DNA from: an uncultured Dehalococcoidia bacterium | GTDB lineage: Bacteria > Chloroflexota > Dehalococcoidia > SM23-28-2 | DNA length: 42,096 nucleotides | Reading direction: 5' to 3' | NCBI GenBank assembly: GCA_964354065.1 | Contig: CAYGYF010000001.1 | Span: forward strand, 1 to 42,096 | Part shown: piece by piece, positions 1 to 42,096 of the stretch | Layout of the letters: each line of letters begins with the position of its first letter | Numbering within the stretch: the stretch's first letter is position 1 | Notes under the pieces: model-generated | What the model was told of the DNA's origin: nothing | Seen by the model: only the letters and a program-made list of their open reading frames with translations | Database searches by the model: none | Made by a program: the position numbers and the translations under genes

Positions 1-116
1 GCTTCGCCTGGTAGTCCGCGTAGAGGGGCGCACGCTTCGCCTGGTAGTCCGCGTAGAGGGGCGCAAACTTCGCCTGGTAGTCCGCGTAGAGGGGCGCACG
101 CTTCGCCTGGTAGTCC
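1..116 (-). repeat. 33-bp tandem repeat, about 3.5 copies, in-frame coding repeat
   Basis: Units at 1-33, 34-66 and 67-99, plus a partial unit at 100-116. Units differ at only 1-2 positions. 33 bp equals 11 codons in the minus-strand frame of the 1..454 CDS. The array may continue beyond the window. Confidence 0.9.
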
Positions 117-454
117 AGCTCGGCGATCCCCGTCAGCAGTAGCGACGGTGCTTGTTCCTCGCGGCGCGGGGGCCCGGCATGGGACACGAACTCGATCAAC
201 ATATCTGCGTCGGCCCAGTGTTCCGCTGCGAATGCCCGCAGTAGTGGGGCACACGCCGGCCCCAACTTCGCCAGCACCTCCTGCTCCACACCTCCATAGC
301 CCCATCGTCGGAACTCAAAGTCGTACTCTGCCTCGCAGAACTTCTCGGCGGGATACTGCTTCGAGGCCAGCAGGCGAAGCGCGGAATGACTGCGGACGCC
401 ATCCTGTCGATAGACTCGCCGTTCACTGACCAGTACCGCTCCCAACTGACACAT
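1..454 (-). CDS. hypothetical protein, C-terminus cut by window edge; ends in 11-aa tandem repeat (RAPLYADYQAK)n
   Basis: Absent from the ORF track because no stop lies in-window. ATG at 454-452 is preceded by GGAGGAGGAGGTGAGGG (minus strand, about 459-475). I checked every triplet and the frame stays open down to nt 2. Codon position 3 is mostly G/C. Starts MCQLGAVLVSERRVYRQDG. Confidence 0.6.
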   Translation of the reverse strand, partial: MCQLGAVLVSERRVYRQDGVRSHSALRLLASKQYPAEKFCEAEYDFEFRRWGYGGVEQEVLAKLGPACAPLLRAFAAEHWADADMLIEFVSHAGPPRREEQAPSLLLTGIAELDYQAKRAPLYADYQAKFAPLYADYQAKRAPLYADYQAK

Positions 455-557
455 CAGTCCCTCACCTCCTCCTCCGGGCTTTGGGCACCCCTCGCGAGGC
501 CCCCGCGCCCTTGACAGCAGACTACGAGGTCCGTCACCCGGCACCGCCGGGGCTGCG

Positions 558-719
558 TCAACCCGGCGACGCCGGGGGAACGCCGAAGTCGATCGCCACT
601 CCGACACACGGAATCAGGAAGAGATAGAGCCGCCGCTTCGTGCGGTTGTAGTAGGCTCCGACCCACAAGTCGAACCAGGCCGCGACGATGAGAAACCGAC
701 CCCATCTGAACTCTCTCAT
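558..719 (-). CDS. small membrane protein (53 aa)
   Basis: Below the ORF-track size cutoff. ATG 719-717, TGA 560-558, GAGG a few nt upstream. Sequence MREFRWGRFLIVAAWFDLWVGAYYNRTKRRLYLFLIPCVGVAIDFGVPPASPG has two hydrophobic stretches around a basic loop. The start overlaps the stop of the upstream frame (ATGA). Confidence 0.55.
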   Translation of the reverse strand: MREFRWGRFLIVAAWFDLWVGAYYNRTKRRLYLFLIPCVGVAIDFGVPPASPG

Positions 720-1243
720 GGTGCCTCGCTTTCAGAGATAGCCGACCCGGCCGGGCCGCCGCGAAGGGCGCGCTGAATTGCTCCGCGGACGGCCCGGCCG
801 GGCGCCGAATGAGTGCGGCCGGCCGCGGGGTTGGGTCCTGCTCTGCGGGGTGCCGCGGCCGGCTGTGCTTCACCCTGATCGTGGAGGATGGGATGAATGA
901 TCGCCGAGGGGCTACTATCTCGCGTAGACTCGGTGCTGTTTGCCCGCGAGAAGAGGCCAGCAGCCGATGAGCACCTGTAAGCACCTGGCCCCTGCTCCCT
1001 GCTCTCGTCCCTACGCGACTGCGGATTTGCACTACCGCTCGCGCGCCTGCCCCGTGGGCTACCCTCACCCCTCGGCGAAAGATAACTGCGGCCGGGCCGT
1101 CCCGGGCCCGGCTTTGCGTCTGCCCCCGTCACAGCTCGATAGGCCCTCTCCTCTCGCTGTTGCAATGCCATTGGAGGCGCGACGGCTGGCTGCGATCCGC
1201 CATGGGACTGGACTGCGATTGTGGTGCGGGCCGCCGCGATCAT
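716..1243 (-). CDS. possible low-complexity (R/P/G/S/A-rich) protein, 175 aa; could instead be non-coding
   Basis: For: ATG 1243-1241 overlaps the HTH stop (ATGA), and its TGA 718-716 overlaps the next start (ATGA). Against: the product MIAAARTTIAVQSHGG... is low complexity. My hand count puts codon position 3 at only about two-thirds G/C, close to the non-coding expectation here. Confidence 0.3.
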   Translation of the reverse strand: MIAAARTTIAVQSHGGSQPAVAPPMALQQREERAYRAVTGADAKPGPGRPGRSYLSPRGEGSPRGRRASGSANPQSRRDESREQGPGAYRCSSAAGLFSRANSTESTRDSSPSAIIHPILHDQGEAQPAAAPRRAGPNPAAGRTHSAPGRAVRGAIQRALRGGPAGSAISESEAP

Positions 1244-1434
1244 GCCTCTGCCTTCGCCGCTCGCGCGGACAGCCGATTCAGCGCCGCGATATGCACGGCC
1301 ATGGGCCGCCGTTCCCCCCGGAGCCACCGCTCGACGGTGATCTGGTGGACGTGCAGGCGCGCCGCCAACTGCGCCCTGCTCCATCCGAGAGCATCGAGGA
1401 GAGCCAGTATATCGGGTCCTGACCACCGTGCCAT
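1240..1434 (-). CDS. helix-turn-helix transcriptional regulator (Cro/Xre-like, 64 aa)
   Basis: Internal ATG 1434 of track ORF 1240..1494 is preceded by GAGGTGG. MARWSGPDILALLDALGWSRAQLAARLHVHQITVERWLRGERRP has the classic HTH pattern (SRAQLAARL-hvhq-ITVERW). The gene has its own promoter. Confidence 0.75.
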   Translation of the reverse strand: MARWSGPDILALLDALGWSRAQLAARLHVHQITVERWLRGERRPMAVHIAALNRLSARAAKAEA

Positions 1435-1453
1435 TCCGACCACCTCGCCTGTC

Positions 1454-1482
1454 AGCATACACACCTGTACCACACCTGTCAA
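1454..1482 (-). promoter_or_regulatory. sigma70-type promoter with operator-like direct repeats
   Basis: Minus strand reads TTGACA (1482-1477), 17 nt, TATGCT (1459-1454), ending 19 nt upstream of ATG 1434. The direct repeat ACAGGTGTG (plus strand CACACCTGT) occurs at 1460-1468 and 1471-1479, 11 bp apart, covering the spacer and -35. A degenerate third copy lies at 1444-1452. Confidence 0.65.
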
Positions 1483-1493
1483 GAGATTTCTCA

Positions 1494-1525
1494 CGGAAAG
1501 AAGCCCCCGGTGGCGAACCGGGGGC
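1494..1525 (-). terminator. Rho-independent-type terminator after the lysis cassette
   Basis: Perfect 8-bp stem GCCCCCGG (1503-1510) / CCGGGGGC (1518-1525) with a 7-nt loop. On the minus strand it is followed by TTCTTTCC. It begins 29 nt downstream of the stop at 1554. Confidence 0.55.
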
Positions 1526-1553
1526 CGGGCCCCACACGATACTCGACGGCCTC

Positions 1554-1832
1554 CTACGGCTGCTTCGGGGCGAACCTAGTGACGAATGCCACGCCGAGCG
1601 ATCCCCACCACGCGACAGTGCCGACGACCAGAGCCTGCTCAATGGCCTGGGGTCGGGTCAGGCCGGCGGTGGCGAAGGCGTGGCTCGCCGCGATGCTGTA
1701 GGCGAGGATCGCCGCGACGAGCACGGTCCAGCCGCTACGCATCGTCAGGATCTGGGACTTGAGGCCGCCGACCGCGAGCATCACCACCGAGGCGATGACG
1801 GCCGCAGTGGCCAGGTACTGACCAATGTCCAC
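1554..1832 (-). CDS. three-TM membrane protein, holin-like (92 aa)
   Basis: Track ORF. Three hydrophobic segments (YLATAAVIASVVMLAVGGL, WTVLVAAILAYSIAASHAF, LVVGTVAWWGSLGVAFV). Last gene of the lysis cluster. Confidence 0.5.
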   Translation of the reverse strand: MDIGQYLATAAVIASVVMLAVGGLKSQILTMRSGWTVLVAAILAYSIAASHAFATAGLTRPQAIEQALVVGTVAWWGSLGVAFVTRFAPKQP

Positions 1833-1868
1833 GAGTCCGTCTCCTTTCTGGCGGTCTCTGCCGCCGCG

Positions 1869-2183
1869 TCACGAAAGGCCGAGAGCCTTCCGCACTTTCG
1901 CCAGCGCGCCGGTCATCGCCGCCAGCAGTGCCCGATCGACGCCGGCCTGCTGCTCCGAGGTGAGCGTGCGGCACACCTGCTTGAATGCCGGCTGCCGCTT
2001 CACGCTATCAACCAGCACCTCAGCGGTCGGCAGGAGCGCAGCGTACCTCTCCCGCAGGGCGGTGATGATGGCCGCCACCTGGTCATGCGTCTGCCCGGCG
2101 AACTGGTCGAGCACCGCCTGGAACGCCTTGAGCGCGACCTTCGGAACGCCGAGATCCAACAGCCTCTTGCTCAGGATCGACAT
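1869..2183 (-). CDS. hypothetical helical protein (104 aa)
   Basis: Internal ATG 2183 of track ORF 1869..2240 is preceded by GGGAGGA. Only 1 nt separates it from the endolysin stop codon (2185-2187). Starts MSILSKRLLDLGVPK. Confidence 0.6.
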   Translation of the reverse strand: MSILSKRLLDLGVPKVALKAFQAVLDQFAGQTHDQVAAIITALRERYAALLPTAEVLVDSVKRQPAFKQVCRTLTSEQQAGVDRALLAAMTGALAKVRKALGLS

Positions 2184-2184
2184 G

Positions 2185-2571
2185 CTATCCTCCCCACTGC
2201 ACGTGACAACCCTCGCCTGCCCACGCGGTGCCGCCCGCATAGTCCCGCAGGCCTAGCTTCAGCGCCTCCTGCCGGAGCGCCACGTAGAACTGCGGCCACT
2301 CCCACCCGCGGCGCGTGCTGATGATGTCGGCCGCCTTGCCGGGGGTGTGCCGACTCCGATGAATCCACGTCACCGGCTTGCGCTTAAAGTCGTGGGTCCG
2401 GCCCACGCCATAGAGCCAGTCCTGCCGCTCCTGCGTCCGCCGCGCCTCGTACAGTATCGGGTCGAATCCACGCCCCACCATCGCGGCGAGCAGGGCCTCC
2501 ACCTTCGCGCGAAAGGGTGCCCAGAGCGAGGCGAGGTCGGTCTGGCGTTTCGGTTCGGGTAGTGTGGCCAT
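2185..2571 (-). CDS. endolysin, peptidase M15 (VanY / L-Ala-D-Glu peptidase-like zinc peptidase)
   Basis: Track ORF. SRHTPGKAADI (H-x6-D) plus a C-terminal CHVQW histidine match the LAS/M15 zinc-binding pattern. Flanked by small membrane proteins. Confidence 0.8.
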   Translation of the reverse strand: MATLPEPKRQTDLASLWAPFRAKVEALLAAMVGRGFDPILYEARRTQERQDWLYGVGRTHDFKRKPVTWIHRSRHTPGKAADIISTRRGWEWPQFYVALRQEALKLGLRDYAGGTAWAGEGCHVQWGG

Positions 2572-2574
2572 TAT

Positions 2575-2754
2575 CTACCTCCTCATCAGCACCGCGATCA
2601 CGCCGCCTAGAATCGTCAAGAAAATACCCGAGACGATCTTCTCCAGGCGATTCAACCGTCCCGTGCAAACCGGACATCGTTCCCGCAGAATGGTGCAAAG
2701 CTTTGCCACCTCCACGGTCAAGTCGCCTACCTGCCGTTCCAGTTCAGTCGTCAT
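2575..2754 (-). CDS. small tail-anchored membrane protein (59 aa), holin/antiholin or spanin-like
   Basis: Below the ORF-track cutoff. ATG 2754-2752 with GGGAGA upstream; TAG 2577-2575 lies 3 nt before the endolysin start. Sequence MTTELERQVGDLTVEVAKLCTILRERCPVCTGRLNRLEKIVSGIFLTILGGVIAVLMRR has a coiled N-part, a CxxC and a C-terminal TM. Confidence 0.55.
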   Translation of the reverse strand: MTTELERQVGDLTVEVAKLCTILRERCPVCTGRLNRLEKIVSGIFLTILGGVIAVLMRR

Positions 2755-2779
2755 CGTTCACTCTCCCGGTCGAATGTCG

Positions 2780-3712
2780 TTACTGCCCTGCGCGCCAGGC
2801 CGCGATGCCCGGCTGGTATCTCCGCACGTCCAAGTCCTTCGCGTACAGCTCCACGTAGGAGGAGCCGTAGGTGCGCGTCGCGTAGTTGAGGCCATCAGCC
2901 GGTGTGCCGGTCGCCTTGCTCGGATCGCGGAACGGCGCGCACCAGGTCTGCAGCGCCTGGAACCGCACAGGGATGCCATGCTGCGCGGCCCAGGTGAGCG
3001 CCGCGGCGTAGGATGGAATCGGGGTGCTGGTCCCGAGGTTGTCGTTGTAGAGCGAGACCCGAGGGATGGTCGCCAGAGACTGCACCGCCACCTGCCACAA
3101 CGGAGGTGTCGAGGTGCCATCGTTCACCGCCCACGTGCCGATCGTCAGGTCCGTGCCGGGGAAGGCGGCGCCGGCCGCTGCCACCGAGGTCACCGCCGCG
3201 CCGATGAACAGGTCTCGCGTGTAGCCAGGGATGCTCCTGATCTTGCCCGAGGTGTCCGTCTCCCTGATCGCGCCCCAGCCCGGCACCTCCACATTGAGCA
3301 GCACGATCCTGGCCCGCTCGGTGCTCGTCATGTTGCCGGCGATGGCCTTGAGCATCTGCGCCCACCGCGCCTGCATAGTAGCGTCCCAGGGCGGGGGGAC
3401 GCCGCTGCGGATAAGGTCCGAGGGTTCGCCGGGAGTGCCATCATCGCGGGTCATGCGGATGATCACCGCCAGGGTCTGGCCCTTCGGCAGGCGCGGCAGG
3501 ACGCCGGTGATCGGCGTGCAGTCGTACCGCTGCTTGCCGGGTTCGAGCCTCAGCCAGGAGAGCCGCAGTACCGCACCGTCGGCGTTGCTCCGCACCTGCA
3601 GGCCCTGGTAGTTGTCGAGGGACATGATCGTCCGCGCGTCGGCGGGACTCACCACCACCAGGGCGATCAGCGCCGCCAGGATCGCCAGGAACAGCCAGTA
3701 GGTTCGCTTCAT
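2780..3712 (-). CDS. secreted protein with signal peptide (310 aa); possible glycoside-hydrolase-like enzyme
   Basis: Internal ATG 3712 of track ORF 2780..3859 overlaps the upstream stop by 1 nt. MKRTYWLFLAILAALIALVVVSPADA looks like a cleavable signal peptide. The enzyme-fold idea is only an impression from alternating beta/alpha-like segments. Confidence 0.6.
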   Translation of the reverse strand: MKRTYWLFLAILAALIALVVVSPADARTIMSLDNYQGLQVRSNADGAVLRLSWLRLEPGKQRYDCTPITGVLPRLPKGQTLAVIIRMTRDDGTPGEPSDLIRSGVPPPWDATMQARWAQMLKAIAGNMTSTERARIVLLNVEVPGWGAIRETDTSGKIRSIPGYTRDLFIGAAVTSVAAAGAAFPGTDLTIGTWAVNDGTSTPPLWQVAVQSLATIPRVSLYNDNLGTSTPIPSYAAALTWAAQHGIPVRFQALQTWCAPFRDPSKATGTPADGLNYATRTYGSSYVELYAKDLDVRRYQPGIAAWRAGQ

Positions 3713-4128
3713 CACTGTGCCTCCTCTCGCGTCGGCTCCGGCTTTCCATCGCCGATCGCTAGCCACACCTGCGCGAGCACAAGGGGCCCGCCATAGGTCG
3801 GCCCCCGGCCCATGGGAGGCCGCGGGCCACCGTTGTACCGCGCGGCCTTCCGCAAACATTCCAAGGTCTGGGTCCCCGTCTGGTAGTCTACACCCGCTAC
3901 CATCGCTCTGGCAATGTCGTCGCCCACCACTCGCATAGCGATGATGTCCGCGGGCTCGGGCGGCGTCTCCCCGCTGCCGAGCAGATTCAGCAACACCCGC
4001 CCGAGGGTGAGCTGTTCCTCCGGCGGACGCTCCAGGCCGTGCTCATCGAGCAGCACCACGTCTGCCCCGCCGAACTCTTTGATGCGCTCGTTCACTCGGA
4101 TCGTCATCGTCGCATCGGGTCCCGCCAT
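3712..4128 (-). CDS. hypothetical protein (138 aa)
   Basis: Track ORF. GAGGAGG lies 5 nt upstream of ATG 4128. Confidence 0.6.
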   Translation of the reverse strand: MAGPDATMTIRVNERIKEFGGADVVLLDEHGLERPPEEQLTLGRVLLNLLGSGETPPEPADIIAMRVVGDDIARAMVAGVDYQTGTQTLECLRKAARYNGGPRPPMGRGPTYGGPLVLAQVWLAIGDGKPEPTREEAQ

Positions 4129-4210
4129 GATCTCCTCCTCGCTCTGCTGTATTCTACGCCGCGCCTGGCGTCATATCTAGTTGCGTCGCTATAGTGAGGA
4201 GAGGTGTCAC

Positions 4211-4444
4211 TTACGGCTCTACCTCTTTGACTGGCTCAGGCGCGAGAGCTTCCTTCAACACTGCGATCTCGGCAGCCTGCGCGGTCACAAGGTCGTCCAT
4301 CTCTTTCCTCATGTCATCGAGCGAGAGGGGTGCCGGCGCGTCCAACGCGGTGAGTTCAGCTCGCAACCGATCCATGTAGATGCCGGCCTCCTGCCAGATT
4401 GCCGTTGCCCTGTCCATCTCAGCGATGATTTCATCTTTGGTCAT
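4211..4444 (-). CDS. hypothetical acidic coiled-coil protein (77 aa)
   Basis: Track ORF. Composition looks coding (MTKDEIIAEMDRATAIWQEAGIYMDRLRAELTAL). Confidence 0.6.
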   Translation of the reverse strand: MTKDEIIAEMDRATAIWQEAGIYMDRLRAELTALDAPAPLSLDDMRKEMDDLVTAQAAEIAVLKEALAPEPVKEVEP

Positions 4445-4459
4445 GACACTCTCTCTTCC

Positions 4460-5275
4460 TCATGCTGCTGCCACTATGCCGCACCTCTCCAGTCGGGTGA
4501 GAAGTACGTTGAACTGCGCCACTACGTCGGCGAGCGCCCCACTGGCATCGGCGACGTGGGCAGGCTGCGCCACCGGAGCAACATTCCAGAACCCGATTTT
4601 CTGAGTAGTCGCCGTTCCGACTTTCATGCCAGTCGTCGTATCGGTGACGATGTTTCGTGCACTCAAGGTGATGCCGTTGGCATCGATCAGAGCGTAGTTG
4701 GTAGTGGCCCCCGAGTCCTTGAAGGCAAACGTATTGCTGGAACTCCGGAGAGCAAAGTCGGTGGCATTGTGAGCAATCCATGCCCAGTTAGTACTGTTGT
4801 TGTTGATGATGCCACTCGCGGCGTATACGCCCAGACGCGTCGTCGATCCCCCGTCTATATAGACGGCCGCGTTGACGTAGATTCGGCTCTGGTAGGAGTT
4901 CGGAACCAAAGCGCCCACCGCCCCCAAACTGGTCGTCAGGTGGAGATGATCAAGGGTCGGACCGGCATCAGTCGTCACGTCTTGATTGATGGCGGAATTC
5001 GCTTCGACCGAGATAGTCCCGACCCGACTCGCGCCCGCCCGCGCGTATTGGATATGATCATCGTCCGCGAGTCCGATCAGAAGATCGTGCGAGTGGGTAT
5101 GGGTTGGCACCACCCCGGATGGCACCGCGCCCGAGGGTTGCGGGCGCGCCCCATAGTTGGGCGGCGGAGCCATGAGGCCGCCGCCTATCCCGGCCCGGCC
5201 ACCATCGGATACCGACAGGCCGATGCCTGCGAATCGAGAGCGCCCCCTGGTTGCCGGAGTCAGGTTTCGTCTCAT
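4460..5275 (-). CDS. tail fiber protein
   Basis: ATG 5275 overlaps the upstream stop (ATGA). The HTHSHDLLIGLADDDHIQY motif and the C-terminal TQKIGFWNVAPVAQPA segment are typical of phage fiber proteins. Confidence 0.7.
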   Translation of the reverse strand: MRRNLTPATRGRSRFAGIGLSVSDGGRAGIGGGLMAPPPNYGARPQPSGAVPSGVVPTHTHSHDLLIGLADDDHIQYARAGASRVGTISVEANSAINQDVTTDAGPTLDHLHLTTSLGAVGALVPNSYQSRIYVNAAVYIDGGSTTRLGVYAASGIINNNSTNWAWIAHNATDFALRSSSNTFAFKDSGATTNYALIDANGITLSARNIVTDTTTGMKVGTATTQKIGFWNVAPVAQPAHVADASGALADVVAQFNVLLTRLERCGIVAAA

Positions 5276-7458
5276 GGGTAGGACACCGCGCACCAGTCAG
5301 TATAGCACTGCGGCTTGCCGCCGCCCCAGTGGTGCTGCAGGGCCACCACCCCGAGGCGGGTAGCGATGCCCAGCGAGAGGCCCGTGAGGGTAACCAGATC
5401 CCGGCGCACTGCGGTCTCCTCCCCGATCGTGCGCCACTCCGCGTGATCACCGACTCGCTGGGGCATGGTGTCGTACATGATCACGGCGATGCTATCGCAC
5501 TGGGCCTGTGTCACCCAGCCAGAATCCTCGAATCGCTCTAGGCGTCGGTAGCCGCGGAACGAGGCCGCGCCGGGAGTGCCCTCGGCGGCGAGATCGGCCT
5601 GGTAGGAGGTCAGGGCCTGGCCGTCAGCCATACGGCCGTGCACCTCGACGCCGGTGTAGCCGAAGCCGTGGCGTCGCACGATCTTGGGCGGACTGCTATC
5701 GAGTACCCCGGTTGCCGCAATCGTCCAGGCGGTGACATTCATCTCCATGATGTCCCGCGCCCCGATGACCCCATCGGCCCCCAGGTAGACCTCCTGCTCG
5801 GCGAACCGCAGGACCCGCTGGAGGAAATCGTAGCCATTCTGCCCGGCCTGCGCCTTCCACAGCGGTTCCTCGGGCCGCCCCTCCGACAGCGTGGTGCCAC
5901 CGCACGAGGCGAACAGGCAGCGGGCCGCAGGCCATCCGAGTTTCGCCACGATGTGCAGGGCAGCATCCTCCGCGTCCCACCCGTCCATCACCGGCCAGGC
6001 CTCGTCGCATTCGGACTGCCGCAGCCGCGTGGTGGCGTCGACGATCCCGAGCGAGACCCGGAGGCGGCCCTTCGTCAACTGCGCCACGGAGGTTTCGGCC
6101 ACATAGCCGCTGATCACCACCACGACGGCCTCGGAGTCATCATCGTATTTCCACCCGAGGGCCAGGTCAACGAAGCGCATTTCGTGCGCGTCCGCGAAAG
6201 CGCCGAGCGCGTTCACTCCCCACCAGCAGTCAAGGCGGGCCGAAGCGGTGTCCCCCTCCTCCGGGAGATCCACGTCGATCTGCTCGATCTGGGTCGGGTA
6301 GATCTCCGCACCGGCGCCGCCCACGGTCCCGACCGTCGGGCCGAAGTAACACCCGGCCGCGTAGAGTTCGGGGAAGTAGGGGAAGTGGTATGCCAGGGCC
6401 GGGTCGCCGGTCTGCGGCACGGCGCCGGTCGCCGGCGCATAGCCCCACGTGAAGGTCGCGGTCAGCTCGACGTCATCGGTCCCGGAGTGATCGACGTTAT
6501 CCACCACCAGATCCGGGGAGAGGTCCGGACCCGTGATCGGCGTCGGAATCCACTGCCGAGACTGCACGGTCGGCAGGCCCGCGCGCACTCGATCCGCGGT
6601 CATTACGGGAGAGCCGAGGGCAAGGACCGTGCTTGGCGAGGCCAGGGCCGGCACCGGGCCAGCCACGCCGAGGAAGGCGAAGCTCAGTTGGCCACCGCGA
6701 TGGACGACGGCGAAGTGTCCGCCGGCGTCCGGCCAACAGTTCCCGTCCGCGGGATACCAGAGCCAGGCGCCGCCATTGGCCCGCACCGCGATTCCGCCGC
6801 CAACGTGGATGATGAGCAGCTCAAGGGTTTCGCCCACCTTGCCCGGTGCCGGCCATCGCCAGCCGGTGTTGCCGATAGGGGTGATCACCACCGGCCCTGC
6901 CGACGCGTCGCCGAGATGTGCGGAGCCATCCTGCCACACCTCCAGCCAGTACACCCCATCAGCCCAGGACACCGCGATATAGGGCGGGTCCGTGGACTGG
7001 TTCCATGCCTCGGGAAGGCCGAGCGCCTCGAAGACCACCGCGAAGTTCGGGGCCTCGGGATGGGTGAATGTGCTGGTGAGAGTGCCCTCGGCATCGAGGC
7101 AGTGCACCACGTCGTATGTGCCAGAGAATGCCGGGCGCGTCTCCCAATCCCCCTCCGTCTGGTCCCAGAGGTTGCCGCCGCCCTCTTTCTCCAACCGCGT
7201 GTTCTGCATCTCGACCAGCGGCCGCGGAATCGTGATGGTCTGATTGCCGAGTTGCAGAGTCTCGAAGGCCGAGACCGGCAGAGTGTCTACGTCCGTCGCC
7301 CCATACGAGAACCCCTGCGGATCGACCCAGGGCACCCGGCCATCCGCGTACTCGGCCATGGTGCAGTACCACGCCCAGCCGGGATCGGTCGAGTAGCCGT
7401 CGTACCCCTTCGGGTAGACTCGCAGGCGGGCGAGGGGGACATTGCGCGTGAGGAGCAT
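5272..7458 (-). CDS. large tail/baseplate protein, hub-like C-terminal half (728 aa)
   Basis: Track ORF, contiguous with the upstream gene (7459). The C-terminal segment LWKAQAGQNGYDFLQRVLRFAEQEVYLGADG resembles the gpD/gp27-type hub motif. Its position is among tail-tip genes. Confidence 0.55.
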   Translation of the reverse strand: MLLTRNVPLARLRVYPKGYDGYSTDPGWAWYCTMAEYADGRVPWVDPQGFSYGATDVDTLPVSAFETLQLGNQTITIPRPLVEMQNTRLEKEGGGNLWDQTEGDWETRPAFSGTYDVVHCLDAEGTLTSTFTHPEAPNFAVVFEALGLPEAWNQSTDPPYIAVSWADGVYWLEVWQDGSAHLGDASAGPVVITPIGNTGWRWPAPGKVGETLELLIIHVGGGIAVRANGGAWLWYPADGNCWPDAGGHFAVVHRGGQLSFAFLGVAGPVPALASPSTVLALGSPVMTADRVRAGLPTVQSRQWIPTPITGPDLSPDLVVDNVDHSGTDDVELTATFTWGYAPATGAVPQTGDPALAYHFPYFPELYAAGCYFGPTVGTVGGAGAEIYPTQIEQIDVDLPEEGDTASARLDCWWGVNALGAFADAHEMRFVDLALGWKYDDDSEAVVVVISGYVAETSVAQLTKGRLRVSLGIVDATTRLRQSECDEAWPVMDGWDAEDAALHIVAKLGWPAARCLFASCGGTTLSEGRPEEPLWKAQAGQNGYDFLQRVLRFAEQEVYLGADGVIGARDIMEMNVTAWTIAATGVLDSSPPKIVRRHGFGYTGVEVHGRMADGQALTSYQADLAAEGTPGAASFRGYRRLERFEDSGWVTQAQCDSIAVIMYDTMPQRVGDHAEWRTIGEETAVRRDLVTLTGLSLGIATRLGVVALQHHWGGGKPQCYTDWCAVSYP

Positions 7459-9684
7459 CTACTTCTCCTCCCAGGTGCCAGTAGCGTCCTTCGGCATGGC
7501 CGCACACTTCATCAGCCGATAGTCCCCGAAGTCATCGATCATGTGGAAGAGTACCCCGCCGTCTGGCGCGAGTTCCGCCCGGGCGGCGGTATTGGCCGAG
7601 TTAGGGAACGAGCCCGCGGGGTCGGTGTCGCACTCGACCAGCGCGACGAAGTCGATCTCGTGAGTGCCGCGGTTGATCTGCCCGACGCTCTGCTGCCAGC
7701 GGTAGACGCCAGCCACGTCGCGCAGCACCAGGACCAGGAAGATGCCGCCGGGGAGGGGCACGATCTCGATCTGGAGATCATAGACGTCGGTGGCGCCCGC
7801 GTACCGCGCCCCCCAGGTGCCCGAGGCGTCCTTCGGCATGGCATAACACTGGTGGATGTAGGCAGGAGTGAACCCCATGAAGTCCCACAGCCAGGCGAAC
7901 AGAACCGACCCGTCTGGCAGACGCCGCAGGGCTCCCGGCACATTGATCGCGTCCCCAGAGATCGCGAAGCCGCTGGCGATCGGCGGCGTCGTCCAATCGA
8001 ATACCTGGGTGCCTGCGTTCCATTGCCCTACCGCCTGATACCAGGCGTAGACGGCCGCGGGCTTAGCGAGCACCATCGCGAGGAGGAGACCGCCGGGCAA
8101 CGGCTGCAGCGCCACCTGATAGTATCCCCCCGCGGTCGCCGGGATAGTGCCGGCCGGGGTCCAGAGGTCGCGGGTCAGCAGACCGATCTCCACCGGGCCG
8201 GGGATCGTTTCCAGGACGCCGATCACCATGGCCGCGTCGCGTCGGCACATCCCGAGTGGCCCCTCCGCCGCCGGCGCGACCGCGCTCAGGTCGGGGTAGA
8301 AGTGCTGGCGTGTCCAGGCCCCGTCAAGGTCGATCAGATCGAGGGGCTGCGCCGGCACCGCGGATGGGACGGCGAGGAGCGCCACCTGCTCATCATCCGG
8401 CCGCACCGGCACCGCCCCGAGGGAGATTAGCGGGCCTACATAGTGAATGAAGATCACGTCGGTGTAGGGCGGGAGGAAGTCGCCGGAGCCGCTGGTGTGC
8501 GGGCCGGTGTTGCTCACCGTGGTGACGACGGAGTTGGTGCTCGCCCCCGAGAACGGGTGAGTATGGGTAGTCATGCCTACCCGCGTCGGGGGTCCGGCGT
8601 AGGTGTTGTAGATGAAGTTGACGCCGGTGAGCGAGCCGCTCGTGTGGGTATGGCCGGCCTGGGTATGCAGGTGCGCGGTCAGAACGTGAGTATGGGCCAC
8701 CCATCCTGGATCGACGGCGGTAGGCAGCGCGGTGCCAGCATCCGGTCCACCCAGGAGGAATGCTACATCGTTGAGGTTCGGCACCCCACCCGTCCCGTCG
8801 CACGCGCGCCAGTAGATCGGGATCGCGCCCGCTGCCCCGTCCCAAGCGACGATCAGGCCGCGCGGGATGCCCCCGCCGGCGCCCTGTTGCAGGCAATACT
8901 GCTGCCAGTTCCGCGGCCGGGCACTCTCTGATTCCGCGGCGTGCACATCCGCGCCTGACGTCTGGTTGCTGGTGGTCCAGACGAAGGTGTGCGTGTGCCA
9001 GTAGTCGGCGATCAGAGTCGCGCCGGCGAAGTCGGCCCATACCCCGGTAGTGGTGGTACTGTAGTTGGTGCTGCCGCCGGTGTGCCCATGGCTGAGGGTG
9101 TGGGTGTGGGTCTGGGTATGTACATGGCTCGCCGCCCCGCCCGTGGCTCCTCCGCCACCACCGGCCGCGGCCCCCTTGAGGTATCGGCCTTCCCCTGTCA
9201 CCGGCTGTGTCCAGCCCGACAGCAAGCGGCCACCCCATGCGAGCGCGCCCGCGGGGATCGGCGTCGAGCCATCCGCCTTGATCCAGATCACTAGCCAATA
9301 TGGAGGATTGCTAGCGGCCGCAGTGATGGTGTGCGCGACCGAGGTGCATGATTTGCTGGTAGGTACACCCGTCGAGCCGGTGATAGTGTGATCATGGGCG
9401 GAGTCATTGGCGCCGATGAAGTTCGCGGCAAGGTAGTAGTAAGTTTCGCAGTTCAGTGCCGCGTTGCCGTTCCCGACCGTGCCGCTCTGCGTGTGCGTAT
9501 GATCGGCCAATACGTGGTTGTGCGACTGCCCCGCATGGGTGTGTGTGGTCGCCCCTCCGGTCCCGCCCGCCACGGTGTTGCCGCGGAGGTACTTGCCGTC
9601 CAGCCCGGCCACCCGCGCCCATCCTGCCGAGATCGACGCCTCGGTATCGGGCCAGCCGACGATGATGCCAGCGGGGGCATTCAC
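7459..9684 (-). CDS. receptor-binding/tail fiber protein with three His-rich collar-like modules and a duplicated C-terminal domain (741 aa)
   Basis: Track ORF. Three modules of the type GIIVGW..ISAGW..GKYLRG..GGTGG..HTHxxxHxH. The C-terminus contains two copies of a roughly 115-aa unit ending C(Y/A)AMPKDA(S/T)GTW. Confidence 0.7.
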   Translation of the reverse strand: MNAPAGIIVGWPDTEASISAGWARVAGLDGKYLRGNTVAGGTGGATTHTHAGQSHNHVLADHTHTQSGTVGNGNAALNCETYYYLAANFIGANDSAHDHTITGSTGVPTSKSCTSVAHTITAAASNPPYWLVIWIKADGSTPIPAGALAWGGRLLSGWTQPVTGEGRYLKGAAAGGGGGATGGAASHVHTQTHTHTLSHGHTGGSTNYSTTTTGVWADFAGATLIADYWHTHTFVWTTSNQTSGADVHAAESESARPRNWQQYCLQQGAGGGIPRGLIVAWDGAAGAIPIYWRACDGTGGVPNLNDVAFLLGGPDAGTALPTAVDPGWVAHTHVLTAHLHTQAGHTHTSGSLTGVNFIYNTYAGPPTRVGMTTHTHPFSGASTNSVVTTVSNTGPHTSGSGDFLPPYTDVIFIHYVGPLISLGAVPVRPDDEQVALLAVPSAVPAQPLDLIDLDGAWTRQHFYPDLSAVAPAAEGPLGMCRRDAAMVIGVLETIPGPVEIGLLTRDLWTPAGTIPATAGGYYQVALQPLPGGLLLAMVLAKPAAVYAWYQAVGQWNAGTQVFDWTTPPIASGFAISGDAINVPGALRRLPDGSVLFAWLWDFMGFTPAYIHQCYAMPKDASGTWGARYAGATDVYDLQIEIVPLPGGIFLVLVLRDVAGVYRWQQSVGQINRGTHEIDFVALVECDTDPAGSFPNSANTAARAELAPDGGVLFHMIDDFGDYRLMKCAAMPKDATGTWEEK

Positions 9685-9911
9685 ACGCGCGCCTCAAACT
9701 CCACTACGGAATCGGTCCACTTGATCGGCCGGGCGGCGAGTAGATCGTCGCCGAGAATCTCCGCCGCGCGCCGCCAGGCCCCGGCCAGGTTGTCAGCCGA
9801 GACCACCAGGATCGTCTCGTTGATGTTGCCCTGCTTGCCACCTGACTCCGCCAGGTGCAGGCGAAAGGAGCACCGCTTCCGACCCCATATCCGACGCAGC
9901 AATCTACACAT
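9681..9911 (-). CDS. hypothetical protein (76 aa)
   Basis: Track ORF. AGGAGA lies 7 nt upstream of ATG 9911. Its stop overlaps the start of the next gene. Confidence 0.5.
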   Translation of the reverse strand: MCRLLRRIWGRKRCSFRLHLAESGGKQGNINETILVVSADNLAGAWRRAAEILGDDLLAARPIKWTDSVVEFEARV

Positions 9912-9939
9912 ATTGGCGATCTCCTGCTATGATGGAACC

Positions 9940-10383
9940 ATGAGAACTATGCGATGGGTTGCTCTGGCCGCACTCCTGGGACTGGCCGTCCTGTTCGTCG
10001 CGGACTTCACCGCGCCGGCGCGTGAGCGGCACCGACTGGCAGGAACGTATGACCTGATGGAGGCTCGGGTCGACTTCCGGGTGGAGCCGGCGACAGGGAT
10101 TGGGATAGGTGTCCATGTTCTCAGGCCGCCCGACACGCGAGGGCAATTCGTCATCGCCGCCGATGGCCACTGTCAACAGGCCATATCCACGGCCTCTGTC
10201 GGCAACGGCACGATCTCCCCCGGACGATACGAGGTCTTCCCGCGCGAAGGGCGGCTCCTGATGACAAACCCGGGACTCTCGGAACCCATCTCCGTGGCCT
10301 ATCGGCTGGACGGCGACACCCTCATCACCACCGTCGACGTGGGTGCCTATGCCGAACAGGACACCTGGGTTCGTCACCCCTAG
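9940..10383 (+). CDS. membrane-anchored or secreted lipocalin-like protein (moron, 147 aa)
   Basis: In-frame ATG 9940 of track ORF 9388..10383. MRTMRWVALAALLGLAVLFVA is a signal/anchor. GTYDLMEARV...GRYEVFPREGRLLMT...YRLDGDTLITT resembles the lipocalin-like beta-barrel pattern. It is the only plus-strand gene in the tail module. More A/T-ending codons than its neighbours. Confidence 0.65.
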   Translation: MRTMRWVALAALLGLAVLFVADFTAPARERHRLAGTYDLMEARVDFRVEPATGIGIGVHVLRPPDTRGQFVIAADGHCQQAISTASVGNGTISPGRYEVFPREGRLLMTNPGLSEPISVAYRLDGDTLITTVDVGAYAEQDTWVRHP

Positions 10384-13235
10384 CCTCCCTGGAAATCGTT
10401 CGCCGTCACCTCGCGATCCATCTGCTCGTCCCACCACTGATCGACGACCTCTTTCGCCCCGTCGGAGGCGATCTGCTTCATGTCCTCGCGGGAGTTGATC
10501 GAGTTCGCCCGTACCACGATGGTGAACTGGTGCCCCGGCCCGCCCTCGACGCGGAGGCGCCGGCTCTGTCCCTCGGGCAGGAAGGTCGGCTCCACATGGG
10601 AGAGCAGTGGCGGCTGATCCCAGAACCCCTTCGGTGTTGCCCCCGGCGCCTGCACGGTCGGGATCTCACCTGCGCCCATCCATCCGGGTAGGTCGCGCGA
10701 CGATGGCGACGGCCCGAGCCACGGCACCTTGCGGTAGCCGATCACGTTCCCGGCCGCGTCCCGTACCGGAGTGCCAGCCATGACACTCGGCGGCAGGGGT
10801 TCGGCGGGCGGGACCGGCGCGGCCCCGGCGAGGACCGGGACATTCCGCCCGAGCGCGGCCTGCGCGCCCGGGCCCGCGCCCGCGAGCTTGACGATCCGCT
10901 CCCAGGCCTTGTCCCGCTCCTGCATGGCCTGGGTGACCGCCTGGATGTTCTCGGGTGTGTCGGACTCCTGCATAGCGCGCCAGAGTTCCTCGACCGCGTC
11001 GCGCTCCTCCCAGTAGTAGGCCGCGTACTGGTCGAGTGCGGTGCCGATATCCCCCATCGCCTCGGCGAGCTGGGCGCGTGCGAGGGCGGGCGAGAGAACC
11101 GCACCGCCGACGCCGCCCGCTGCGCCACCTGCCCCTGCGCCAGCCCCGGCTGCACCAGCACCGCCAGCACCTACCGCCGAAGCGATCTTCTCGGCCGCGT
11201 CCATCTGCAGCCGGCCCGCCGCCTCCTGGGTGTCCGCCGCCTCCTGCGCGTCCTCGATCAGTGGGGCCATCGCGTAGCCGGTCATCTCATAGCCGCCGCC
11301 ACCACCCATCCCACCGACGCGGCCCGCGATATTCTCCCGCCAGCCGGCGAGTGCGCCCTGTCCGCCCTGCCAACCCTGGCCCCAGGCCGCGCCGAGCTTC
11401 GACCCGAACGAGTCCGGCTGCATCTGGCCGACGCGGAACCGCGCCCAGCCGAGTTCGGCCTTCTGCCCCCAATCCTCGATGTTCTGCCGCTCCCGCTTGA
11501 CCAGATCCCTGCCCACATCCTGGGCCCATTCGGCCCCGCCGTAACCTACCGCACCGCCGCCGACCGCCCCGATCGCCCCGCCCACTATCGCACCCGCCGG
11601 GCCGCCCGCGATGGCCCCTATCGTGCCACCCGCGATGGCCCCCCTGATAGCGCCGAGTGCGGCCGCGGCCCAGGGCAATTTGTCCGCGACCACCTTGAGC
11701 AGGGCCTCAATCTCCGTGAGCACCGAAGTGGCGATGGTCTGCCCGATGGCTATCATCGCCTGCATGACCTCGTGCGCCCAATCCCAGATCGCGCCCTTGG
11801 AATCGACCAGGAACTTGATCACATTGGCAAGTCCATAGATCGCTCCGGCCACCCAATCGGCCGCCGCACCGACCTTGTCGCTGACCCAATCCCAGATCTC
11901 GCCCCAGTTCTCCCCGAGCCAGTCGATGAAGGCGGCGACGACGCGCTGGGCATACTCAAGTGCGGCGCCGATCCCGGCGACGATGGCCTTGAACCGATCG
12001 GACTTCGCGATCTCTTCTAGGGTGGTGACGATGCGGTCAAGGCTCGCGGTGGTGCCCTCGATCAGAGTCTGGATTGTCGGCCCGAACGAGTCTGCGAAGG
12101 ATTGGCCAAGCGCGACCAGTCCGGGCTGTAAGCGCCCCATCGCGCCAGCCAACCCCTCTAAGGCGGCCTTCGCCGTATCCATGATGGGTTGCCCCAGCGC
12201 CGCCTTCAGCTGGAACCACGCGTCGGCGATGTTGCTCATGCGCGTCTTCCAGGTCGAGGCCATCTTCTCCATCATGCCGCCGTAACGCTCGATGACCAGA
12301 GCGACGGCGGCGGGAAAGAGCGCCTCGCGATTCTTGGCCTCTCCCGTCCCCGAGAATATCACCCCTTTCGATTCGAAGTCCTCCTTGGTGAGTTTCAAGG
12401 CCGAGACCACCTGCTCAGTCTCGAACATCCCCGCCTTGAGTTTGCCCAGGGTGTTGATTACCTCGGATAGTTGAGAACCCGTACCCGAGGCCGTATCGCC
12501 CACAATGGTCAGTGTCTCCTCGAGTCCACCGAGGTCAATGCGATAGGCCTTCAAGGCCATCTGCCCCTCGATGATCCCCTGCAGTTCAAAGGGCGTGGCC
12601 GCTGCGAACTCAACCATGCGGGCGAGTTGGTCCTGGGCCTCGGCAAGACTCCCGGTGAGCACAGTCAGCATCGCCTCATACCGCTCCATTTCCCCAGCCG
12701 CCGCCAGCGACTTCCCGGCGAGATAGGCCAATGCCGCAGCACCGACACCCCCGAGCACCAGGAATGCCTTGGAGAGCTTCTCGACTGCCTCCAGGGCCGT
12801 GCGCCCGAGCCATTCCAGAATCGCGAGGCCCGTTTGCGCGACCTTCTCGATGACAGACCCCAGCGCCGATAGGATTGACCCGAGGCCCGAGACACCGAGG
12901 GAAACGAAACCAGCGAGGGCACCCAGGGGAGAGGTCCAGACCGCGGTGAGCACGGTCCCGAGGCGCGCGAACACGTTGCCGAGCATCGACCCATGCCCCG
13001 CGACGGCCTGGAACGAGCCCTCCATTTTGCCGATGTGACCGGCCACGCCCTGGAGGTGAGACTGGAGGCGCGAGAAGGCAGTCTCGGTCCGCTTGCTGGA
13101 GTCCTCGGCCGCGTGAGTCAGGCGGTCGATCCTCGCGGTGATCGCGTCGAGCTGCGCGCCGAACTGCTTGAGCACGCCCTCGGCCCGGTTCTGCGCCTCG
13201 AGTATGACCTGCAGTTTCTCCTGCTCGATCGCCAT
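10380..13235 (-). CDS. tape measure protein (951 aa)
   Basis: Track ORF. Size, helical/coiled N-part, Gly-rich zipper segments (GGAIGAVGGGAVGYGG, AGAGAGAGGAAGG). Located directly after the chaperone pair. Confidence 0.85.
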   Translation of the reverse strand: MAIEQEKLQVILEAQNRAEGVLKQFGAQLDAITARIDRLTHAAEDSSKRTETAFSRLQSHLQGVAGHIGKMEGSFQAVAGHGSMLGNVFARLGTVLTAVWTSPLGALAGFVSLGVSGLGSILSALGSVIEKVAQTGLAILEWLGRTALEAVEKLSKAFLVLGGVGAAALAYLAGKSLAAAGEMERYEAMLTVLTGSLAEAQDQLARMVEFAAATPFELQGIIEGQMALKAYRIDLGGLEETLTIVGDTASGTGSQLSEVINTLGKLKAGMFETEQVVSALKLTKEDFESKGVIFSGTGEAKNREALFPAAVALVIERYGGMMEKMASTWKTRMSNIADAWFQLKAALGQPIMDTAKAALEGLAGAMGRLQPGLVALGQSFADSFGPTIQTLIEGTTASLDRIVTTLEEIAKSDRFKAIVAGIGAALEYAQRVVAAFIDWLGENWGEIWDWVSDKVGAAADWVAGAIYGLANVIKFLVDSKGAIWDWAHEVMQAMIAIGQTIATSVLTEIEALLKVVADKLPWAAAALGAIRGAIAGGTIGAIAGGPAGAIVGGAIGAVGGGAVGYGGAEWAQDVGRDLVKRERQNIEDWGQKAELGWARFRVGQMQPDSFGSKLGAAWGQGWQGGQGALAGWRENIAGRVGGMGGGGGYEMTGYAMAPLIEDAQEAADTQEAAGRLQMDAAEKIASAVGAGGAGAAGAGAGAGGAAGGVGGAVLSPALARAQLAEAMGDIGTALDQYAAYYWEERDAVEELWRAMQESDTPENIQAVTQAMQERDKAWERIVKLAGAGPGAQAALGRNVPVLAGAAPVPPAEPLPPSVMAGTPVRDAAGNVIGYRKVPWLGPSPSSRDLPGWMGAGEIPTVQAPGATPKGFWDQPPLLSHVEPTFLPEGQSRRLRVEGGPGHQFTIVVRANSINSREDMKQIASDGAKEVVDQWWDEQMDREVTANDFQGG

Positions 13236-13236
13236 G

Positions 13237-13635
13237 TCACCTCACCCGTCGAGCCCGCCGTTGCCAGTTCTCGGCGGTCGCATCCTCTGGCACCTCCCAG
13301 ACGCGCACCCCCCGGCCGCGAATGGGTTCCTCGTTCTCCCGGTCCTGTCGCGACTCGGCCATCCGGTCCGCCTCGTACCGACCTACTGCCGCAGTCGCCA
13401 CATCGAGGCACTCCATCAGGTAGGCTGGTTGCTCCTGCGTCCCGCCGACGAAGGGCAGGAACCCCTTCTGATAGCGCGACAGATGCCGGAGCACGACGCG
13501 GAGAGGGGCACAATCCGGGGCCGCCGCACCCTCTCCGCACAGATCATAGATCGCGTCGCTCAGCCAGGCGGCGAACCTGGCGGTCAGGCTTCCCCCGCGG
13601 CCGTTACCTCCAGGCCCTGCAGCCGCCGCAGGCAC
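13237..13635 (-). CDS. -1 frame extension of the tail assembly chaperone (T-like part of a G/GT pair)
   Basis: This ORF overlaps the end of the chaperone in the -1 frame. A run of five G (minus strand, 13596-13592) lies two codons before the G stop. It ends 1 nt before the tape measure start. Confidence 0.5.
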   Translation of the reverse strand: MPAAAAGPGGNGRGGSLTARFAAWLSDAIYDLCGEGAAAPDCAPLRVVLRHLSRYQKGFLPFVGGTQEQPAYLMECLDVATAAVGRYEADRMAESRQDRENEEPIRGRGVRVWEVPEDATAENWQRRARRVR

Positions 13636-14078
13636 TTCACCAGCCAGTCCAGGAACGGTGCCGGCTGGCCGCCGAGGTCAGTCCAAACTGGCCGCGAGGC
13701 CTTAGACTGCACCTGGCCGCCGGCGATCGGCACCAGGTAGTCGGTGACGGAGGTCTCGCAGAGAACCTGCAGTTGCCGAGCCCGGTCATCGCTCCATCGC
13801 ACCTGCCGGGGCCTCGCATTGGTGCCGGCCGAGACCGGCAGGTGGTACTCGGTGCCGACGCTGAGGTACTGGGCCTTCTGCGCGCCCGTCCACCGCCGCG
13901 CTCGCACGAAGTAGATGGTCGAGTCCACGATCTCGCCGGCCTCGTTCCGCGTCGGCAGCCAGAACGTCTCCTCCGTCCTGCCCTCATTGAGCAGGGCCAC
14001 CAGATCGACCTGCTCCTCCTCGGTGAAGGGAACCTCCTCCACCGCCTCGCCCACTTCCTCCTCGCTCCGATCGTCCAT
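13584..14078 (-). CDS. tail assembly chaperone (G-like, 164 aa)
   Basis: Internal ATG 14078 of track ORF 13584..14249 with GGAG upstream. Acidic N-terminus MDDRSEEEVGEAVEEV. Sits between the tail tube and tape measure genes. Confidence 0.65.
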   Translation of the reverse strand: MDDRSEEEVGEAVEEVPFTEEEQVDLVALLNEGRTEETFWLPTRNEAGEIVDSTIYFVRARRWTGAQKAQYLSVGTEYHLPVSAGTNARPRQVRWSDDRARQLQVLCETSVTDYLVPIAGGQVQSKASRPVWTDLGGQPAPFLDWLVKCLRRLQGLEVTAAGEA

Positions 14079-14104
14079 TCTGCTCCTCTCTCTGCGCTCG
14101 CGCG

Positions 14105-14974
14105 CTATACGATGGTCAGATTCGTCGCCAGGTAGGGCACCCCGATCACGATGTTGCCGCGGTCGGGGATGTCGATGTTCTCGTCGGTGGGCTTCATCCC
14201 GACGAGGGTGATCACGGTCGGCCCCTGGGCAGGCGAGACATCGCTGCACGTGGCGATGGTGATCGTCCTGTCGCCGGAGGCGATCAGGCAGTCCTGCACG
14301 TCGAGAGCAGTGCTCCCCAGGCGATAGCGCACCTCTCCCGACACCTCCAGCGCGCCCTCGTCGAGATAGTCCCAGATCCGGTCGGGCGTACGGGTCCCGC
14401 CGACGCCGAGAATCACGTTGTCGATGGCCAGGTTGTTCCTCAGCGACACGTCGATCCCGTAGAGATCGAAGGCCGGCGACGCCTCGCTCCAGGCGAGGTT
14501 GTAGTCGCGGAACATCCTCGCGCCGAAGAATGCCATCGCGCCGGGATCGGCCGCGGTCTTCGTCACCGCCCCGCCGGTCAGCGTGGCCTCACCGGTTAGT
14601 CGGCCGCCCGCGTCGCACCGCAGCGTGAAGGTATCGATCTTGCAGTCGATGCCCACATACTGGAGGATCGACGCGCCCTTGGCGTAGCCCCACTTCACCG
14701 AGAGCCAGGGGAGTTCGCCGGTGACCAGGCTGCGCAGGGCCTGGTTGATGAAGGCCCAGTCCTCGATCCCGGCGATGGAGATCGGGACCTCGGCGCTCGT
14801 CCGGCCCTCGGAAAGTTCGACGGCGCTCCAGGTGCCCACCGAGTGGACTGCCTCGACGCCGCCGCGGATCCGCGGCCGGATGTTGGCGGGAGCGCCGAGC
14901 GGCAACCAGTTCACCGCCGCCACGCCCTTCGCTCCCTGCACGCCGTAGAAGGCGCGCCCATAGCTACCCTGCAT
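14105..14974 (-). CDS. major tail (tube) protein (289 aa)
   Basis: Track ORF. Position is immediately upstream of the chaperones and tape measure. Beta-rich composition. Confidence 0.65.
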   Translation of the reverse strand: MQGSYGRAFYGVQGAKGVAAVNWLPLGAPANIRPRIRGGVEAVHSVGTWSAVELSEGRTSAEVPISIAGIEDWAFINQALRSLVTGELPWLSVKWGYAKGASILQYVGIDCKIDTFTLRCDAGGRLTGEATLTGGAVTKTAADPGAMAFFGARMFRDYNLAWSEASPAFDLYGIDVSLRNNLAIDNVILGVGGTRTPDRIWDYLDEGALEVSGEVRYRLGSTALDVQDCLIASGDRTITIATCSDVSPAQGPTVITLVGMKPTDENIDIPDRGNIVIGVPYLATNLTIV

Positions 14975-15983
14975 AGTCGTTCACCTCGTCGGTAGATGTG
15001 TCCCGCGCCAGAAGCGCGAGGGTCGCCCTAACTGCCGCGGCGGCCTCCACCGCCCGCACACATCCGCCCGGAACGTCCTCCTCCCCGACGAGACAACTGC
15101 CCGACCAGCAGGGCCAGCACTGCAAACCTTCCGGCTCCAGTGCCACCACATCATAGCACGATCCGACTGAGCCTGCACTCCCCGTCGCGCAGAACACCGC
15201 CACCGCCGGCCGCCCTACCGCCTGCGCCAGGTGCATCGGGCCTGAGTCGCCGGACACGACCACGTCCGCGGCCGCGAGGAACGCAGCCAGTTGCCTCACA
15301 GTGAGGCCCTCGGGTGCCCGCGCGCAGCAGGGCAGCACCAGACCGTCAAAAGCAACCACTGCAGCCCCTGCGTCGGCGAGCCCCTTCGCGACGTGCGCCC
15401 AGGCGCGATAGGTGCGCGTGGGCCAACCGGCCCGCGAGAACAGGGCCACCACCGGCGCCCCGCCCTTCCGCCACTTGGCCAGAACCTCCCGGCCCCAGTC
15501 CCGCTCCTGCTCGGTCAGTTCGAGCCACGGCCGGGCGTCGAACTCATCGCCGAGATTCCAGTAGTCACCCATGCAGGCCGCCGCCGATCGCTCCTTACGG
15601 CCGGGATGGTGCTCCAGCCAGCCGTCGAACATCACCGCCTGGGCGCGCTCTCCGACAGGGCCGCCCATCGGGAGTCCATCGAATACCTGCAGGTACAGCG
15701 AGTGGCACGCCGGTTGCACCCGGCCGCCTCGTCGAACCACCTCCCGCAGGACTGCTGACATGCAGAGTACGTCCCCGAAGCCGGCGCGCCGGCGCACGAT
15801 CCACTCGCCCGGGCACAGTTCGTTCGGGCCGGGTCGGTAGGCCACACCTGCCCCAACCAGCTCCGCTGCCAGAGCTTCGTCGGCCATGACGGTGTCGCCG
15901 CGGCTGGCGTCGAAATCCACGCGGCCACCGCGCCCCATGTAGAAGCGCGGCCCGGTCGATCTCAATCTCTGCAGTCTCAGCAT
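14964..15983 (-). CDS. glycosyltransferase family 9 (heptosyltransferase-like)
   Basis: Track ORF. VVSGDSGPMHLAQAVGRPAVAVF matches the GT9 signature (G-D-S-G-x-x-H-L-A). A C-terminal Cys cluster CWPCWSGSC..GGC is also seen in heptosyltransferases. Its start overlaps the upstream stop and its end overlaps the tail-tube start. Confidence 0.7.
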   Translation of the reverse strand: MLRLQRLRSTGPRFYMGRGGRVDFDASRGDTVMADEALAAELVGAGVAYRPGPNELCPGEWIVRRRAGFGDVLCMSAVLREVVRRGGRVQPACHSLYLQVFDGLPMGGPVGERAQAVMFDGWLEHHPGRKERSAAACMGDYWNLGDEFDARPWLELTEQERDWGREVLAKWRKGGAPVVALFSRAGWPTRTYRAWAHVAKGLADAGAAVVAFDGLVLPCCARAPEGLTVRQLAAFLAAADVVVSGDSGPMHLAQAVGRPAVAVFCATGSAGSVGSCYDVVALEPEGLQCWPCWSGSCLVGEEDVPGGCVRAVEAAAAVRATLALLARDTSTDEVNDYAG

Positions 15984-16441
15984 GGTGCCGTGATCTCGTT
16001 CTTGGTGCCGAACACGATGGCCGTCGCGTCCACGTCCTCGTGCAGTCCGGCGATCAGTTGGCCAAGGCGCTCATCCTCGATGCGCTCCGGCTCGTCGCCG
16101 CCGTCGTAGGCGAATGTGGTGGCAGTCGGCAGCAGGTCCATCAGGGCCCCCATGCAGGCATCGGCCCAGGTATCCATCAGGGACGCGCGGGCGTCGAGGT
16201 CGTCGAACTGCCGCACGATCAGGACGGTCCACTTCCACGAGCCCATTTTCGCCCCCGCGATACCCAGGGGCTCGATCTTGAGGTCCGGCCCCAGGAGCGC
16301 GGCGAAGGGCAGCGGGGGCTGGTGGCGCAGGCGCCCGCGCGTCACGTGCGTGACGCCGAGCGGCACCAGTTCCGCGGCGAGCTGAGCCAGAATCTCTGCC
16401 GCCTGCGCGGCGCTGTTGATGCCCGTCGTCAGGATTGGCAT
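15977..16441 (-). CDS. neck/tail completion protein (154 aa), function inferred from position only
   Basis: Track ORF between the HK97 gp10-like gene and the tail tube region. Confidence 0.45.
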   Translation of the reverse strand: MPILTTGINSAAQAAEILAQLAAELVPLGVTHVTRGRLRHQPPLPFAALLGPDLKIEPLGIAGAKMGSWKWTVLIVRQFDDLDARASLMDTWADACMGALMDLLPTATTFAYDGGDEPERIEDERLGQLIAGLHEDVDATAIVFGTKNEITAPC

Positions 16442-16451
16442 GGATTCCCTC

Positions 16452-17054
16452 CTACGTCGGCGGGTCGAATCTCGCGACGACCTTCGCGAGTGCTCTCTGG
16501 AATCTGGGCAGGTTCCGATGAAAGGCCGGAACCAAGTAGGGCCGCGGAGAGATGCCCGGGTGGATGACGCTACGCACCACCACGTCGGCCGCCACTCTGC
16601 TCCGGTCCCATCCCCGCGCCGTCAGCCGCTTGCCCTTCATCGGCCGATAGAGATTGCGTCCCATCCTCGCCTGCCCGCTCGCCGTGATGCGGAACTCCTT
16701 GCCCACTGGACTCGCCCAGGCCAGCGCCCTCTTGAACCGCGGCTCGATCACGTACTTGGCGTGCCGCGGTCCCCAGAGGCCGGTGCCGTACTCCAGGTGC
16801 GGAGCGTAGGGCACGTTGGTGCCGATAGTCGCACTCACGTCAGCGCCGCTAGCGCGCAGCACCGTGTGGAGCGAGGACCGCAGGACGTTGGTCGAGACCG
16901 GGATGGCCATCTTCGCCTCGCGCTCGATGCGCAGGGCGTAGACCCCGACGAGGCCTACCAGCCGGGCGTGCATGCCGTTGCCGTTCTCGGCCATGCGCGC
17001 CGCCCACCGTTTAGCCTCGGTCGCATTCGTCAGTCGCGCGACTATCCCGATCAT
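16452..17054 (-). CDS. HK97 gp10-family head-tail joining protein
   Basis: ATG 17054 overlaps the upstream stop (ATGA). IPVSTNVLRSSLH...TNVPYAPHLEYGTG matches the gp10-family pattern (P-V-x-T-G-x-L-R-x-S ... Y-A-x-x-x-E-Y-G). Confidence 0.7.
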   Translation of the reverse strand: MIGIVARLTNATEAKRWAARMAENGNGMHARLVGLVGVYALRIEREAKMAIPVSTNVLRSSLHTVLRASGADVSATIGTNVPYAPHLEYGTGLWGPRHAKYVIEPRFKRALAWASPVGKEFRITASGQARMGRNLYRPMKGKRLTARGWDRSRVAADVVVRSVIHPGISPRPYLVPAFHRNLPRFQRALAKVVARFDPPT

Positions 17055-17422
17055 GGTTGCCACTTCCGCAGGCCGGATTCCATCACGTGTGCAGTGCCCG
17101 CGGCCGCCGGCGCCGGGTCCCACGGATTGAAGAACTTGCTCGGCCCGGCATGGACGCGATACGAGACGTTGGCGACCACCACCAGGTCAGTCTCCCGCAG
17201 GTCGGCCTCCTCGGTATACATCACCGCATCACTCTCGACCATCGCCCCCACCGCCGATTCCTGGAAGGCCTTGCCCGAGGTCACCAGCATGCAGGGCAGC
17301 GCGGCGATATCCGGGATCGCGGGATACGCCTCGAGCTGCTGCCCGTCGGCCTCGGTGGTTAGCGCCAGGTGCGATACCGCCGCTCTCTGCACCAGCATCG
17401 CCAGCAGGATAGGATCGCTCAT
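17051..17422 (-). CDS. head-tail adaptor/head closure-like protein (123 aa)
   Basis: ATG 17422 lies 1 nt after the upstream stop. The call rests on position and size within the connector block. Confidence 0.5.
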   Translation of the reverse strand: MSDPILLAMLVQRAAVSHLALTTEADGQQLEAYPAIPDIAALPCMLVTSGKAFQESAVGAMVESDAVMYTEEADLRETDLVVVANVSYRVHAGPSKFFNPWDPAPAAAGTAHVMESGLRKWQP

Positions 17423-17423
17423 G

Positions 17424-18149
17424 TCACGCCTTCTGCCCCGGCACGCCAAGGAACGCCTTCGAGACCCAGGCCTTCTCCATCGCGTCCGCGCGGTTGAGCA
17501 TGGCCGTCACGATGCCGGCGAGGGAGGCCGAGTCCTTCGTGTAGGGGCCGAGGGTCAGGCGGCCGCCCGATGCCAGTATGGTCAGGCCCGAAGCGGTGGC
17601 CACAACTCCCAGGGCACAGAACTCCAGCGCTTCGACGAGAAGGTCCTCATCGCCCGCCGGCACGGTGCTCGCGTCCGGGTAGGGAAATGTCCAGAGCCAG
17701 GCGAGGGTATCGTTCGCGGCCGGCGGTGGAGTAAGGCGGACATTCTGGCCCGGCGAGTCCTGGACGAATGAGGCCCCGAATTGCCTCCCCCAGGCGTCGA
17801 GTTGCCCTCGGTAGATATCGACCTGCGAGGGCTGATGGAACTCGATGATCACGTCGCCGAGCTGCTGGATAGGGTACGCGGGCACGAATCCGAGCACAGA
17901 TGCCCAGAGGTCAAGCACATCATCCGAATAGGGCTGCACATCGAGGCAGATGTGGCCCGAGACGGCACCGCTGGTCGGCGGCGGATACTCCTCCTGTCCG
18001 GCGATGGCCGAGAAGGTCAGCAGGAGGATGCGCGGCCGCTGGCGGGAATACGCCTGCACCGCTCCCGCCGCGGCCGCGGTCAGTTGCGCGGCGCTCAGTC
18101 CGGTGATGCCCAACAGTGCCGCCTGCGCCTCGAGCTGTGCCTGGGTCAT
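17424..18149 (-). CDS. putative head-tail connector protein (241 aa)
   Basis: Track ORF. The N-terminus LLGITGLSAAQLTAAAAGAVQAYSRQ resembles gp6-like connector N-termini. ATGA overlap with the upstream gene. Confidence 0.45.
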   Translation of the reverse strand: MTQAQLEAQAALLGITGLSAAQLTAAAAGAVQAYSRQRPRILLLTFSAIAGQEEYPPPTSGAVSGHICLDVQPYSDDVLDLWASVLGFVPAYPIQQLGDVIIEFHQPSQVDIYRGQLDAWGRQFGASFVQDSPGQNVRLTPPPAANDTLAWLWTFPYPDASTVPAGDEDLLVEALEFCALGVVATASGLTILASGGRLTLGPYTKDSASLAGIVTAMLNRADAMEKAWVSKAFLGVPGQKA

Positions 18150-18433
18150 ATCGCGCTCACTTTCGCGTCCGCTGCCGTCGCCTCGACAACGCGGCCGCAG
18201 TACCGGCAGCGATAGCGCGGCGGCTGCGCGACCTCGCCCTGCTCCCGCCGCAGTCGATCCGGCGAGTGGTCGATGTGGTCATCGCCCGCGGCCGCGCCCG
18301 CGAAGGCCCCATACCGACTGTACTCGCACTGCGGGCAGGTGTCCGCGGGAAGACCCAGGTTCACCTCGCCCGCTGGCGCGGGCATGACTGCTGCCACCAC
18401 TTTCCTCGTGATATCTGCGAGAGTCGTCGCCAT
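18146..18433 (-). CDS. Cys4 zinc-ribbon-like small protein (95 aa)
   Basis: Track ORF. Contains CPQC ... CRYC pairs. Confidence 0.55.
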   Translation of the reverse strand: MATTLADITRKVVAAVMPAPAGEVNLGLPADTCPQCEYSRYGAFAGAAAGDDHIDHSPDRLRREQGEVAQPPRYRCRYCGRVVEATAADAKVSAI

Positions 18434-18434
18434 G

Positions 18435-19430
18435 TTAGCTCCTCGGCAGCCCGATCAGGTCTCGCCAGGCCGCCTCCCACTGGTCGAGGTTGTTCCGCTC
18501 TACCGACCACCGGCGGGCCTCGGGCCCCATTAGGTCGCGCTGCTGCAGTGCCTCAGCGACGGCGTCGGCCCACTTCGCTGCCGGCGCGTCCGCACCGTCC
18601 GGCACGATCAGGCCCCATCCGTACAGGTCGAGCCGCACGGCCTTCGGGTAGGCGAACAGCCCGGCCGGGCTCACCACCATCGGCAGTCCGCAGGCCATCG
18701 CCTGCAACGCGGCATAGGAGTTGCCCTCCGCCCGCGACGCCGAGAGGAACACATCCCCCTGCGCCATGCGCGCGGCCTCGGATCCCGTCTCGCCGCCGAG
18801 CTGCCGGAACTCCACGTCGGGCAGTAGCCCCCGGAGCGCGGCCACCACATCGCCGCCTTTGCGCACACCCTCGGATGGATAGAGCACCAGCGGCCGCGTG
18901 CGCGGGGTCTTCTCGCGAGGCCGCGGGCGGAACTCATCGGTGTCAACCGCGTTCGGGATCACCGCCACCGCCTCGACGCCGTAGTGCTCGCGCAGTTCGA
19001 TGCGCGTCTTCTCGGAGACGGCTACCACCTTGCGGCGCGCGTACTCTGCCGCCTGGATCTCGCCAAGGCGCGCGGCGTGGGCGACGAAGGGCGGATCTGC
19101 CGCACTGTCCGCGGCGAATCCTCGCCATGTCCCATGCGCGACGGAGTAGACGTCATAGGGCGGAGCCGCCGGCAGTCCTCGACCCCAGAATCCGTCGACG
19201 ATCACGGCCTTGGCACCGGCCAAGGCGCCAGACTCATGGAGCCAGGCTGAGAGTTGCTCGGCCGCGTTGACCTCGGCCACGCCGCCACGGTATCCCTCCG
19301 GGTGACTCGACCAGGCCCAGACCGCCGCCCCGAGACGCTGGCGCGCGTACTCGCCGAACACGGGCACGCCGCCGCTGTGGAAGTCCGGCGCATCCCGCCG
19401 GAACCACGCAATATGATGGACCTTGCTCAC
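18435..19430 (-). CDS. glycosyltransferase, GT-B fold (GT4-like)
   Basis: GTG 19430 is preceded by GAGGAGG and overlaps the upstream stop (GTGA). SASRAEGNSYAALQAMACGLPMVVS corresponds to the GT4 E-x7-E region. AVIPNAVDTDEFRP is typical of this family. Confidence 0.7.
   Translation of the reverse strand: MSKVHHIAWFRRDAPDFHSGGVPVFGEYARQRLGAAVWAWSSHPEGYRGGVAEVNAAEQLSAWLHESGALAGAKAVIVDGFWGRGLPAAPPYDVYSVAHGTWRGFAADSAADPPFVAHAARLGEIQAAEYARRKVVAVSEKTRIELREHYGVEAVAVIPNAVDTDEFRPRPREKTPRTRPLVLYPSEGVRKGGDVVAALRGLLPDVEFRQLGGETGSEAARMAQGDVFLSASRAEGNSYAALQAMACGLPMVVSPAGLFAYPKAVRLDLYGWGLIVPDGADAPAAKWADAVAEALQQRDLMGPEARRWSVERNNLDQWEAAWRDLIGLPRS
19344..19412. repeat. 69-bp direct repeat, copy A (67/69 identical to 21361..21429)
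   Basis: Hand alignment gives two mismatches. Encodes IAWFRRDAPDFHSGGVPVFGEYAR at the N-terminus of the GT4 gene. Confidence 0.9.
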
Positions 19431-20038
19431 GACTTCCTCCTCGCCATCCAGCATTGATCGACGACCTCGACCGCCTCGTAGTCCCCGCCCTGCGCGAGTC
19501 CGTCGCATACCGATACCACTCCCGGATAGCCCTCCCGATAGTCATGCAGGCAGAGGTAGCCGCCCGGCAGCACCCAGGGAGCGAAAGCCCACACATCGCG
19601 TGACGCTCCCTCCTCGCTGTGGTCGGCATCGATGTGGAGGAGCGCCACCCCGCGATTCCAAGTCCTGGCCACGTCTCTGGAGTCGGCCTGCATCGAGTAG
19701 ATCATGCCCGGGTATCCGAGGGAGGCGATGTTGATCTCAAACCGCCGCAGGTCCTGACCCGAGTACCATGTGTCAACCGCCCAGATCGGCGGCACCTTGT
19801 CCGCATGCAGGAGCGCGTGCGCGATGAAGCACAGGCTCCTCCCCTGCAGCGAACCGATCTCCAGGATGGGACCGTCCGGTGCCTGCACCGCGCACTCGCC
19901 CAGTGCTAACCCCTCGGCGAGATCGTACTGGCCCCACACCGACCAGAGGTGCCACCAGGCGCGCTCGCCGAGGGGGAAGGCTTCAGCGAGGGACTGATAC
20001 TCTGCGGCCCGGTCGCCGTAGATGTGCTGGAGGCTCAT
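19427..20038 (-). CDS. class I SAM-dependent methyltransferase (Methyltransf_24/CmcI-like)
   Basis: ATG 20038 overlaps the upstream stop. ILEIGSLQGRS (motif I-like) and LLHIDADHSEEGASRDVWAFAPWVLPGGYLCLHD are typical of this O-methyltransferase group. Confidence 0.65.
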   Translation of the reverse strand: MSLQHIYGDRAAEYQSLAEAFPLGERAWWHLWSVWGQYDLAEGLALGECAVQAPDGPILEIGSLQGRSLCFIAHALLHADKVPPIWAVDTWYSGQDLRRFEINIASLGYPGMIYSMQADSRDVARTWNRGVALLHIDADHSEEGASRDVWAFAPWVLPGGYLCLHDYREGYPGVVSVCDGLAQGGDYEAVEVVDQCWMARRKS

Positions 20039-20862
20039 AACGCGCACTCCTCGGGTTGCCCATCCGCGGTGAAGGTCGGCAGGCCGCGCGCAGTCGCTTC
20101 CTCCGCTCGCATGAACCACCAGGGCATCCCGCCACCATTCGCGACGATCACCCAGCCGGCCTGCTCGAGGACCGGCAGCAGGCTGTCGGTGTAGACGTGA
20201 ACCGGATTCCCGTCATCCTTCGGCCGCCCAGTCACCCCGGAGCTGCAGATCGCGATGCGTGCCCGGTCGAGGAGTTGCCGCAGGACCGCCGGCGCGTTGG
20301 CGATGTGCTCGAGGACCTCCAGGCAGAGTACCGCGTCCCAAGTCTCGCTGCTCTCCAGCACCGCCTCCGGGTCCCTGGGCCGGTGGGTGTTCAGGTCGAG
20401 TCGACCGCCCAACCGCCAGCACAGGAACTCCCGCGCATCGCCAGGCAGGTCGCAGTAGGTCACCGGCACGTCGAGTTGGGCCGCCAGGTGCAGGCCGATC
20501 TCGCCGACGCCGCTGCCGAAGTCGAGCACTGATCGCACCTGCAGGCGCTCGCACATCTCCCGCACCGACTCGGGCCATCCGTATTCCCACTCGCAGAGCG
20601 CCCAGTTCAGCCAGTTCCAGACCGAGTCCTGGCCCGAGGAGGCGCCCAGGGCGAAGAGCAGCGCCCCTCGCGTCACGCCGAAGAACTGCTGGGCCTCGAG
20701 GCGGAGCTGGGCCATCCGGTCCCGGGTGCAGGCCGACGTCCACTGCGAGGGACCGGCCCCGGCTGCGCTGGTGGCGGCCAGTGGCTCGCATCCGCCCTGG
20801 GGCTGGTCTACCCCGCCGGGCTCCTCCTGATCGCGCTGCCGCAGGAAGGTGTCCGTCGTCAT
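20035..20862 (-). CDS. class I SAM-dependent methyltransferase
   Basis: Track ORF. VLDFGSGVGEIG (motif I) and WDAVLCLEVLEHI (motif post-II/III). Confidence 0.7.
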   Translation of the reverse strand: MTTDTFLRQRDQEEPGGVDQPQGGCEPLAATSAAGAGPSQWTSACTRDRMAQLRLEAQQFFGVTRGALLFALGASSGQDSVWNWLNWALCEWEYGWPESVREMCERLQVRSVLDFGSGVGEIGLHLAAQLDVPVTYCDLPGDAREFLCWRLGGRLDLNTHRPRDPEAVLESSETWDAVLCLEVLEHIANAPAVLRQLLDRARIAICSSGVTGRPKDDGNPVHVYTDSLLPVLEQAGWVIVANGGGMPWWFMRAEEATARGLPTFTADGQPEECAL

Positions 20863-21116
20863 CTCGCCACCAACCTCGACGCGATCTTACCCGCCGCCCG
20901 CTTCCGGGCTCGCCGCGTCATGTGCAGACCGCTCGCCCCGCGCACCGCCTCGAGCCAGATGCTCGATAGCCCGAGGAGGCAGTCGGCGAAGTCCCCGTAC
21001 CGCGCGGACCGCACCGTCGTCCGCCACCAGAACCGCAGCACCCGCCGCTGCATCACGTAGCGGTAGCCGCCCTCGACCTGCTCGATTAGAACTCTACGCC
21101 TGAGCATCTTTGTCAT
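20859..21116 (-). CDS. small basic hypothetical protein (about 85 aa)
   Basis: Distal part of track ORF 20859..21296. Candidate ATGs at 21116 and 21107. Its stop overlaps the methyltransferase start (ATGA). Start choice is uncertain. Confidence 0.4.
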   Translation of the reverse strand: MTKMLRRRVLIEQVEGGYRYVMQRRVLRFWWRTTVRSARYGDFADCLLGLSSIWLEAVRGASGLHMTRRARKRAAGKIASRLVAR

Positions 21117-21516
21117 CCCCATGCTTCGCCGCGGCACTCCGCGCGAGTTCCGCCCCCACATCGAGGCCCAACCGAAGATCGGCGATGGCCGCGAGAGCCC
21201 GTTCCCGCTTACCTCTGGGGCCCAGGTCTGGAATCGCGACCGTCCACCCCTTGCGTTCGATGGTCCCCGATGCGCCCACGCAGTCCAGTTGTACACTGAA
21301 GCCTACCACCATGGTCGGCTCACCATTGACAGTCACCGAAGACCCCTCGAGGCGCAGCCTCGCGTATTCGCCGAACACCGGCACGCCGCCGCTGTGGAAG
21401 TCCGGCGCATCCCGCCGGAACCACGCAATGTAGCCCCTGTCTATCACGATATAGATCCGCGTCGCATCCGGGTTGAACCGCCCGGAAGGTTCCGCCCCGC
21501 CGTTCGTCTCTCCCAT
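21094..21516 (-). CDS. hypothetical protein (140 aa) sharing a 24-aa segment with the GT4 N-terminus
   Basis: ATG 21516 overlaps the upstream stop by 1 nt. MGETNGGAEPSGRF...IAWFRRDAPDFHSGGVPVFGEYAR is identical to the start of the 18435..19430 product, after which the two diverge. Confidence 0.55.
   Translation of the reverse strand: MGETNGGAEPSGRFNPDATRIYIVIDRGYIAWFRRDAPDFHSGGVPVFGEYARLRLEGSSVTVNGEPTMVVGFSVQLDCVGASGTIERKGWTVAIPDLGPRGKRERALAAIADLRLGLDVGAELARSAAAKHGDDKDAQA
21361..21429. repeat. 69-bp direct repeat, copy B
   Basis: See copy A at 19344..19412. Confidence 0.9.
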
Positions 21517-23642
21517 CAGTCGCTGCCTCCTTGCTGTGCCGCCTGCCATCGTGCCAGCCTCCCTCTGAATACCTGCTCGTCGTGGTCCCAGGCCGCCTTC
21601 GTCCCCTCCGGCCGCCGCCCGCCGCCCGCCACGAAGTGCCAACCCACCGCGCCCGTGTCTACGAGGAGGCGATGCCCGCCCAGCAGGTGCAGTCGGATCG
21701 ACGCGTCTGACTCCTCCCGCTGCCCGAACCGCGAGTAGCAATCCGCGAATCCGCCCGGCTCTCCCGGTAGGTGGGCCTCCTCCAGGTAGCGACTCCGGTA
21801 CATCCACGTCGAGTACAGGTGCTCGCACTCGACCACCTCGCCGGCGCCGCGCCACCAGCGCATCTGCAGCGGAGCCGCTCCCACCAGCATCTCGGCGATG
21901 CGGTTGTCCATGCCGCGCTTGCCGCGGTGGGCGGCATAGTCCAGTTCCTGCGCATTCCACTCCGGGTAACTGCCGCCCACTGCACCCACGTCGGCGGCCC
22001 GGTTGATCAGCCGATAGAGGCGCTCGCTGAAGTCGGCCGTGGCCGGCAACACATCATCGTCGATGCGCAGCACCAGGTCCGTACCCAACCACCGCCGCGC
22101 TATCTCGTGGTTCTGCGATGCACCCTTGCCTGAGCCCGCCACCACCTCGGCGCGAATCCCACGGTGTTTCATCAGCGCCACGAGGTGCGCGATGGCCGGG
22201 TTCTGCGCCAGGCCGCCGCCGTCATCCACGATGCAGACGGCTTGCGGCAGTCTCGTTTGGCAGAGGAGCGCGCCGAGGAGGGCCGCGAGATAGCCAGGTC
22301 GGTCCCGCGTGGGGATGCCTACCCCGAGGGTCTCATCGGCCGTGATAGGGGAGGGGGGAGGTACTGCCGGCGAGGAGGTGACGGCCGCCGGGCGGGGGTG
22401 ACCGTCGTCGTTCGACAGCACCTCGACCCCCACGTCCAAACCCAACACACCCGCGAACCCGCGCGCCATGCGCGCGTAGGAGAACCGCTGCCGGAGGCCG
22501 TTGGCCTCGGCGACCTGGTGGGCCTCACGCCGCGGCTCCTCGACCATACGGCGCATCCATACCACGATCTCGTCCACGTTGGCATCGGCCCAGTGAGGTT
22601 CCTCGCCGGGGCCCCACCAGTGCGGATTCGCCTCGTTCCGGGAGAGGGTGTAGCCGAATAGGGTCGCATTCTCGGGCGTGGTATAGTCGAGTTGGCCCGA
22701 CCAACCGGTGGTGCCCAACCGACACCCGCAGGCGAGCGCCTCCAGTCCGGTCAGTCCGAACCCCTCGCAGCGTGACGGCATGATGTAAGCGCCGTGCTGC
22801 GCCGCGCGCCGGTAGGTCGCAGCGATCTGGGCTGGCTCCCAGGTGTCGTAGACGTAGGTGAGTTCAGGGGCCTTGTCCCCGAGGCGCTTCCGCCAGGCCG
22901 CGACCTGCTCCTGGCACCACCCTTTGCGGCCCCAACCGTAGTCGTAATCCTTGAGCACCAGCGTCACGGGATCGTCACGGTCAAAGGCCTTGCCATAGGC
23001 CTCCAGCGCCAGGTCGAACCCCTTGCGCGGATTCTGCGCGCCGAGGGAGAGGAAGACAAACCGATTGCCGGCGAGGTCCGCGACCGGGCCCTCGGGCCGG
23101 TAGAGGTCGGTGTCGATGCAGTGGTTGACCACATGGCAGCGTTCCGGCGCGATCCCCGATCGCACCAGCGCGTCCCGGATCGCCTGCGAGCCGCAGATGA
23201 TCCCGTCCCACGCGCGCAGGAGCGCGATGTGCGAGGCCGGGAACATGTCCGCGTCCGGGTGCGGCCACGCGAAACGCCCCGCGGGTCCCTCGAATGTGGC
23301 GCTGTTGCACAGGTAACTCTGGCCGGTCTGGGCCTGGTCTGTCGCGCGCCAGGGGAACCGGTCGACTCGCACGCCCAGGGTGCGCAACGCACGCGATAGG
23401 CCTTCGGTCAGCAGGCAGAGTGAGTGCCCGCAGGCCGGCTTGCACAAGGTGTCGCCATGCCCGCGGGAGATGCCTCGGTAGAACGCGATGGACTTCGCGG
23501 TATCGAGTTCGGCCACCACCGCCACGTCGGGCCAACCCGCGGCGATCTCCAGAGGGACCCTCGCCGTCCCGCCCGGCTCGATCACGTAGATGCCATGGAG
23601 TTGTTTGATTCGCGTCGTGTTCTGCACCAGCACATCGGCCAC
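21516..23642 (-). CDS. two-domain glycosyltransferase: N-terminal GT-B (GT4-like) fused to C-terminal GT-A (GT2-like)
   Basis: GT-B signature: PSRCEGFGLTGLEALACGCRL. GT-A signature: GVGIPTRDRPGYLAALLGALLCQT, IVDDGG, RIDDDV (DxD). The start is ambiguous: GTG 23642 has GAGGAG 6 nt upstream, and ATG 23681 is the alternative. Confidence 0.75.
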   Translation of the reverse strand: MADVLVQNTTRIKQLHGIYVIEPGGTARVPLEIAAGWPDVAVVAELDTAKSIAFYRGISRGHGDTLCKPACGHSLCLLTEGLSRALRTLGVRVDRFPWRATDQAQTGQSYLCNSATFEGPAGRFAWPHPDADMFPASHIALLRAWDGIICGSQAIRDALVRSGIAPERCHVVNHCIDTDLYRPEGPVADLAGNRFVFLSLGAQNPRKGFDLALEAYGKAFDRDDPVTLVLKDYDYGWGRKGWCQEQVAAWRKRLGDKAPELTYVYDTWEPAQIAATYRRAAQHGAYIMPSRCEGFGLTGLEALACGCRLGTTGWSGQLDYTTPENATLFGYTLSRNEANPHWWGPGEEPHWADANVDEIVVWMRRMVEEPRREAHQVAEANGLRQRFSYARMARGFAGVLGLDVGVEVLSNDDGHPRPAAVTSSPAVPPPSPITADETLGVGIPTRDRPGYLAALLGALLCQTRLPQAVCIVDDGGGLAQNPAIAHLVALMKHRGIRAEVVAGSGKGASQNHEIARRWLGTDLVLRIDDDVLPATADFSERLYRLINRAADVGAVGGSYPEWNAQELDYAAHRGKRGMDNRIAEMLVGAAPLQMRWWRGAGEVVECEHLYSTWMYRSRYLEEAHLPGEPGGFADCYSRFGQREESDASIRLHLLGGHRLLVDTGAVGWHFVAGGGRRPEGTKAAWDHDEQVFRGRLARWQAAQQGGSD

Positions 23643-23707
23643 TGCCCGCTCCTCGCCCCGCAGGATGGGGCGGCGCACCATCCAGGCTACGCCGCCCCGA
23701 CAGTCGC

Positions 23708-26700
23708 CTACCAATCAACGCCCACGACGCCCGGCTGGGTCGTCACGGTTGCGTAGCAGTTGCCCACAACCTTCGCGTACCCGAACCGGCTCATCGCCGA
23801 CTCAGACTCGCAGAAAGTCCCGTCCGCCACGAACGGCGTGGTGACGTAGAGGGGGATGAACGGGCAGAAGATCGTGCCCGCGTCCGGCCACTCTGGGCCC
23901 TTGCGCCCGAGGAGCAGAAGGTCGGTCGGGAAGAAGTCGGCATCGCAGCCGTACACCTTGAGAGTCGGAGAGCCCTGGATCGTGCCGATCAGGTTCAGGC
24001 CGACCTCCCAGTCTCGCGCCTCCGGGTCGCCGGTCGTGGCCACCCACGACTGCAGCGACATGAGGCGGATCAGGGCGTTCTGTCCGGCCACCACCCAGTT
24101 CGCTCGGGCGCGGCGGGTCGCTCGGATCAGGCCGTCGCCGCGGAGAATGAACTGGTAGAGCTTGCGCTCCCACTCGGTGTGGTTGGTGTAGCCGAGCAGC
24201 GGCATCGCGGTGCCGTAGTTGATGTTGCCCGCGGTGATGATGCCCGCCGGGTCCGCGGCAGTGCGCATCACGTTCAGCAGCAGCGCATTCACCTCCCTGG
24301 CGATCTCGTCGGCCATGAAGTTCACCATCTCGCTGGCGATGTTCAGGCCGAAGTCGGCCAGGATGTTCTGGCGCACCTCGGTCGACCACTCGGCCCGGAG
24401 CTTCTTGGTGTCCATGGTGATGTCGCTGTGTGAGAGGGTGAGCTTCACCTCGCGCATCGGCGACTGCTCGCTGATGTGCTGTGCGTACTCGCTCTGGAAC
24501 TGACCCGGGATGGCGGGGTCGCCGAGGCTCGGATCGTACAGGAAGTTCAGGAAGTGGACGATCCCGGTGCTGCGATTCATCGGCTGCACCGAGCACAGTT
24601 CGCGGGCGATCAGCCGCGCCCACACCTGCCGGATGATGGGCAGGATGTAGGGGACGGTCTGCGCGACCGCTGCGACGCCGGTCCACTCCATCCGGGCTCG
24701 CATATCCGGATGGAGGTGCGGCCGGAAATACACCCCGCGGTCAAGGCGAAGCATGTTCTCCGCGATCACGCGGAACTGATGCTTCTCGTTGCCGGGGTGG
24801 TAGCCGGGGAACGGGAGATTGCGGCCCATGTAAGCGACGATGGGGTCCTCGGGGTCGCTGGACGAACGGAGGCCGTTGTCCGGGAGGCCCTCGGTCAGAA
24901 GGTCGATGGCCTCCTGAATGTCGCGCGGCTTGTCGGCGTCACGGAGCTGGCCCAGCTGGAAGAGCTTGGCGCGCTCCTTGGTGACGCCCTCGCGCGAGAG
25001 CGCATCGTGCACGGGCGAGAGGCCCCTGCCGGTGGGCTGACCGTTGATCACGATCATGCCCATCTCGGTCAGGTGGCGCTGCGTCTGCTCCAGGGTCGGG
25101 GCGATCTGCACAGGGTCGGTGACCTCGCTGAGGCGGAGATCCAGGAACTTGCGGGCCGGCTCATTCCAAGCCGCGATCTCCGGGCGTTCCATGATCGCCT
25201 TGCGGGTCTCGGTCAACACCGCGGTCGTCACGCCCGCCTTCTTCTCGGCTTCCTGCTCCGAGATGAAGGTGTTGACGCGCGCCATGGTCTCCTCGACCTT
25301 GGCCAGCACGTCGCCAGTCGGCGCGGCCGCGACAACGGGCTTCGTCTCGGTCGCCACAGCAGCATCGGCCGCGGCAGGATCGCCCTCCGCCGGCTTGCCA
25401 TCACCGTTGACTTTGCCGGCCAGCGTCTCCATCACCGGCTTGAGGCCCGCGGTGATCAACTCACGCGTTTTCGCTTCGAATTCAGCCAGAGTCATTTGCT
25501 CCAGCACCTCATCGATGATCTCGCCCTGTGCGTCGTCCTCCACGCGCGTTGGGTCTGCCGCAGGCGAGACCCGCTCGCTGAAGCTCGTGACTCCGGCGCC
25601 ATCGGCGCCGGCTCCGAGCACGAAGTCCCAGCCGCCCCAGTGTTCTAGGGCGGAGGTCTCGTCAACCACCTCGACGGTTTTCCCGTCGCGCACATCCCTT
25701 TTGGTCGTCGCGAATGTCCTACTCGATACCTGGACCGGGACGCCATAGCGGATCTGTTTCTGCACGTCGAGGCCGGCCGCGGTCGGGATGATAGTCGTCT
25801 CGCCGCGCAGCCAACCCTCGGCCACGTGCAGGTTCCGCCAGGGCGTGGTCACCGTCGATGCCAACCGCGGGTAGCCGTCCGCGGGATGGTCCTGCTCGCC
25901 CAGCCATCGCCGAGCCCGCTCGGTCTGGGCCGTGCTCTCGGCCACGAGTTGGTCGGCGAGTTTCTGCGTGTAGACCCGACCGTTCTTGGTCGGCGTCCCC
26001 ACCGGCGTCAGTCGGCACTCGACCGTCATCACCGGATCGCCGCGGTCGTCGGTCGTCTCCGTCACCACCCGCAGGCCATCCCTGAGGTCGGCACGGAAGG
26101 TCTCGACGAGTTCGGTCTCCATACCGAGGGCGCGCCCGGTCGACGCAGGCACATCAGGCGTAGGCGGGGGCGTCGCGGCGGGTGAACCTGTGGGGATGGT
26201 CTGGTCGCCGGCGCGCAGGCTCACCGTGACCGGCTGCACGTTGCTCAGCACTATTGCCCCGTCGTCGCCGCGCGCCCAGACCGCGGAGTAGAGACTATCG
26301 TTCCTGCCCGACACCACGACCTGCCCGGGCCGGGTACCCTCGACGGAGCAGTAGGCGTGCTCCTCGTCGGCCCCGAACAGGGCGGCGTTATCGCGCACCG
26401 CCTTGCGCAGATCGGCGATGGTCGCCTCGTAGGTACCGGAAATGGTCACCCATGCCTCGAGCAGCGGCTCCGCGTCCCCATCGACTGGCAGGTATTCCGT
26501 GAAGGAGTCGCCGAGCCGGAAGGCCTCCTTGATGCTCGCAGGGATGTCCGTGTCCTTGACCTTCAGCCGCTTGTAGGCAGCGCGGATCTTTGCCTTCGCT
26601 CCCGCCACCGCGTCGGCCGGGAGCTGCACCTTCTGCCCGCGGAACCCACCCGGGGAGAAGGCGGCCGCGGCCCGGCCCAACTGCGCGACTGTGACTTTCG

Positions 26701-26911
26701 CGGTCGGAGACTCCCACAGGCGGAGCTTCCACTCGGAGGGTTTGTCGGGGTCTGGCGCGTAGGCATAGGCCTCCCGCGGGTATGACTCCCCGCCCTCCGT
26801 TTTGGTCGCCTCCATCGTCGGCGCGGCCTGCTCCATCAGCGCCAGGAGCCGATCGCCTTCGGCGTCCCTCGCCTCCCGTAGGCGAGCCTTGACCTTCTCT
26901 GTTCTCGTCAT
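23708..26911 (-). CDS. head polyprotein: N-terminal domain + T4 gp21-like prohead protease + scaffold-like linker + major capsid protein (1067 aa)
   Basis: Internal ATG 26911 of track ORF 23708..27199; the upstream part is R/G junk. KNGRVYTQKL, LGEQDHP and VQVSSRTFA line up with the gp21 motifs NKRLYPK, LGELNHP and GVSSRGLG. A long acidic/helical linker follows. The C-terminus has ARELCSVQPMNRSTGIVHFLNF, typical of HK97-fold/gp23-like capsid proteins. Confidence 0.75.
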   Translation of the reverse strand: MTRTEKVKARLREARDAEGDRLLALMEQAAPTMEATKTEGGESYPREAYAYAPDPDKPSEWKLRLWESPTAKVTVAQLGRAAAAFSPGGFRGQKVQLPADAVAGAKAKIRAAYKRLKVKDTDIPASIKEAFRLGDSFTEYLPVDGDAEPLLEAWVTISGTYEATIADLRKAVRDNAALFGADEEHAYCSVEGTRPGQVVVSGRNDSLYSAVWARGDDGAIVLSNVQPVTVSLRAGDQTIPTGSPAATPPPTPDVPASTGRALGMETELVETFRADLRDGLRVVTETTDDRGDPVMTVECRLTPVGTPTKNGRVYTQKLADQLVAESTAQTERARRWLGEQDHPADGYPRLASTVTTPWRNLHVAEGWLRGETTIIPTAAGLDVQKQIRYGVPVQVSSRTFATTKRDVRDGKTVEVVDETSALEHWGGWDFVLGAGADGAGVTSFSERVSPAADPTRVEDDAQGEIIDEVLEQMTLAEFEAKTRELITAGLKPVMETLAGKVNGDGKPAEGDPAAADAAVATETKPVVAAAPTGDVLAKVEETMARVNTFISEQEAEKKAGVTTAVLTETRKAIMERPEIAAWNEPARKFLDLRLSEVTDPVQIAPTLEQTQRHLTEMGMIVINGQPTGRGLSPVHDALSREGVTKERAKLFQLGQLRDADKPRDIQEAIDLLTEGLPDNGLRSSSDPEDPIVAYMGRNLPFPGYHPGNEKHQFRVIAENMLRLDRGVYFRPHLHPDMRARMEWTGVAAVAQTVPYILPIIRQVWARLIARELCSVQPMNRSTGIVHFLNFLYDPSLGDPAIPGQFQSEYAQHISEQSPMREVKLTLSHSDITMDTKKLRAEWSTEVRQNILADFGLNIASEMVNFMADEIAREVNALLLNVMRTAADPAGIITAGNINYGTAMPLLGYTNHTEWERKLYQFILRGDGLIRATRRARANWVVAGQNALIRLMSLQSWVATTGDPEARDWEVGLNLIGTIQGSPTLKVYGCDADFFPTDLLLLGRKGPEWPDAGTIFCPFIPLYVTTPFVADGTFCESESAMSRFGYAKVVGNCYATVTTQPGVVGVDW

Positions 26912-26952
26912 GTTCCTGGCCCCTTTGTGTGGGCCAGGCGTCCATCCCGCCC

Positions 26953-27147
26953 CTAGAAGCCCGGTCCTTCGGTTAGACTTCCGACCTCTCGCCACTCGAT
27001 CAACAGCGAAACCCTCAGTCCGCGGCCGTGGCCCTCGATGCTCGATAGGCTCACCACGTACGGCTCCCCGAGCTTGGCCTGCGCGCCCTCGACCGCGAGT
27101 CTCGCCACCAGCGCAATCGTCTCCCCGCCCATCGCTTCTTTCTGCAT
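26953..27147 (-). CDS. hypothetical protein (64 aa)
   Basis: ATG 27147 overlaps the upstream stop. Starts MQKEAMGGETIALVARLAVEG. Confidence 0.45.
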   Translation of the reverse strand: MQKEAMGGETIALVARLAVEGAQAKLGEPYVVSLSSIEGHGRGLRVSLLIEWREVGSLTEGPGF

Positions 27148-27377
27148 CACCCGCCCTCCTGCGGCCGCCCGATCCACTTTCCATCGCGGATAATACCACG
27201 CTTTACCGCAATGCGATAGATGGGCAAGCGTTGAAATGTGGCCAGGGACAGGCCCTGCTGCTCCAGCCAGGCAGCGAATTCCTCCGTACCGTAGGGCGGC
27301 AGATCCCAGCCCTGCTTTGTCCAGTCGGCGTTCGTGTCGACCTCGTCGAGGTTCAGATCGTAGACTTCGGCGCTCAT
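27147..27377 (-). CDS. hypothetical acidic protein (76 aa), candidate partner/immunity protein of the MuF-ART
   Basis: ATG 27377 overlaps the MuF-ART stop (ATGA). Starts MSAEVYDLNLDEVDTNADWTKQGWDLPPYGTEEF. Confidence 0.5.
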   Translation of the reverse strand: MSAEVYDLNLDEVDTNADWTKQGWDLPPYGTEEFAAWLEQQGLSLATFQRLPIYRIAVKRGIIRDGKWIGRPQEGG

Positions 27378-29590
27378 TTTGGTGCCGCCACCTTCGCCAT
27401 GCTGGAGATCACCTTCCCCCACGCCAAGCGTTCGTCCTTCCCCCACGCCAAGCGTTCGTCCTTCTCCAGGGACCAGATGGCGGCCGCAATCGGTTCGGAG
27501 TCGCCCGCCAGCACCACGGCCTCATATTCTCCCAGGCAGCCATATCCGCTGCGGGCCGTCCCGATGATCCGCCCGATCGGTACGTCCATCGCCATCACCA
27601 CCCCGTGGGGTGTGCCCTTCCCATAGGCGAATCCCACGGCCGTGTCGTAGTTGGCCGAGAAGGAACTCATCGGCTGGAGGTGCGGCCGCATGTTGATGCC
27701 CAGGGGTTGCATCTCCCTCTTCCCCGCCTTCACGGCGGCGGCGTTGGCCCGCTTGAACTTGTCCCAGGGAAGTCCCTTCGGCGGATGTCCCGCGTCGTAT
27801 TTCATCCCGCGGAACAGCCGCATGTGCGTGATGCCGTTTTCCTTCGCCCACTCCTGGGTGTTGTCGTGCATGGCCCGCAGGAAGGCGCGGTAGGCCTTAC
27901 CGTTCCTGCCCAGCATCTCCCCCACCTTATCCCGCATACTCGGGCTCAACGTCCTCATCCATGCCTTTTCGCCGAGGGAGAACTCCTCCCGCGCTGCGAT
28001 CTGCATAGCCAGGGCCCGCACGTCGTCGTCAGCGCTGGTCCCCGCCCATCCCTGGATAAGATCATTGACCCGCGAGAGGTGGGCGGACTGATACTGAGGG
28101 CCTGTCCCCGGCACACGCTTTACGAAGGCCTGCCAATCGGCATTCCCCTCCAGGCGTTGTGCAACCGCCTGCACCACCTTGTCCTTCTCAATCGGCGCCG
28201 CGGCGCGAATGTCCTCCCAGCCGGGCGCGGGAGTGCCCGACGTGTTGGGCAGGCCTCGGGTGAACTGGATCATCTCCTGGTCGGCCTGCCGTCGCCAGAT
28301 GGTTTCGTCGTCATTCTGCCACCGCGTCGTCGGCTTGTGCCAGGGATGAACCTCGGCAGTCGGCTCGACGGCAGCCGGCGGGGGCTCCGGCGCTGGCACC
28401 TTCGCCCGCGGAACGCGCGGCGCCTTCGCCTTCGGGATCTTCACCGCCTTGGGCCCTTTCGGGAAGACCGGCCCGGCGGCCAGCACTTCCGGCGGCGGCG
28501 GGGTCTTCGACAGCTCCAGCCAGGTCGCGGCCTTCGGCACCTCGGGGGTGATCACCTGCGCGGTCGGCGTCTCGGCGGCCGCAGCCATCGCCTCCTCGCC
28601 CATCGCCTGCGCGCGCATGCGGTCGAGGTCCTGCTCGGAGGCCACCACTCCGCAAAGGCAGTGAGGATGCAGCGGCGGCAGGTCCGGCGACGTGGCCGGG
28701 AAGAGTTTCCCCTCCCGCATGGCGCAGTCTGCGCAGGGCACCGCGGCCGTGATCCACTCCACCATCTGGACGCCCTGCCCGAGGTAGACCTGCCGGGAAC
28801 CCTCCGTCCTGGCCCGCACCGACTCCGTGCGCCCGATGCGCTCCGCCTGGTAACTGCTGAGGCCCGAGAACGTCTCCCGGATTCGCTCGCCCATCGTGAT
28901 CGTGCTGTCGCCGGCGTCGAGGCCGTCGATGATCACCTCGCGCAGCACCTGCTGATGCTCCTGCACCACGAGCACCGACAGGCGGTCGCCGTAGTAGCCG
29001 GCGTAGTCGGCCAGCGCCTTCTCGGCCGCCGGGTCCTTGAGCAGCCAGTCCGCACCGAGGCCGAGCGTCGCGGCGGCGTCCTGGGCACCGGTGAGCATCG
29101 CGCTCTCGAAGAGGCCGCGGAAGGTCTCGGCGAAGTCCGCCACGACGGTCTCGGGCATCTCGACCGCGCTCACCACCACCTGCAGCGGCGAGAGCGCCTC
29201 GAGCATCGCCTCGCCGCGCAGGGAGGCCGCCAGGGACGCCTTCTGCTCGTCAGACAGCGAGACCAGTCCCTCGATGCGTTTGCGCCACTGCCCGCGCACC
29301 AGCCTCCGATCGGCACCGGGCGTCCCGACCACCGCCCGCCAGTTCTCCCGGGCTCGCTCCACCGCCAGGTCCGACCGGAACGACGACCGGACCAGGTCGG
29401 GCAGGATCGACTGCGCCGGCATGCGCCAGACGCGCCAGAAGTGCTGCTCGTGCCCGCGCACGAGCGCGCGCGCCGCCAGCAGCATCCCGTGATGGCCGGG
29501 GAGGTCCTCAGCCTCGCGCAAGAGGCGCAGGGTAGGGATGAGCACCCGCAAGGCGCCCATTGCCTCCCGCCGCGTCACCGAACCATTCAT
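27374..29590 (-). CDS. MuF-like minor head protein fused to a C-terminal ADP-ribosyltransferase domain
   Basis: MuF signature: ERIGRTESVRARTEG ... PPLHPHCLCGVV. A Pro/Lys-rich linker follows. Then the R-S-ExE triad: MRLFRG, PMSSFSAN, GEYEAVVL. ATG 29590 has GAGGT upstream and overlaps the portal end by 83 nt. Confidence 0.75.
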   Translation of the reverse strand: MNGSVTRREAMGALRVLIPTLRLLREAEDLPGHHGMLLAARALVRGHEQHFWRVWRMPAQSILPDLVRSSFRSDLAVERARENWRAVVGTPGADRRLVRGQWRKRIEGLVSLSDEQKASLAASLRGEAMLEALSPLQVVVSAVEMPETVVADFAETFRGLFESAMLTGAQDAAATLGLGADWLLKDPAAEKALADYAGYYGDRLSVLVVQEHQQVLREVIIDGLDAGDSTITMGERIRETFSGLSSYQAERIGRTESVRARTEGSRQVYLGQGVQMVEWITAAVPCADCAMREGKLFPATSPDLPPLHPHCLCGVVASEQDLDRMRAQAMGEEAMAAAAETPTAQVITPEVPKAATWLELSKTPPPPEVLAAGPVFPKGPKAVKIPKAKAPRVPRAKVPAPEPPPAAVEPTAEVHPWHKPTTRWQNDDETIWRRQADQEMIQFTRGLPNTSGTPAPGWEDIRAAAPIEKDKVVQAVAQRLEGNADWQAFVKRVPGTGPQYQSAHLSRVNDLIQGWAGTSADDDVRALAMQIAAREEFSLGEKAWMRTLSPSMRDKVGEMLGRNGKAYRAFLRAMHDNTQEWAKENGITHMRLFRGMKYDAGHPPKGLPWDKFKRANAAAVKAGKREMQPLGINMRPHLQPMSSFSANYDTAVGFAYGKGTPHGVVMAMDVPIGRIIGTARSGYGCLGEYEAVVLAGDSEPIAAAIWSLEKDERLAWGKDERLAWGKVISSMAKVAAPK
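27417..27464 (-). repeat. perfect 24-bp tandem duplication inside the MuF-ART 3' end
   Basis: ccccacgccaagcgttcgtccttc occurs twice (27417-27440 and 27441-27464). It encodes KDERLAWG twice. Confidence 0.95.
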
Positions 29591-31127
29591 GCTCGTCTAC
29601 CTCAACGCCGCTCTCGGGCGGCGCCTCTATGCCCAGGGTCTCGCAGGCCACGACCATCAGCGCGTCGGCCATCTCCCGCAGCGACTGCCGCCGCTCCCCA
29701 GCGGGCATGGCCGCGGCGTTCGCTCCCATCGCGTCCGCGCTCGCCTTCAGCCACCGGTCCCTCTCCTCGGCGCTCGCCACCACGTACCGGTCGAGTAGCA
29801 CCTCCCTCGGAATCCCGATCAATGTGGCGATGATCTGGGCAGCCTGCGCCCGGGTCAGTTCGGTTTTCGCCTCGGCCGCGTCGTCCGTGGTCGAGACGGT
29901 CGGGAATGACAGGCCCACCGGGTTGGCCAGCGGGTCCAGGCCCCGCAGGATCAGGTGGATGGAGATGACCTTTAGGTGGCCGGCCCGGATATCGCCCTGC
30001 AGCGTGCGCACCGTACGAGCGAACTGCTTGTCCTCGTACGAGATCCCGCCGTCGCCGAGGGAGGCCCGGGCGGCCTCCTCGCCGCCCATGTTCAGGTAGC
30101 GCATCGGCACGCCGATCTTCCCGATGACCTTCGCCCGCATGTACCGCACGTCTCCGATGTTCTGGAGCTGGGCGTTGACGGGCGAGTACGGCTCCAGCCC
30201 GACCTTCGCGATCTGTACGCCGGCCGGGACCGGAATGAAGAAGTCGTCGGTAGCCACCGAGGGCGAGTCCCGCCGGGAGGTGCCGGCCGTGTTCGAGAGT
30301 TGCCGGCGCTGGCGGATAGCGTCGGTATACTCCTTGATCTGCGCCTTGATCTCGGTCGCCCCCCTCGCCGGGTCGATGGGGATGTAGTGGACGATCCTGT
30401 CGCCGGCGCGGGCGAGCCGGATCTGCACCATCCCATCCTCCTCGGCCTGCAACCGCTGCCAGTCCCGCTCACAGTCCAGGACCCCGCGGCCGTAGATGCC
30501 CTCGTCGTCGGGGCGATGCTTATAGTGAGTCACTTGCCAGTCAGCCATCGGGATGCCCGAGCCGTCCTGCTGGTAGTAGGGCCTCTGCTCCCACGGCGGG
30601 TCAAGGGGATTGCCGTACGGGTCCCGGCGAATCCACATCTGATTCTCGGGGAGAAGCTTGTACCGCGCCACCCTGGTGCCCGATGGGTCGAGCGTCACCT
30701 CGCGCATCTCGTTCCCGAACTTCAGCAGCCGCCGGGCGATGGCCCACGACTCCTCCCGCAGGTGGAGCACGTCGCACAGCAACTCGACCTCGCCCGCAGT
30801 CCGCTGGTCCTCGCAGACGATCTCGAAGGCGCTGCCCTCGCCCTCCGCGGGCGCAGTCGCGGTGTCGGCGGTGATGTCCAAGGCCTTGGAGATCAGCCCG
30901 TCCTCGCGATCCATCCGCAGCCGAAAGGCGTGCTGCTCGGCGCGGTTCTGGGAGACCGACCAGAGCTTGGCGGTCGTGCTCAGGATGTCGATGTCCAGGA
31001 CGCCGCGTTCGCCGGCTCCGAGAGTCACGACCGGAGTCAGGTCGGCGGCGCTCGCCGGGCCGGGCGTCGGCCCGAAGAGGCGCGCCAGGCGGAGCCCGAT
31101 TGATCGCTGGATGTCAGTCAGAGTCAT
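29508..31127 (-). CDS. portal protein
   Basis: Track ORF. The call rests on size, position between terminase and MuF, and the RMDREDGLISKALDITADTA segment typical of portal N-domains. Confidence 0.75.
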   Translation of the reverse strand: MTLTDIQRSIGLRLARLFGPTPGPASAADLTPVVTLGAGERGVLDIDILSTTAKLWSVSQNRAEQHAFRLRMDREDGLISKALDITADTATAPAEGEGSAFEIVCEDQRTAGEVELLCDVLHLREESWAIARRLLKFGNEMREVTLDPSGTRVARYKLLPENQMWIRRDPYGNPLDPPWEQRPYYQQDGSGIPMADWQVTHYKHRPDDEGIYGRGVLDCERDWQRLQAEEDGMVQIRLARAGDRIVHYIPIDPARGATEIKAQIKEYTDAIRQRRQLSNTAGTSRRDSPSVATDDFFIPVPAGVQIAKVGLEPYSPVNAQLQNIGDVRYMRAKVIGKIGVPMRYLNMGGEEAARASLGDGGISYEDKQFARTVRTLQGDIRAGHLKVISIHLILRGLDPLANPVGLSFPTVSTTDDAAEAKTELTRAQAAQIIATLIGIPREVLLDRYVVASAEERDRWLKASADAMGANAAAMPAGERRQSLREMADALMVVACETLGIEAPPESGVEVDEHEWFGDAAGGNGRLAGAHPYPAPLARG

Positions 31128-31242
31128 GGCAGCCTCGTTTCCCCGCCCGCGGATTCCCTACTATGTCGGTGGTCATGGTCGTGTGTGCCGTTTCCCTGCT
31201 GTTCGCGTCGAAAGTGCCGCAACTGCGCGCGACAGCGCCGCG

Positions 31243-31370
31243 CGCTGGCGCAGGGCCGTACTCCCTTCCCTAACACATCCCCTCCACATCCAGCAAGGAT
31301 ATGTCGCTAATTCTAGCGACGAGTCGGGGACATGTCCGGGAGATGTCCGCGACTTCTCCGCGACATGTCG
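31243..31370. repeat. iteron-bearing repeat element, copy 1 (52 bp identical to 41444..41495 plus phased ATGTC[CG] motifs)
   Basis: 31243-31294 is identical to 41444-41495. ATGTCG/ATGTCC motifs occur at 31301, 31332, 31343 and 31365, with spacings of 31, 11 and 22 bp. Contains the 10-bp palindrome GGACATGTCC (31328-31337) and the inverted repeat GTCGCTA-ATTC-TAGCGAC (31303-31320). Lies in a 293-bp gap between the terminase and portal genes. Confidence 0.8.
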
Positions 31371-31420
31371 GGGATAAAGTCGGCCTTTTGCACTCTCTCT
31401 GCACTCTCCCCACACTCCCA

Positions 31421-32911
31421 TCAGTACACCCCATACCAGTCCCCGAGCCCCGCGATCACACTCGGCGCCTCGGCCCAGAAGGCCATCGCCACGGCATCCC
31501 CATCGTCGGTGCTCCTCCCGATCCTCTTGCGGATATCGTCCTTCGCCTCGACCTGGATCTTCCCCCCTGACATCACCCTCCAGTGGGGTGCCGTCAGGTC
31601 CCCGATCAGCAGGTCATCCGGCGGCAGCGCCACCTCGTGGCCGCCCGCCGGGTCGAGTAGCTCCCGGAGGTTCCACCACGCCGCGCTCCTCTTGTTTACG
31701 AAACCCAGCTCCCCGCCCTTGTCGGTCGCTTTCGTTCCCTCGCTCGCGTTGAATGCCAGTACCTGGCAGCCCTGCTCCCGCAGGCGATCGACCACGCCGG
31801 CGCCGATCCCGATCACGTCCACCGCCGCCTCTCCGCCCTGGGCCTGTAGGATCCCCGCCACCAGGCCCGTCGTTGCCATCGTATCCTGCCGGGAGAAGCG
31901 CCGCAGCTCCCGGATCGCGTTGCCGTGTCGCATCGCCAGCACCGTCTGGTCGGAGCCCGAGCGCGCCACGTCCACGCCGACCCGCGTGAAGGGTCCCCAC
32001 TCGCCCGCGTCCTGCAGCGCCAGCCATCGCCTATTCGCGGCCTCCACGTGCGCGAGGGGGATAATGCCATCGGCCTCACTTGAGGCGAACTCGCCGATAA
32101 CACGGTTCTGGTAGACCGCCGAGTCCTCGCCCCACTGGGCCCGCCGCTGCTCGGCCCACTCCGCGCTGACTCGGCCAGCAGCTATGCACTCGTCGAGGCG
32201 GACGTGCTTAACCCACCAGTCGTCGAGGCCCGGCTTTCGGGCGTGGATGTCGTAGAAGCGGCCTTGCGGCTCGCCGGGCGTGCTGACAGCCAGCGCATAG
32301 GTATCTCCGCCGGCCAGGGCGCCCTCGGCCGCGTCCCACGTCGCGGCCGGGATGGTCTTCGCCTCGTCGAACACGTAGAGGAGGCTATCCGCGTGGGCAC
32401 CCTCGATAAGCTCCGCCGTATCGCTAGCGACCGCGAAGGCCTCGCCGGTCCTTAGCCGGAGGTTGAGCTGCAGGAGATGGCCGCCGACCTCGAAGGGTTC
32501 CCTTCCAAGCAGATCCCAGCGTAGCCGCCGCGCCCACTTGTGAATCTCAGGCCAGAGATAGTGGGTCAACTGCCGCCAGGCACTGGCGGTCGTGACGATC
32601 TTCCAGTCGACCCGTCGGCTGTCCCGGGTCAGGGCGAACCAGTGCACGATCCACGCGACGAGCGCGGTCTTGCCCGCCCCATGCGGGCTGCGCACCGCCA
32701 CCCGCCGGCGCTGGGGCAGTTCCTCCAGCACCTCCATCTGGTACGCGGCCGGCCTCTCTCCGTCACCCCACCGCAGGCACTCGCGCACGAACAGCGCCGG
32801 CTGGTCCTTGTACCGCAGCAGCCGGCGATCGGCCTCGTCCAGGTAAGTCTCAAGTTCCTCCCGCTGCTCCAGGCTCAAGGATAGCCCGGATGCGGGCGAG
32901 TAGCTCGTCAT
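31421..32911 (-). CDS. terL: terminase large subunit
   Basis: Track ORF. Walker A-like RSPHGAGKTALVAW. Has the two-domain ATPase-nuclease size. Located upstream of the portal gene. Confidence 0.85.
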   Translation of the reverse strand: MTSYSPASGLSLSLEQREELETYLDEADRRLLRYKDQPALFVRECLRWGDGERPAAYQMEVLEELPQRRRVAVRSPHGAGKTALVAWIVHWFALTRDSRRVDWKIVTTASAWRQLTHYLWPEIHKWARRLRWDLLGREPFEVGGHLLQLNLRLRTGEAFAVASDTAELIEGAHADSLLYVFDEAKTIPAATWDAAEGALAGGDTYALAVSTPGEPQGRFYDIHARKPGLDDWWVKHVRLDECIAAGRVSAEWAEQRRAQWGEDSAVYQNRVIGEFASSEADGIIPLAHVEAANRRWLALQDAGEWGPFTRVGVDVARSGSDQTVLAMRHGNAIRELRRFSRQDTMATTGLVAGILQAQGGEAAVDVIGIGAGVVDRLREQGCQVLAFNASEGTKATDKGGELGFVNKRSAAWWNLRELLDPAGGHEVALPPDDLLIGDLTAPHWRVMSGGKIQVEAKDDIRKRIGRSTDDGDAVAMAFWAEAPSVIAGLGDWYGVY

Positions 32912-33578
32912 CCGATAGCCCCTCGACGGAGACCCTCACCGGGCCGCCGCCCTTGCCCGTCACCTCGCTGCGCTCGGTCGGCTGGCCCGAGTCCAGGCGC
33001 TCAAGCTTCTGCCCGATCTCGATGGCCTGGACGGCCAGCCCGGCCATCTCCAGGATGCTCTTGCGCTCATCCTCGATTCGCTCGACGGTGCCGTCCCGGT
33101 GGCGCGTGATCCGCACCGACTTCGTCCGCGCCTCGGTCAGCCGGTTGAGGCCGCCGCCCTGCACCACCTCGAGGATCCGCGTCGCCACCGATCGCCCCAT
33201 CTGCCGCAGGGCCCAGTCCTCAGTCTCGTGCAGCTCCTTCTGCTCGGCCCGCTGCTCGGCCTTCCGGATCGCCGCCTCGATCAGGACCTTGTCGGCGGCC
33301 TTCTGCGCCTTCTCCTGCTGGTGCTCATCCCAGGCGCGGCAGCGGTCTCTCCAGTGCCACTTCGCCGACCACTCCTTCCACCACGAGTAGTACGGTTTCC
33401 GGGCGGTCTTGGGAAGGTCCTTGACGCCGGTCGCCTTGGCGACGCTACGCTCCCGAGGGGGCAGGTCCCGATACCGCAGGAAGGCGGCGTAGGCCTTCTC
33501 GCCCTCGCGCGGCTGCCGATGCCAGGGCTGGTGTATCCCAGGGGGCCGCTTCGGGGCCTCGCCCTCCTCATCCGACAC
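32850..33578 (-). CDS. terS: terminase small subunit
   Basis: Track ORF directly upstream of and overlapping terL. The N-terminal EKAYAAFLRYRDLPPRERS is HTH-like, and the middle is coiled-coil. Confidence 0.6.
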   Translation of the reverse strand: MSDEEGEAPKRPPGIHQPWHRQPREGEKAYAAFLRYRDLPPRERSVAKATGVKDLPKTARKPYYSWWKEWSAKWHWRDRCRAWDEHQQEKAQKAADKVLIEAAIRKAEQRAEQKELHETEDWALRQMGRSVATRILEVVQGGGLNRLTEARTKSVRITRHRDGTVERIEDERKSILEMAGLAVQAIEIGQKLERLDSGQPTERSEVTGKGGGPVRVSVEGLSDDELLARIRAILEPGAAGGT

Positions 33579-33768
33579 GTTGCGACTCCTTCACTCGCCA
33601 GCGCCGACGCACCTGCTGCTGCATGATCTGCGTGCCACCGATGCTGCCGACCGCCTTCTTCCACTGCCTCCACTTGCCGCACGAAGGACAACCCCCCGCT
33701 CGCAGGTAGGCCCCGCGGGTGTGGCAGGCGAGGCAGCGCGGGCAGACTACCTCCAGCGAGTCAGCCAT
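33568..33768 (-). CDS. Cys4 zinc-ribbon small protein (66 aa)
   Basis: Track ORF. Contains CPRC ... CPSC. Confidence 0.5.
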   Translation of the reverse strand: MADSLEVVCPRCLACHTRGAYLRAGGCPSCGKWRQWKKAVGSIGGTQIMQQQVRRRWRVKESQRVG

Positions 33769-33777
33769 TGCTTCTCA

Positions 33778-34266
33778 TCACCCCGCGCCCATCGGCAGGG
33801 GGATCGTCGCCATTGAATGCAATGCCAGCAGGCCCAGGACCCGAGTGTCGATCTTCATGCCCCGCTTGCCCGCCGGTGTGATGTCAACCGCGGCCACCTC
33901 TGCAGCCGTGGCCCAACCCAGGAGGCGGCCCCGCTGGTGCTCCATATCGATCTGCGCCAGAGGATAGTACTTGGCAGTCAACTCGTCTCCTGCAGGTATC
34001 AGCAGGAGGGGCGTTGGCCCGAGGTAGTCAATGGCCTTCACGTCGACCTTACCGAGGAAGTCGGTGCCGTCGTCGGGACCGCCGAGGACGCGAGGCTTTT
34101 CGCCGCCCGACCAGAGCCTCCAGACCTGCTCGCCGAGGACACCGAGAAAGTGTGTCGCGATCCGAGTGCGGGCAAGGTTGCCATCGTAGTCGTGCGTGGC
34201 ATCCCGCTCGCGAGCCATCTCCATCGACTCCGCCCAAACCTCGATCAGCGAAATCCAGTCAGTCAC
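33778..34266 (-). CDS. hypothetical protein (162 aa), possible PD-(D/E)xK-like motif
   Basis: GTG 34266 is preceded by AGGAAAGGG; the track start is 34293. GPDDGTDFLGKVDVKAI resembles a D...(D/E)-x-K nuclease core. Weak evidence. Confidence 0.5.
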   Translation of the reverse strand: MTDWISLIEVWAESMEMARERDATHDYDGNLARTRIATHFLGVLGEQVWRLWSGGEKPRVLGGPDDGTDFLGKVDVKAIDYLGPTPLLLIPAGDELTAKYYPLAQIDMEHQRGRLLGWATAAEVAAVDITPAGKRGMKIDTRVLGLLALHSMATIPLPMGAG

Positions 34267-34335
34267 GTTCCGCCCTTTCCTGCGCCGACCCACATGGCCC
34301 CTGGCGATATTGCTGCTGGTTCATGCACGATCTGC

Positions 34336-34403
34336 GGCCATCTTATCGCGCCGAGATGGTGCCCGGGGAGGTATATCCGGGCCATCTTATCGCGCCGAGA
34401 TGG
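34336..34403. promoter_or_regulatory. two identical 24-bp sites with inverted-repeat ends (operator-like), 44 bp apart
   Basis: GGCCATCTTATCGCGCCGAGATGG occurs at 34336-34359 and 34380-34403. Each site has CCATCT ... AGATGG arms. They lie in the 194-bp gap between the methylase gene and the next gene. Confidence 0.6.
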
Positions 34404-34460
34404 CCATAGACCGGCAACCTCGTCGAGCGCCTATGGCCGCGTTCATGGCCTGTTACTGCG

Positions 34461-35723
34461 CTAGTCACATTCCGCCTTCTCCCCGGTCAGACCCTCCCAC
34501 CTGGCGAGGATAACATCGCAGTAGTGCGCATCCAGGTCGAAGCCAAAACAGCGCCGGCCGGTGCGCTCGGCGGCCATGATGGCGGTGCCCGATCCCAGGA
34601 AGGCGTCCACCACCAGGTGGCCGAGTTCGGTGGCATTCGAGATCGTGCGCTCGATCAGCGCCAGCGGCTTCATGGTCGGGTGCAGATCGTTGGCGAGGGG
34701 CTTGTCGTGCTCCCACACCGTGCGCTCGTTGGTGGGACCGTGCCAACGGGGGGCCTGACCTCGCTTGAACGCGTAGAAGCAGGGCTCGTACCAGTGCTTG
34801 TATTGGGCGAAGAGCGCACCGGCGCCGTTGTTCTTCACCCACACCAGCAGGTTCCGTTCCTGCCAGCCGGTCTCGGCCAGGCAGTCGAGTACGTGGCGCA
34901 AATGGGTGCTAGCGAACCACAGGTAGAGGGGGGCTTTGTCGTCGGAGTGCTGATGCGCTAGGCCCAGACTGCCTACGAGCAAGGCCCGGTACTGCTCCGG
35001 CGTCAGATCGTCCCAGTAGGCGTCGGGCTCCTGCCCATCGGCTCCCCGGCGATGCGCGGAGATGCGCTCCTCCTGGGCGGCCCGGCCGCCAACGTAGTTG
35101 ATGCCAGAGGGCGGATCAGTGACGACGGCGTGTGCGAGTTCGCCGGCCATCAGGCGCTGCCAGTTCGCGGGGTCCGTGGCATCGCCGCACATCACCCGAT
35201 GCCGCCCCAGCGCCCACACCTCGCCCGCCTGCACCCGCGTCGGCCCCTGCTGTACCTCGGGGACCTCTTTCTCCTCGCGCCTCTTCATCTCCCGCGTGCG
35301 CAGGCCCGCGAGCAGGTCCTTAAGGCCGGCGTCCGAGTACCCACTCGCGGGCAGTTCGCCGCGGCCCTGCAGGTCCTGGAGCAGGGAGGCCAACGCCCCC
35401 TCGTCCGGCTCCGCGAGCGTGGCGAGGTAGTTGTCGGCGACGATGTAACTCTCGGGATGGTCGCCGGCATAGACTCCGCAGGCGATGCGCGTCCAGCCGA
35501 TCGACTGTGCGGCCTCGACCAGGCCGTGGCCGGCGAGGATGGTGCCATCGGAGGTGATGACGACGTTCTTGACCTGTCCGTGGTCACGGAGGGACTGCCC
35601 GAGGCGGGCGATCTGGTCGCTGCTGTGGCGATTGTAGTTTTGGGGGTGCGGGCGCAGACTCGCCAGGTCCCGCATCTCGATGCGAAGCGTGGCCTCATCA
35701 GCCGCAGGCGTGATGGTGCTCAT
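34461..35723 (-). CDS. ParB-like nuclease domain / DNA methyltransferase (N6A/N4C, PF01555-type) fusion
   Basis: ParB box LRPHPQNYNRH. Motif IV-like TDPPSG (35117-35106). Motif I DAFLGSGT near the C-terminus. ATG 35723 is preferred over track GTG 35741. Confidence 0.8.
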   Translation of the reverse strand: MSTITPAADEATLRIEMRDLASLRPHPQNYNRHSSDQIARLGQSLRDHGQVKNVVITSDGTILAGHGLVEAAQSIGWTRIACGVYAGDHPESYIVADNYLATLAEPDEGALASLLQDLQGRGELPASGYSDAGLKDLLAGLRTREMKRREEKEVPEVQQGPTRVQAGEVWALGRHRVMCGDATDPANWQRLMAGELAHAVVTDPPSGINYVGGRAAQEERISAHRRGADGQEPDAYWDDLTPEQYRALLVGSLGLAHQHSDDKAPLYLWFASTHLRHVLDCLAETGWQERNLLVWVKNNGAGALFAQYKHWYEPCFYAFKRGQAPRWHGPTNERTVWEHDKPLANDLHPTMKPLALIERTISNATELGHLVVDAFLGSGTAIMAAERTGRRCFGFDLDAHYCDVILARWEGLTGEKAECD

Positions 35724-35729
35724 GCGCGC

Positions 35730-35757
35730 AGTATACCACACCCGGGCCTCAGCACAA
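35730..35757 (-). promoter_or_regulatory. candidate promoter for the methylase gene, possibly giving a near-leaderless mRNA
   Basis: Minus strand reads TTGTGC (35757-35752), 16 nt, TGG-TATACT (-10 at 35735-35730). Only 6 nt lie between the -10 and ATG 35723, with no SD sequence. Confidence 0.35.
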
Positions 35758-35772
35758 GGGCCGAGGCCCGGG
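35741..35772. promoter_or_regulatory. 10-bp perfect inverted repeat in divergent control region (operator or bidirectional hairpin)
   Basis: CCCGGGCCTC (35741-35750), 12 nt, GAGGCCCGGG (35763-35772). It brackets the candidate -35. Confidence 0.5.
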
Positions 35773-35788
35773 GGAACGCACGCCTCAC

Positions 35789-35974
35789 ATGGGTCGCGGG
35801 CGGGGCCTGCGCGAACTGGACAGGCTCCTCTACCTAACCGGCTGGACGCTGGGCCGCCGCCACGCCGGGCAGCCCGAGTGCAGGCTGGCGGGCTGGATCT
35901 CCCCCCTCGAGGATCTCAAGGCGGTGAAGGCGGAGCTGACCAGGCTCGCCCTCAAGTACGACGAGGTGGACTAG
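35789..35974 (+). CDS. hypothetical small protein (61 aa)
   Basis: Track ORF. Codon position 3 is almost all G/C. Stops 2 nt before the amidotransferase ATG. Confidence 0.55.
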   Translation: MGRGRGLRELDRLLYLTGWTLGRRHAGQPECRLAGWISPLEDLKAVKAELTRLALKYDEVD

Positions 35975-35976
35975 TT

Positions 35977-36744
35977 ATGTGCGGCGTCTTCGGATTCGTC
36001 GGCGATCTTCCCGCCACGGAATGGCGCAAGGCGCATCGCCTGCTGCAGGCGCTCGCGGCCGCGCACGAGGACCGCGGCGTGGACGCGGCGGGCTACGCCG
36101 CGCTGCCCACCCGCGGCGAGATGCTTTGGCAGCGTCGGCCGGGACCGGCCCGAGAGCTGTTCGAGGACGTGGGCTTCGCCGCCCTGCGCAGGCGCCGGAT
36201 CCTCCTGGCGATCGGACACACCCGCCTCGCCACCAACGGCGTCCCCGCCGTGAACGGGAACAACCACCCCCACCTGGCGGGCGAGTGGGCGCTCGTCCAC
36301 AATGGGTTCGTCCCCGACCACGCCGGGATCGCCGCCTCCCTCCGCCTGCCGCTGCGCAGCGAGTGCGATTCGGAGATCCTGGTCCGGGCGCTCGAGGCCT
36401 ACGGCGAGCAGCACGGCCCGGGCGTGTGCGCAGCCATCGGCGGGTCGCAGTCGGTACTGGCGATCAACGGGCACACCCGCCGGCTCCTGGCGTGGACGAA
36501 CGGCAGGATGCCGCTAGTCGCCTTCCGCGTGAAGGGCTGGCGGGCGATCTGGTGGGCGTCGACACAGGCGCTCGCCGAGGATGCACTGGCTGAGGGCGGC
36601 TTCGAGGCGACGTTCGCGGTAGCCACGCCCGGCCGCCTCTACCAGTTTGAGGCACAGGGAGGCCGGGTCACCCAGACGCCCCGCCCCCTGGCCGCCCCCG
36701 CCGGCCGCGCCTCCCCCGCGACTCCCGGTTCAGCGCCGCGATAA
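35977..36744 (+). CDS. class II (Ntn) glutamine amidotransferase domain protein (255 aa)
   Basis: ATG 35977 with GAGGTGG 8 nt upstream. N-terminal MCGVFGFVG supplies the catalytic Cys2. GHTRLATNG, NNHPH, LVHNGFV and SECDSEILV are the canonical GATase-2 motifs. No synthase domain is attached. Confidence 0.8.
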   Translation: MCGVFGFVGDLPATEWRKAHRLLQALAAAHEDRGVDAAGYAALPTRGEMLWQRRPGPARELFEDVGFAALRRRRILLAIGHTRLATNGVPAVNGNNHPHLAGEWALVHNGFVPDHAGIAASLRLPLRSECDSEILVRALEAYGEQHGPGVCAAIGGSQSVLAINGHTRRLLAWTNGRMPLVAFRVKGWRAIWWASTQALAEDALAEGGFEATFAVATPGRLYQFEAQGGRVTQTPRPLAAPAGRASPATPGSAPR

Positions 36745-37192
36745 CCTCCGGCGGCCGGTGGTCGGTGAGTACGTTGATCGCGCGCAGGCCAACCCCGAGG
36801 CAGTCCCGGACATGCTCCGGGACCCGTTTCCCCCTCGCGTTCCGCGGCCGCCCGAACTTCTGCCAGGCGATCAGGGCATCGCTGTCCTCGACCGTCGAGA
36901 CGCGCTCGAAGCGCAGCCGGCCGCCATACATTCCCTCCAGGAAGCCCGCCTGCGATTCCTGCTGCCGGCCCACGTCCCGCTTCGGCCCGCTCCCGATCGA
37001 AAAGGTTTGCTCGACTGCCAGCACCGTCGCCCCACGGCGAGCAATCAGATCGTCGATGTAGGCGAGCACCGGCGGCCCCCAGGCGTCGAAGGCCCGCCAC
37101 TCCAGGAGCACGGGTGAGTCCCAGGTGCCGAGGACGCAGCAGACGACGGGATGAGTGCCGAGATCGACCGCTATGACCACCTGCAGGGCCAC
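36668..37192 (-). CDS. RuvC-like Holliday junction resolvase
   Basis: GTG 37192 has GGGAGG upstream; the alternative is ATG 37219. VIAVDLG, LAVEQTF and EHVRDCLGVG fit the RuvC acidic/His pattern. The last 77 nt overlap the convergent amidotransferase gene. Confidence 0.6.
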   Translation of the reverse strand: MALQVVIAVDLGTHPVVCCVLGTWDSPVLLEWRAFDAWGPPVLAYIDDLIARRGATVLAVEQTFSIGSGPKRDVGRQQESQAGFLEGMYGGRLRFERVSTVEDSDALIAWQKFGRPRNARGKRVPEHVRDCLGVGLRAINVLTDHRPPEVIAALNRESRGRRGRRGRPGGGASG

Positions 37193-37194
37193 GG

Positions 37195-37278
37195 CTACCG
37201 CCTCCCGTCCAGCGCCCATCCCAGGCCGTAGCCGAGGAGGGCGGAGACCAGGACCACCAGAACGTCGAGGAGGGTCAT
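37195..37278 (-). CDS. 27-aa transmembrane micro-protein
   Basis: Below the track cutoff. ATG 37278 overlaps the upstream stop (ATGA). MTLLDVLVVLVSALLGYGLGWALDGRR. G/C-rich third positions. Stop lies 2 nt before the RuvC-like GTG. Confidence 0.4.
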   Translation of the reverse strand: MTLLDVLVVLVSALLGYGLGWALDGRR

Positions 37279-37595
37279 CGGGCGGCCTCCAGCCTCGCCA
37301 TGAGCGCGTCGATCCGCAGCAGCGCCTCGTCGAGGGCCTGCTGGAGGATGTCCCGTTGGACGATGACCGACCTAGGTGAACAATAGGGGCAGGCCGCGGC
37401 GTTGTGATGATTGTCACCGAGAGGGGCGAATCGCGCTTCGGCGAGGGCCTGCTCCGCGGCCTCGGCCCGGGCGCGCTGGAAGTCATAGCAGCCCGAGGGC
37501 ACCGTCCTACATCGCCTCTGCTCTCCGCCCACGACTGGCTCACCACGGACTGTGCATACCTCTGACTCGGTAAGATGCTGACAGGTCTCAGCCAT
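37275..37595 (-). CDS. hypothetical Cys-containing protein (106 aa)
   Basis: Track ORF with a C-terminal coiled coil. Confidence 0.5.
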   Translation of the reverse strand: MAETCQHLTESEVCTVRGEPVVGGEQRRCRTVPSGCYDFQRARAEAAEQALAEARFAPLGDNHHNAAACPYCSPRSVIVQRDILQQALDEALLRIDALMARLEAAR

Positions 37596-37779
37596 CCTTC
37601 ACCTCCCCTTTCTCCGCCTCCTTGCAGGCCCGGCAACGGTCGCGGTCAACCTCATGGCGACCCCCTCGCCAGCAGGTACGCCGAGTCAACTCCTTGAATG
37701 TATCGGGCCACTTCACCACGACGAACCCCATAGACCCGTCCTCGCAGGGCGGGAACGCGGCGCGCAGGTCATCGGTCAT
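37588..37779 (-). CDS. Cys4 mini-protein, paralog A (63 aa)
   Basis: Track ORF. AAFPPCEDGS...TRRTCWRGG...CRACKEAEKGE aligns with the 38423..38614 product. Confidence 0.55.
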   Translation of the reverse strand: MTDDLRAAFPPCEDGSMGFVVVKWPDTFKELTRRTCWRGGRHEVDRDRCRACKEAEKGEVKDG

Positions 37780-38041
37780 CAGGGGCCTCCTTGCGCCGCC
37801 TCATCGCGGCATGGTGCTCCGTCTGCATGCCGCTGATGAAGGCCGCCAGGTCGCACAGACAGCCGGCGGCGAACAGGGTCGAGTGCGTTGGGAAGAATAC
37901 ATACTGCCTCCAAGGGCCTTCCCACCTGACCGCGCCCAAGGTCGCCCCACTGCGCCGGTTCTCGATCCGCCACACCCGCGTCTTGCGGCCGGGGTTCGGC
38001 TCCTCGACGGCGAGCATGTAAGGGCCGATGGTGTCAGGCAT
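37769..38041 (-). CDS. hypothetical protein (90 aa)
   Basis: ATG 38041 has GAGGAGG 6 nt upstream. Starts MPDTIGPYMLAVEEPNPGRKTRVWRIENRRSGATLGAVRWEGPWRQYVFFP. Confidence 0.6.
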   Translation of the reverse strand: MPDTIGPYMLAVEEPNPGRKTRVWRIENRRSGATLGAVRWEGPWRQYVFFPTHSTLFAAGCLCDLAAFISGMQTEHHAAMRRRKEAPDDR

Positions 38042-38426
38042 GTGAGTCCTCCTCGGGCACCAGCTCGAACTCCACGCGGAAGCAGGGCTCGTGCCAGGAT
38101 TCAATGCCACCGTTGATGATGGCATAGGCGGCACGGAAGTCATTCCAGTTCAGGAAACCTTCTCGTCGGCCCTCCGCGTCCCGAGCTAGCATTAGACCAT
38201 CCCACCTATTCGACAGGGGCATTGTGCTGTGGCCGACGCTTAGCTCGAAGTGAAGGCTCACGATTCGCACCCGCGCGAATGGCACTCCCGGCGGCCGCGC
38301 GAAGGCCGGGCGCGTGTAGCACTGGTGGATCGCACCAACCTTCCACCGGCGCTTGCCCCGGCGACGGGTCACGGTCTTTGACCCCGACAGGATCAGCAGC
38401 ACCATGGACTCGCGGAACAGTATCAC
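38034..38426 (-). CDS. ASCH domain protein
   Basis: GTG 38426 has GGAGGAG upstream and a GTGA overlap. LILSGSKTVTRR is the ASCH N-terminal signature. Confidence 0.6.
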   Translation of the reverse strand: MILFRESMVLLILSGSKTVTRRRGKRRWKVGAIHQCYTRPAFARPPGVPFARVRIVSLHFELSVGHSTMPLSNRWDGLMLARDAEGRREGFLNWNDFRAAYAIINGGIESWHEPCFRVEFELVPEEDSHA

Positions 38427-38614
38427 TTGCTCTCCTCCCCTTTCTCGGCCTCGCGGCAGGCCTGGCAGTCGGCGGCCGTGACAACCACGTGTGGCCGAAG
38501 GAGGCCATGGCCACTGCGCCAACAGAAACGAGTCTCCTCGCGGCGGCCGTCGAAGTGGATCACCACCATCGGCACGGAACCGGCCGCGCAGGCGGGGAAG
38601 GCGGCGGTCAGCAT
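38423..38614 (-). CDS. Cys4 mini-protein, paralog B (63 aa)
   Basis: ATG 38614 has AGGAGG upstream. Contains MLTAAFPACAAGS...TRFCWRSG...CQACREAEKGE. Confidence 0.55.
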   Translation of the reverse strand: MLTAAFPACAAGSVPMVVIHFDGRREETRFCWRSGHGLLRPHVVVTAADCQACREAEKGEESK

Positions 38615-39012
38615 GTCGCCTCCTGCGAGAGCAGCCAATCTTCAGCCTTGATGCAGGCCATCAGTTTCTCATGCCTTCGGTGCAATAGCCAGAGAGGCGT
38701 TATCATCTGGTCGTAGATCAGCATCGGGTGACACCTCCTACAAACCACGCAGAGATTCTGCTGCGAGTTGAGCCCTGCTGCCACTCCATACGCGGGAATC
38801 CTCGCTAGCCGCTTGTCGAAGATGTGATGCACATGATTGCCCCACTCGCCACAGACAAGGCACTCCCTCCCGAATGTCTCCAGGCATTGAAGGCGAGCTT
38901 TCCTCCACGATGTACGAGCATCGGGTAGCGCACCGATTGCTTCGATCACGTCCCACACGAGGTGAATACAGTCCTCCAGGGGCCACCTCTGCCGCGCCTC
39001 CCAGAGGGTCAT
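38608..39012 (-). CDS. HNH endonuclease
   Basis: ATG 39012 overlaps the upstream stop. CLVCGEWGNHVHHI ... NLCVVCRRCH is the HNH/Cys4 pattern. The gene is visibly less GC-rich than its neighbours. Confidence 0.75.
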   Translation of the reverse strand: MTLWEARQRWPLEDCIHLVWDVIEAIGALPDARTSWRKARLQCLETFGRECLVCGEWGNHVHHIFDKRLARIPAYGVAAGLNSQQNLCVVCRRCHPMLIYDQMITPLWLLHRRHEKLMACIKAEDWLLSQEATC

Positions 39013-39410
39013 CACGGATTCTGTCCTTGTAGTAGCCAATCTCTCACCACCTCAGCATGACACGGCTTCGGCGCGCACCAGCACACCAGCGTCAGGCGGC
39101 CATGGGAGGCGAGGAGAGCGCGGAGGTGGGCGAGTTCGGCCTTCACCAACCCGGTCTCCAGAGGGGCTGCATACTCCAGCCACGTCTGATAGGACTCGAT
39201 CACGTCCTCTCTGCTGAGGCGAAATGTGGCGTGGGTCCGGGAGGCCCATGGAACCTCATCGCAGGCGAGGCGGCCGATGCGGAACGGGTTCGCCAGAGGA
39301 CTACGCTTGAGGCCGCGACGCCCAACCTTGCGCCCCACGTAGACCTGCCACGGCTCCCACTCAGCCGGCGGCCCTAAGTCGCGGATGTTGGCTATGGTGA
39401 TCTCACCCAT
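39012..39410 (-). CDS. DUF4326 family protein
   Basis: YVGRKVGRRGLKRSPLANPF ... SYQTWL ... LVCWCAPKPCHAEVV matches the DUF4326 pattern. ATG 39410 has AAGGAG upstream. Confidence 0.7.
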   Translation of the reverse strand: MGEITIANIRDLGPPAEWEPWQVYVGRKVGRRGLKRSPLANPFRIGRLACDEVPWASRTHATFRLSREDVIESYQTWLEYAAPLETGLVKAELAHLRALLASHGRLTLVCWCAPKPCHAEVVRDWLLQGQNP

Positions 39411-39489
39411 CACGCTGCTCCTTGTGCGCGGCCACCATCTGGCACCGCTTCGCCATGGCGATCAGTTCCCGGCCGCTGACCTCGGGCAC
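39403..39489 (-). CDS. possible 28-aa micro-ORF
   Basis: GTG 39489 is preceded by GGAAGGAGG. VPEVSGRELIAMAKRCQMVAAHKEQRDG. It fills the only gap in this block and overlaps the next start. Confidence 0.3.
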   Translation of the reverse strand: MPEVSGRELIAMAKRCQMVAAHKEQRDG

Positions 39490-39508
39490 GAGGCCTCCTT
39501 CCGCCGCC

Positions 39509-40267
39509 TCATCGCCTCGCCCTCATCACCCGCCATATCTCGGACGGCACATCGGCCCCGGTGGGCGGGATGTGAACTACCTCGCCGCTGCCGTCCTCGT
39601 GTTCGCCGCGCTGCTTGACGAAGACCGGCACCCCGGCATCTCGGCACTGTCGCTGCACGGCCTCCAGCCAGGTCCAGGGCGCGGGCCTCCGGCCCGAGCC
39701 ACTCTCACAGCCGGCCACGAGCCAGGAGAGCTGGGGGTGCGACTTCTCGTAGAGGCCGATCGTCCAGGGATTCAGGCGCAATGGGCCGAGTGCCGGCTCA
39801 TAGGAGAGATAGCGGCACGCGGGAATCTGCAAGAGCGCCTGCCATGCCGACTCGTATGAGTCCTGGTCCCAGACCGACGCCCCGAGCCAGAGGTCGGGAA
39901 TCTTCGCCAGGTACTCAGCGCGGTTCCCGGTGGAGTCGAAGTAGCGGTGGGCGTTGCCCATCTGCTTCGTCAACAGCAGCCAGAGGTGTGGCGTGTCGAG
40001 CATGGCATCGAAGACGTCATCCCGGAACTCGTCGGAGATGGCCGGGTCGAAGAGATCGCCCATGAACGAGACGAGGATCACCTGGCGGATCGCTTCGCTG
40101 CGAGGCTCGCCGAGGCGCTTGGGCCACTCCCGCGGAGAGAAGTCGCCGCCGAAGTAGGCCGGCGCGCGTTGGCTGACGCCACGCGCCCAACACCGCGGGC
40201 ACCCGCGGGAGCAGCCGGTCGTCGGCGACCAGGTGCGCGTCGCGTACGGGATCCCTGTGGGTCCCAT
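39509..40267 (-). CDS. phage Gp37/Gp68 (DUF5131) family protein
   Basis: ATG 40267 overlaps the upstream stop. TRTWSPTTGCSRGCPRCWA and SFMGDLFD...HLWLLLTKQ match the family pattern. Confidence 0.7.
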   Translation of the reverse strand: MGPTGIPYATRTWSPTTGCSRGCPRCWARGVSQRAPAYFGGDFSPREWPKRLGEPRSEAIRQVILVSFMGDLFDPAISDEFRDDVFDAMLDTPHLWLLLTKQMGNAHRYFDSTGNRAEYLAKIPDLWLGASVWDQDSYESAWQALLQIPACRYLSYEPALGPLRLNPWTIGLYEKSHPQLSWLVAGCESGSGRRPAPWTWLEAVQRQCRDAGVPVFVKQRGEHEDGSGEVVHIPPTGADVPSEIWRVMRARR

Positions 40268-40554
40268 CAGCCCTCCCCTCCCCCCATCGCCTCGGCCTCC
40301 CGCAGTAGCCAGTCGAAAGCATCGTCGCTCAGCACGACCGGCGGCTCGCCCACTACCACGACCTCCCACTGCGCCGTCAGCACCTGCGGATCGATGATGG
40401 TCCCGGTGGGCAGAGCGGCGATCTGCTCCCGGAGGCCCTCGGGCGCGCGAGAGAGAGAAACCCAGCTCGCTCGAATGATCCCGCGGGGATCAGTCATCAG
40501 AAGGAAAACGTGGGTCTGGCCGTCGAGGTTGCGCACCTGGCCGAACTCAGGCAT
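40267..40554 (-). CDS. hypothetical protein (95 aa)
   Basis: Track ORF with coding-like composition. Confidence 0.55.
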   Translation of the reverse strand: MPEFGQVRNLDGQTHVFLLMTDPRGIIRASWVSLSRAPEGLREQIAALPTGTIIDPQVLTAQWEVVVVGEPPVVLSDDAFDWLLREAEAMGGGEG

Positions 40555-41062
40555 GGGGGGCCTCCTCGCTCTGCCCTGGCAGTTCGCTTGGCGATTGAAG
40601 GTCCTTCATCCACCAGCCCGGCCGCTCGAGGGTGCGATCATCCGGCGCCGCAGCCTCTTCTCTGTGCCCGAGGGCCAGTTCGGCTGATCTCAGTCGATGC
40701 CACCGCAGGAGCCGCTGGTACAGCCTCGGCGAGAGCATCGTCGCGGCCGGGTTTCCCTGGTGCCGCCGGTCGACGAAGAACCTCAGCCGCGCTGCCTCGG
40801 GCCGGCAACCTGGGCAGTGGTAGGGGAAACTGGCGCCGCCCACCGCCAGCAGATCCGCGTCCGTCTCCGCCGCCTTCGATCTCGGGAGCAGCACCCAACC
40901 GGTGTCCCGGCAGATCGCGCACTCATATAGGATGCTCTGCTGGCCGTCTGGCTCGGTGATGATGCGCCGTTCCGGTTTGACCCATCCCGACACCGCCCGC
41001 AGGTAGGCGGCTCGGTTATCGTTGGCCGCCTCGGTACTCTCAGGGCTCGACGTGCGCCGCAT
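40547..41062 (-). CDS. Cys4 zinc-finger protein (171 aa), replication-module position
   Basis: Internal ATG 41062 with AGAGGG upstream. Contains CAICRDTGW ... CPGC. Confidence 0.5.
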   Translation of the reverse strand: MRRTSSPESTEAANDNRAAYLRAVSGWVKPERRIITEPDGQQSILYECAICRDTGWVLLPRSKAAETDADLLAVGGASFPYHCPGCRPEAARLRFFVDRRHQGNPAATMLSPRLYQRLLRWHRLRSAELALGHREEAAAPDDRTLERPGWWMKDLQSPSELPGQSEEAPHA

Positions 41063-41945
41063 GGCTGTCCCTCTTGGCCGCGACCTCGCGCAGCAGGCTG
41101 GTGTAGGTCGACTTGAAGTGGGCGAATGACCCGCCCGGCGTAATGGGGTGCCCTCGTTCGGCCGCCTGTTCCATCTGCCCGCGCAGGCGCGCGAAGTAGC
41201 AGTCGACGGTCTCCTCGAAGTCGGCCGCGTCGTCGCCGGCGAGGACACGCTGCCGGAAGAAGCCGGCGGCCGCCGCGTCTGACCAGTTCGGCGGGTCGGC
41301 CACGGGCGCCACGAACTTCCGCACCTCTCGGTGCAGGTAGTCGACCCCGGCCTGCTTGACCGCGTTTTGCTCCGGGGTTAGCCGGTCGGCTGGAGCACGG
41401 CGTGTGCGCCTGCGGGGGGCTGGGCCTGCGCGCGCCGGCGTGTCGCTGGCGCAGGGCCGTACTCCCTTCCCTAACACATCCCCTCCACATCCAGCGCGAG
41501 GTGTCGGGGATGTGTCCGCGACTTCTCCAGGAGGTGTAGGCGACGGTTCGGCGACGACCGGTGGAGTGCAGCACCTGCAGCAGTGCGGCGGCGCTGGCAT
41601 CACTGAGGCGTGCGGGGAGTCGATGCGCTGCCAGTCGAGCCAGTCGTGGACCACGCCGTAGTGCGCGCCGTCAGCCTCGTAGAGGTGAATCAGTCGACGC
41701 CGCTCAAGAATGGCCAGCATCGCGATGATGCGCTCGACGGTCGCCTCCGGGTCGACGGACAGGATCTGGACCTTGAGCGATAGGGGGTCGGCCCGGAAGC
41801 GGCCTTTGTCGTCGATTGGCTTGCTCCGTATTCCGATCAGCAGCGTGATCGCCTTCGAGTCCTCGGCCATCACCGCCAAGGTTTTCGGGTGAGACCAGAA
41901 ACCCGGGTCCAGCGTGCGGATGCGATCCGTCCCATCGCGTGGCAT
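41040..41945 (-). CDS. replisome organizer / replication initiator-like protein (301 aa) with repeat element in its linker
   Basis: Track ORF. The N-terminal domain (LDPGFWSHPKTL...DDKGRFRADPLSL...ERIIAMLAILERRRLIHLYEADGAHYGVVHDWLDWQ) has the winged-helix phage organizer pattern. A low-complexity linker coincides with the 41444-41539 repeat. A structured C-domain follows. Confidence 0.6.
   Translation of the reverse strand: MPRDGTDRIRTLDPGFWSHPKTLAVMAEDSKAITLLIGIRSKPIDDKGRFRADPLSLKVQILSVDPEATVERIIAMLAILERRRLIHLYEADGAHYGVVHDWLDWQRIDSPHASVMPAPPHCCRCCTPPVVAEPSPTPPGEVADTSPTPRAGCGGDVLGKGVRPCASDTPARAGPAPRRRTRRAPADRLTPEQNAVKQAGVDYLHREVRKFVAPVADPPNWSDAAAAGFFRQRVLAGDDAADFEETVDCYFARLRGQMEQAAERGHPITPGGSFAHFKSTYTSLLREVAAKRDSHAAHVEP
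41444..41539. repeat. iteron-bearing repeat element, copy 2 (candidate ori inside the organizer gene)
   Basis: 41444-41495 is identical to 31243-31294. GTGTCG, GTGTCC and GTGTAG occur at 41501, 41512 and 41534, with spacings of 11 and 22 bp. The shared tail GTCGGGGA..TGTCCGCGACTTCTCC is also present. Confidence 0.8.
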
Positions 41946-41957
41946 ATCCTCTCGCCC

Positions 41958-42096
41958 TCATGCGCCAAGTTGTCGGCGGTACTTCTGCGTCAGGCGGCGG
42001 CCCAATGCCGCCTGTTTCGGCGTCAACGTCTCCTGCCTCGCCAGTGAGTGGCCGATCGCCGTGTCGTACCGATCGAAGCCGTGCCCATCCCGCGCC
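41958..42096 (-). CDS. hypothetical protein, N-terminus outside window
   Basis: Open minus-strand frame running from the window edge to TGA 41960-41958. Ends ...ARQETLTPKQAALGRRLTQKYRRQLGA. GAGAGG follows, ahead of ATG 41945. Confidence 0.45.
   Translation of the reverse strand, partial: ARDGHGFDRYDTAIGHSLARQETLTPKQAALGRRLTQKYRRQLGA

Follow-up and report, generated by a model that had tools for sequence, protein, structure and literature searches.

In the DNA of an uncultured tailed phage analysed here (42,096 nucleotides, hereafter the window), a gene for a glycosyltransferase of family GT9 lies directly before the gene of the tail tube, and this placement suggests that the phage decorates its virions with sugar. 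The reading that we prefer, although we would put it slightly short of an even chance, is that the gene is a late component of a virion-glycosylation set, with a presumed heptose donor and the tube as presumed acceptor. The genes that concern us are listed below from the upstream to the downstream end of the module.

23708..27199, minus strand: protein of 1163 aa, of which residues 901-1149 form a T4 gp23-type major capsid domain; bounds the sugar cassette on its upstream side
21516..23714, minus strand: GT4-GT2 fusion glycosyltransferase, 732 aa
20035..20862, minus strand: SAM-dependent methyltransferase (Methyltransf_23/12, Pfam)
19427..20119, minus strand: SAM-dependent methyltransferase (Methyltransf_24, Pfam)
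18435..19508, minus strand: GT4 glycosyltransferase (Pfam GT4 families), start codon uncertain
17424..18149, minus strand: 241-aa adaptor-like protein, whose homologues match SU10_adaptor
17051..17422, minus strand: DUF3599 / head-tail adaptor-like protein
16452..17054, minus strand: HK97 gp10-like tail-completion / Neck1 protein (Pfam PF04883 weak; PHROG 5 at 1.6e-9), the gene call being taken over from the relative L008
15977..16441, minus strand: gene of a conserved 154-aa protein, tail-terminator-like from gene order only
14964..15983, minus strand: GT9-family glycosyltransferase gene, 339 aa, ATG start; member of a phage-specific clade
14105..14974, minus strand: gene of the tail-tube (major tail) protein, which has 289 aa and is of the tandem-domain type (Pfam Phage_tube_2)
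10380..13235, minus strand: tape measure protein, in the downstream part of the tail module

The GT4-GT2 fusion, the Methyltransf_23 and Methyltransf_24 proteins and the GT4 enzyme make up a sugar cassette at 18.4-23.7 kb, and the GT9-like gene follows at 15-16 kb. The initial annotation had placed the latter in a late structural operon, and indeed a search of its strand from about 23.06 kb to 9.5 kb turned up nothing that resembles a promoter or a terminator. The overlaps described at both ends of the gene can be read directly from the sequence. Upstream, the 154-aa gene (its product has no match in Pfam, PHROGs or PDB sequences) ends in ...CCATGCTGA with its TGA stop at 15979-15977, giving a 7-nt overlap with the ATG of the GT9-like gene (15983-15981); downstream, the ATG of the tube gene at 14974, with a Shine-Dalgarno-like GAGGTG 5' of it, precedes the TAG stop of the GT9-like gene (14966-14964) by 11 nt. 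The open reading frame, in which GC1/2/3 is 0.74/0.55/0.80, is beyond chance, having about 14 homologues of 48-62% identity that are full-length and include the N-terminal 58 aa. The downstream neighbour had been called a tail tube, and this identity is well founded: the protein matches Pfam Phage_tube_2 (E=1.1e-8), and Foldseek places its AF2 model (pLDDT 75) closest, among PDB structures, to the major tail proteins of the phages SH-Ab15497 (8xan), P74-26 (8ed0) and T5 (pb6).

The association with the tube gene is a constant feature of the clade. In each of the 10 lineages that carry the GT9-like gene, the next gene downstream is the same tandem-domain tube gene, and because this adjacency is kept in all of them, the initial annotation was right that the gene is not a lysogenic-conversion moron. 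The order 154-aa gene – GT9 – tube is retained though the head module varies between lineages (L096), and the adjacency likewise persists while the content of the glycosylation cassette varies. The two genes overlap in seven lineages and are separated by gaps of 11-143 nt in the other three; gene overlap does not, in any case, imply the “stoichiometric” expression with structural proteins that had been deduced from it, and that claim must be dropped. What we envisage is a late transcription of the GT9-like gene within the structural operon, with its translation coupled to that of the downstream tube gene in most lineages. A GT4 homologue is present in all seven GT9-carrying lineages with sufficient upstream sequence to judge, and one related phage (L102/L194) has a head-tail region with neither the GT9-like nor the GT4 gene, but since this is just one lineage without the enzyme, the co-occurrence statistics are thin.

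The clade is small and appears to be confined to phages. An exhaustive profile search returned only 7 clusters at E<=1e-30, as against 14,043 GT9 hits overall, a metagenome scan added just two further family members, and all of the clade members were seen on phage-like contigs. Among 185,579 species genomes there was no close homologue and no prophage copy of the gene; the best cellular-genome matches, at 33-37% identity, are to the C-lobe only, the tblastn alignments spanning aa ~125-335 and mostly starting from ~aa 149. Nor was there any match in 50,697 GenBank phage records, either for the GT9-like and tube proteins (tblastn) or for 14 kb of the window (megablast), and two other GT9 queries (tblastn) likewise found nothing there. 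Judged by these sequence searches, the phage is unrelated to any of the GenBank phages in those records, and its portal is 23-27% identical to T4-like portals. No tRNA genes were found, and no integrase was found among the scanned ORFs of the window. Genes for an N6/N4 DNA methylase, a protein with a glutamine amidotransferase domain, a DUF4326 and a DUF5131 protein are located at the other end of the window.

The gene product is almost certainly a GT9 protein, as the initial annotation had proposed. It matches Pfam PF01075 (Glyco_transf_9) above the cutoff (43.8 bits, E=2.6e-11, gathering cutoff 22) in an alignment limited to aa 227-267, the clade profile can be aligned with cellular GT9 proteins across positions about 60-325, and the AlphaFold2 model (mean pLDDT 90.0, pTM 0.89) has a predicted two-lobe GT-B fold nearest to solved GT9 structures. 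In a Foldseek search against the PDB, ranks 1-30 are all GT9 structures at TM 0.46-0.62, namely 3TOV (at 6.7e-12), 1PSW, 4RAP/4RB4, 2H1H, 2H1F, 2GT1 and 6DFE. Both of the motifs that had been singled out are present, VVSGDSGPMHLAQAVGRPAV at aa 242-261 and the cysteine cluster C289-x2-C292-x4-C297-x10-C308. The cluster had been called characteristic of the family; this holds for most of the cellular GT9 sequences retrieved, but it is not universal, the solved structure 3TOV being without cysteines at that position. The relevant parts of the protein are as follows.

15810..15983, minus strand: extra N-terminal domain, aa 1-58; four beta strands and one helix, clade-specific
15771..15776, minus strand: G70-D71, the counterpart of D13, the catalytic base of HepI/WaaC, and of TibC D110
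15414..15416, minus strand: R190, in the K/R-x-W motif column of GT9; equivalent of HepI K192
15231..15251, minus strand: G-D-S-G-P-M-H, aa 245-251; nucleotide-sugar binding motif by WaaF/WaaC alignments
15060..15119, minus strand: Cys4 knuckle C289/C292/C297/C308; putative metal site, clade-invariant

The HMM alignment sets lvrrraglGDvl of the GT9-like protein opposite LIVKTSSMGDVL of WaaC, and the D71 position is near-invariant in the alignment with cellular GT9 proteins. R190 is clade-invariant and faces K or R in cellular GT9 proteins, with Arg for Lys in some of them, while D246 and H251 correspond to HepI D261 and H266, H251 completing a D-[ST]-G-x-x-H motif that is invariant in the clade. 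HepI loses activity by a factor of about 900 to 4700 when D13, K192 or D261 is mutated (PMC5713226), and the equivalents of all three (D71, R190 and D246) are invariant across the clade. The conservation of these positions makes it probable that the protein is an active enzyme.

The identity of the sugar is less easily read from the protein. The donor motif is conserved, and among the residues examined there was no pattern that discriminates heptose from other sugars. We consider that the sugar is probably a heptose and would be drawn from the host's ADP-heptose pool, but for ADP-heptose itself as the donor we would go no further than an even chance. Pfam scans of the window's large ORFs detected no ADP-heptose pathway genes. 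The relative L192 encodes an SDR sugar epimerase/dehydratase, which is not specifically the heptose epimerase, scoring 18.6 bits where that model's cutoff is 274.6.

The architecture around the conserved catalytic core is peculiar to the clade. On the model, DSSP assigns strands E4-9, E14-17, E20-23 and E31-35 and helix H36-44 to the N-terminal domain (pLDDT 91-98), and these 58 aa are conserved in the clade alignment, whereas alignments with cellular GT9 proteins begin only at about aa 60. The N-lobe that follows (about aa 59-145) is reduced to some 87 aa with three DSSP strands, E59-64, E87-92 and E115-118, and an invariant L-P-C-C segment stands in place of a C-lobe helix. The Cys4 knuckle is modelled at low confidence (pLDDT 57-61) at the position of the iron finger that has been described for TibC (PMC4358343), and a weak hhalign alignment (probability 6.4%, E=0.006) puts C289, C292 and C308 opposite the iron-finger residues C339, C342 and C370 of that enzyme.

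TibC is of particular interest here, considering that it and AAH, both GT9 relatives, O-heptosylate proteins (PMC4358343), so that the initial annotation was correct in stating that relatives of LPS heptosyltransferases can act on proteins. The structural likeness to TibC (4RAP, 4RB4), with query-normalised TM-scores of 0.55-0.62, equals the highest for any GT9 structure, and there are weaker resemblances in the extra N-terminal beta domain, the reduced N-lobe and the Cys4 knuckle at the iron-finger position (CWPCW in the phage protein, CYGCW in TibC). The gene arrangement is alike as well: tibC comes just before tibA, the gene of its substrate, with an 8-nt overlap, and the phage enzyme gene likewise overlaps the structural-protein gene that directly follows it. 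Nevertheless, the suggested TibC-type identity is ruled out, because the GT9-like protein has no match to TIGR04414 (the Aah/TibC model), for which P0001, P0004 and P0033 were searched at E<=0.01, and because the donor motif differs, being D-S-G-x-x-H in the phage protein, as in WaaC and WaaF, and P-S-G-x-x-W in TibC. Of the sugar-binding residues of TibC (R286, W305, T226 and K230; PMC4358343), W305 is replaced by H251 and K230 by R190. The N-terminal domain is a beta-rich 58 aa in the phage protein as compared to a 97-aa barrel in TibC, and the knuckle loops are far shorter. TibC has a beta-hairpin thumb and forms a dodecameric ring; its acceptor is a beta-helical autotransporter and the putative one here a phage tube protein. 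We regard it as unlikely, although worth stating, that the clade is a virus-encoded protein O-heptosyltransferase that decorates the tube or another tail protein during its synthesis with host ADP-heptose.

A broader proposition, that the enzyme acts on the virion or on a virion glycan, is in our opinion slightly favoured. Working alongside the GT4-GT2 fusion, the two SAM methyltransferases and the GT4 enzyme in virion glycosylation, it would add its sugar either onto a virion protein or onto a glycan built on one. A parallel can be found in the mycobacteriophages, in which the capsid and tail-tube subunits are reported to be glycosylated by phage sets of glycosyltransferases and O-methyltransferases (Freeman et al. 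2023, Cell Host Microbe 31:1216, through PMC11600133 and PMC12619734); as those citing passages describe them, the phages Che8 and Corndog / cluster O also have tandem glycosyltransferase genes beside genes of the O-methyltransferase type. The same passages in PMC11600133 and PMC12619734 mention no GT9 enzyme for these systems, and, unlike what they describe, the cassette here lies between the capsid and connector genes, with the GT9-like gene between the terminator-like and tube genes. Other uncultured phages do have predicted GT9-like proteins (BFVD A0A6J7WHE7 'RfaF', A0A6J5SVC1 'Aah/TibC' and A0A6J5PAN8, among others), which are phage-encoded and share the fold but are only 12-19% identical to the protein studied here.

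Since its adjacency to the GT9-like gene is constant, the tail tube would be the likeliest acceptor, though taken by itself the proposal that the tube is modified is a possible rather than a probable one. The tube proteins of carriers and of the non-carrier are collinear; alignments of the carriers with this one non-carrier revealed no carrier-specific Ser/Thr site or extension, every Ser/Thr conserved in the carrier tubes being Ser/Thr in the non-carrier tube too, and the tube proteins do not end in an extension of the kind that, according to the passages on mycobacteriophages, is glycosylated at the C-terminus there. With a single non-carrier as control, this comparison neither favours the tube as the acceptor nor rules it out. 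Structural-gene boundaries are common insertion sites for accessory genes, and the enzyme could belong to the virion-glycosylation set but have another acceptor (the capsid, the fibres, the neck proteins or a glycan that the GT4 and GT2 enzymes have started and that it extends or caps), its place beside the tube gene being simply a tolerated insertion point. The presence of GT4 in seven of seven lineages and the lack of an enzyme-specific signature in the tube proteins both fit this version, to which we give a smaller chance than to the preferred reading; it does not easily explain a tube adjacency that stays the same when head module and cassette content change, and the tibC-tibA pair provides a precedent for an enzyme gene placed before that of its substrate.

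That the enzyme modifies not the virion but the host envelope seems to us distinctly improbable. Here a sugar would be added late to the LPS core or to some other envelope glycolipid, with the benefit, for example, of keeping progeny or competing phages off infected cells and debris. All biochemically characterised GT9 enzymes except TibC/AAH do act on the LPS inner core (PMC5713226), and the phage protein has in common with WaaC/HepI and WaaF/HepII (2H1H, 1PSW), which are its best PDB sequence matches, the GT-B fold, the PF01075 match, the G-D base motif, the basic residue of K/R-x-W and the D-[ST]-G-x-x-H donor motif. The similarity is merely local, however. Against the equivalog models for HepI, HepII and HepIII (TIGR02193, TIGR02195, TIGR02201 and PRK models), the GT9-like protein scores 20-37 bits, far under cutoffs that range from 135 to 569 bits (27-30 bits against 134.6-185.3 for the TIGR models and 20-22 bits against 437-569 for the PRK models), which rules out orthology to LPS heptosyltransferases I, II and III (WaaC, WaaF and WaaQ). 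In HepI the N-lobe is full-size and binds the lipid A-core acceptor, whereas in the phage protein it is shortened as described, with a foreign beta domain added in front of it and the L-P-C-C segment substituted for a C-lobe helix. The gene, moreover, resides in a tail operon and not in a core-oligosaccharide (waa) cluster, as is also the case in the nine other lineages, and in all 10 it is tied to the tube gene in the structural operon, neither in an early nor in a lysogeny module; the lack of a detected integrase among the scanned ORFs points the same way. Finally, late synthesis alone would presumably leave the enzyme short of time for any remodelling of the outer membrane.

Two further explanations can be treated more briefly. 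The protein could be a pseudo-enzyme that serves tail structure or assembly, its GT9 fold being a mere scaffold for, say, a chaperone of the tube or a minor component of the virion, a notion in line with the position of its gene between the putative terminator and tube genes and with the use of this fold for non-enzymatic purposes elsewhere (chloroplast NDH subunits, 9grx_1 and 7wff_a, are among the Foldseek matches); yet the clade is invariant in its catalytic base, its basic residue and its D-S-G-x-x-H motif, and the related L102 tail module works without the gene, which leaves this very unlikely. Least likely of all, to the point of being negligible, is DNA glycosylation, in which the sugar would go onto modified phage bases as in T4 beta-GT-like hypermodification pathways: there are phage glycosyltransferases that attach sugars, heptose among them, to 5hmC (bioRxiv 10.1101/2023.12.21.572611), and the N6/N4 DNA methylase, glutamine amidotransferase-domain, DUF4326 and DUF5131 genes of the window could be cited in its favour, but the scanned ORFs yielded no C5-methyltransferase, no 5mYOX/TET and no hydroxymethylase of the thymidylate-synthase-like type, the gene is in the tail module about 19 kb away from the DNA-metabolism genes, and the fold is that of GT9, with no match to T4 beta-GT.

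Returning to the preferred reading of a late gene for virion glycosylation, experimental proof that phage particles are glycosylated has, to our knowledge, so far come mainly from mycobacteriophages, where glycosylation of the particle blunts antibody recognition. In the literature that we searched, no paper ties GT9 or heptosyltransferases to phage virions. The locus provides a clean and conserved case of a sugar enzyme that is hard-wired to the tube gene in at least 10 divergent uncultured phages. If its target should be the host LPS instead, it would represent an unusual, late-expressed function for envelope remodelling. If the clade were a viral protein O-heptosyltransferase, it would be the first instance of protein heptosylation beyond autotransporters and their BAHT enzymes, and no heptosylated virus particle would have preceded it; elaboration of the glycan would then fall to the operon's remaining glycosyltransferases and methyltransferases. 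More generally, if a virion protein is heptosylated, then protein heptosylation reaches past the bacterial adhesins, the glyco-engineering toolbox would gain a compact protein-acceptor GT9 enzyme of 339 aa, and the ADP-heptose metabolism of the host would shape the chemistry of the phage particle.

The 42,096-bp window is a complete metagenomic contig from a tailed phage with nearly all of its genes on the minus strand, and no relative of this phage was detectable among 50,697 GenBank phage records. Read 5′ to 3′ on that strand, the gene order is: T4-type portal – 1163-aa protein ending in a gp23-type capsid domain – GT4-GT2 fusion – two SAM methyltransferases – GT4 – adaptor-like, DUF3599 and HK97-gp10-like connector genes – p154 – GT9 gene – tube gene – chaperone-like genes – tape measure gene. 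From ~23.06 kb to 9.5 kb no sigma-70-like promoter or intrinsic-terminator-like site was found on the minus strand, and the apparent operon over this interval is consistent with a single late transcript. Three of its genes concern us here:

15977..16441, minus strand: p154, encoding a 154-aa protein
14964..15983, minus strand: GT9 gene, an ORF of 339 aa
14105..14974, minus strand: tube gene, encoding the tail-tube (major tail) protein

The tube assignment is based on a Pfam Phage_tube_2 match (1.1e-8) and a structural model (pLDDT 75) whose best PDB matches are the tandem-domain major tail proteins 8xan, P74-26 (8ed0) and T5 pb6.

Elsewhere in the window, the 1163-aa protein (23708-27199, minus strand) has its T4 gp23-type capsid domain at aa 901-1149 only, and its homologues (999-1045 aa) on the related contigs L001, L002 and L004 also match Peptidase_S77, the family of prohead proteases; protease, scaffold and capsid may be fused in this protein. 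The block made up of a 145-aa ORF and the two methyltransferase genes is flanked by an 85-nt direct repeat (19328-19412 and 21345-21429; 92% identity, 2017 bp apart). One repeat unit forms the 5′ part of the GT4 gene and encodes the peptide IAWFRRDAPDFHSGGVPVFGEYAR; its partner is an orphan upstream of the block. The repeat looks like a scar left when the methyltransferases came in by insertion or recombination. Between the tape measure and distal tail genes, on the strand that carries none of the structural genes, is a 144-aa ORF (9949-10383, plus strand) whose N-terminus has a signal or transmembrane sequence, MRTMRWVALAALLGLAVLF. Within 9.5-28 kb a sigma-70-like promoter was matched at one place only, just upstream of this ORF (9905-9933, plus strand); the ORF looks like a moron. 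The 741-aa distal tail protein (7459-9684, minus strand) has no Pfam match; its numerous H-x-H-x-H / HTHT motifs recall the metal-binding repeats of fibres or collars. The GC content dips to 58.6% at 4001-5000, against 64-73% elsewhere, and the ORFs there have no Pfam matches on either strand. Finally, the following group may be a DNA-modification or nucleotide-metabolism module:

35680-36744, plus strand: class-II glutamine amidotransferase-domain protein
39012-39413, minus strand: DUF4326/DUF488
39509-40369, minus strand: DUF5131
34461-35741, minus strand: N6/N4 DNA methylase

Read from the DNA, the ATG of the GT9 gene overlaps the TGA stop of p154 by 7 nt (ATGCTGA, 15977-15983), and the tube gene ATG, at 14974 and preceded by a GAGGTG Shine-Dalgarno-like sequence, comes 11 nt ahead of the GT9 TAG stop. 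In the GT9 protein, aa 242-261 read VVSGDSGPMHLAQAVGRPAV, and a cluster of cysteines follows further on, C289-x2-C292-x4-C297-x10-C308; thus the motif, the C-terminal cysteines and both overlaps reported in the initial annotation are borne out. Since the codon-position GC of this frame has the expected pattern (0.74/0.55/0.80), PF01075 is matched at E=2.6e-11 (43.8 bits, cutoff 22) and ~14 homologues of 48-62% identity are conserved from end to end, the initial 58 residues included, the ORF is, judged by its sequence, not a chance product of 68% GC DNA. Beyond the Cys4 knuckle, C74, C137, C219 and C220 (in G-D-V-L-C, A-A-x-C and L-P-C-C) are also invariant in the clade and might bind a second metal or pair as disulfides.

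The AlphaFold2 model of the GT9 protein (32 sequences) has a pLDDT of 90.0 and a pTM of 0.89, and its 30 best Foldseek PDB matches are exclusively GT9 structures. The TM-scores (TMq) include:

3TOV, Veillonella GT9: TMq 0.58-0.61 (E=6.7e-12)
4RAP and 4RB4, TibC: TMq 0.55-0.62
1PSW, WaaF: TMq 0.50
2H1H, 2H1F, 2GT1 and 6DFE, WaaC: TMq 0.46-0.52

Family HMM and predicted fold therefore agree that membership of GT9, as originally proposed, is right. The heptosyltransferase HepI (WaaC) is crippled by mutation at D13, K192 and D261 (PMC5713226). The first is matched by D71, within R-R-R-A-G-x-G-D; the second by R190, which sits in the K/R column of the cellular GT9 K/R-x-W motif; and D246, in D-S-G-P-M-H, aligns with WaaC D261-T-G-L-S-H266. 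Because all three are invariant across the phage clade, we infer that the protein is an active GT9 enzyme.

With the NCBI models, identity as a HepI/HepII/HepIII equivalog (27-30 bits against cutoffs of 135-185) or as RfaC/RfaF/RfaQ (20-22 bits against 437-569) was rejected. When 1.84 billion representatives were searched exhaustively with a profile, 14,043 GT9 relatives came up at E<=1e-3, but no more than 7 clusters at E<=1e-30. No close homologue turned up in 185,579 species genomes, where the best matches (33-37% identity; Desulfovibrionaceae, Planctomycetota, Armatimonadota and others) covered the C-lobe only. Four features are the clade's own: it has an N-terminal beta domain of 58 aa (pLDDT >90); its N-lobe is just ~87 aa long and three-stranded; an invariant L-P-C-C stands in place of a helix of the cellular GT9 proteins; and four cysteines near the C-terminus do not vary. 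The protein would work as a GT9 enzyme in general and cannot be filed in either characterised subfamily.

The autotransporter heptosyltransferase TibC resembles the clade in its additional N-terminal beta domain, spanning residues 1-97, and in an N-lobe that is likewise reduced, with four strands (PMC4358343). When tibC from E. coli H10407 was compared with the clade profile, C289, C292 and C308 fell on TibC C339, C342 and C370, albeit in a weak alignment (probability 6.4%, E=0.006); these are three of the four iron finger ligands of TibC (PMC4358343), and the local motif is CWPCW in the phage protein and CYGCW in TibC. Given this cysteine motif, the beta domain and the reduced N-lobe, the overall architecture is reminiscent of the protein-modifying branch. 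Moreover, tibC lies directly upstream of its own substrate gene with an 8-nt overlap, the same layout as GT9-tube. However, the Cys4 motif is absent from 3TOV and widespread among the retrieved cellular GT9 sequences, a set biased by the way it was collected, and the TibC donor motif is P-S-G-x-x-W, including the sugar-binding W305, whereas the phage one has the WaaC/WaaF form; both argue against membership of that branch. With no match to the Aah/TibC model TIGR04414 either, a TibC-type identity is unproven.

Protein look-ups and locus scans recovered ten distinct GT9-carrying lineages: the window, the L001 group, L005, L096, L100/L101/L189 (one phage), L188, L190, L191, L192 and L193 (40-62% identity to the window protein; contig GC 60-72%). 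In each of the ten, the next gene downstream of GT9 is a tube gene of one and the same family. The late structural context first claimed for it holds, but the "stoichiometric" expression is unproven: in seven lineages the two genes share 4-20 nt, but in the other three a gap of 11-143 nt lies between them. The p154-GT9-tube order is constant, while the content of the glycosylation cassette varies. L096 has no detectable homologue of the window capsid protein, so that the head module can differ. The 357-aa GT4 has a homologue in 7/7 lineages with enough upstream sequence.

A related phage, L102/L194 (IMGVR_UViG_3300033149_004108; GC 55.5%), has p154 (45% identity), a 19-nt spacer and then the tube gene (46% identity), with no GT9. 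It has a lambda-E-type capsid gene alongside homologous gp10-like, p154, tube and tape measure genes, and the first 19.5 kb of its contig contain no GT4, GT2 or methyltransferase homologue. It is a case of head/tail module mosaicism and a natural control without the enzyme. Considering this phage and the GT4 co-occurrence, the GT9 enzyme is an accessory gene of the tail module that, on the small sample available, travels with other sugar enzymes. Two cassette variants may be recorded. In L003 and L004 (2620-4035) an N6/N4 DNA methyltransferase gene is inserted between the GT4-GT2 fusion and a 323-aa protein; it is absent from the otherwise near-identical L001 and L002. In L192 an NAD-dependent sugar epimerase/dehydratase (SDR family; 1-580) heads the methyltransferase + GT4 cassette, which implies that this phage makes a modified sugar; the enzyme is not an ADP-heptose epimerase specifically.

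Virion glycosylation is already a known phenomenon: according to Freeman 2023, as cited in PMC11600133 and PMC12619734, mycobacteriophage sets of glycosyltransferases and O-methyltransferases glycosylate capsid and tail-tube subunits. Some GT9 relatives can O-heptosylate proteins (PMC4358343), and some uncultured phages have predicted GT9-like proteins (BFVD matches). We found no literature report tying a GT9 enzyme to a phage structural operon, and no GenBank phage was hit by tblastn with the GT9 protein or with two other GT9 queries.

The best-supported reading, which we favour tentatively, is that the GT9 enzyme belongs to a virion-glycosylation set, with heptose as the probable donor sugar and the tube as first candidate acceptor. 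Donor and acceptor are its weakest links, since the tube proteins of carriers are collinear with that of the one non-carrier and show no Ser/Thr or extension peculiar to carriers, and the scanned window ORFs yielded no heptose-pathway gene. Less probable but plausible is a variant in which the acceptor is a virion component or glycan and not the tube; it is inseparable from the main reading here. Modification of host LPS or glycolipid would match the family's usual chemistry and the donor motif, but the truncated acceptor lobe and fixed tail-operon position make it unlikely. GT9-fold structural subunits do exist, NDH subunits being among the Foldseek matches, yet the invariant catalytic residues leave a non-catalytic assembly role decidedly improbable. 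DNA glycosylation, known for other phage glycosyltransferases, is hardly credible with the required base-modification genes missing from the scanned ORFs, the wrong fold and the wrong module. On the favoured reading, as the tail-linked member of a virion-glycosylation set, the GT9 enzyme would pass a sugar, probably heptose from host ADP-heptose, either to a virion protein – perhaps, in the first instance, the tube – or to that protein's glycan.

Follow-up and report, generated by a model that had tools for sequence, protein, structure and literature searches.

Why does an uncultured phage carry glycosyltransferase and methyltransferase genes between its capsid and head-tail adaptor genes, and what do their products modify? 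The question is raised by a stretch of 42,096 nucleotides (hereafter, the window), a contig that is probably incomplete. The best reading, which we hold to be probable, is that this cassette glycosylates the phage's own virion proteins with a methylated glycan.

Genes and junctions of the late block

The genes are all encoded on the minus strand, and the GC content at third codon positions (GC3) backs the called frames (Table 1). The block that runs from the capsid to the tube gene comprises 13 tightly packed genes, spaced by gaps of -29 to +26 nt (in order: +26, -1, -29, -4, -4, -4, +1, -4, +1, -4, +10, -7 and -11 nt). The stop of the GT4-GT2 fusion gene and the start of orf140 have a single base in common at 21516, and ATGA/GTGA start-stop overlaps are located at 20859-20862, 20035-20038 and 19427-19430. 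Strand, GC3 and gaps bear out the initial annotation, which described a co-directional island between the capsid polyprotein gene and the head-tail connector genes, and the start-stop coupling that it listed at these sites was re-found in the sequence. Within the capsid-to-tube block, no promoter-like or terminator-like sites above chance were observed. Separate sequencing runs (Logan contigs) were 100% identical over 22229-19383 and 16451-13406.

Table 1 Features of the window from the capsid gene to the tail tube gene
Feature	Position	Strand	Basis or remark
Fused head protease, scaffold-like region and Gp23-type major capsid protein	23708..26911	-	1067 aa from ATG 26911 (probable start); directly upstream of island
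Two-enzyme glycosyltransferase (GT4-GT2 fusion), 721 aa	21516..23681	-	Pfam, 11-sequence alignment, AlphaFold2, Foldseek
85-nt direct repeat, copy A	21345..21429		92% identical to copy B; Logan contig L113 spans it
orf140, window-specific chimeric ORF	21094..21516	-	Repeat, alignment with GT4 N-termini, homologue search
orf87, 87 aa (82 aa from next ATG), pI 11.9, very basic	20859..21122	-	GC3 0.8-1.0 in frame
Class I SAM methyltransferase (Methyltransf_23/12 type), 275 aa	20035..20862	-	Pfam Methyltransf_23 and Methyltransf_12
Class I SAM methyltransferase, Methyltransf_24 family, 203 aa	19427..20038	-	Pfam E 7e-18
85-nt direct repeat, copy B	19328..19412		Within GT4 gene 5' end
Stand-alone GT4 glycosyltransferase, 331 aa	18435..19430	-	Pfam GT4 families; GTG start overlaps upstream stop
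Cys4 protein, 95 aa, two CxxC pairs (zinc-ribbon-like)	18146..18433	-	Read from sequence
Head-tail adaptor (SU10-adaptor type)	17424..18149	-	Downstream border of island; one protein family in all loci
GT9 (heptosyltransferase-fold) enzyme, 339 aa	14964..15983	-	Pfam, AlphaFold2, Foldseek, alignments
Tail tube protein (Phage_tube_2)	14105..14974	-	Pfam E 1e-8

The genes that frame the island were assigned by family searches. The capsid polyprotein matches Pfam Gp23 (E 1e-36) and, in PHROGs, both major head protein and head maturation protease, and its homologues in the relatives carry Peptidase_S77 plus Gp23. Adaptor homologues in relatives L004, L030, L031 and L032 match PF24175.

The 140-aa product, which had been listed as an unknown protein, is encoded by a chimera carrying an 85-nt copy of the GT4 gene 5' end, and alignment with GT4 N-termini places this copy at codons ~28-55. 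The rest of orf140 has no homologue anywhere; searched against 1.84 billion representative proteins, orf140 matched only itself, one GT4 N-terminus and two weak, short sequences (E 8e-5 and 6e-4). No remnant of the relatives' genes was found in its region. The ORF is also present in an independent Logan contig, and two Logan contigs end inside repeat copy B, at 19383. It is probably a recombination scar. The unknown protein of about 85 aa corresponds to orf87, which has strong coding-type GC3, is called at 82 aa in an independent contig, and has neither a Pfam, PHROG or NCBIfam match nor a homologue in the relatives. The gene for the reported Cys4 mini-protein is present, but at 18146-18433, and was left out of the range first given for the island because that range ends at 18435. 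Cys4 homologues of 98-115 aa occur in L001, L004, L007, L011 and L012, and in the close relatives the gene is always flanked by the GT4 and adaptor genes.

Enzyme families of the cassette

Every enzyme call of the initial annotation, namely a GT-B plus GT-A fusion, two class I SAM methyltransferases, a GT4-like glycosyltransferase and a GT9 gene beside the tail tube gene, was backed by the HMM searches and structure predictions that it had proposed, and the predicted folds agree with the families. In the 721-aa fusion, a small N-terminal beta domain (residues 16-69) is followed by a GT4 (GT-B) module (~87-413) and, past a disordered linker (419-449), by a GT2 (GT-A) module (452-718). Pfam GT4 families match residues 145-412, and Glycos_transf_2 matches residues 454-571 at 22.7 bits, slightly below its 23.3-bit cut-off. 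Both catalytic motifs, E306-x7-E314 and D541-D542-D543, are strictly conserved across 11 aligned homologues, as is the motif C80..C84-G-H-S-L-C89. The AlphaFold2 (AF2) model (pLDDT 69) matched GT4 and GT-A enzymes in Foldseek.

The stand-alone GT4 is present in all relatives. Its E-x7-E motif reads E-x7-Q in the window, and the second Glu is missing in seven of the eight close-group genes, the window included, which counts against virion glycosylation. The 275-aa methyltransferase is 58% identical to a protein of L001, belongs to one protein family with those of L001 and L004, and shows homology to the relatives from near residue 39 onwards. The 203-aa Methyltransf_24 protein, found in five of the seven relatives, is likely a sugar O-methyltransferase.

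The GT9 enzyme matches Pfam Glyco_transf_9 at 43.8 bits (cut-off 22), and its gene overlaps the tube gene by 11 nt. Alignments show a shortened acceptor domain and a phage-specific N-terminal beta domain. Foldseek matches to the AF2 model (pLDDT 80) were 3TOV, TibC, WaaF and WaaC. The fold match to the TibC/AAH autotransporter heptosyltransferases, which are GT9-fold protein O-heptosyltransferases, is at least as good as that to the LPS heptosyltransferases (TM-score normalised to query, 0.52-0.58 for TibC versus 0.38-0.49), and a protein acceptor, proposed for the phage GT9, would be a further likeness. The sequence profile, in contrast, is far nearer WaaF/WaaC (E 1e-24) than TibC (E 7e-3). 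In the 11-sequence A2 alignment, four Cys of the C-terminal domain are strictly conserved. They are absent from L030 and L032, and the same pattern also occurs in ordinary cellular GT9 proteins.

Conservation in relatives and other viruses

The initial annotation had suggested examining by comparative genomics whether the island always lies among structural genes. All seven close relatives retrieved, each of them from a metagenome, carry it in the same place, with the protease-capsid gene on one side and the adaptor gene on the other. The ends of these islands are fixed, consisting of the GT4-GT2 fusion and the GT4, and the middle varies, containing a phosphodiesterase family, one to three methyltransferases, an epimerase/dehydratase (NAD-dependent, in L004) or an N6/N4 methylase (in L007). 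The window has lost the phosphodiesterase-family gene and the third methyltransferase, both kept in all close relatives, and its pathway may therefore be altered, which also counts against virion glycosylation. In the close group, the GT9 family was present only in genomes with this tube family.

In distant relatives, whose capsid identity is only ~30% and whose GC content is 42-52%, a GT4 next to the capsid gene is retained, and so is a GT9 within the region of connector and tail genes. L030 and L032 carry the GT4 between the capsid and adaptor genes and the GT9 after the connector genes, and L031 carries two GT9 genes and a methyltransferase-like gene between the capsid and adaptor genes. 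Across a whole phage lineage, the island is a constant component of the late structural block, and the hosts of the relatives probably differ because GC differs greatly. In other viral contigs, GT9 adjoins unrelated capsid genes, with methyltransferases next. A survey of 47 further non-redundant viral loci that have a GT9-like gene covered two genes on each side: those upstream included capsid proteins belonging to four or five distinct Pfam families, and those downstream were enriched in class I methyltransferases (11 of 84 proteins), with GT2 and sugar epimerase/dehydratase genes present as well.

Probable virion glycosylation and competing explanations

The analysis showed the families of the enzymes, the integrity of their catalytic motifs, the tight coupling of the genes and the conservation of their position. 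Because the enzyme calls hold, no Gtr-type, flippase, polymerase or transmembrane features were found and the island is fixed in the late block, a cytoplasmic pathway acting on phage products is favoured. The earlier proposal that such a pathway builds a methylated oligosaccharide on phage proteins agrees with the enzymes, their solubility and their late-block location, whereas its target is inferred. The major capsid protein is a likely acceptor, and the tail tube protein is likely that of the GT9 enzyme. A comparison of capsid C-termini revealed no tail specific to phages bearing glycosyltransferases, a result that counts against this reading.

The combination had been considered to match no described system. 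Its enzyme families, its lineage and the position of the GT9 among connector and tail genes, where in the close group it immediately adjoins the tube gene, are new, but the concept is already known from mycobacteriophage Corndog (Cluster O), in which gp35-gp38 encode an O-methyltransferase and three glycosyltransferases. These genes lie within the structural operon, and their start and stop codons overlap, as in the window. The Corndog O-methyltransferase gp35 matches both Pfam Methyltransf_24 and TylF, so that each phage has one Methyltransf_24-matching methyltransferase. Passages of PMC12363180 and PMC11600133 that cite Freeman et al. 2023 report capsid and tail-tube glycosylation in Che8, Corndog and Myrna, the same targets as those proposed here. 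To date, such a coat on the phage particle has been demonstrated for some mycobacteriophages only. Corndog has small GT-A-type enzymes (GT2-like and GT25-like) between portal and protease, whereas the window has a GT4-GT2 fusion, a GT4, a GT9 and two methyltransferases at two separate sites, one following the capsid gene and the other preceding the tube gene, in a lineage with a T4-like portal and capsid and a siphovirus-type tail. No homology between the island enzymes and the mycobacteriophage enzymes was detectable, which counts against the virion reading. Chlorovirus PBCV-1 (A064R, A061L and other viral glycosyltransferases) likewise encodes a soluble multi-domain glycosyltransferase and two class I SAM methyltransferase activities, which methylate the terminal sugar of its capsid (Vp54) glycan, and does not use the membrane glycosylation pathway (PMC9614988). 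It differs as a eukaryotic giant virus with scattered, early-expressed genes, other glycosyltransferase families and N-linked, chemically defined glycans.

Soluble GT4, GT2 and GT9 enzymes also make lipid-linked envelope glycans, which counts against virion glycosylation. The GT9 belongs by sequence to an LPS-heptosyltransferase-type family, the GT4/GT2 modules resemble the polysaccharide enzymes EpsD, HfsG, GlgM, HepE, TarP and TarS, and such cellular enzymes are likewise soluble or peripheral. The enzymes might thus act on lipid-linked LPS core, O-antigen, exopolysaccharide or teichoic acid intermediates and so alter the surface of the cell in late infection, which might prevent superinfection, for instance, or keep progeny from re-adsorbing to debris. 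We consider such remodelling of the host envelope unlikely. As first annotated, the cassette lacks flippase, polymerase and Gtr-type genes; no other membrane protein or transmembrane segment was found in the island proteins, and no match reached an NCBIfam equivalog cut-off. The genes are not moron-like but translationally coupled within the capsid-to-tube block, the same two positions are held across relatives very different in GC and hence probably in host, and the remodelled acceptor domain and phage-specific N-terminal domain of the GT9 point away from an envelope substrate. Gtr seroconversion clusters and O-antigen modifying glycosyltransferases are also phage-encoded, but they use membrane proteins (flippase, bactoprenol-linked glycosyltransferase) and are located near attachment sites as accessory genes, whereas the proteins here are all soluble and embedded in the late block.

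It is more doubtful still that the product is a free or carrier-bound methylated oligosaccharide, like the mycobacterial methylmannose polysaccharides, that the target is a non-virion protein, or that the cassette is a decaying remnant in this genome that no longer makes its original product. ManT (7QSG; PMC9883506), a mannosyltransferase for methylmannose polysaccharide, and the methyltransferase 6G7D are indeed among the fold and sequence neighbours, and the gene losses and the chimeric ORF would fit decay. All five enzyme genes, however, are full length with conserved motifs and coding-type GC3, and that they keep their position next to the capsid and tube genes speaks for targets linked to the virion.

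Glycosylation of hydroxymethylated phage DNA bases around packaging, as in T4 (alpha/beta-GT) and in metagenomic phages with 5hmC-glycan gene clusters, is the least probable explanation. Phage GT-A/GT-B enzymes recruited from envelope pathways and akin to those for LPS and teichoic acid are known to glycosylate DNA, and the sugars that they add include heptose. Some of the 5hmC-glycan clusters are found near structural genes (bioRxiv 10.1101/2023.12.21.572611), and L001 encodes a C5 DNA methylase and the L007 island the N6/N4 methylase. In the 42-kb window, however, neither a 5-methylpyrimidine dioxygenase nor a thymidylate-synthase-like hydroxymethylase, other base-hydroxymethylation enzyme or C5 methylase was found, and the C5 methylase of L001 lies 8 kb off, past the terminase, portal and capsid genes. 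Neither model had a T4 beta-glucosyltransferase-like match in its top 50 folds, the methyltransferases are of the small-molecule/sugar type, one sharing Methyltransf_24 with Corndog gp35, and the GT9-tube gene overlap would be hard to account for.

For virion glycosylation, we infer acceptors, sugars, order of steps and benefit to the phage as follows. The phage-encoded, cytoplasmic cassette would be expressed together with the late structural genes, and its capsid-adjacent enzymes would draw on host nucleotide-sugar and SAM pools. The initial statement that nucleotide-sugar genes are missing is correct for the window and does not extend to L004, with its epimerase/dehydratase. The GT4-GT2 fusion would start and extend a short glycan on the major capsid protein, the stand-alone GT4 would add a further sugar, and the two methyltransferases would O-methylate sugar hydroxyls and cap the glycan. 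The GT9, encoded directly ahead of the tube gene, would modify the tail tube subunit, possibly with heptose, so that head and tail would both carry a glycan coat. The middle of the cassette is a variable cargo slot, of which the window has a reduced version, and it would give related phages different glycans.

Architecture of the structural block

The window is one entire NCBI contig of 42,096 bp with 68% GC, and nearly all of its genes lie on the minus strand. The order on this strand is replication initiator, ParB-N6/N4 DNA methylase, small and large terminases, T4-type portal, MuF-like protein, fused protease-scaffold-Gp23 capsid protein and the glycosyl/methyltransferase island, followed by an SU10-type adaptor, DUF3599 and gp10-like connector proteins, the GT9 gene, the Phage_tube_2 tail tube, tape measure and tail fibre-like proteins, and a lysis cassette. 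The gene set of the window contains no tail sheath gene, which points to a siphovirus-type particle with a T4-like head. The lack of a terminal repeat and the small number of replication genes make it probable that the contig is incomplete. Neither tRNA genes nor Rfam matches were found in it, and the DUF5131 protein, used as a query for the remaining parts of the relatives' genomes, gave no match. Searches of 50,697 phage records returned no cultured relatives (capsid identity to jumbo and T4-like phages does not exceed 29%), and a scan of 185,579 species genomes revealed no prophage copy, the sole match being a distant archaeal GT2 domain.

Several other features of the contig were observed. 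The head protease, a scaffold-like region and the Gp23-type capsid protein share one ORF, the start of which is probably at 26911, and this fusion is kept throughout the lineage (800-1200 aa in relatives); such fusions are unusual among T4-like heads. The MuF-like minor head protein has 738 aa, compared with about 320-360 aa in relatives. Its C-terminal extension of about 400 aa has no family match and gave nothing significant in a PDB sequence search, and on visual inspection the final 200 aa look like an ADP-ribosyltransferase-type toxin (R / S-x-S / E-x-E pattern), a kind of domain that occurs in MuF-fused polymorphic toxins. The 3' end of the same gene contains a perfect tandem duplication encoding the repeated peptide KDERLAWG. 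The repeat at the very start of the contig could be a contig-end assembly artefact or a genuine repeat array. One tail-fibre-like protein without a family match has several His/Thr-rich runs, such as HTHAGQSHNHVLADHTHTQ and HVHTQTHTHTLSHGHTGG, reminiscent of the metal-binding HxH repeats in some phage fibre tips. The ParB-N6/N4 methylase fusion lies near the terminase, and at the corresponding place the close relative L001 carries a C5 methylase.

From capsid to tube the block is tightly packed, with 13 genes and successive gaps of +26, -1, -29, -4, -4, -4, +1, -4, +1, -4, +10, -7 and -11 nt; promoter-like and terminator-like sites within it were not above chance. The start-stop overlaps listed in the initial annotation proved exact on re-check. 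No hydrophobic stretch strong enough to span a membrane was seen in any island protein, and the GtrA flippase, GtrB bactoprenol glycosyltransferase and polytopic serotype glycosyltransferase families are absent from the window by Pfam, as expected from the earlier statement that Gtr-type membrane genes are missing. Over 22229-19383 and 16451-13406, the sequence is matched at 100% identity by contigs of four further sequencing runs. Taken together, the junctions, Pfam matches, motifs, AlphaFold2 models, absence of transmembrane segments and identical independent contigs show that an enzyme island within the structural block is real and far beyond chance. The Cys4 mini-protein had been placed within 18435-23681; the protein exists, but its gene falls outside that range.

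Coordinates of features in the window and in related or unrelated loci
Feature	Sequence	Coordinates	Strand
33-nt unit, 3.5 copies (95% matches)	window	1-116	
741-aa tail-fibre-like protein	window	7459-9684	-
Tail tube (Phage_tube_2)	window	14105-14974	-
GT9 enzyme, 339 aa	window	14964-15983	-
Cys4 mini-protein	window	18146-18433	
Stand-alone GT4, 331 aa	window	18435-19430	-
85-nt direct repeat, downstream copy	window	19328-19412	
Methyltransferase, 203 aa	window	19427-20038	-
Methyltransferase, 275 aa	window	20035-20862	-
orf87	window	20859-21122	-
orf140	window	21094-21516	-
85-nt direct repeat, upstream copy	window	21345-21429	
GT4-GT2 fusion protein, 721 aa	window	21516-23681	-
Protease-scaffold-capsid ORF, ~1067 aa	window	23708-26911	-
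MuF-like minor head protein	window	27374-29590	-
24-nt tandem duplication, 2.2 copies	window	27412-27464	
ParB-N6/N4 methylase	window	34461-35741	-
PF01663 gene (present in the other close relatives too)	L001	12897-13883	
PF01663 gene	L004	12112-13095	
PF01663 gene	L008	12100-13071	
C5 methylase	L001	995-2008	
N6/N4 methylase within the island	L007	4609-6024	
Volactin	L054	4817-5800	

Enzymes of the island and its rearranged middle

The first island gene had been described as a GT-B plus GT-A fusion, and the Pfam modules, invariant motifs and AlphaFold2/Foldseek folds agree on this. Model match and fold assign residues ~87-413 to CAZy GT4 (GT-B, retaining), with scores over the cut-off for PF20706 (44.2 bits) and PF00534 (31.8 bits), Foldseek matches to GlgM, HepE and ManT, and an E-x7-E motif (E306-GFGLTGL-E314) that is invariant across 11 fusion-protein homologues. 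Residues 452-718 are assigned to GT2 (GT-A) by model match, fold and a DxD motif (DDD, 541-543), which is likewise invariant across the 11 homologues, and the fold matches include chondroitin polymerase, COLGALT1, TarP and SpsA. The score against PF00535 (Glycos_transf_2) is slightly below the cut-off (22.7 versus 23.3 bits); in the homologues this family appears in the precomputed Pfam column for P0002-P0008, P0010 and P0011, and in the gene tables it is graded faint for P0003 and unmarked for P0004 and P0005. The AlphaFold2 model (pLDDT 69) comprises a small beta domain, the GT-B module, a disordered linker and the GT-A module. We also considered a shared targeting domain in the fusion protein and GT9, and rejected it because their N-terminal beta domains are not homologous (hhalign probability 0.2%).

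For the last enzyme of the island, called GT4-like, Pfam GT4 matches are above cut-off, yet seven of the eight close-group genes, including that of the window, have E/D-x7-Q in place of the usual motif. The second Glu is replaced by Gln in the window, L004, L007, L008, L011, L012 and L014, and is kept only by L001. The substitution suggests that the donor site is atypical or that the protein has an altered, possibly non-catalytic, role. Rossmann-fold Pfam models match both proteins annotated as class I SAM methyltransferases, namely Methyltransf_23 (39.7 bits) and Methyltransf_12 (38.1 bits) for the 275-aa protein and Methyltransf_24 (65.9 bits) for the 203-aa protein. PDB entry 6G7D is presumably the M. 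hassiacum sugar 1-O-methyltransferase MeT1. None of the eight proteins had a PADLOC match, despite the Pfam "GT4-conflict" label, and none reached an NCBIfam cut-off.

Between these enzymes, two proteins had been reported as unknown, which stood for one of them. orf87, with very high GC3 and an extremely basic product (pI 11.9), has no family in Pfam, PHROG or NCBIfam. orf140, in part, is derived from the GT4 gene: owing to an 85-nt direct repeat (92% identical, copies 2017 nt apart), its codons ~28-55 duplicate the initial strand-loop-helix of the stand-alone GT4. When 1.84 billion representative proteins were searched exhaustively, orf140 matched itself, a GT4 N-terminus and two weak short sequences (E 8e-5 and 6e-4), with essentially no match outside the repeat segment. 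The repeat copies bracket orf87 and both methyltransferase genes, and recombination between them would remove those genes and join the beginning of orf140 onto the main part of the GT4 gene. At the position of orf140 and orf87, all seven close relatives carry a gene of the phosphodiesterase/alkaline-phosphatase superfamily (PF01663) and a further methyltransferase gene, of which no remnants were found in the window; in every close relative, the PF01663 gene directly follows the fusion gene with an overlapping start. We read the orf140/orf87 stretch as a recombination scar and the island of the window as a reduced, rearranged version. Mis-assembly was rejected for 22229-19383, because this stretch is covered by two contigs of other runs that overlap each other and are 100% identical to it; beyond 19383, the continuation into the GT4 gene is seen in the window assembly only. 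Two independent contigs end inside the downstream repeat copy. The presence of the PF01663 gene in the relatives is a hint that the glycan may carry a phospho-linked substituent.

A GT9 gene adjoining the tail-tube gene had also been noted, and the gene order agrees, a Glyco_transf_9 match being followed by Phage_tube_2. The enzyme belongs to GT9 by PF01075 (43.8 bits, cut-off 22), by profile matches to WaaF and 3TOV at E 1e-24, and by a model (AlphaFold2, pLDDT 80) whose 30 best Foldseek PDB matches are all GT9 structures; the D(S/T)GxxH nucleotide-sugar motif was seen in alignments. Against the NCBIfam equivalogs of the LPS heptosyltransferases WaaC/WaaF/WaaQ it scored 30 bits at best (cut-offs 135-569), and about 70 residues of the N-domain of cellular GT9 proteins are missing and an extra N-terminal beta domain is present; by these features it does not qualify as one of their orthologues. 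The beta domain, which cellular GT9 proteins lack, and the shortened acceptor domain are common to phage GT9 proteins, and the four invariant Cys of the phage proteins are also found in cellular ones. The modelled fold is closer to the autotransporter heptosyltransferase TibC (TMq 0.52-0.58) than to WaaC/WaaF (0.38-0.49), whereas the sequence is closer to WaaF (E 1e-24) than to TibC (E 7e-3), so that TibC-type membership would be slightly favoured by fold and not by sequence. Heptose is suggested as its sugar by family alone.

Conservation and the candidate pathway

Homologues of the fusion protein, at 45-56% identity, were found in metagenomic and viral contigs only. The comparison called for by the initial annotation placed the island between the protease-capsid and adaptor genes in every sufficiently flanked locus. 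Its ends are fixed, with the fusion gene first and GT4 last, and in most loci a ~100-aa Cys protein follows the terminal GT4. The middle varies, containing the PF01663 gene, one to three methyltransferases and small unknown genes, as well as an NAD-dependent epimerase/dehydratase in L004 and an N6/N4 methylase in L007; such a methylase was also observed within the island of L011. Variation of this kind is usual in glycan loci. Within the close group, members of the GT9 family are confined to genomes that have the same tube family. Three distant relatives (L030-L032) keep the layout, and their ~30% capsid identity and 42-52% GC imply that they probably infect quite different hosts. L030 and L032 have the order capsid, GT4, adaptor, three small genes and GT9; placement of GT9 beside the tube refers to the close group. 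In L031, two GT9 genes and one methyltransferase-like gene lie in the interval from capsid to adaptor. What the GT4 of the distant relatives resembles most is the GT4 module within the fusion protein, and its motif is canonical.

The best-supported reading, which we consider probable, is a cytoplasmic, late-expressed pathway that builds a short O-methylated glycan on virion proteins. The analysis establishes the enzyme classes, intact motifs, solubility, coupling and deep positional conservation, while the acceptors, sugars, order of steps and benefit to the phage are what we infer. Host nucleotide sugars and SAM would feed the synthesis, the capsid protein would be the target of the capsid-adjacent enzymes and the tube subunit that of GT9, and the benefit could be particle stability or shielding from proteases, antibodies, grazers or host receptors. 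As a candidate acceptor, a C-terminal tail specific to the capsids of glycosyltransferase-bearing phages was rejected, since a comparison of C-termini gave no clear pattern.

The family labels would also be compatible with enzymes that remodel the host envelope, but we regard this as unlikely given that there is no membrane component at all, that the genes are embedded unlike morons, and that they are conserved across probably different hosts. Because the window has lost two conserved genes, a small probability, lower still, is left for another target or a decayed pathway. DNA glycosylation is a real possibility in phages, where such clusters can be close to structural genes, and part of the genome is probably missing from the contig, but we consider it very improbable, as the probably incomplete 42-kb window has no base-hydroxymethylation enzyme, none of the marks of DNA-hypermodification clusters (a glycosyltransferase by a C5 methylase plus 5-methylpyrimidine dioxygenase, or by a thymidylate-synthase-like hydroxymethylase), and no T4 beta-glucosyltransferase-like match among the top 50 fold matches of the GT9 or fusion model.

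Beyond this lineage, GT9-like genes were found in 69 viral contigs, with 47 non-redundant groups outside the close lineage. Among the two genes upstream were capsid families (Phage_capsid, Gp23, Phage_cap_E and Phage_capsid_4), prohead protease, portal and terminase, and in the two genes downstream class I methyltransferases were frequent (11 of 84 proteins), with GT2, epimerase/dehydratase, GDP-mannose dehydratase and sulfotransferase genes also among them. By a rough, informal estimate, GT9 is capsid-adjacent in at least 5 of the 47 loci, compared with about 1.4 expected by chance. In the unrelated low-GC viral contig L054, a full-length Volactin gene (PF25216, E 4e-74) lies just upstream of a gene for a 909-aa GT9-containing protein. 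As a tentative and rather doubtful extension, the GT9s next to capsid and tail genes might be a clade of their own, specific to phages, that glycosylates (possibly heptosylates) proteins and uses its conserved N-terminal beta domain to recognise the structural protein encoded next door. Cassettes that combine GT9 (or GT4) with methyltransferases by capsid or tube genes might then be a widespread, unrecognised virion-coating system among environmental phages far beyond the actinobacteriophages, with a cargo slot whose exchangeable genes diversify the methylated glycan much as O-antigen loci do.

Relation to known systems and meaning

Virion glycosylation in mycobacteriophages is the closest system described. 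In mycobacteriophage Corndog, the genes for an O-methyltransferase and three glycosyltransferases overlap by 4 and 8 nt and lie between portal and protease (PMC4351075), and according to three later papers, capsid and tail-tube subunits of Che8, Corndog and Myrna are modified by such enzymes (PMC11600133, PMC12363180, PMC12619734). Two further analogies can be drawn. In PBCV-1, a three-domain enzyme (two glycosyltransferase domains and a methyltransferase domain) and a second methyltransferase finish the capsid glycan (PMC9614988), and in mycobacterial methylmannose polysaccharide synthesis, GT4 ManT, a fold neighbour of the fusion model, is paired with sugar O-methyltransferases (PMC9883506).

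As read from the genes alone, the window shares with the mycobacteriophages the co-location and co-expression of glycosyltransferases, with or without an O-methyltransferase, with virion genes. The Corndog O-methyltransferase also matches Methyltransf_24, like the 203-aa protein of the window, and TylF in addition, whereas its glycosyltransferases come from other Pfam families. The two Methyltransf_24 proteins compare at E 0.1, and no detectably homologous enzyme pair was found between the two cassettes. In tblastn searches of 50,697 phage records, the fusion protein had only weak Streptomyces phage matches, with no homology to the Che8 gp110/Corndog gp38 group, and the stand-alone GT4 had no match. 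Because homology is undetectable and the glycosyltransferase families differ, the cassette appears, by analogy, to work like the mycobacteriophage system and is not a member of it by descent. The initial annotation had recognised no described system; since the general idea is already known, the finding is not categorically new. What is new is the enzyme set, the two-site layout (one site by the capsid gene, the other in the connector/tail block, where in the close group it immediately precedes the tube gene), and the lineage-wide conservation of the cassette. The recurring capsid-adjacent GT9-methyltransferase cassettes in unrelated viral contigs are also new, no description of them having been found in the literature.

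In the literature consulted, experimental evidence of phage-encoded virion glycosylation comes from only a few mycobacteriophages, in which it shields particles from antibodies. Such genes should not be annotated by default as host-surface or DNA-modifying. The enzymes are candidates for glyco-engineering of phage particles, and their activity may explain why some virion proteins escape peptide mass spectrometry. The reading predicts a tail tube modified by an enzyme of the heptosyltransferase fold. If it is true, virion glycosylation would be older and more widespread than the mycobacteriophage cases, and throughout a whole uncultured lineage it would belong to the head-and-tail module as a fixed component, built from enzyme families other than those of the mycobacteriophages.

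Follow-up and report, generated by a model that had tools for sequence, protein, structure and literature searches.

A T4-lineage prohead protease, scaffold and capsid protein fused in a single gene with a predicted internal start

One open reading frame (ORF) from an uncultured Dehalococcoidia bacterium (assembly GCA_964354065.1, contig CAYGYF010000001.1, positions 1 to 42,096, the 42,096-nt stretch called here the window) belongs to an uncultured phage and is best read as a tripartite T4-lineage head gene, in which the colinear counterparts of gp21, gp22 and gp23 are fused in one frame behind two small accessory domains. Protease, scaffold and capsid protein follow in that order in an unbroken ORF, with no separate copies of them. 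A conserved internal ribosome-binding site suggests that a shorter scaffold-capsid protein is nested within the full-length one. Neither tripartite capsid genes nor nested head genes are new as such; what is new here is an invariant Met473 behind a ribosome-binding motif, from which the internal start is predicted. A preliminary description of this DNA had proposed a four-part polyprotein, and all four parts were recovered, with shifted domain boundaries.

The ORF occupies 23708..26911, the coordinates first given for it, though its strand was left unstated and is minus. Translation from the ATG at 26911 to the stop at 23708-23710 gives 1067 aa (116.5 kDa) comprising N-terminal modules, protease, scaffold and capsid protein. 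It contains no internal stop. Codon-position GC (0.67/0.50/0.84) equals that of the other genes on the contig. Upstream of the ATG the frame stays open as far as 27199, where a GTG could serve as a longer start; that start was dropped, and ATG 26911 is likely the true one, because the extra Arg/Gly-rich stretch resembles no homologue and overlaps two small ORFs that are read in different frames.

The C-terminal domain (aa 743-1067, 36 kDa; 23711..24685, minus strand) is a gp23-family major capsid protein. Pfam Gp23 (PF07068) matches aa 805-1053 at 128 bits against a cut-off of 24.4 (E 7.6e-37), and T4 gp23 structures in the PDB match the domain at E 1e-11, in agreement with the original call of an HK97-fold/gp23-like capsid domain. 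The T4 insertion domain is absent: aa 798-814 span residues 69-177 of the mature gp23 chain, and profile positions 46-117 are unmatched. Gp23 and S77 each match the contig once, bearing out the first reading that there is no separate protease gene, and no gp24-like vertex paralogue was found on it.

The protease is of the T4 gp21 (S77) type and covers about aa 271-446 (25574..26101, minus strand); the preliminary description had also recognised a gp21-type segment. It matches PHROG 207 (head maturation protease) over aa 282-456 at E 5.8e-15, and the family profile matches T4 gp21 (PDB 5JBL) at E 4e-6. His342 (codon 25886-25888, minus strand), Ser396 (25724-25726) and Asp429 (25625-25627) occupy the catalytic positions and are invariant in 10 homologous sequences. 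The first two, in GEQDHP and VQVSSR, align with Ala residues of the 5JBL chain, in 'LGELNAP' and 'GVASRG', taken here as substitutions of the catalytic His and Ser in the crystallised protein; for Asp429, in GGWDF, the counterpart is the Asp of 'GVDAVWG'. On the window sequence itself Pfam S77 (PF03420) scores 15.3 bits, under its curated cut-off of 27, as might be expected of a degenerate, inactive protease that contributes scaffold mass only, maturation then proceeding without cleavage or by a host protease. We consider this very improbable, since relatives exceed the cut-off (35.8 and 38.4 bits for close homologues, up to 47.8 for distant fusions), the His, Ser and Asp and their flanking motifs (NGRVY, GExDHP, VQVSSR, GGWD) are invariant across all homologues, and the contig has no second protease.

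Between protease and capsid protein lies a scaffold-like linker (aa 447-742; 24686..25573, minus strand), predicted to be all-helical with disordered gaps, and carrying conserved sites. The acidic helical stretch of about 200 aa described earlier is thus helical but longer (about 296 aa) and acidic only in part: the first 114 aa (aa 447-560) have a pI of 4.4, and aa 561-742 are more strongly conserved. It has no detectable similarity to T4 gp22, and a model of aa 446-745 (pLDDT 63) found no match in the PDB with Foldseek (best E 3.7). A GYHPGNxxH motif (aa 703-711) was rejected as a catalytic or metal site, not being conserved in the distant fusion P0024.

Proteases of the T4 family use a His/Ser/Asp triad, cut after Glu and auto-cleave their own C-terminus (PMC5694885). 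Conserved hydrophobic-x-Glu sites occur here at every domain boundary. The protease ends at an invariant (F/Y)-x-E446; within the linker, E468, E495, E575, E616 and E674 are conserved, and it ends at an invariant E742|W(T/Y), five residues ahead of the stretch aligned to residue 21 of mature T4 gp23. E270, E446, E495 and E742 are invariant amid variable linkers, and P3 is hydrophobic in 8-10 of 10 sequences. The tripeptide itself is common; conservation makes these putative cleavage sites.

The N-terminal region, first put at about 330 aa, is nearer 270 aa. It begins with a helix (residues 3-28 in the AlphaFold2 model) in aa 1-35 (26807..26911, minus strand), which carries a conserved LxE27 site. 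Next comes a basic domain (pI 9.7) that we call module C (aa 36-135; 26507..26806, minus strand), with the pattern YPxxAYAYxPDxxKPSxWKLRLWE...GGFRG...KAKIRAAYKxL, which matches phrog_19463 at E 5e-20. It is found in many other phage head-assembly proteins, among them gp38 of Salmonella phage 9NA, and more than 60 representatives have other architectures. A conserved LLE152 directly precedes module D (aa 153-235; 26207..26455, minus strand), a small alpha/beta domain (GSYEATI...EATF...LYRAxW...V) defined from alignments and an AlphaFold2 model with pLDDT about 90 over aa 165-240. A Pro-rich linker (aa 236-270; 26102..26206, minus strand) then ends in an invariant L-x-E270|TF just before the protease. 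With Foldseek, a model of aa 1-265 (pLDDT 72) had no match in the PDB (best E 0.25), and its sole significant match in BFVD was a 635-aa 'prohead protease' (E 4.6e-4, low TM-score). Membership of module C in DUF6582 (PF20223) was considered and found no support: Pfam gave no match at E up to 1, and hhalign against the DUF6582 segments of two distant fusions gave E 0.15 and a probability of 0.4. DUF6582, on which we found no literature, takes the same pre-protease slot in the distant fusions P0034 and P0062.

The preliminary description could assign no function to this first third of the protein; that stands, but the modules are not orphans, as they recur ahead of other prohead proteases. Modules C and D, or like domains, precede the protease and/or the scaffold in other phages, in the interval from the portal/MuF genes to the capsid gene. 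Such proteins, including 9NA gp38 and metagenomic ChaB/DUF6582-protease proteins, resemble the present one in that respect but end ahead of the capsid protein, and several have other protease or capsid families.

The fusion recurs in other phages. PF03420 and PF07068 occur in one protein in 9 close homologues, the same fusion is present at 7 IMG/VR loci, dozens of distant metagenomic representatives of 800-1225 aa share the architecture, and synteny is preserved in all relatives examined. The matches in cultured phages are to three adjacent separate genes, gp21, gp22 and gp23, and no fused form turned up among 50,697 cultured-phage records. No relatives were found among 185,579 species-representative genomes, and therefore there is no sign of prophage copies and no clue to the host. 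Our literature search found nothing on a T4-type capsid-protease fusion. The window belongs to one of the 246 contigs that make up a fragmented metagenome-assembled genome, a setting in which a frameshift or assembly error might join separate genes, or a pseudogene be caught in decay; this explanation is scarcely credible given the identical uninterrupted fusion in more than 30 independent contigs (JGI, ENA, Logan, IMG/VR), the uniform, gene-like codon-position GC and the invariance of catalytic and structural residues.

At the protease/scaffold junction there is a predicted internal in-frame start with a ribosome-binding motif of its own, a sequence signal conserved across lineages. Internal starts had been suggested as something to look for, and the sequence offers a candidate at Met473, whose ATG (25493..25495, minus strand) is the proposed start of a 595-aa scaffold-capsid product. 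Nine nt upstream lies a Shine-Dalgarno (SD)-like GAGGTG (25505..25510, minus strand). This is the phage's own ribosome-binding motif, and motif and spacing match those at the tail-tube, MuF-like, TerL and methyltransferase gene starts. Binding of the site to the anti-SD (-9.2 kcal/mol) is the strongest among the 23 internal in-frame ATGs of the window gene, and Met473 is kept without exception in each of three separate alignments. Counting any Met in a 48-aa window past the protease discriminates weakly (39/41 observed, 29 expected), so an SD test at the DNA level was used instead. At other loci an SD motif lies 4-12 nt upstream of 15/15 ATG-type sites, against 12.4% of 558 other in-frame ATGs, the loci being phylogenetically related and hence not independent trials. 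In a clade that lacks the Met, 8/9 loci carry an in-frame GTG preceded by AGGAG at a distance of 8-11 nt (background rate 3.9%), the SD there being encoded by varying residues (KE, EGE, QGA, QGD). The lineages compared are 20-37% identical. Sites are weaker in two relatives (-4.1 kcal/mol in L011, -5.9 in L012), no SD-led start was seen at the equivalent place in locus L036, and the SD spacing of 9-11 nt sits at the long end. Other candidates were rejected: at the scaffold/capsid boundary (Met737, Met741) the SD is weak and not conserved, and at Met543 the SD energy is good, yet the site is unconserved and its spacing too short.

The main competitor to a nested product is that only the full-length protein is made, giving protease, scaffold and capsid at 1:1:1 with self-trimming in cis before or during assembly, and that the SD-like stretch before Met473 is left over from an ancestral gp22 start or arises as a side effect of acidic codons. 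Acidic residues are indeed abundant before the Met (mean 2.5 of 6, 0.85 expected), their GAG and GAC codons are purine-rich, and in the window clade the SD is coded by conserved Asp-Glu-Val/Ala, so that conservation of the protein could account for it there; annotated actinophage fusions, moreover, are described as single products. A relic should, however, have decayed, whereas SD and start codon are kept in lineages only 20-37% identical, through different residues and even with GTG, and in strength and spacing the SD equals the phage's real gene starts. Space in the head also bears on the choice. We estimate that the 80.5-kDa N-terminal part, present 415 times, would weigh 33 MDa and take up about 40,000 nm3, approximately the entire interior of a T=7 procapsid (T being assumed); by the same kind of estimate, a procapsid of T=7 or T=9 would be overfilled if all its capsid positions held full-length protein. 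Some product lacking the protease and the N-terminal modules therefore seems necessary, and we regard the single-product alternative as unlikely.

The model that we favour, and hold to be probable as a whole, is a nested two-product head gene of the T4 lineage with self-processing at Glu sites and N-terminal modules carried into the head. Two in-frame products would be made, the 116.5-kDa full-length protein and the scaffold-capsid protein from Met473, the latter probably more abundant. Both would co-assemble through their capsid domains around a T4-type portal, with scaffold, protease and N-terminal modules facing inwards. Once concentrated in the procapsid, the protease would cut after Glu at the hydrophobic-x-Glu sites (E152, E270, E446, E495 and onward to E742), dicing the scaffold and releasing a 36-kDa mature capsid protein whose first residue would be about Trp743. 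The N-terminal modules would enter the head on the minor full-length species and may be internal head proteins or assembly/activation factors.

Compared with T4, the protease and capsid domains are homologous, the order protease-scaffold-capsid is the same, the portal is T4-type, and the predicted propeptide cut likewise falls after Glu, just before the N-arm. T4 has three genes where there is one frame here, and the insertion domain and a gp24-like paralogue are missing here; T4 is a 170-kb myovirus, whereas the tail genes here are of the siphovirus type and the contigs of relatives measure about 55-63 kb. The N-terminal accessory modules are a feature of the fusion. In Salmonella phage Gifsy-2, a 'tripartite capsid gene' reportedly encodes protease, scaffold and capsid in order, its product being processed to the mature capsid protein. 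That single gene has the same layout as the one here, but combines a ClpP-type protease with an HK97/lambda-type capsid protein in place of the assemblin-fold S77 protease and gp23-family capsid protein; the N-terminal modules and predicted internal start belong to the present fusion. The Gifsy-2 gene is the subject of Effantin et al. 2010 (Virology 402:355), cited in PMC8538268. The actinophage capsid-protease fusions mentioned in the preliminary description do exist, and do differ in protease type, S78 there and S77 here. In one of them, ScienceWizSam gp14 (cluster AU, siphoviruses of 56-58 kb), protease, scaffold and capsid are also fused in one protein, with an S78 (HK97-type) protease beside an HK97-type portal; homology with it was rejected, there being no sequence similarity. 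The protease here is accordingly neither of the ClpP type of Gifsy-2 nor of the S78 type of the actinophages.

The predicted nesting also has precedents. Phage lambda C/Nu3 makes, from one gene, a minor protease-scaffold and an abundant, N-terminally truncated in-frame scaffold. A nested protease-scaffold/scaffold arrangement is conserved across Herpesvirales (PMC11565193), and the herpesvirus protease shares the gp21 fold (PMC5694885). UL26/UL26.5 and C/Nu3 are thus nested in-frame pairs as predicted here, but there the capsid protein is a separate gene, while here the predicted short product would itself carry it, in likeness to the delta-domain-capsid fusion of HK97; the internal start in the present gene is a prediction from sequence. 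It suggests that phages with assemblin-fold proteases share the herpesvirus scheme of rare protease-scaffold and abundant scaffold in one frame. Here the nested scheme would extend through the capsid protein, which bears on the age of the strategy within Duplodnaviria.

The head module of gp20 portal, gp21 protease and gp23 capsid protein is usually linked to large myoviruses. Here a T4-type module takes the form of one compact fused gene in siphovirus-like phages, and the fused form is widespread in metagenomes. If the model holds, a single gene should be enough to assemble the procapsid, deliver the protease and clear itself, making it an attractive minimal system for the study of capsid assembly or for producing protein shells that process themselves. 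As for the swappable N-terminal modules, they are candidate head-packaged proteins; the putative cargo domains in relatives include module C, module D, ChaB and a 2H phosphoesterase. Going further, the gene family might be a natural capsid-loading platform, a tentative idea that we think possible rather than probable: abundant scaffold-capsid protein would build the shell, and rare full-length protein, anchored by its capsid domain, would bring in the protease and interchangeable N-terminal cargo, which cuts at L-x-E would free and which might leave the head together with the DNA and act in the next host, as the internal proteins of T4 do. Such loading would add a third route into phage heads to the two offered by T4 capsid-targeting sequences and by MuF fusions.

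The surrounding genes, all on the minus strand, agree with the mosaic outlined in the preliminary description. Its T4-like portal is a gp20-type portal protein (29508..31127; PF07230, E 1.4e-17), and its siphovirus-like tail is seen in a tail tube (PF18906), a tape-measure protein and a weak HK97 gp10-like match, with no sheath. It had likewise reported no separate scaffold gene, and the interval from portal to capsid gene holds only the upstream neighbour, a 738-aa MuF-like minor head protein (27374..29590), and two small ORFs between that gene and the capsid gene (26953..27377). Downstream lies a 732-aa GT4+GT2 glycosyltransferase (21516..23714), in the same position in all relatives. The two small ORFs encode 76 aa (27147-27377) and 64 aa (26953-27147), and their stop and start codons overlap.

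The head gene is read from the minus strand as one uninterrupted frame of 1067 aa (116.5 kDa), from an ATG at 26911 to a stop at 23708-23710, with no internal stop; the coordinates first given hold. Its GC content by codon position (0.67/0.50/0.84) is like that of other genes of the window (67% GC). Upstream of the ATG the frame remains open to 27199, and the translation there is Arg/Gly-rich and unlike all homologues. Two small minus-strand ORFs of 76 and 64 aa (26953-27377, between the MuF-like gene and the fusion, with stop/start overlaps ATGA and GTGATG) occupy this stretch in other frames; neither had a family match. On both counts ATG 26911 is the likely start. Relatives likewise carry one to three small ORFs between the MuF-like and fusion genes.

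The preliminary description read the protein as a four-part head polyprotein, and N-terminal modules, protease, helical linker and capsid protein were all recovered. The gp23-like capsid domain matches Pfam Gp23 (PF07068) at aa 805-1053 (128 bits, E 7.6e-37) and T4 gp23 structures at E 1e-11. The structure alignment falls into two stretches, and chain residues 69-177 between them, the T4 insertion domain, have no counterpart in the fusion. Gp23 profile positions 46-117 are unmatched and form the same gap; the capsid part lacks the T4 insertion domain. The protease of the fusion itself scores 15.3 bits against Pfam S77 (PF03420), below the cut-off of 27; close homologues and distant fusions score 35.8-47.8 bits, above it. 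Its assignment to the T4 gp21 type holds through PHROG 207 (E 5.8e-15) and through a profile built from ten protease segments, for which T4 gp21 (PDB 5JBL) is the sole significant structure (E 4e-6, 153 residues). His342 (GEQDHP) and Ser396 (VQVSSR) align with Ala in the crystallised 5JBL chain, at positions that we take to be those of the catalytic pair, substituted in the crystal construct, and Asp429 aligns with an Asp of 5JBL. All three residues are invariant across the protease family alignment. According to PMC5694885, enzymes of the T4 family have an H/S/D triad, cut C-terminal to Glu and process their own C-terminus. Profile search of the window gave a single protease and a single capsid match and no second gene of either kind, in line with the claim that no separate protease is present.

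The fusion is real and recurs across contigs. A word-indexed search returned nine proteins of 38-53% identity, all with PF03420 and PF07068, and IMG/VR held seven related loci. An exhaustive search of 1.84 billion representatives gave 2402 matches; among the best 150 of these, dozens of proteins of 800-1225 aa align with the protease part as well as the capsid part. S77 and Gp23 were found in eight of nine such proteins tested; in five of the eight the S77 score exceeded the cut-off, and ChaB and/or DUF6582 domains frequently stand in front. Wherever DNA was obtained the gene order is constant: terminase, T4-type portal, MuF-like gene, fusion, a 700-730-aa GT4/GT2 gene, sugar and methyl enzymes, GT4, neck genes, GT9, tail tube and tape measure. 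Several distant S77-Gp23 fusions in IMG/VR (loci L020-L035) lie on 96-114 kb contigs; the fused head gene is therefore not restricted to phages of ~55-60 kb.

The N-terminal region is ~270 aa long, rather than the ~330 aa first given, and is modular, with a helix (aa 3-28), a basic module C (aa 36-135), a disordered acidic spacer, module D (aa 153-235; a small alpha/beta domain, pLDDT ~90) and a Pro-rich linker. Module C had no match in Pfam. In distant fusions its place is taken by DUF6582, but a profile comparison of the two was not significant (E 0.15), and membership of module C in that family is not supported. More than 60 representative proteins with a different architecture match through module C alone (45-73% identity). 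Module C also occurs in gp38 of Salmonella phage 9NA, whose gene immediately precedes those for the decoration and capsid proteins. Two metagenomic proteins encoded between MuF and a Mu-type capsid gene (P0012, P0015) combine a module D-like domain, module C, a protease-like segment and a coiled coil. The best BFVD structural match of the modules is a viral 'prohead protease'. Given this recurrence in other proteins, the modules are recurrent front ends of prohead proteases. The first third of the protein, described as having no assignable function, is thus not an orphan. That the modules are packaged cargo is conceivable but somewhat improbable; the alternative is that they are assembly or activation factors. 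In P0020 (884 aa, ENA metagenome) module C and a LigT/2H-phosphoesterase domain precede a Mu-type protease (PF10123) and scaffold, a possible instance of an enzyme being carried into the head by a protease-scaffold fusion. The modules are shuffled even in close relatives: five have at their N-terminus a ChaB-like helix that is missing from the window's protein, four lack module C, P0004 (L013:10001-13621) has module D twice in tandem, and the L008 protein (L008:5783-8779) has module C without module D. The metagenome-assembled genome that includes the window has a weak second match to module C on a different contig (G000 contig C81:1294-1599, locus L002), inside a 175-aa open frame (29% identity, E 4.4e-4).

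The linker (aa 447-742, minus strand) was modelled with AlphaFold2 from a ten-sequence alignment as helices only, with disordered stretches between them (pLDDT 63); Foldseek found no match to this model. The description of an acidic helical stretch stands as to predicted helicity, but the acidity (pI 4.4) belongs to the first 114 aa, and the remainder is better conserved. From composition, position and predicted helicity, 'scaffold-like' seems a fair description.

Candidate processing sites were taken as alignment columns with a conserved Glu. Four Glu residues inside variable linkers are invariant (E270, E446, E495 and E742), with a hydrophobic P3 in 8-10 of 10 sequences. E270 (ELVE followed by TF) lies directly before the protease and E446, in the context (F/Y)-x-E, directly after it; other conserved hydrophobic-x-Glu sites are at 27, 152 (before module D), 468, 575, 616 and 674. 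These sites would be consistent with the Glu specificity and C-terminal auto-cleavage of the family. E742 is five residues ahead of the segment aligned to residue 21 of mature T4 gp23, and a cut after it would give a capsid protein of 325 aa and 36 kDa.

Internal starts had been raised as a possibility, and comparison across lineages points to one at Met473, with a conserved Shine-Dalgarno (SD) motif. Met473 (ATG at 25493-25495, minus strand) is the sole invariant residue between E446 and E495 in the close-relative alignment. Upstream of it on the same strand, GAGGTG (25505-25510) is complementary to the 16S rRNA 3' end, with a predicted anti-SD binding of -9.2 kcal/mol, the best among 23 internal in-frame ATGs. 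Motif and spacing (7-11 nt) equal those at real starts, namely of the tail-tube (GACGAGGTG), MuF-like, TerL and methyltransferase genes. Most distant fusions have a Met 25-35 residues after the protease, and the column is invariant in two more subfamily alignments. With subfamily DNA from IMG/VR, an SD motif 4-12 nt upstream was found at 15 of 15 ATG-type sites (e.g. GGAGG at 5 nt, AGGAGG at 8 nt, AGGAG at 6 nt) and at 12.4% of 558 other in-frame ATGs of the same genes. A clade without the Met (L027-L035) has an in-frame GTG at the equivalent place, with AGGAG 8-11 nt upstream in eight of nine loci (background, 3.9% of 440 start-like codons in these genes), encoded through differing residues (Lys-Glu, Glu-Gly-Glu, Gln-Gly-Ala, Gln-Gly-Asp). 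The lineages compared share 20-37% identity. The SD of the window's clade coincides with conserved Asp-Glu-Val residues; two relatives have weak sites, and one further locus (L036) has no SD-led start at the equivalent place. An SD and start codon kept through changing amino acids would be hard to explain other than by use as an initiation site, and we regard the nested start as well-supported but unproven.

The gene would then yield the full-length protein and a 595-aa scaffold-capsid protein. By our own estimate, 415 copies (T=7 assumed) of residues 1-742 (80.5 kDa) amount to 33 MDa, or ~40,000 nm3 at 1.21 cubic angstrom per Da. This volume would take up roughly the entire lumen of a T=7 procapsid with an inner radius of 20-24 nm, or 60-80% of a T=9 lumen. 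If the subunit were mostly the shorter one, this volume problem would be removed. The short product is comparable to the HK97 delta-domain-capsid protein, and the two products together are comparable to lambda C/Nu3 and herpesvirus UL26/UL26.5, with the internal start here predicted. The herpesvirus nested arrangement is conserved across Herpesvirales, and its scaffold is ~10-fold more expressed (PMC11565193).

Two fusion queries were compared with 50,697 cultured-phage records, and neither was covered to 80% at any one place. T4-like and jumbo myoviruses matched best, with the protease and capsid parts on adjacent, separate gp21 and gp23 genes and gp22 between; since the parts match in order, the fusion is colinear with the T4 head-core operon. 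Capsid-protease fusions of actinophages, cited in the preliminary description, do occur, but the example of ScienceWizSam gp14 (718 aa) has an S78 protease and an adjacent HK97-type portal, and has no similarity to the fusion. The tripartite layout is already known: the Gifsy-2 protease is reportedly ClpP-type, and that phage has a 'tripartite capsid gene' (Effantin et al. 2010). No S77/Gp23 version was found among the cultured-phage records or in the literature searched, and the fusion adds an S77/Gp23 form to the tripartite capsid genes described before.

The window is an entire contig of a fragmented metagenome-assembled genome and contains phage genes only. On the minus strand, a replication initiator, ParB-methyltransferase, small and large terminase, portal, 738-aa MuF-like protein and the fusion are followed by a glycosyl-/methyltransferase set, an HK97 gp10-like protein, tail tube, tape measure and tail proteins. 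The mosaic described earlier is borne out by the T4-type portal (PF07230, E 1.4e-17) and these HK97/siphovirus-like neck and tail genes. The MuF domain is confined to about aa 215-330 of the MuF-like protein (27374-29590, minus strand), which therefore has a long extension; the whole protein measures 834 aa in L012 and 320-369 aa in other relatives. Its last codons contain a perfect 24-bp tandem duplication (27412-27464, 2.2 copies) that repeats the peptide KDERLAWG. A GT4+GT2 glycosyltransferase gene directly follows the fusion within a minus-strand island (14964-23714) that also holds methyltransferase, GT4 and GT9 genes interspersed with neck and tail genes. The island is kept in all relatives examined, often with epimerase and phosphodiesterase genes, and suggests virion glycosylation. 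No terminal direct repeat joining both window ends was found; at the extreme contig start (1-116) a 33-bp unit is present in 3.5 tandem copies (95% matches), which may be genuine or may have arisen at the end of the assembly. One relative encodes a 74-aa protein (L013:3517-3741) with a weak Pfam match to the Acb2/Tad1 hairpin family of anti-defence sponge proteins.

Follow-up and report, generated by a model that had tools for sequence, protein, structure and literature searches.

A second copy of an iteron-containing initiator gene module in the terminase-portal gap of an uncultured phage: a candidate origin-type site

What is the role of the 293-bp stretch that separates the gene for the large terminase subunit from the portal gene in this phage, and how is it related to the replication initiator gene, in which part of its sequence recurs? 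We analyzed this question in the window, i.e., the whole 42,096-bp contig, which has a GC content of 66-70% and carries nearly all of its genes on the minus strand. The elements that define the locus are the following.

32850-33578, minus strand: TerS, the first gene in the local order TerS, TerL, gap, portal
31421..32911, minus strand: TerL, terminase large subunit, upstream neighbour of the gap (phrog_2, E = 2.5e-31)
31128..31420, no strand assigned: 293-bp non-coding gap between the TerL stop codon (31421) and the portal ATG (31127)
29508..31127, minus strand: portal, downstream neighbour of the gap (Pfam Portal_T4, E = 1.4e-17; phrog_213)
41040..41945, minus strand: replication initiator gene, 301 aa (phrog_1408 "replication initiation protein", E = 7.9e-19, residues 8-126)

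Third-position GC (GC3) was 0.83 to 0.93 in the genes flanking the gap, and its periodicity disappeared from every one of the three phases between 31128 and 31420. The 82-aa open reading frame predicted in the gap had no homologue among the 5.8 billion proteins searched. Because of the missing GC3 periodicity and the lack of a homologue of this open reading frame, a coding function of the gap was rejected. A known RNA was rejected as well, since the comparison with Rfam yielded no family, either at the gathering threshold or at an E value of ≤1, and the RNA fold of the gap was only marginally better than that of shuffled sequences (z = -2.2). A mobile insertion was discarded as an explanation because neither terminal inverted repeats nor a target duplication were seen at the gap. 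A preliminary description of the locus had stated that the 82-aa frame and the initiator gene read their common segment in different frames and that the conservation is therefore at the DNA level. The first statement was confirmed, and the second agrees with the absence of codon periodicity and of homologues. The accompanying remark that genes elsewhere are separated by only 0-40 bp is not fully right, as aperiodic stretches are also found at about 34211-34561 and 651-1341.

A repeat search of the contig showed that positions 31243-31294 and 41444-41495 are identical in 52 of 52 positions, as had been described before, and these are the only two copies of the block in the 246-contig, 1.8-Mb assembly. 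A gapped alignment revealed that the homology extends well beyond the 52 bp first noticed, namely over 31223-31374 and 41426-41543 (about 150 bp with 106 identical positions). The flanks on the side of the iterons, which are described below, were similar with a z score of 7.4. The two copies have the same orientation and lie 10.2 kb apart. Their differences are mainly insertions in the gap copy: one of 21 bp carries half of an AT-rich palindrome, and two short ones of 2 and 9 bp together amount to about one extra 11-bp iteron unit. The elements of the block and its surroundings are as follows.

31243..31294, minus strand: 52-bp block, gap copy, the positional counterpart of the G-rich tandem repeats of relatives
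41444..41495, minus strand: 52-bp block, intragenic copy, encoding initiator residues ~151-168 in a predicted disordered linker
31223..31251, no strand assigned: GC-rich inverted repeat CTGCGC...GCGCAG (GCGACAGCGC/GCGCTGGCGC) that flanks the gap block and forms a hairpin in the RNA fold
31303..31320, no strand assigned: AT-rich inverted repeat GTCGCTA-ATTC-TAGCGAC, within the 21-bp insertion relative to the initiator gene copy (alignment)
31391..31417, minus strand: second tract that is G-poor on the plus strand, CACTCTCCCCA in 2.5 copies with an 11-bp period (TRF), with a 22-nt G-free run at 31402
31310..31338, minus strand: sigma-70-like pattern match CGGACA-17-TAGAAT directed towards the portal gene

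The block has a GC content of about 59% and a pronounced strand asymmetry. On its sense (minus) strand the gap copy reads GGATGTGGAGGGGATGTGTTAGGGAAGGGAGTACGGCC... and is G-rich and free of C, and its plus strand contains two CACATCC words spaced 11 bp apart. The G-free run on the plus strand, previously given as roughly 35 nt, measures 34 nt in each copy (31259-31292 and 41460-41493) and is the longest of the contig, the runner-up having 24 nt. The initiator gene copy is flanked by a counterpart of the GC-rich inverted repeat, CCTGCGC...GCGCAGG, and CTGCGCGCG is common to both copies. A DnaA-box-like TCCACA within the block was dismissed as too short to be meaningful. The second G-poor tract adjoins the TerL stop codon and is purine-rich on the sense strand.

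The preliminary description had listed four ATGTC(C/G) motifs in the gap, at 31301, 31332, 31343, and 31365, together with a perfect 10-bp palindrome. All four motifs are present, a fifth was found at 31163, and the palindrome is GGACATGTCC at 31328-31337. What had been overlooked is the actual repeat unit, an 8-bp core with the sequence GAnnTnTC, to which the ATGTC words belong. Units of this type form two arrays.

31298..31381, no strand assigned: gap array of seven GAnnnnTC-type units (TRF period of 11 bp with 4.7 copies; motif counts; inverted repeats)
41498..41560, no strand assigned: intragenic array of six units in 11-bp phase (self-similarity of 0.56 at lag 11 and of 0.56 at lag 22)

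The units of the gap array start at 31298, 31318, 31329, 31340, 31351, 31362, and 31373, the last six being in 11-bp phase. Those of the intragenic array start at 41498, 41509, 41520, 41531, 41542, and 41553 and read GAGGTGTC, GATGTGTC, GACTTCTC, GAGGTGTA, GACGGTTC, and GACGACCG; the first three match the GAnnTnTC core and the last three are degenerate. The iterons of the gap copy surpass those of the intragenic one in both number and quality. When 11-bp self-similarity was calculated for the whole contig, the gap ranked first (z = 5.8) and the array in the initiator gene tied for second place (z = 4.5). A second perfect 10-bp palindrome, CGACATGTCG, is located at 31361-31370, and both palindromes are units of the gap array. 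The sequence GACATGTC occurs exactly twice in the 42 kb, both times in the gap. With up to one mismatch, 4 of its 11 matches in the contig fall within the 72 bp from 31298 to 31369; contig-wide, one-mismatch matches are not enriched (11 observed versus 16 expected).

Two further places in the window resemble these arrays. Raised 11-bp self-similarity (z = 4.5) was also found in a third region, 10763-10886, inside the gene for a 951-aa protein at 10380-13235, and is probably due to a coding low-complexity repeat rather than to an iteron array. A solitary iteron-like word, minus-strand ACCGACATAG, lies at 31160-31170, outside the main array and upstream of portal, with about 35 nt left to the ATG; it fits the RCCGACAnnTC iterons of close homologues of the initiator and could be a single operator-type site.

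The duplicated part of the initiator gene encodes a region of the protein without predicted order. In an AlphaFold2 model, a winged-helix N-domain (pLDDT 63-84) is connected to a helical C-domain by residues 106-189, which are disordered (pLDDT below 50). Iterons and block together encode residues ~129-168, within this linker, and the GC3 periodicity collapses also here, at 41360-41540. A Foldseek search with the model returned only generic winged helix-turn-helix (wHTH) regulators at E values of about 0.05. The sequence matched no Pfam family even at an E value of ≤10 and no PDB entry, and no relationship to SPP1 G38P (Pfam Phage_rep_org_N) or to lambda O was detectable at the sequence level. 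Directly downstream of the initiator gene, at 40547-41059 on the minus strand, there is an open reading frame of about 170 aa with two Cys-x2-Cys pairs and no Pfam or PHROG match. In relatives this position is occupied by an IstB/DnaC-like gene (L004) or by a gene for a DnaB-like helicase (Gsput1, Pitbull), and for this reason the product of 40547-41059 may be an unrecognised helicase-loading partner.

To which extent the intragenic module is a property of the initiator family was analyzed with close and distant homologues. The closest ones (P0002 and P0003) share 59-61% identity with the N-terminal half of the query and 45-48% in the full-length alignment. At the same position they contain three to five 11-bp iterons of the form RCCGACAnnTC followed by a G-rich, C-poor tract, and in the corresponding loci (L003/L086 and L004) this stretch includes a shared GGGAAGGGAG...TACGGCC. 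The G-rich tract of L004 includes GGGAAGGGAGGGGATAGTACGGCC, compared to GGGAAGGGAGTACGGCC in the window. A tblastn search with the initiator yielded 152 phage records with 29-37% identity. These distant homologues belong to a very large winged-helix family annotated as 'RepA-like replication initiator', which occurs in phages of Mycobacterium, Gordonia, Streptomyces, Arthrobacter, and Propionibacterium and in some phages of Enterobacter and Klebsiella. In them, iterons and then a G-rich tract follow directly after the part of the gene that codes for the N-domain, as the following examples illustrate.

Gordonia phage Gsput1: iterons ACTCACTGAGC x 3.7; G-rich repeat (GGAAG) x 5.8
Mycobacterium phage Redi: iterons GACCCTCGCGA x 4.5; G-rich repeat (GGAACAGG) x 4.5
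Phages Fishburne, Yeet412, and PFR1: phage-specific iterons; G-rich repeat of the (GGAACAGG) type x 4-5
Streptomyces phage Ididsumtinwong: phage-specific iterons; G-rich repeat (GGAACAG) x 6
Arthrobacter phage Pitbull: phage-specific iterons; G-rich repeat (GGAAG) x 4.8
Enterobacter phage Tyrion: phage-specific iterons; G-rich repeat (GGATCAG) x 3.4

Phage-specific iterons of about 11 bp with a subsequent G-rich repeat, typically (GGGGAACA)n, were present in all 10 diverse members inspected. This feature was defined in the present analysis and not taken from the literature, and the G-rich repeat sequences were not found in any phage paper of the literature searched. When IMG/VR was scanned with an alignment of the Redi type, at least 518 relatives were identified, the best 80 loci of which were inspected for the G-rich repeat rather than for iterons. 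By eye, about 70 of these 80 loci contained the repeat (GGRGAACA)3-5 approximately 400-440 nt into the gene, and a strict cut-off for G minus C flagged 48 of them. The window carries a degenerate version of the family's G-rich part, which reads GGATGTGGAGGGGATGTGTTAGGGAAGGGAG. Individual positions of such repeats include L088 1859-1930, L089 1870-1962, L098 1293-1367, L099 1390-1460, L100 1314-1361, L101 1279-1332, L102 1297-1332, and L103 1275-1298, and in L119-L198 they lie about +400 to +440 nt from the start of the rep gene. A G-quadruplex as a common property of the G-rich tracts was considered and rejected as not general, since by eye four G3 tracts were found in about 6 of 11 members and three in the window. 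Judged from these comparisons, phage-specific iterons followed by a G-rich tract on the sense strand are a positional hallmark of the initiator family. The presence of the module at this very spot in 10 diverse relatives, and of the G-rich repeat in about 70 of the 80 IMG/VR loci, identifies the intragenic copy as the family's putative origin-type module. The alignment of the two copies then indicates that the gap repeats, in non-coding form, the iteron array and the G-rich block from the phage's own initiator gene.

The conservation of the gap copy, a point raised in the preliminary description, was examined in several sets of relatives, and in none of them was the gap copy found. In the closest TerL/portal relatives (L006-L009; TerL 73% and portal 51% identical) the distance from the TerL stop codon to the portal start is 8 bp, and the gap is therefore an insertion relative to these nearest relatives. 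IMG/VR contained 208 TerL relatives, and of the 80 inspected none had an 11-bp-periodic gap between TerL and portal; exact matches to the block or to an iteron pair were likewise not obtained in IMG/VR. Close homologues of the initiator were found on contigs of 1.5-2.7 kb only and were absent from viral_contigs and genome_contigs. Six phages were searched over their complete genomes (Gsput1, Redi, Fishburne, Yeet412, PFR1, and Pitbull); no second module copy was detected in them, and iterons and/or G-rich repeats were confined to the initiator gene. No second copy was present either in the 80 IMG/VR initiator loci with flanks of up to 10 kb, which is to be read against the distance of 10.2 kb between the copies of the window. 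Among the relatives examined, the gap copy is, by these sequence comparisons, peculiar to this phage, and the duplication appears unusual in the initiator family.

A two-origin layout is already known from Bacillus phage SPP1, and by analogy the gap would add a further case of it. In SPP1, gene 38 contains oriL, and oriR is found at a distance of 12-13 kb, where a non-coding segment breaks up the late genes; oriR is organised like oriL, with direct repeats and an unwinding element, gp38 binds both, and oriR is thought to stall replication forks and to trigger the switch from theta to sigma replication (PMC6316719, PMC3485210). The window resembles SPP1 in having one origin-type module inside the initiator gene and a second, similarly organised copy in a non-coding segment among late genes, with a distance between the copies of ~10-13 kb. 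It differs from SPP1 in that the initiator is unrelated by sequence to gp38 (G38P), that a G-rich/C-rich asymmetric block in a genome of 68% GC takes the place of an AT-rich tract, and that the TerL-portal junction harbours the second copy, which in SPP1 follows the genes of the portal region.

A comparison can also be drawn to phage lambda, where the origin lies in the middle of gene O, dyad-symmetric iterons encode the linker between the two domains of the protein, and an unwinding tract is present on one side (PMC7466680). The iterons of the window similarly occupy the central part of the initiator gene and, according to the structure model, encode a linker between the wHTH domain and the helical C-domain. 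Lambda differs in having one origin only, as opposed to the two module copies found here, in an iteron length of 19 bp compared to an 11-bp phase, and in an unwinding tract that is AT-rich rather than a G/C strand-asymmetric block of ~59% GC. Its O protein is not detectably related to the initiator of the window. A third comparison is offered by iteron plasmids such as RK2 with its TrfA protein, in which Rep binds the double-stranded iterons and also one strand of the repeats in the adjacent unwinding element (PMC10602881). A winged-helix initiator, phased iterons, and an adjacent strand-specific tract of short repeats are features in common with the window. Here, however, the module is that of a phage and embedded in coding sequence. 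In iteron plasmids, extra iteron clusters serve control.

The preliminary description had offered three roles for the gap, and the one we favour is that of a second origin-like site recognised by the initiator, since the gap duplicates the entire iteron-plus-G-rich module. The parts of this module are 11-bp-phased iterons with palindromic GACATGTC-type cores, the strand-asymmetric block, and the flanking GC-rich inverted repeat. We consider it probable, though with considerable reservation, that the gap is a second initiator-binding site of the origin type comparable to oriR of SPP1. The winged-helix N-domain of the initiator would bind the iterons, with dimers probably arranged along a single helical face, and the adjacent asymmetric block would be the site at which the duplex is opened or a single strand is held for helicase loading, in the manner of lambda ori within gene O and of SPP1 oriL within gene 38. 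The gap copy would be bound by the same initiator. It might fire as a second origin or, as has been proposed for oriR of SPP1, form a tight complex with the initiator at which forks stall and which aids the switch to concatemer formation. Being free of coding constraint, it could carry better iterons, and the added AT-rich palindrome would lower its stability. In agreement with the latter assumption, the inverted repeat GTCGCTA-ATTC-TAGCGAC noted earlier is present, and only two 50-bp windows of the contig are less stable than the interval 31266-31315, which includes the AT-rich insert (nearest-neighbour stability, z = 3.4). Several observations speak against an origin-type site. No close relative carries the gap, and a single copy suffices in six complete genomes and in 80 loci of the initiator family. 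Neither is the block AT-rich nor the copy in the initiator gene a marked minimum of stability (z = 0.9-2.3), and the initiator is unrelated in sequence to the origin-binding proteins of SPP1 and lambda.

The gap array might also serve solely for control, binding the initiator without ever initiating replication and thereby titrating or handcuffing it or repressing or timing late transcription. Such a function, which we regard as rather unlikely, would fit the more numerous and better iterons of the gap, its position directly upstream of portal in the path of TerS-TerL-portal transcription, and the view that oriR of SPP1 is itself mainly a barrier of bound protein. Titration, however, requires iterons only, whereas the gap has kept the whole block in 52 of 52 positions together with the GC-rich inverted repeat and has gained an easily melted insert. 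That the non-iteron block was preserved in its entirety favours a complete site of the origin type over a mere operator or titration site; the perfect identity could equally result from a recent duplication or a gene-conversion patch, and not from selection. If the gap is simply a functionless piece of the initiator gene that reached the TerL-portal junction not long ago, as a copy made by illegitimate recombination or gene conversion, this identity, the absence of the gap from all relatives examined, and comparisons that offer no sign of maintenance would all be expected. Such a neutral scar appears distinctly improbable, as the flanks have diverged by unit-sized indels and yet the 11-bp phase and the palindromic cores were kept and even improved. 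The two exact GACATGTC matches of the contig are both located in the gap. Neutral decay would not yield such a pattern, and a compact phage genome would rarely keep 293 bp of junk within its packaging and head operon.

The promoter-like hexamers that had been pointed out on the minus strand are real, and the late promoter or operator derived from them is conceivable as an additional or alternative role of the gap. CGGACA-17-TAGAAT is the sole sigma-70-like match in 22100-42096; it has the right orientation, sits within the late region's largest non-coding gap, and has its TAGAAT in an insertion specific to the gap copy. Judged from the sequence, it may be a real promoter for portal. That the gap mainly supplies this promoter for the portal and head genes, with the similarity to the initiator gene being incidental or regulatory, is improbable, because one match per 20 kb corresponds to the rate in shuffled sequences (1.3 ± 1.1), because the 150-bp homology to an origin-type module and the 11-bp-phased array would be left unexplained, and because relatives express portal without any gap. 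The third proposed role, a recognition site for packaging, found no support in our data. A pac or cos site, or alternatively a gene for a small protein or RNA, might be suspected from the adjoining terminase genes, the 82-aa frame, and the modest RNA fold, but there is no codon periodicity, no homologue of the frame, and no Rfam family, and the motif is common to the gap and the initiator gene, with nothing that ties it to terminase; we consider this explanation hardly credible. The favoured origin-type site, which is supported by architecture and sequence comparison, may be a firing origin, a fork barrier, or a regulator.

If this interpretation is correct, the layout of oriL and oriR in SPP1 would be extended to an unrelated family of winged-helix initiators, the other examined members of which have a single copy only. 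Furthermore, two candidate origins would be at hand for an uncultured lineage of high-GC phages, together with 11-bp-phased GACATGTC cores as a candidate motif for initiator binding. The gap copy also bears on the G-rich tract, which is conserved across hundreds of initiator genes of actinophages. Its variants are typically (GGGGAACA)3-5 and also (GGAAG)n and (GGATCAG)n, and the encoded peptide is a cyclic permutation of GEQGNRGT that is the same in any reading frame. Constraint at the DNA level and constraint at the protein level are consequently inseparable in the other phages. Only the untranslated gap copy speaks for the G-rich tract being active as DNA (or as RNA or single-stranded DNA) and not as protein: the block was kept letter for letter where it is not translated, which hints at a function as nucleic acid. 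It is possible, if doubtful, that the G-rich, C-poor repeat of the family is a conserved cis-acting component of the origin in high-GC phages and not merely the coding sequence of a Gly/Glu/Arg-rich linker. In this case the window would represent a natural experiment that shows the cis role of the tract, which could be a strand-specific element for unwinding or for holding single-stranded DNA, or one prone to R-loop or G-quadruplex formation, that replaces the usual AT-rich tract.

Other repeats of the window are located outside the two module copies. At the start of the contig (1-116), a 33-bp tandem repeat in 3.5 copies with 95% identity lies inside an open-ended minus-strand open reading frame and probably explains why the assembly stopped there; no 15-mer indicative of a circular contig was common to the terminal 400 bases of both ends. 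An 85-nt direct repeat with 92% identity is present at 19328-19412 and 21345-21429, 2 kb apart in an island of glycosyl- and methyltransferase genes, and suggests paralogous gene segments. A perfect 24-bp tandem repeat (2.2 copies) at 27412-27464 lies in the 3′ end of the gene for a 738-aa protein downstream of portal and results in a repetition of the peptide ERLAWGKD.
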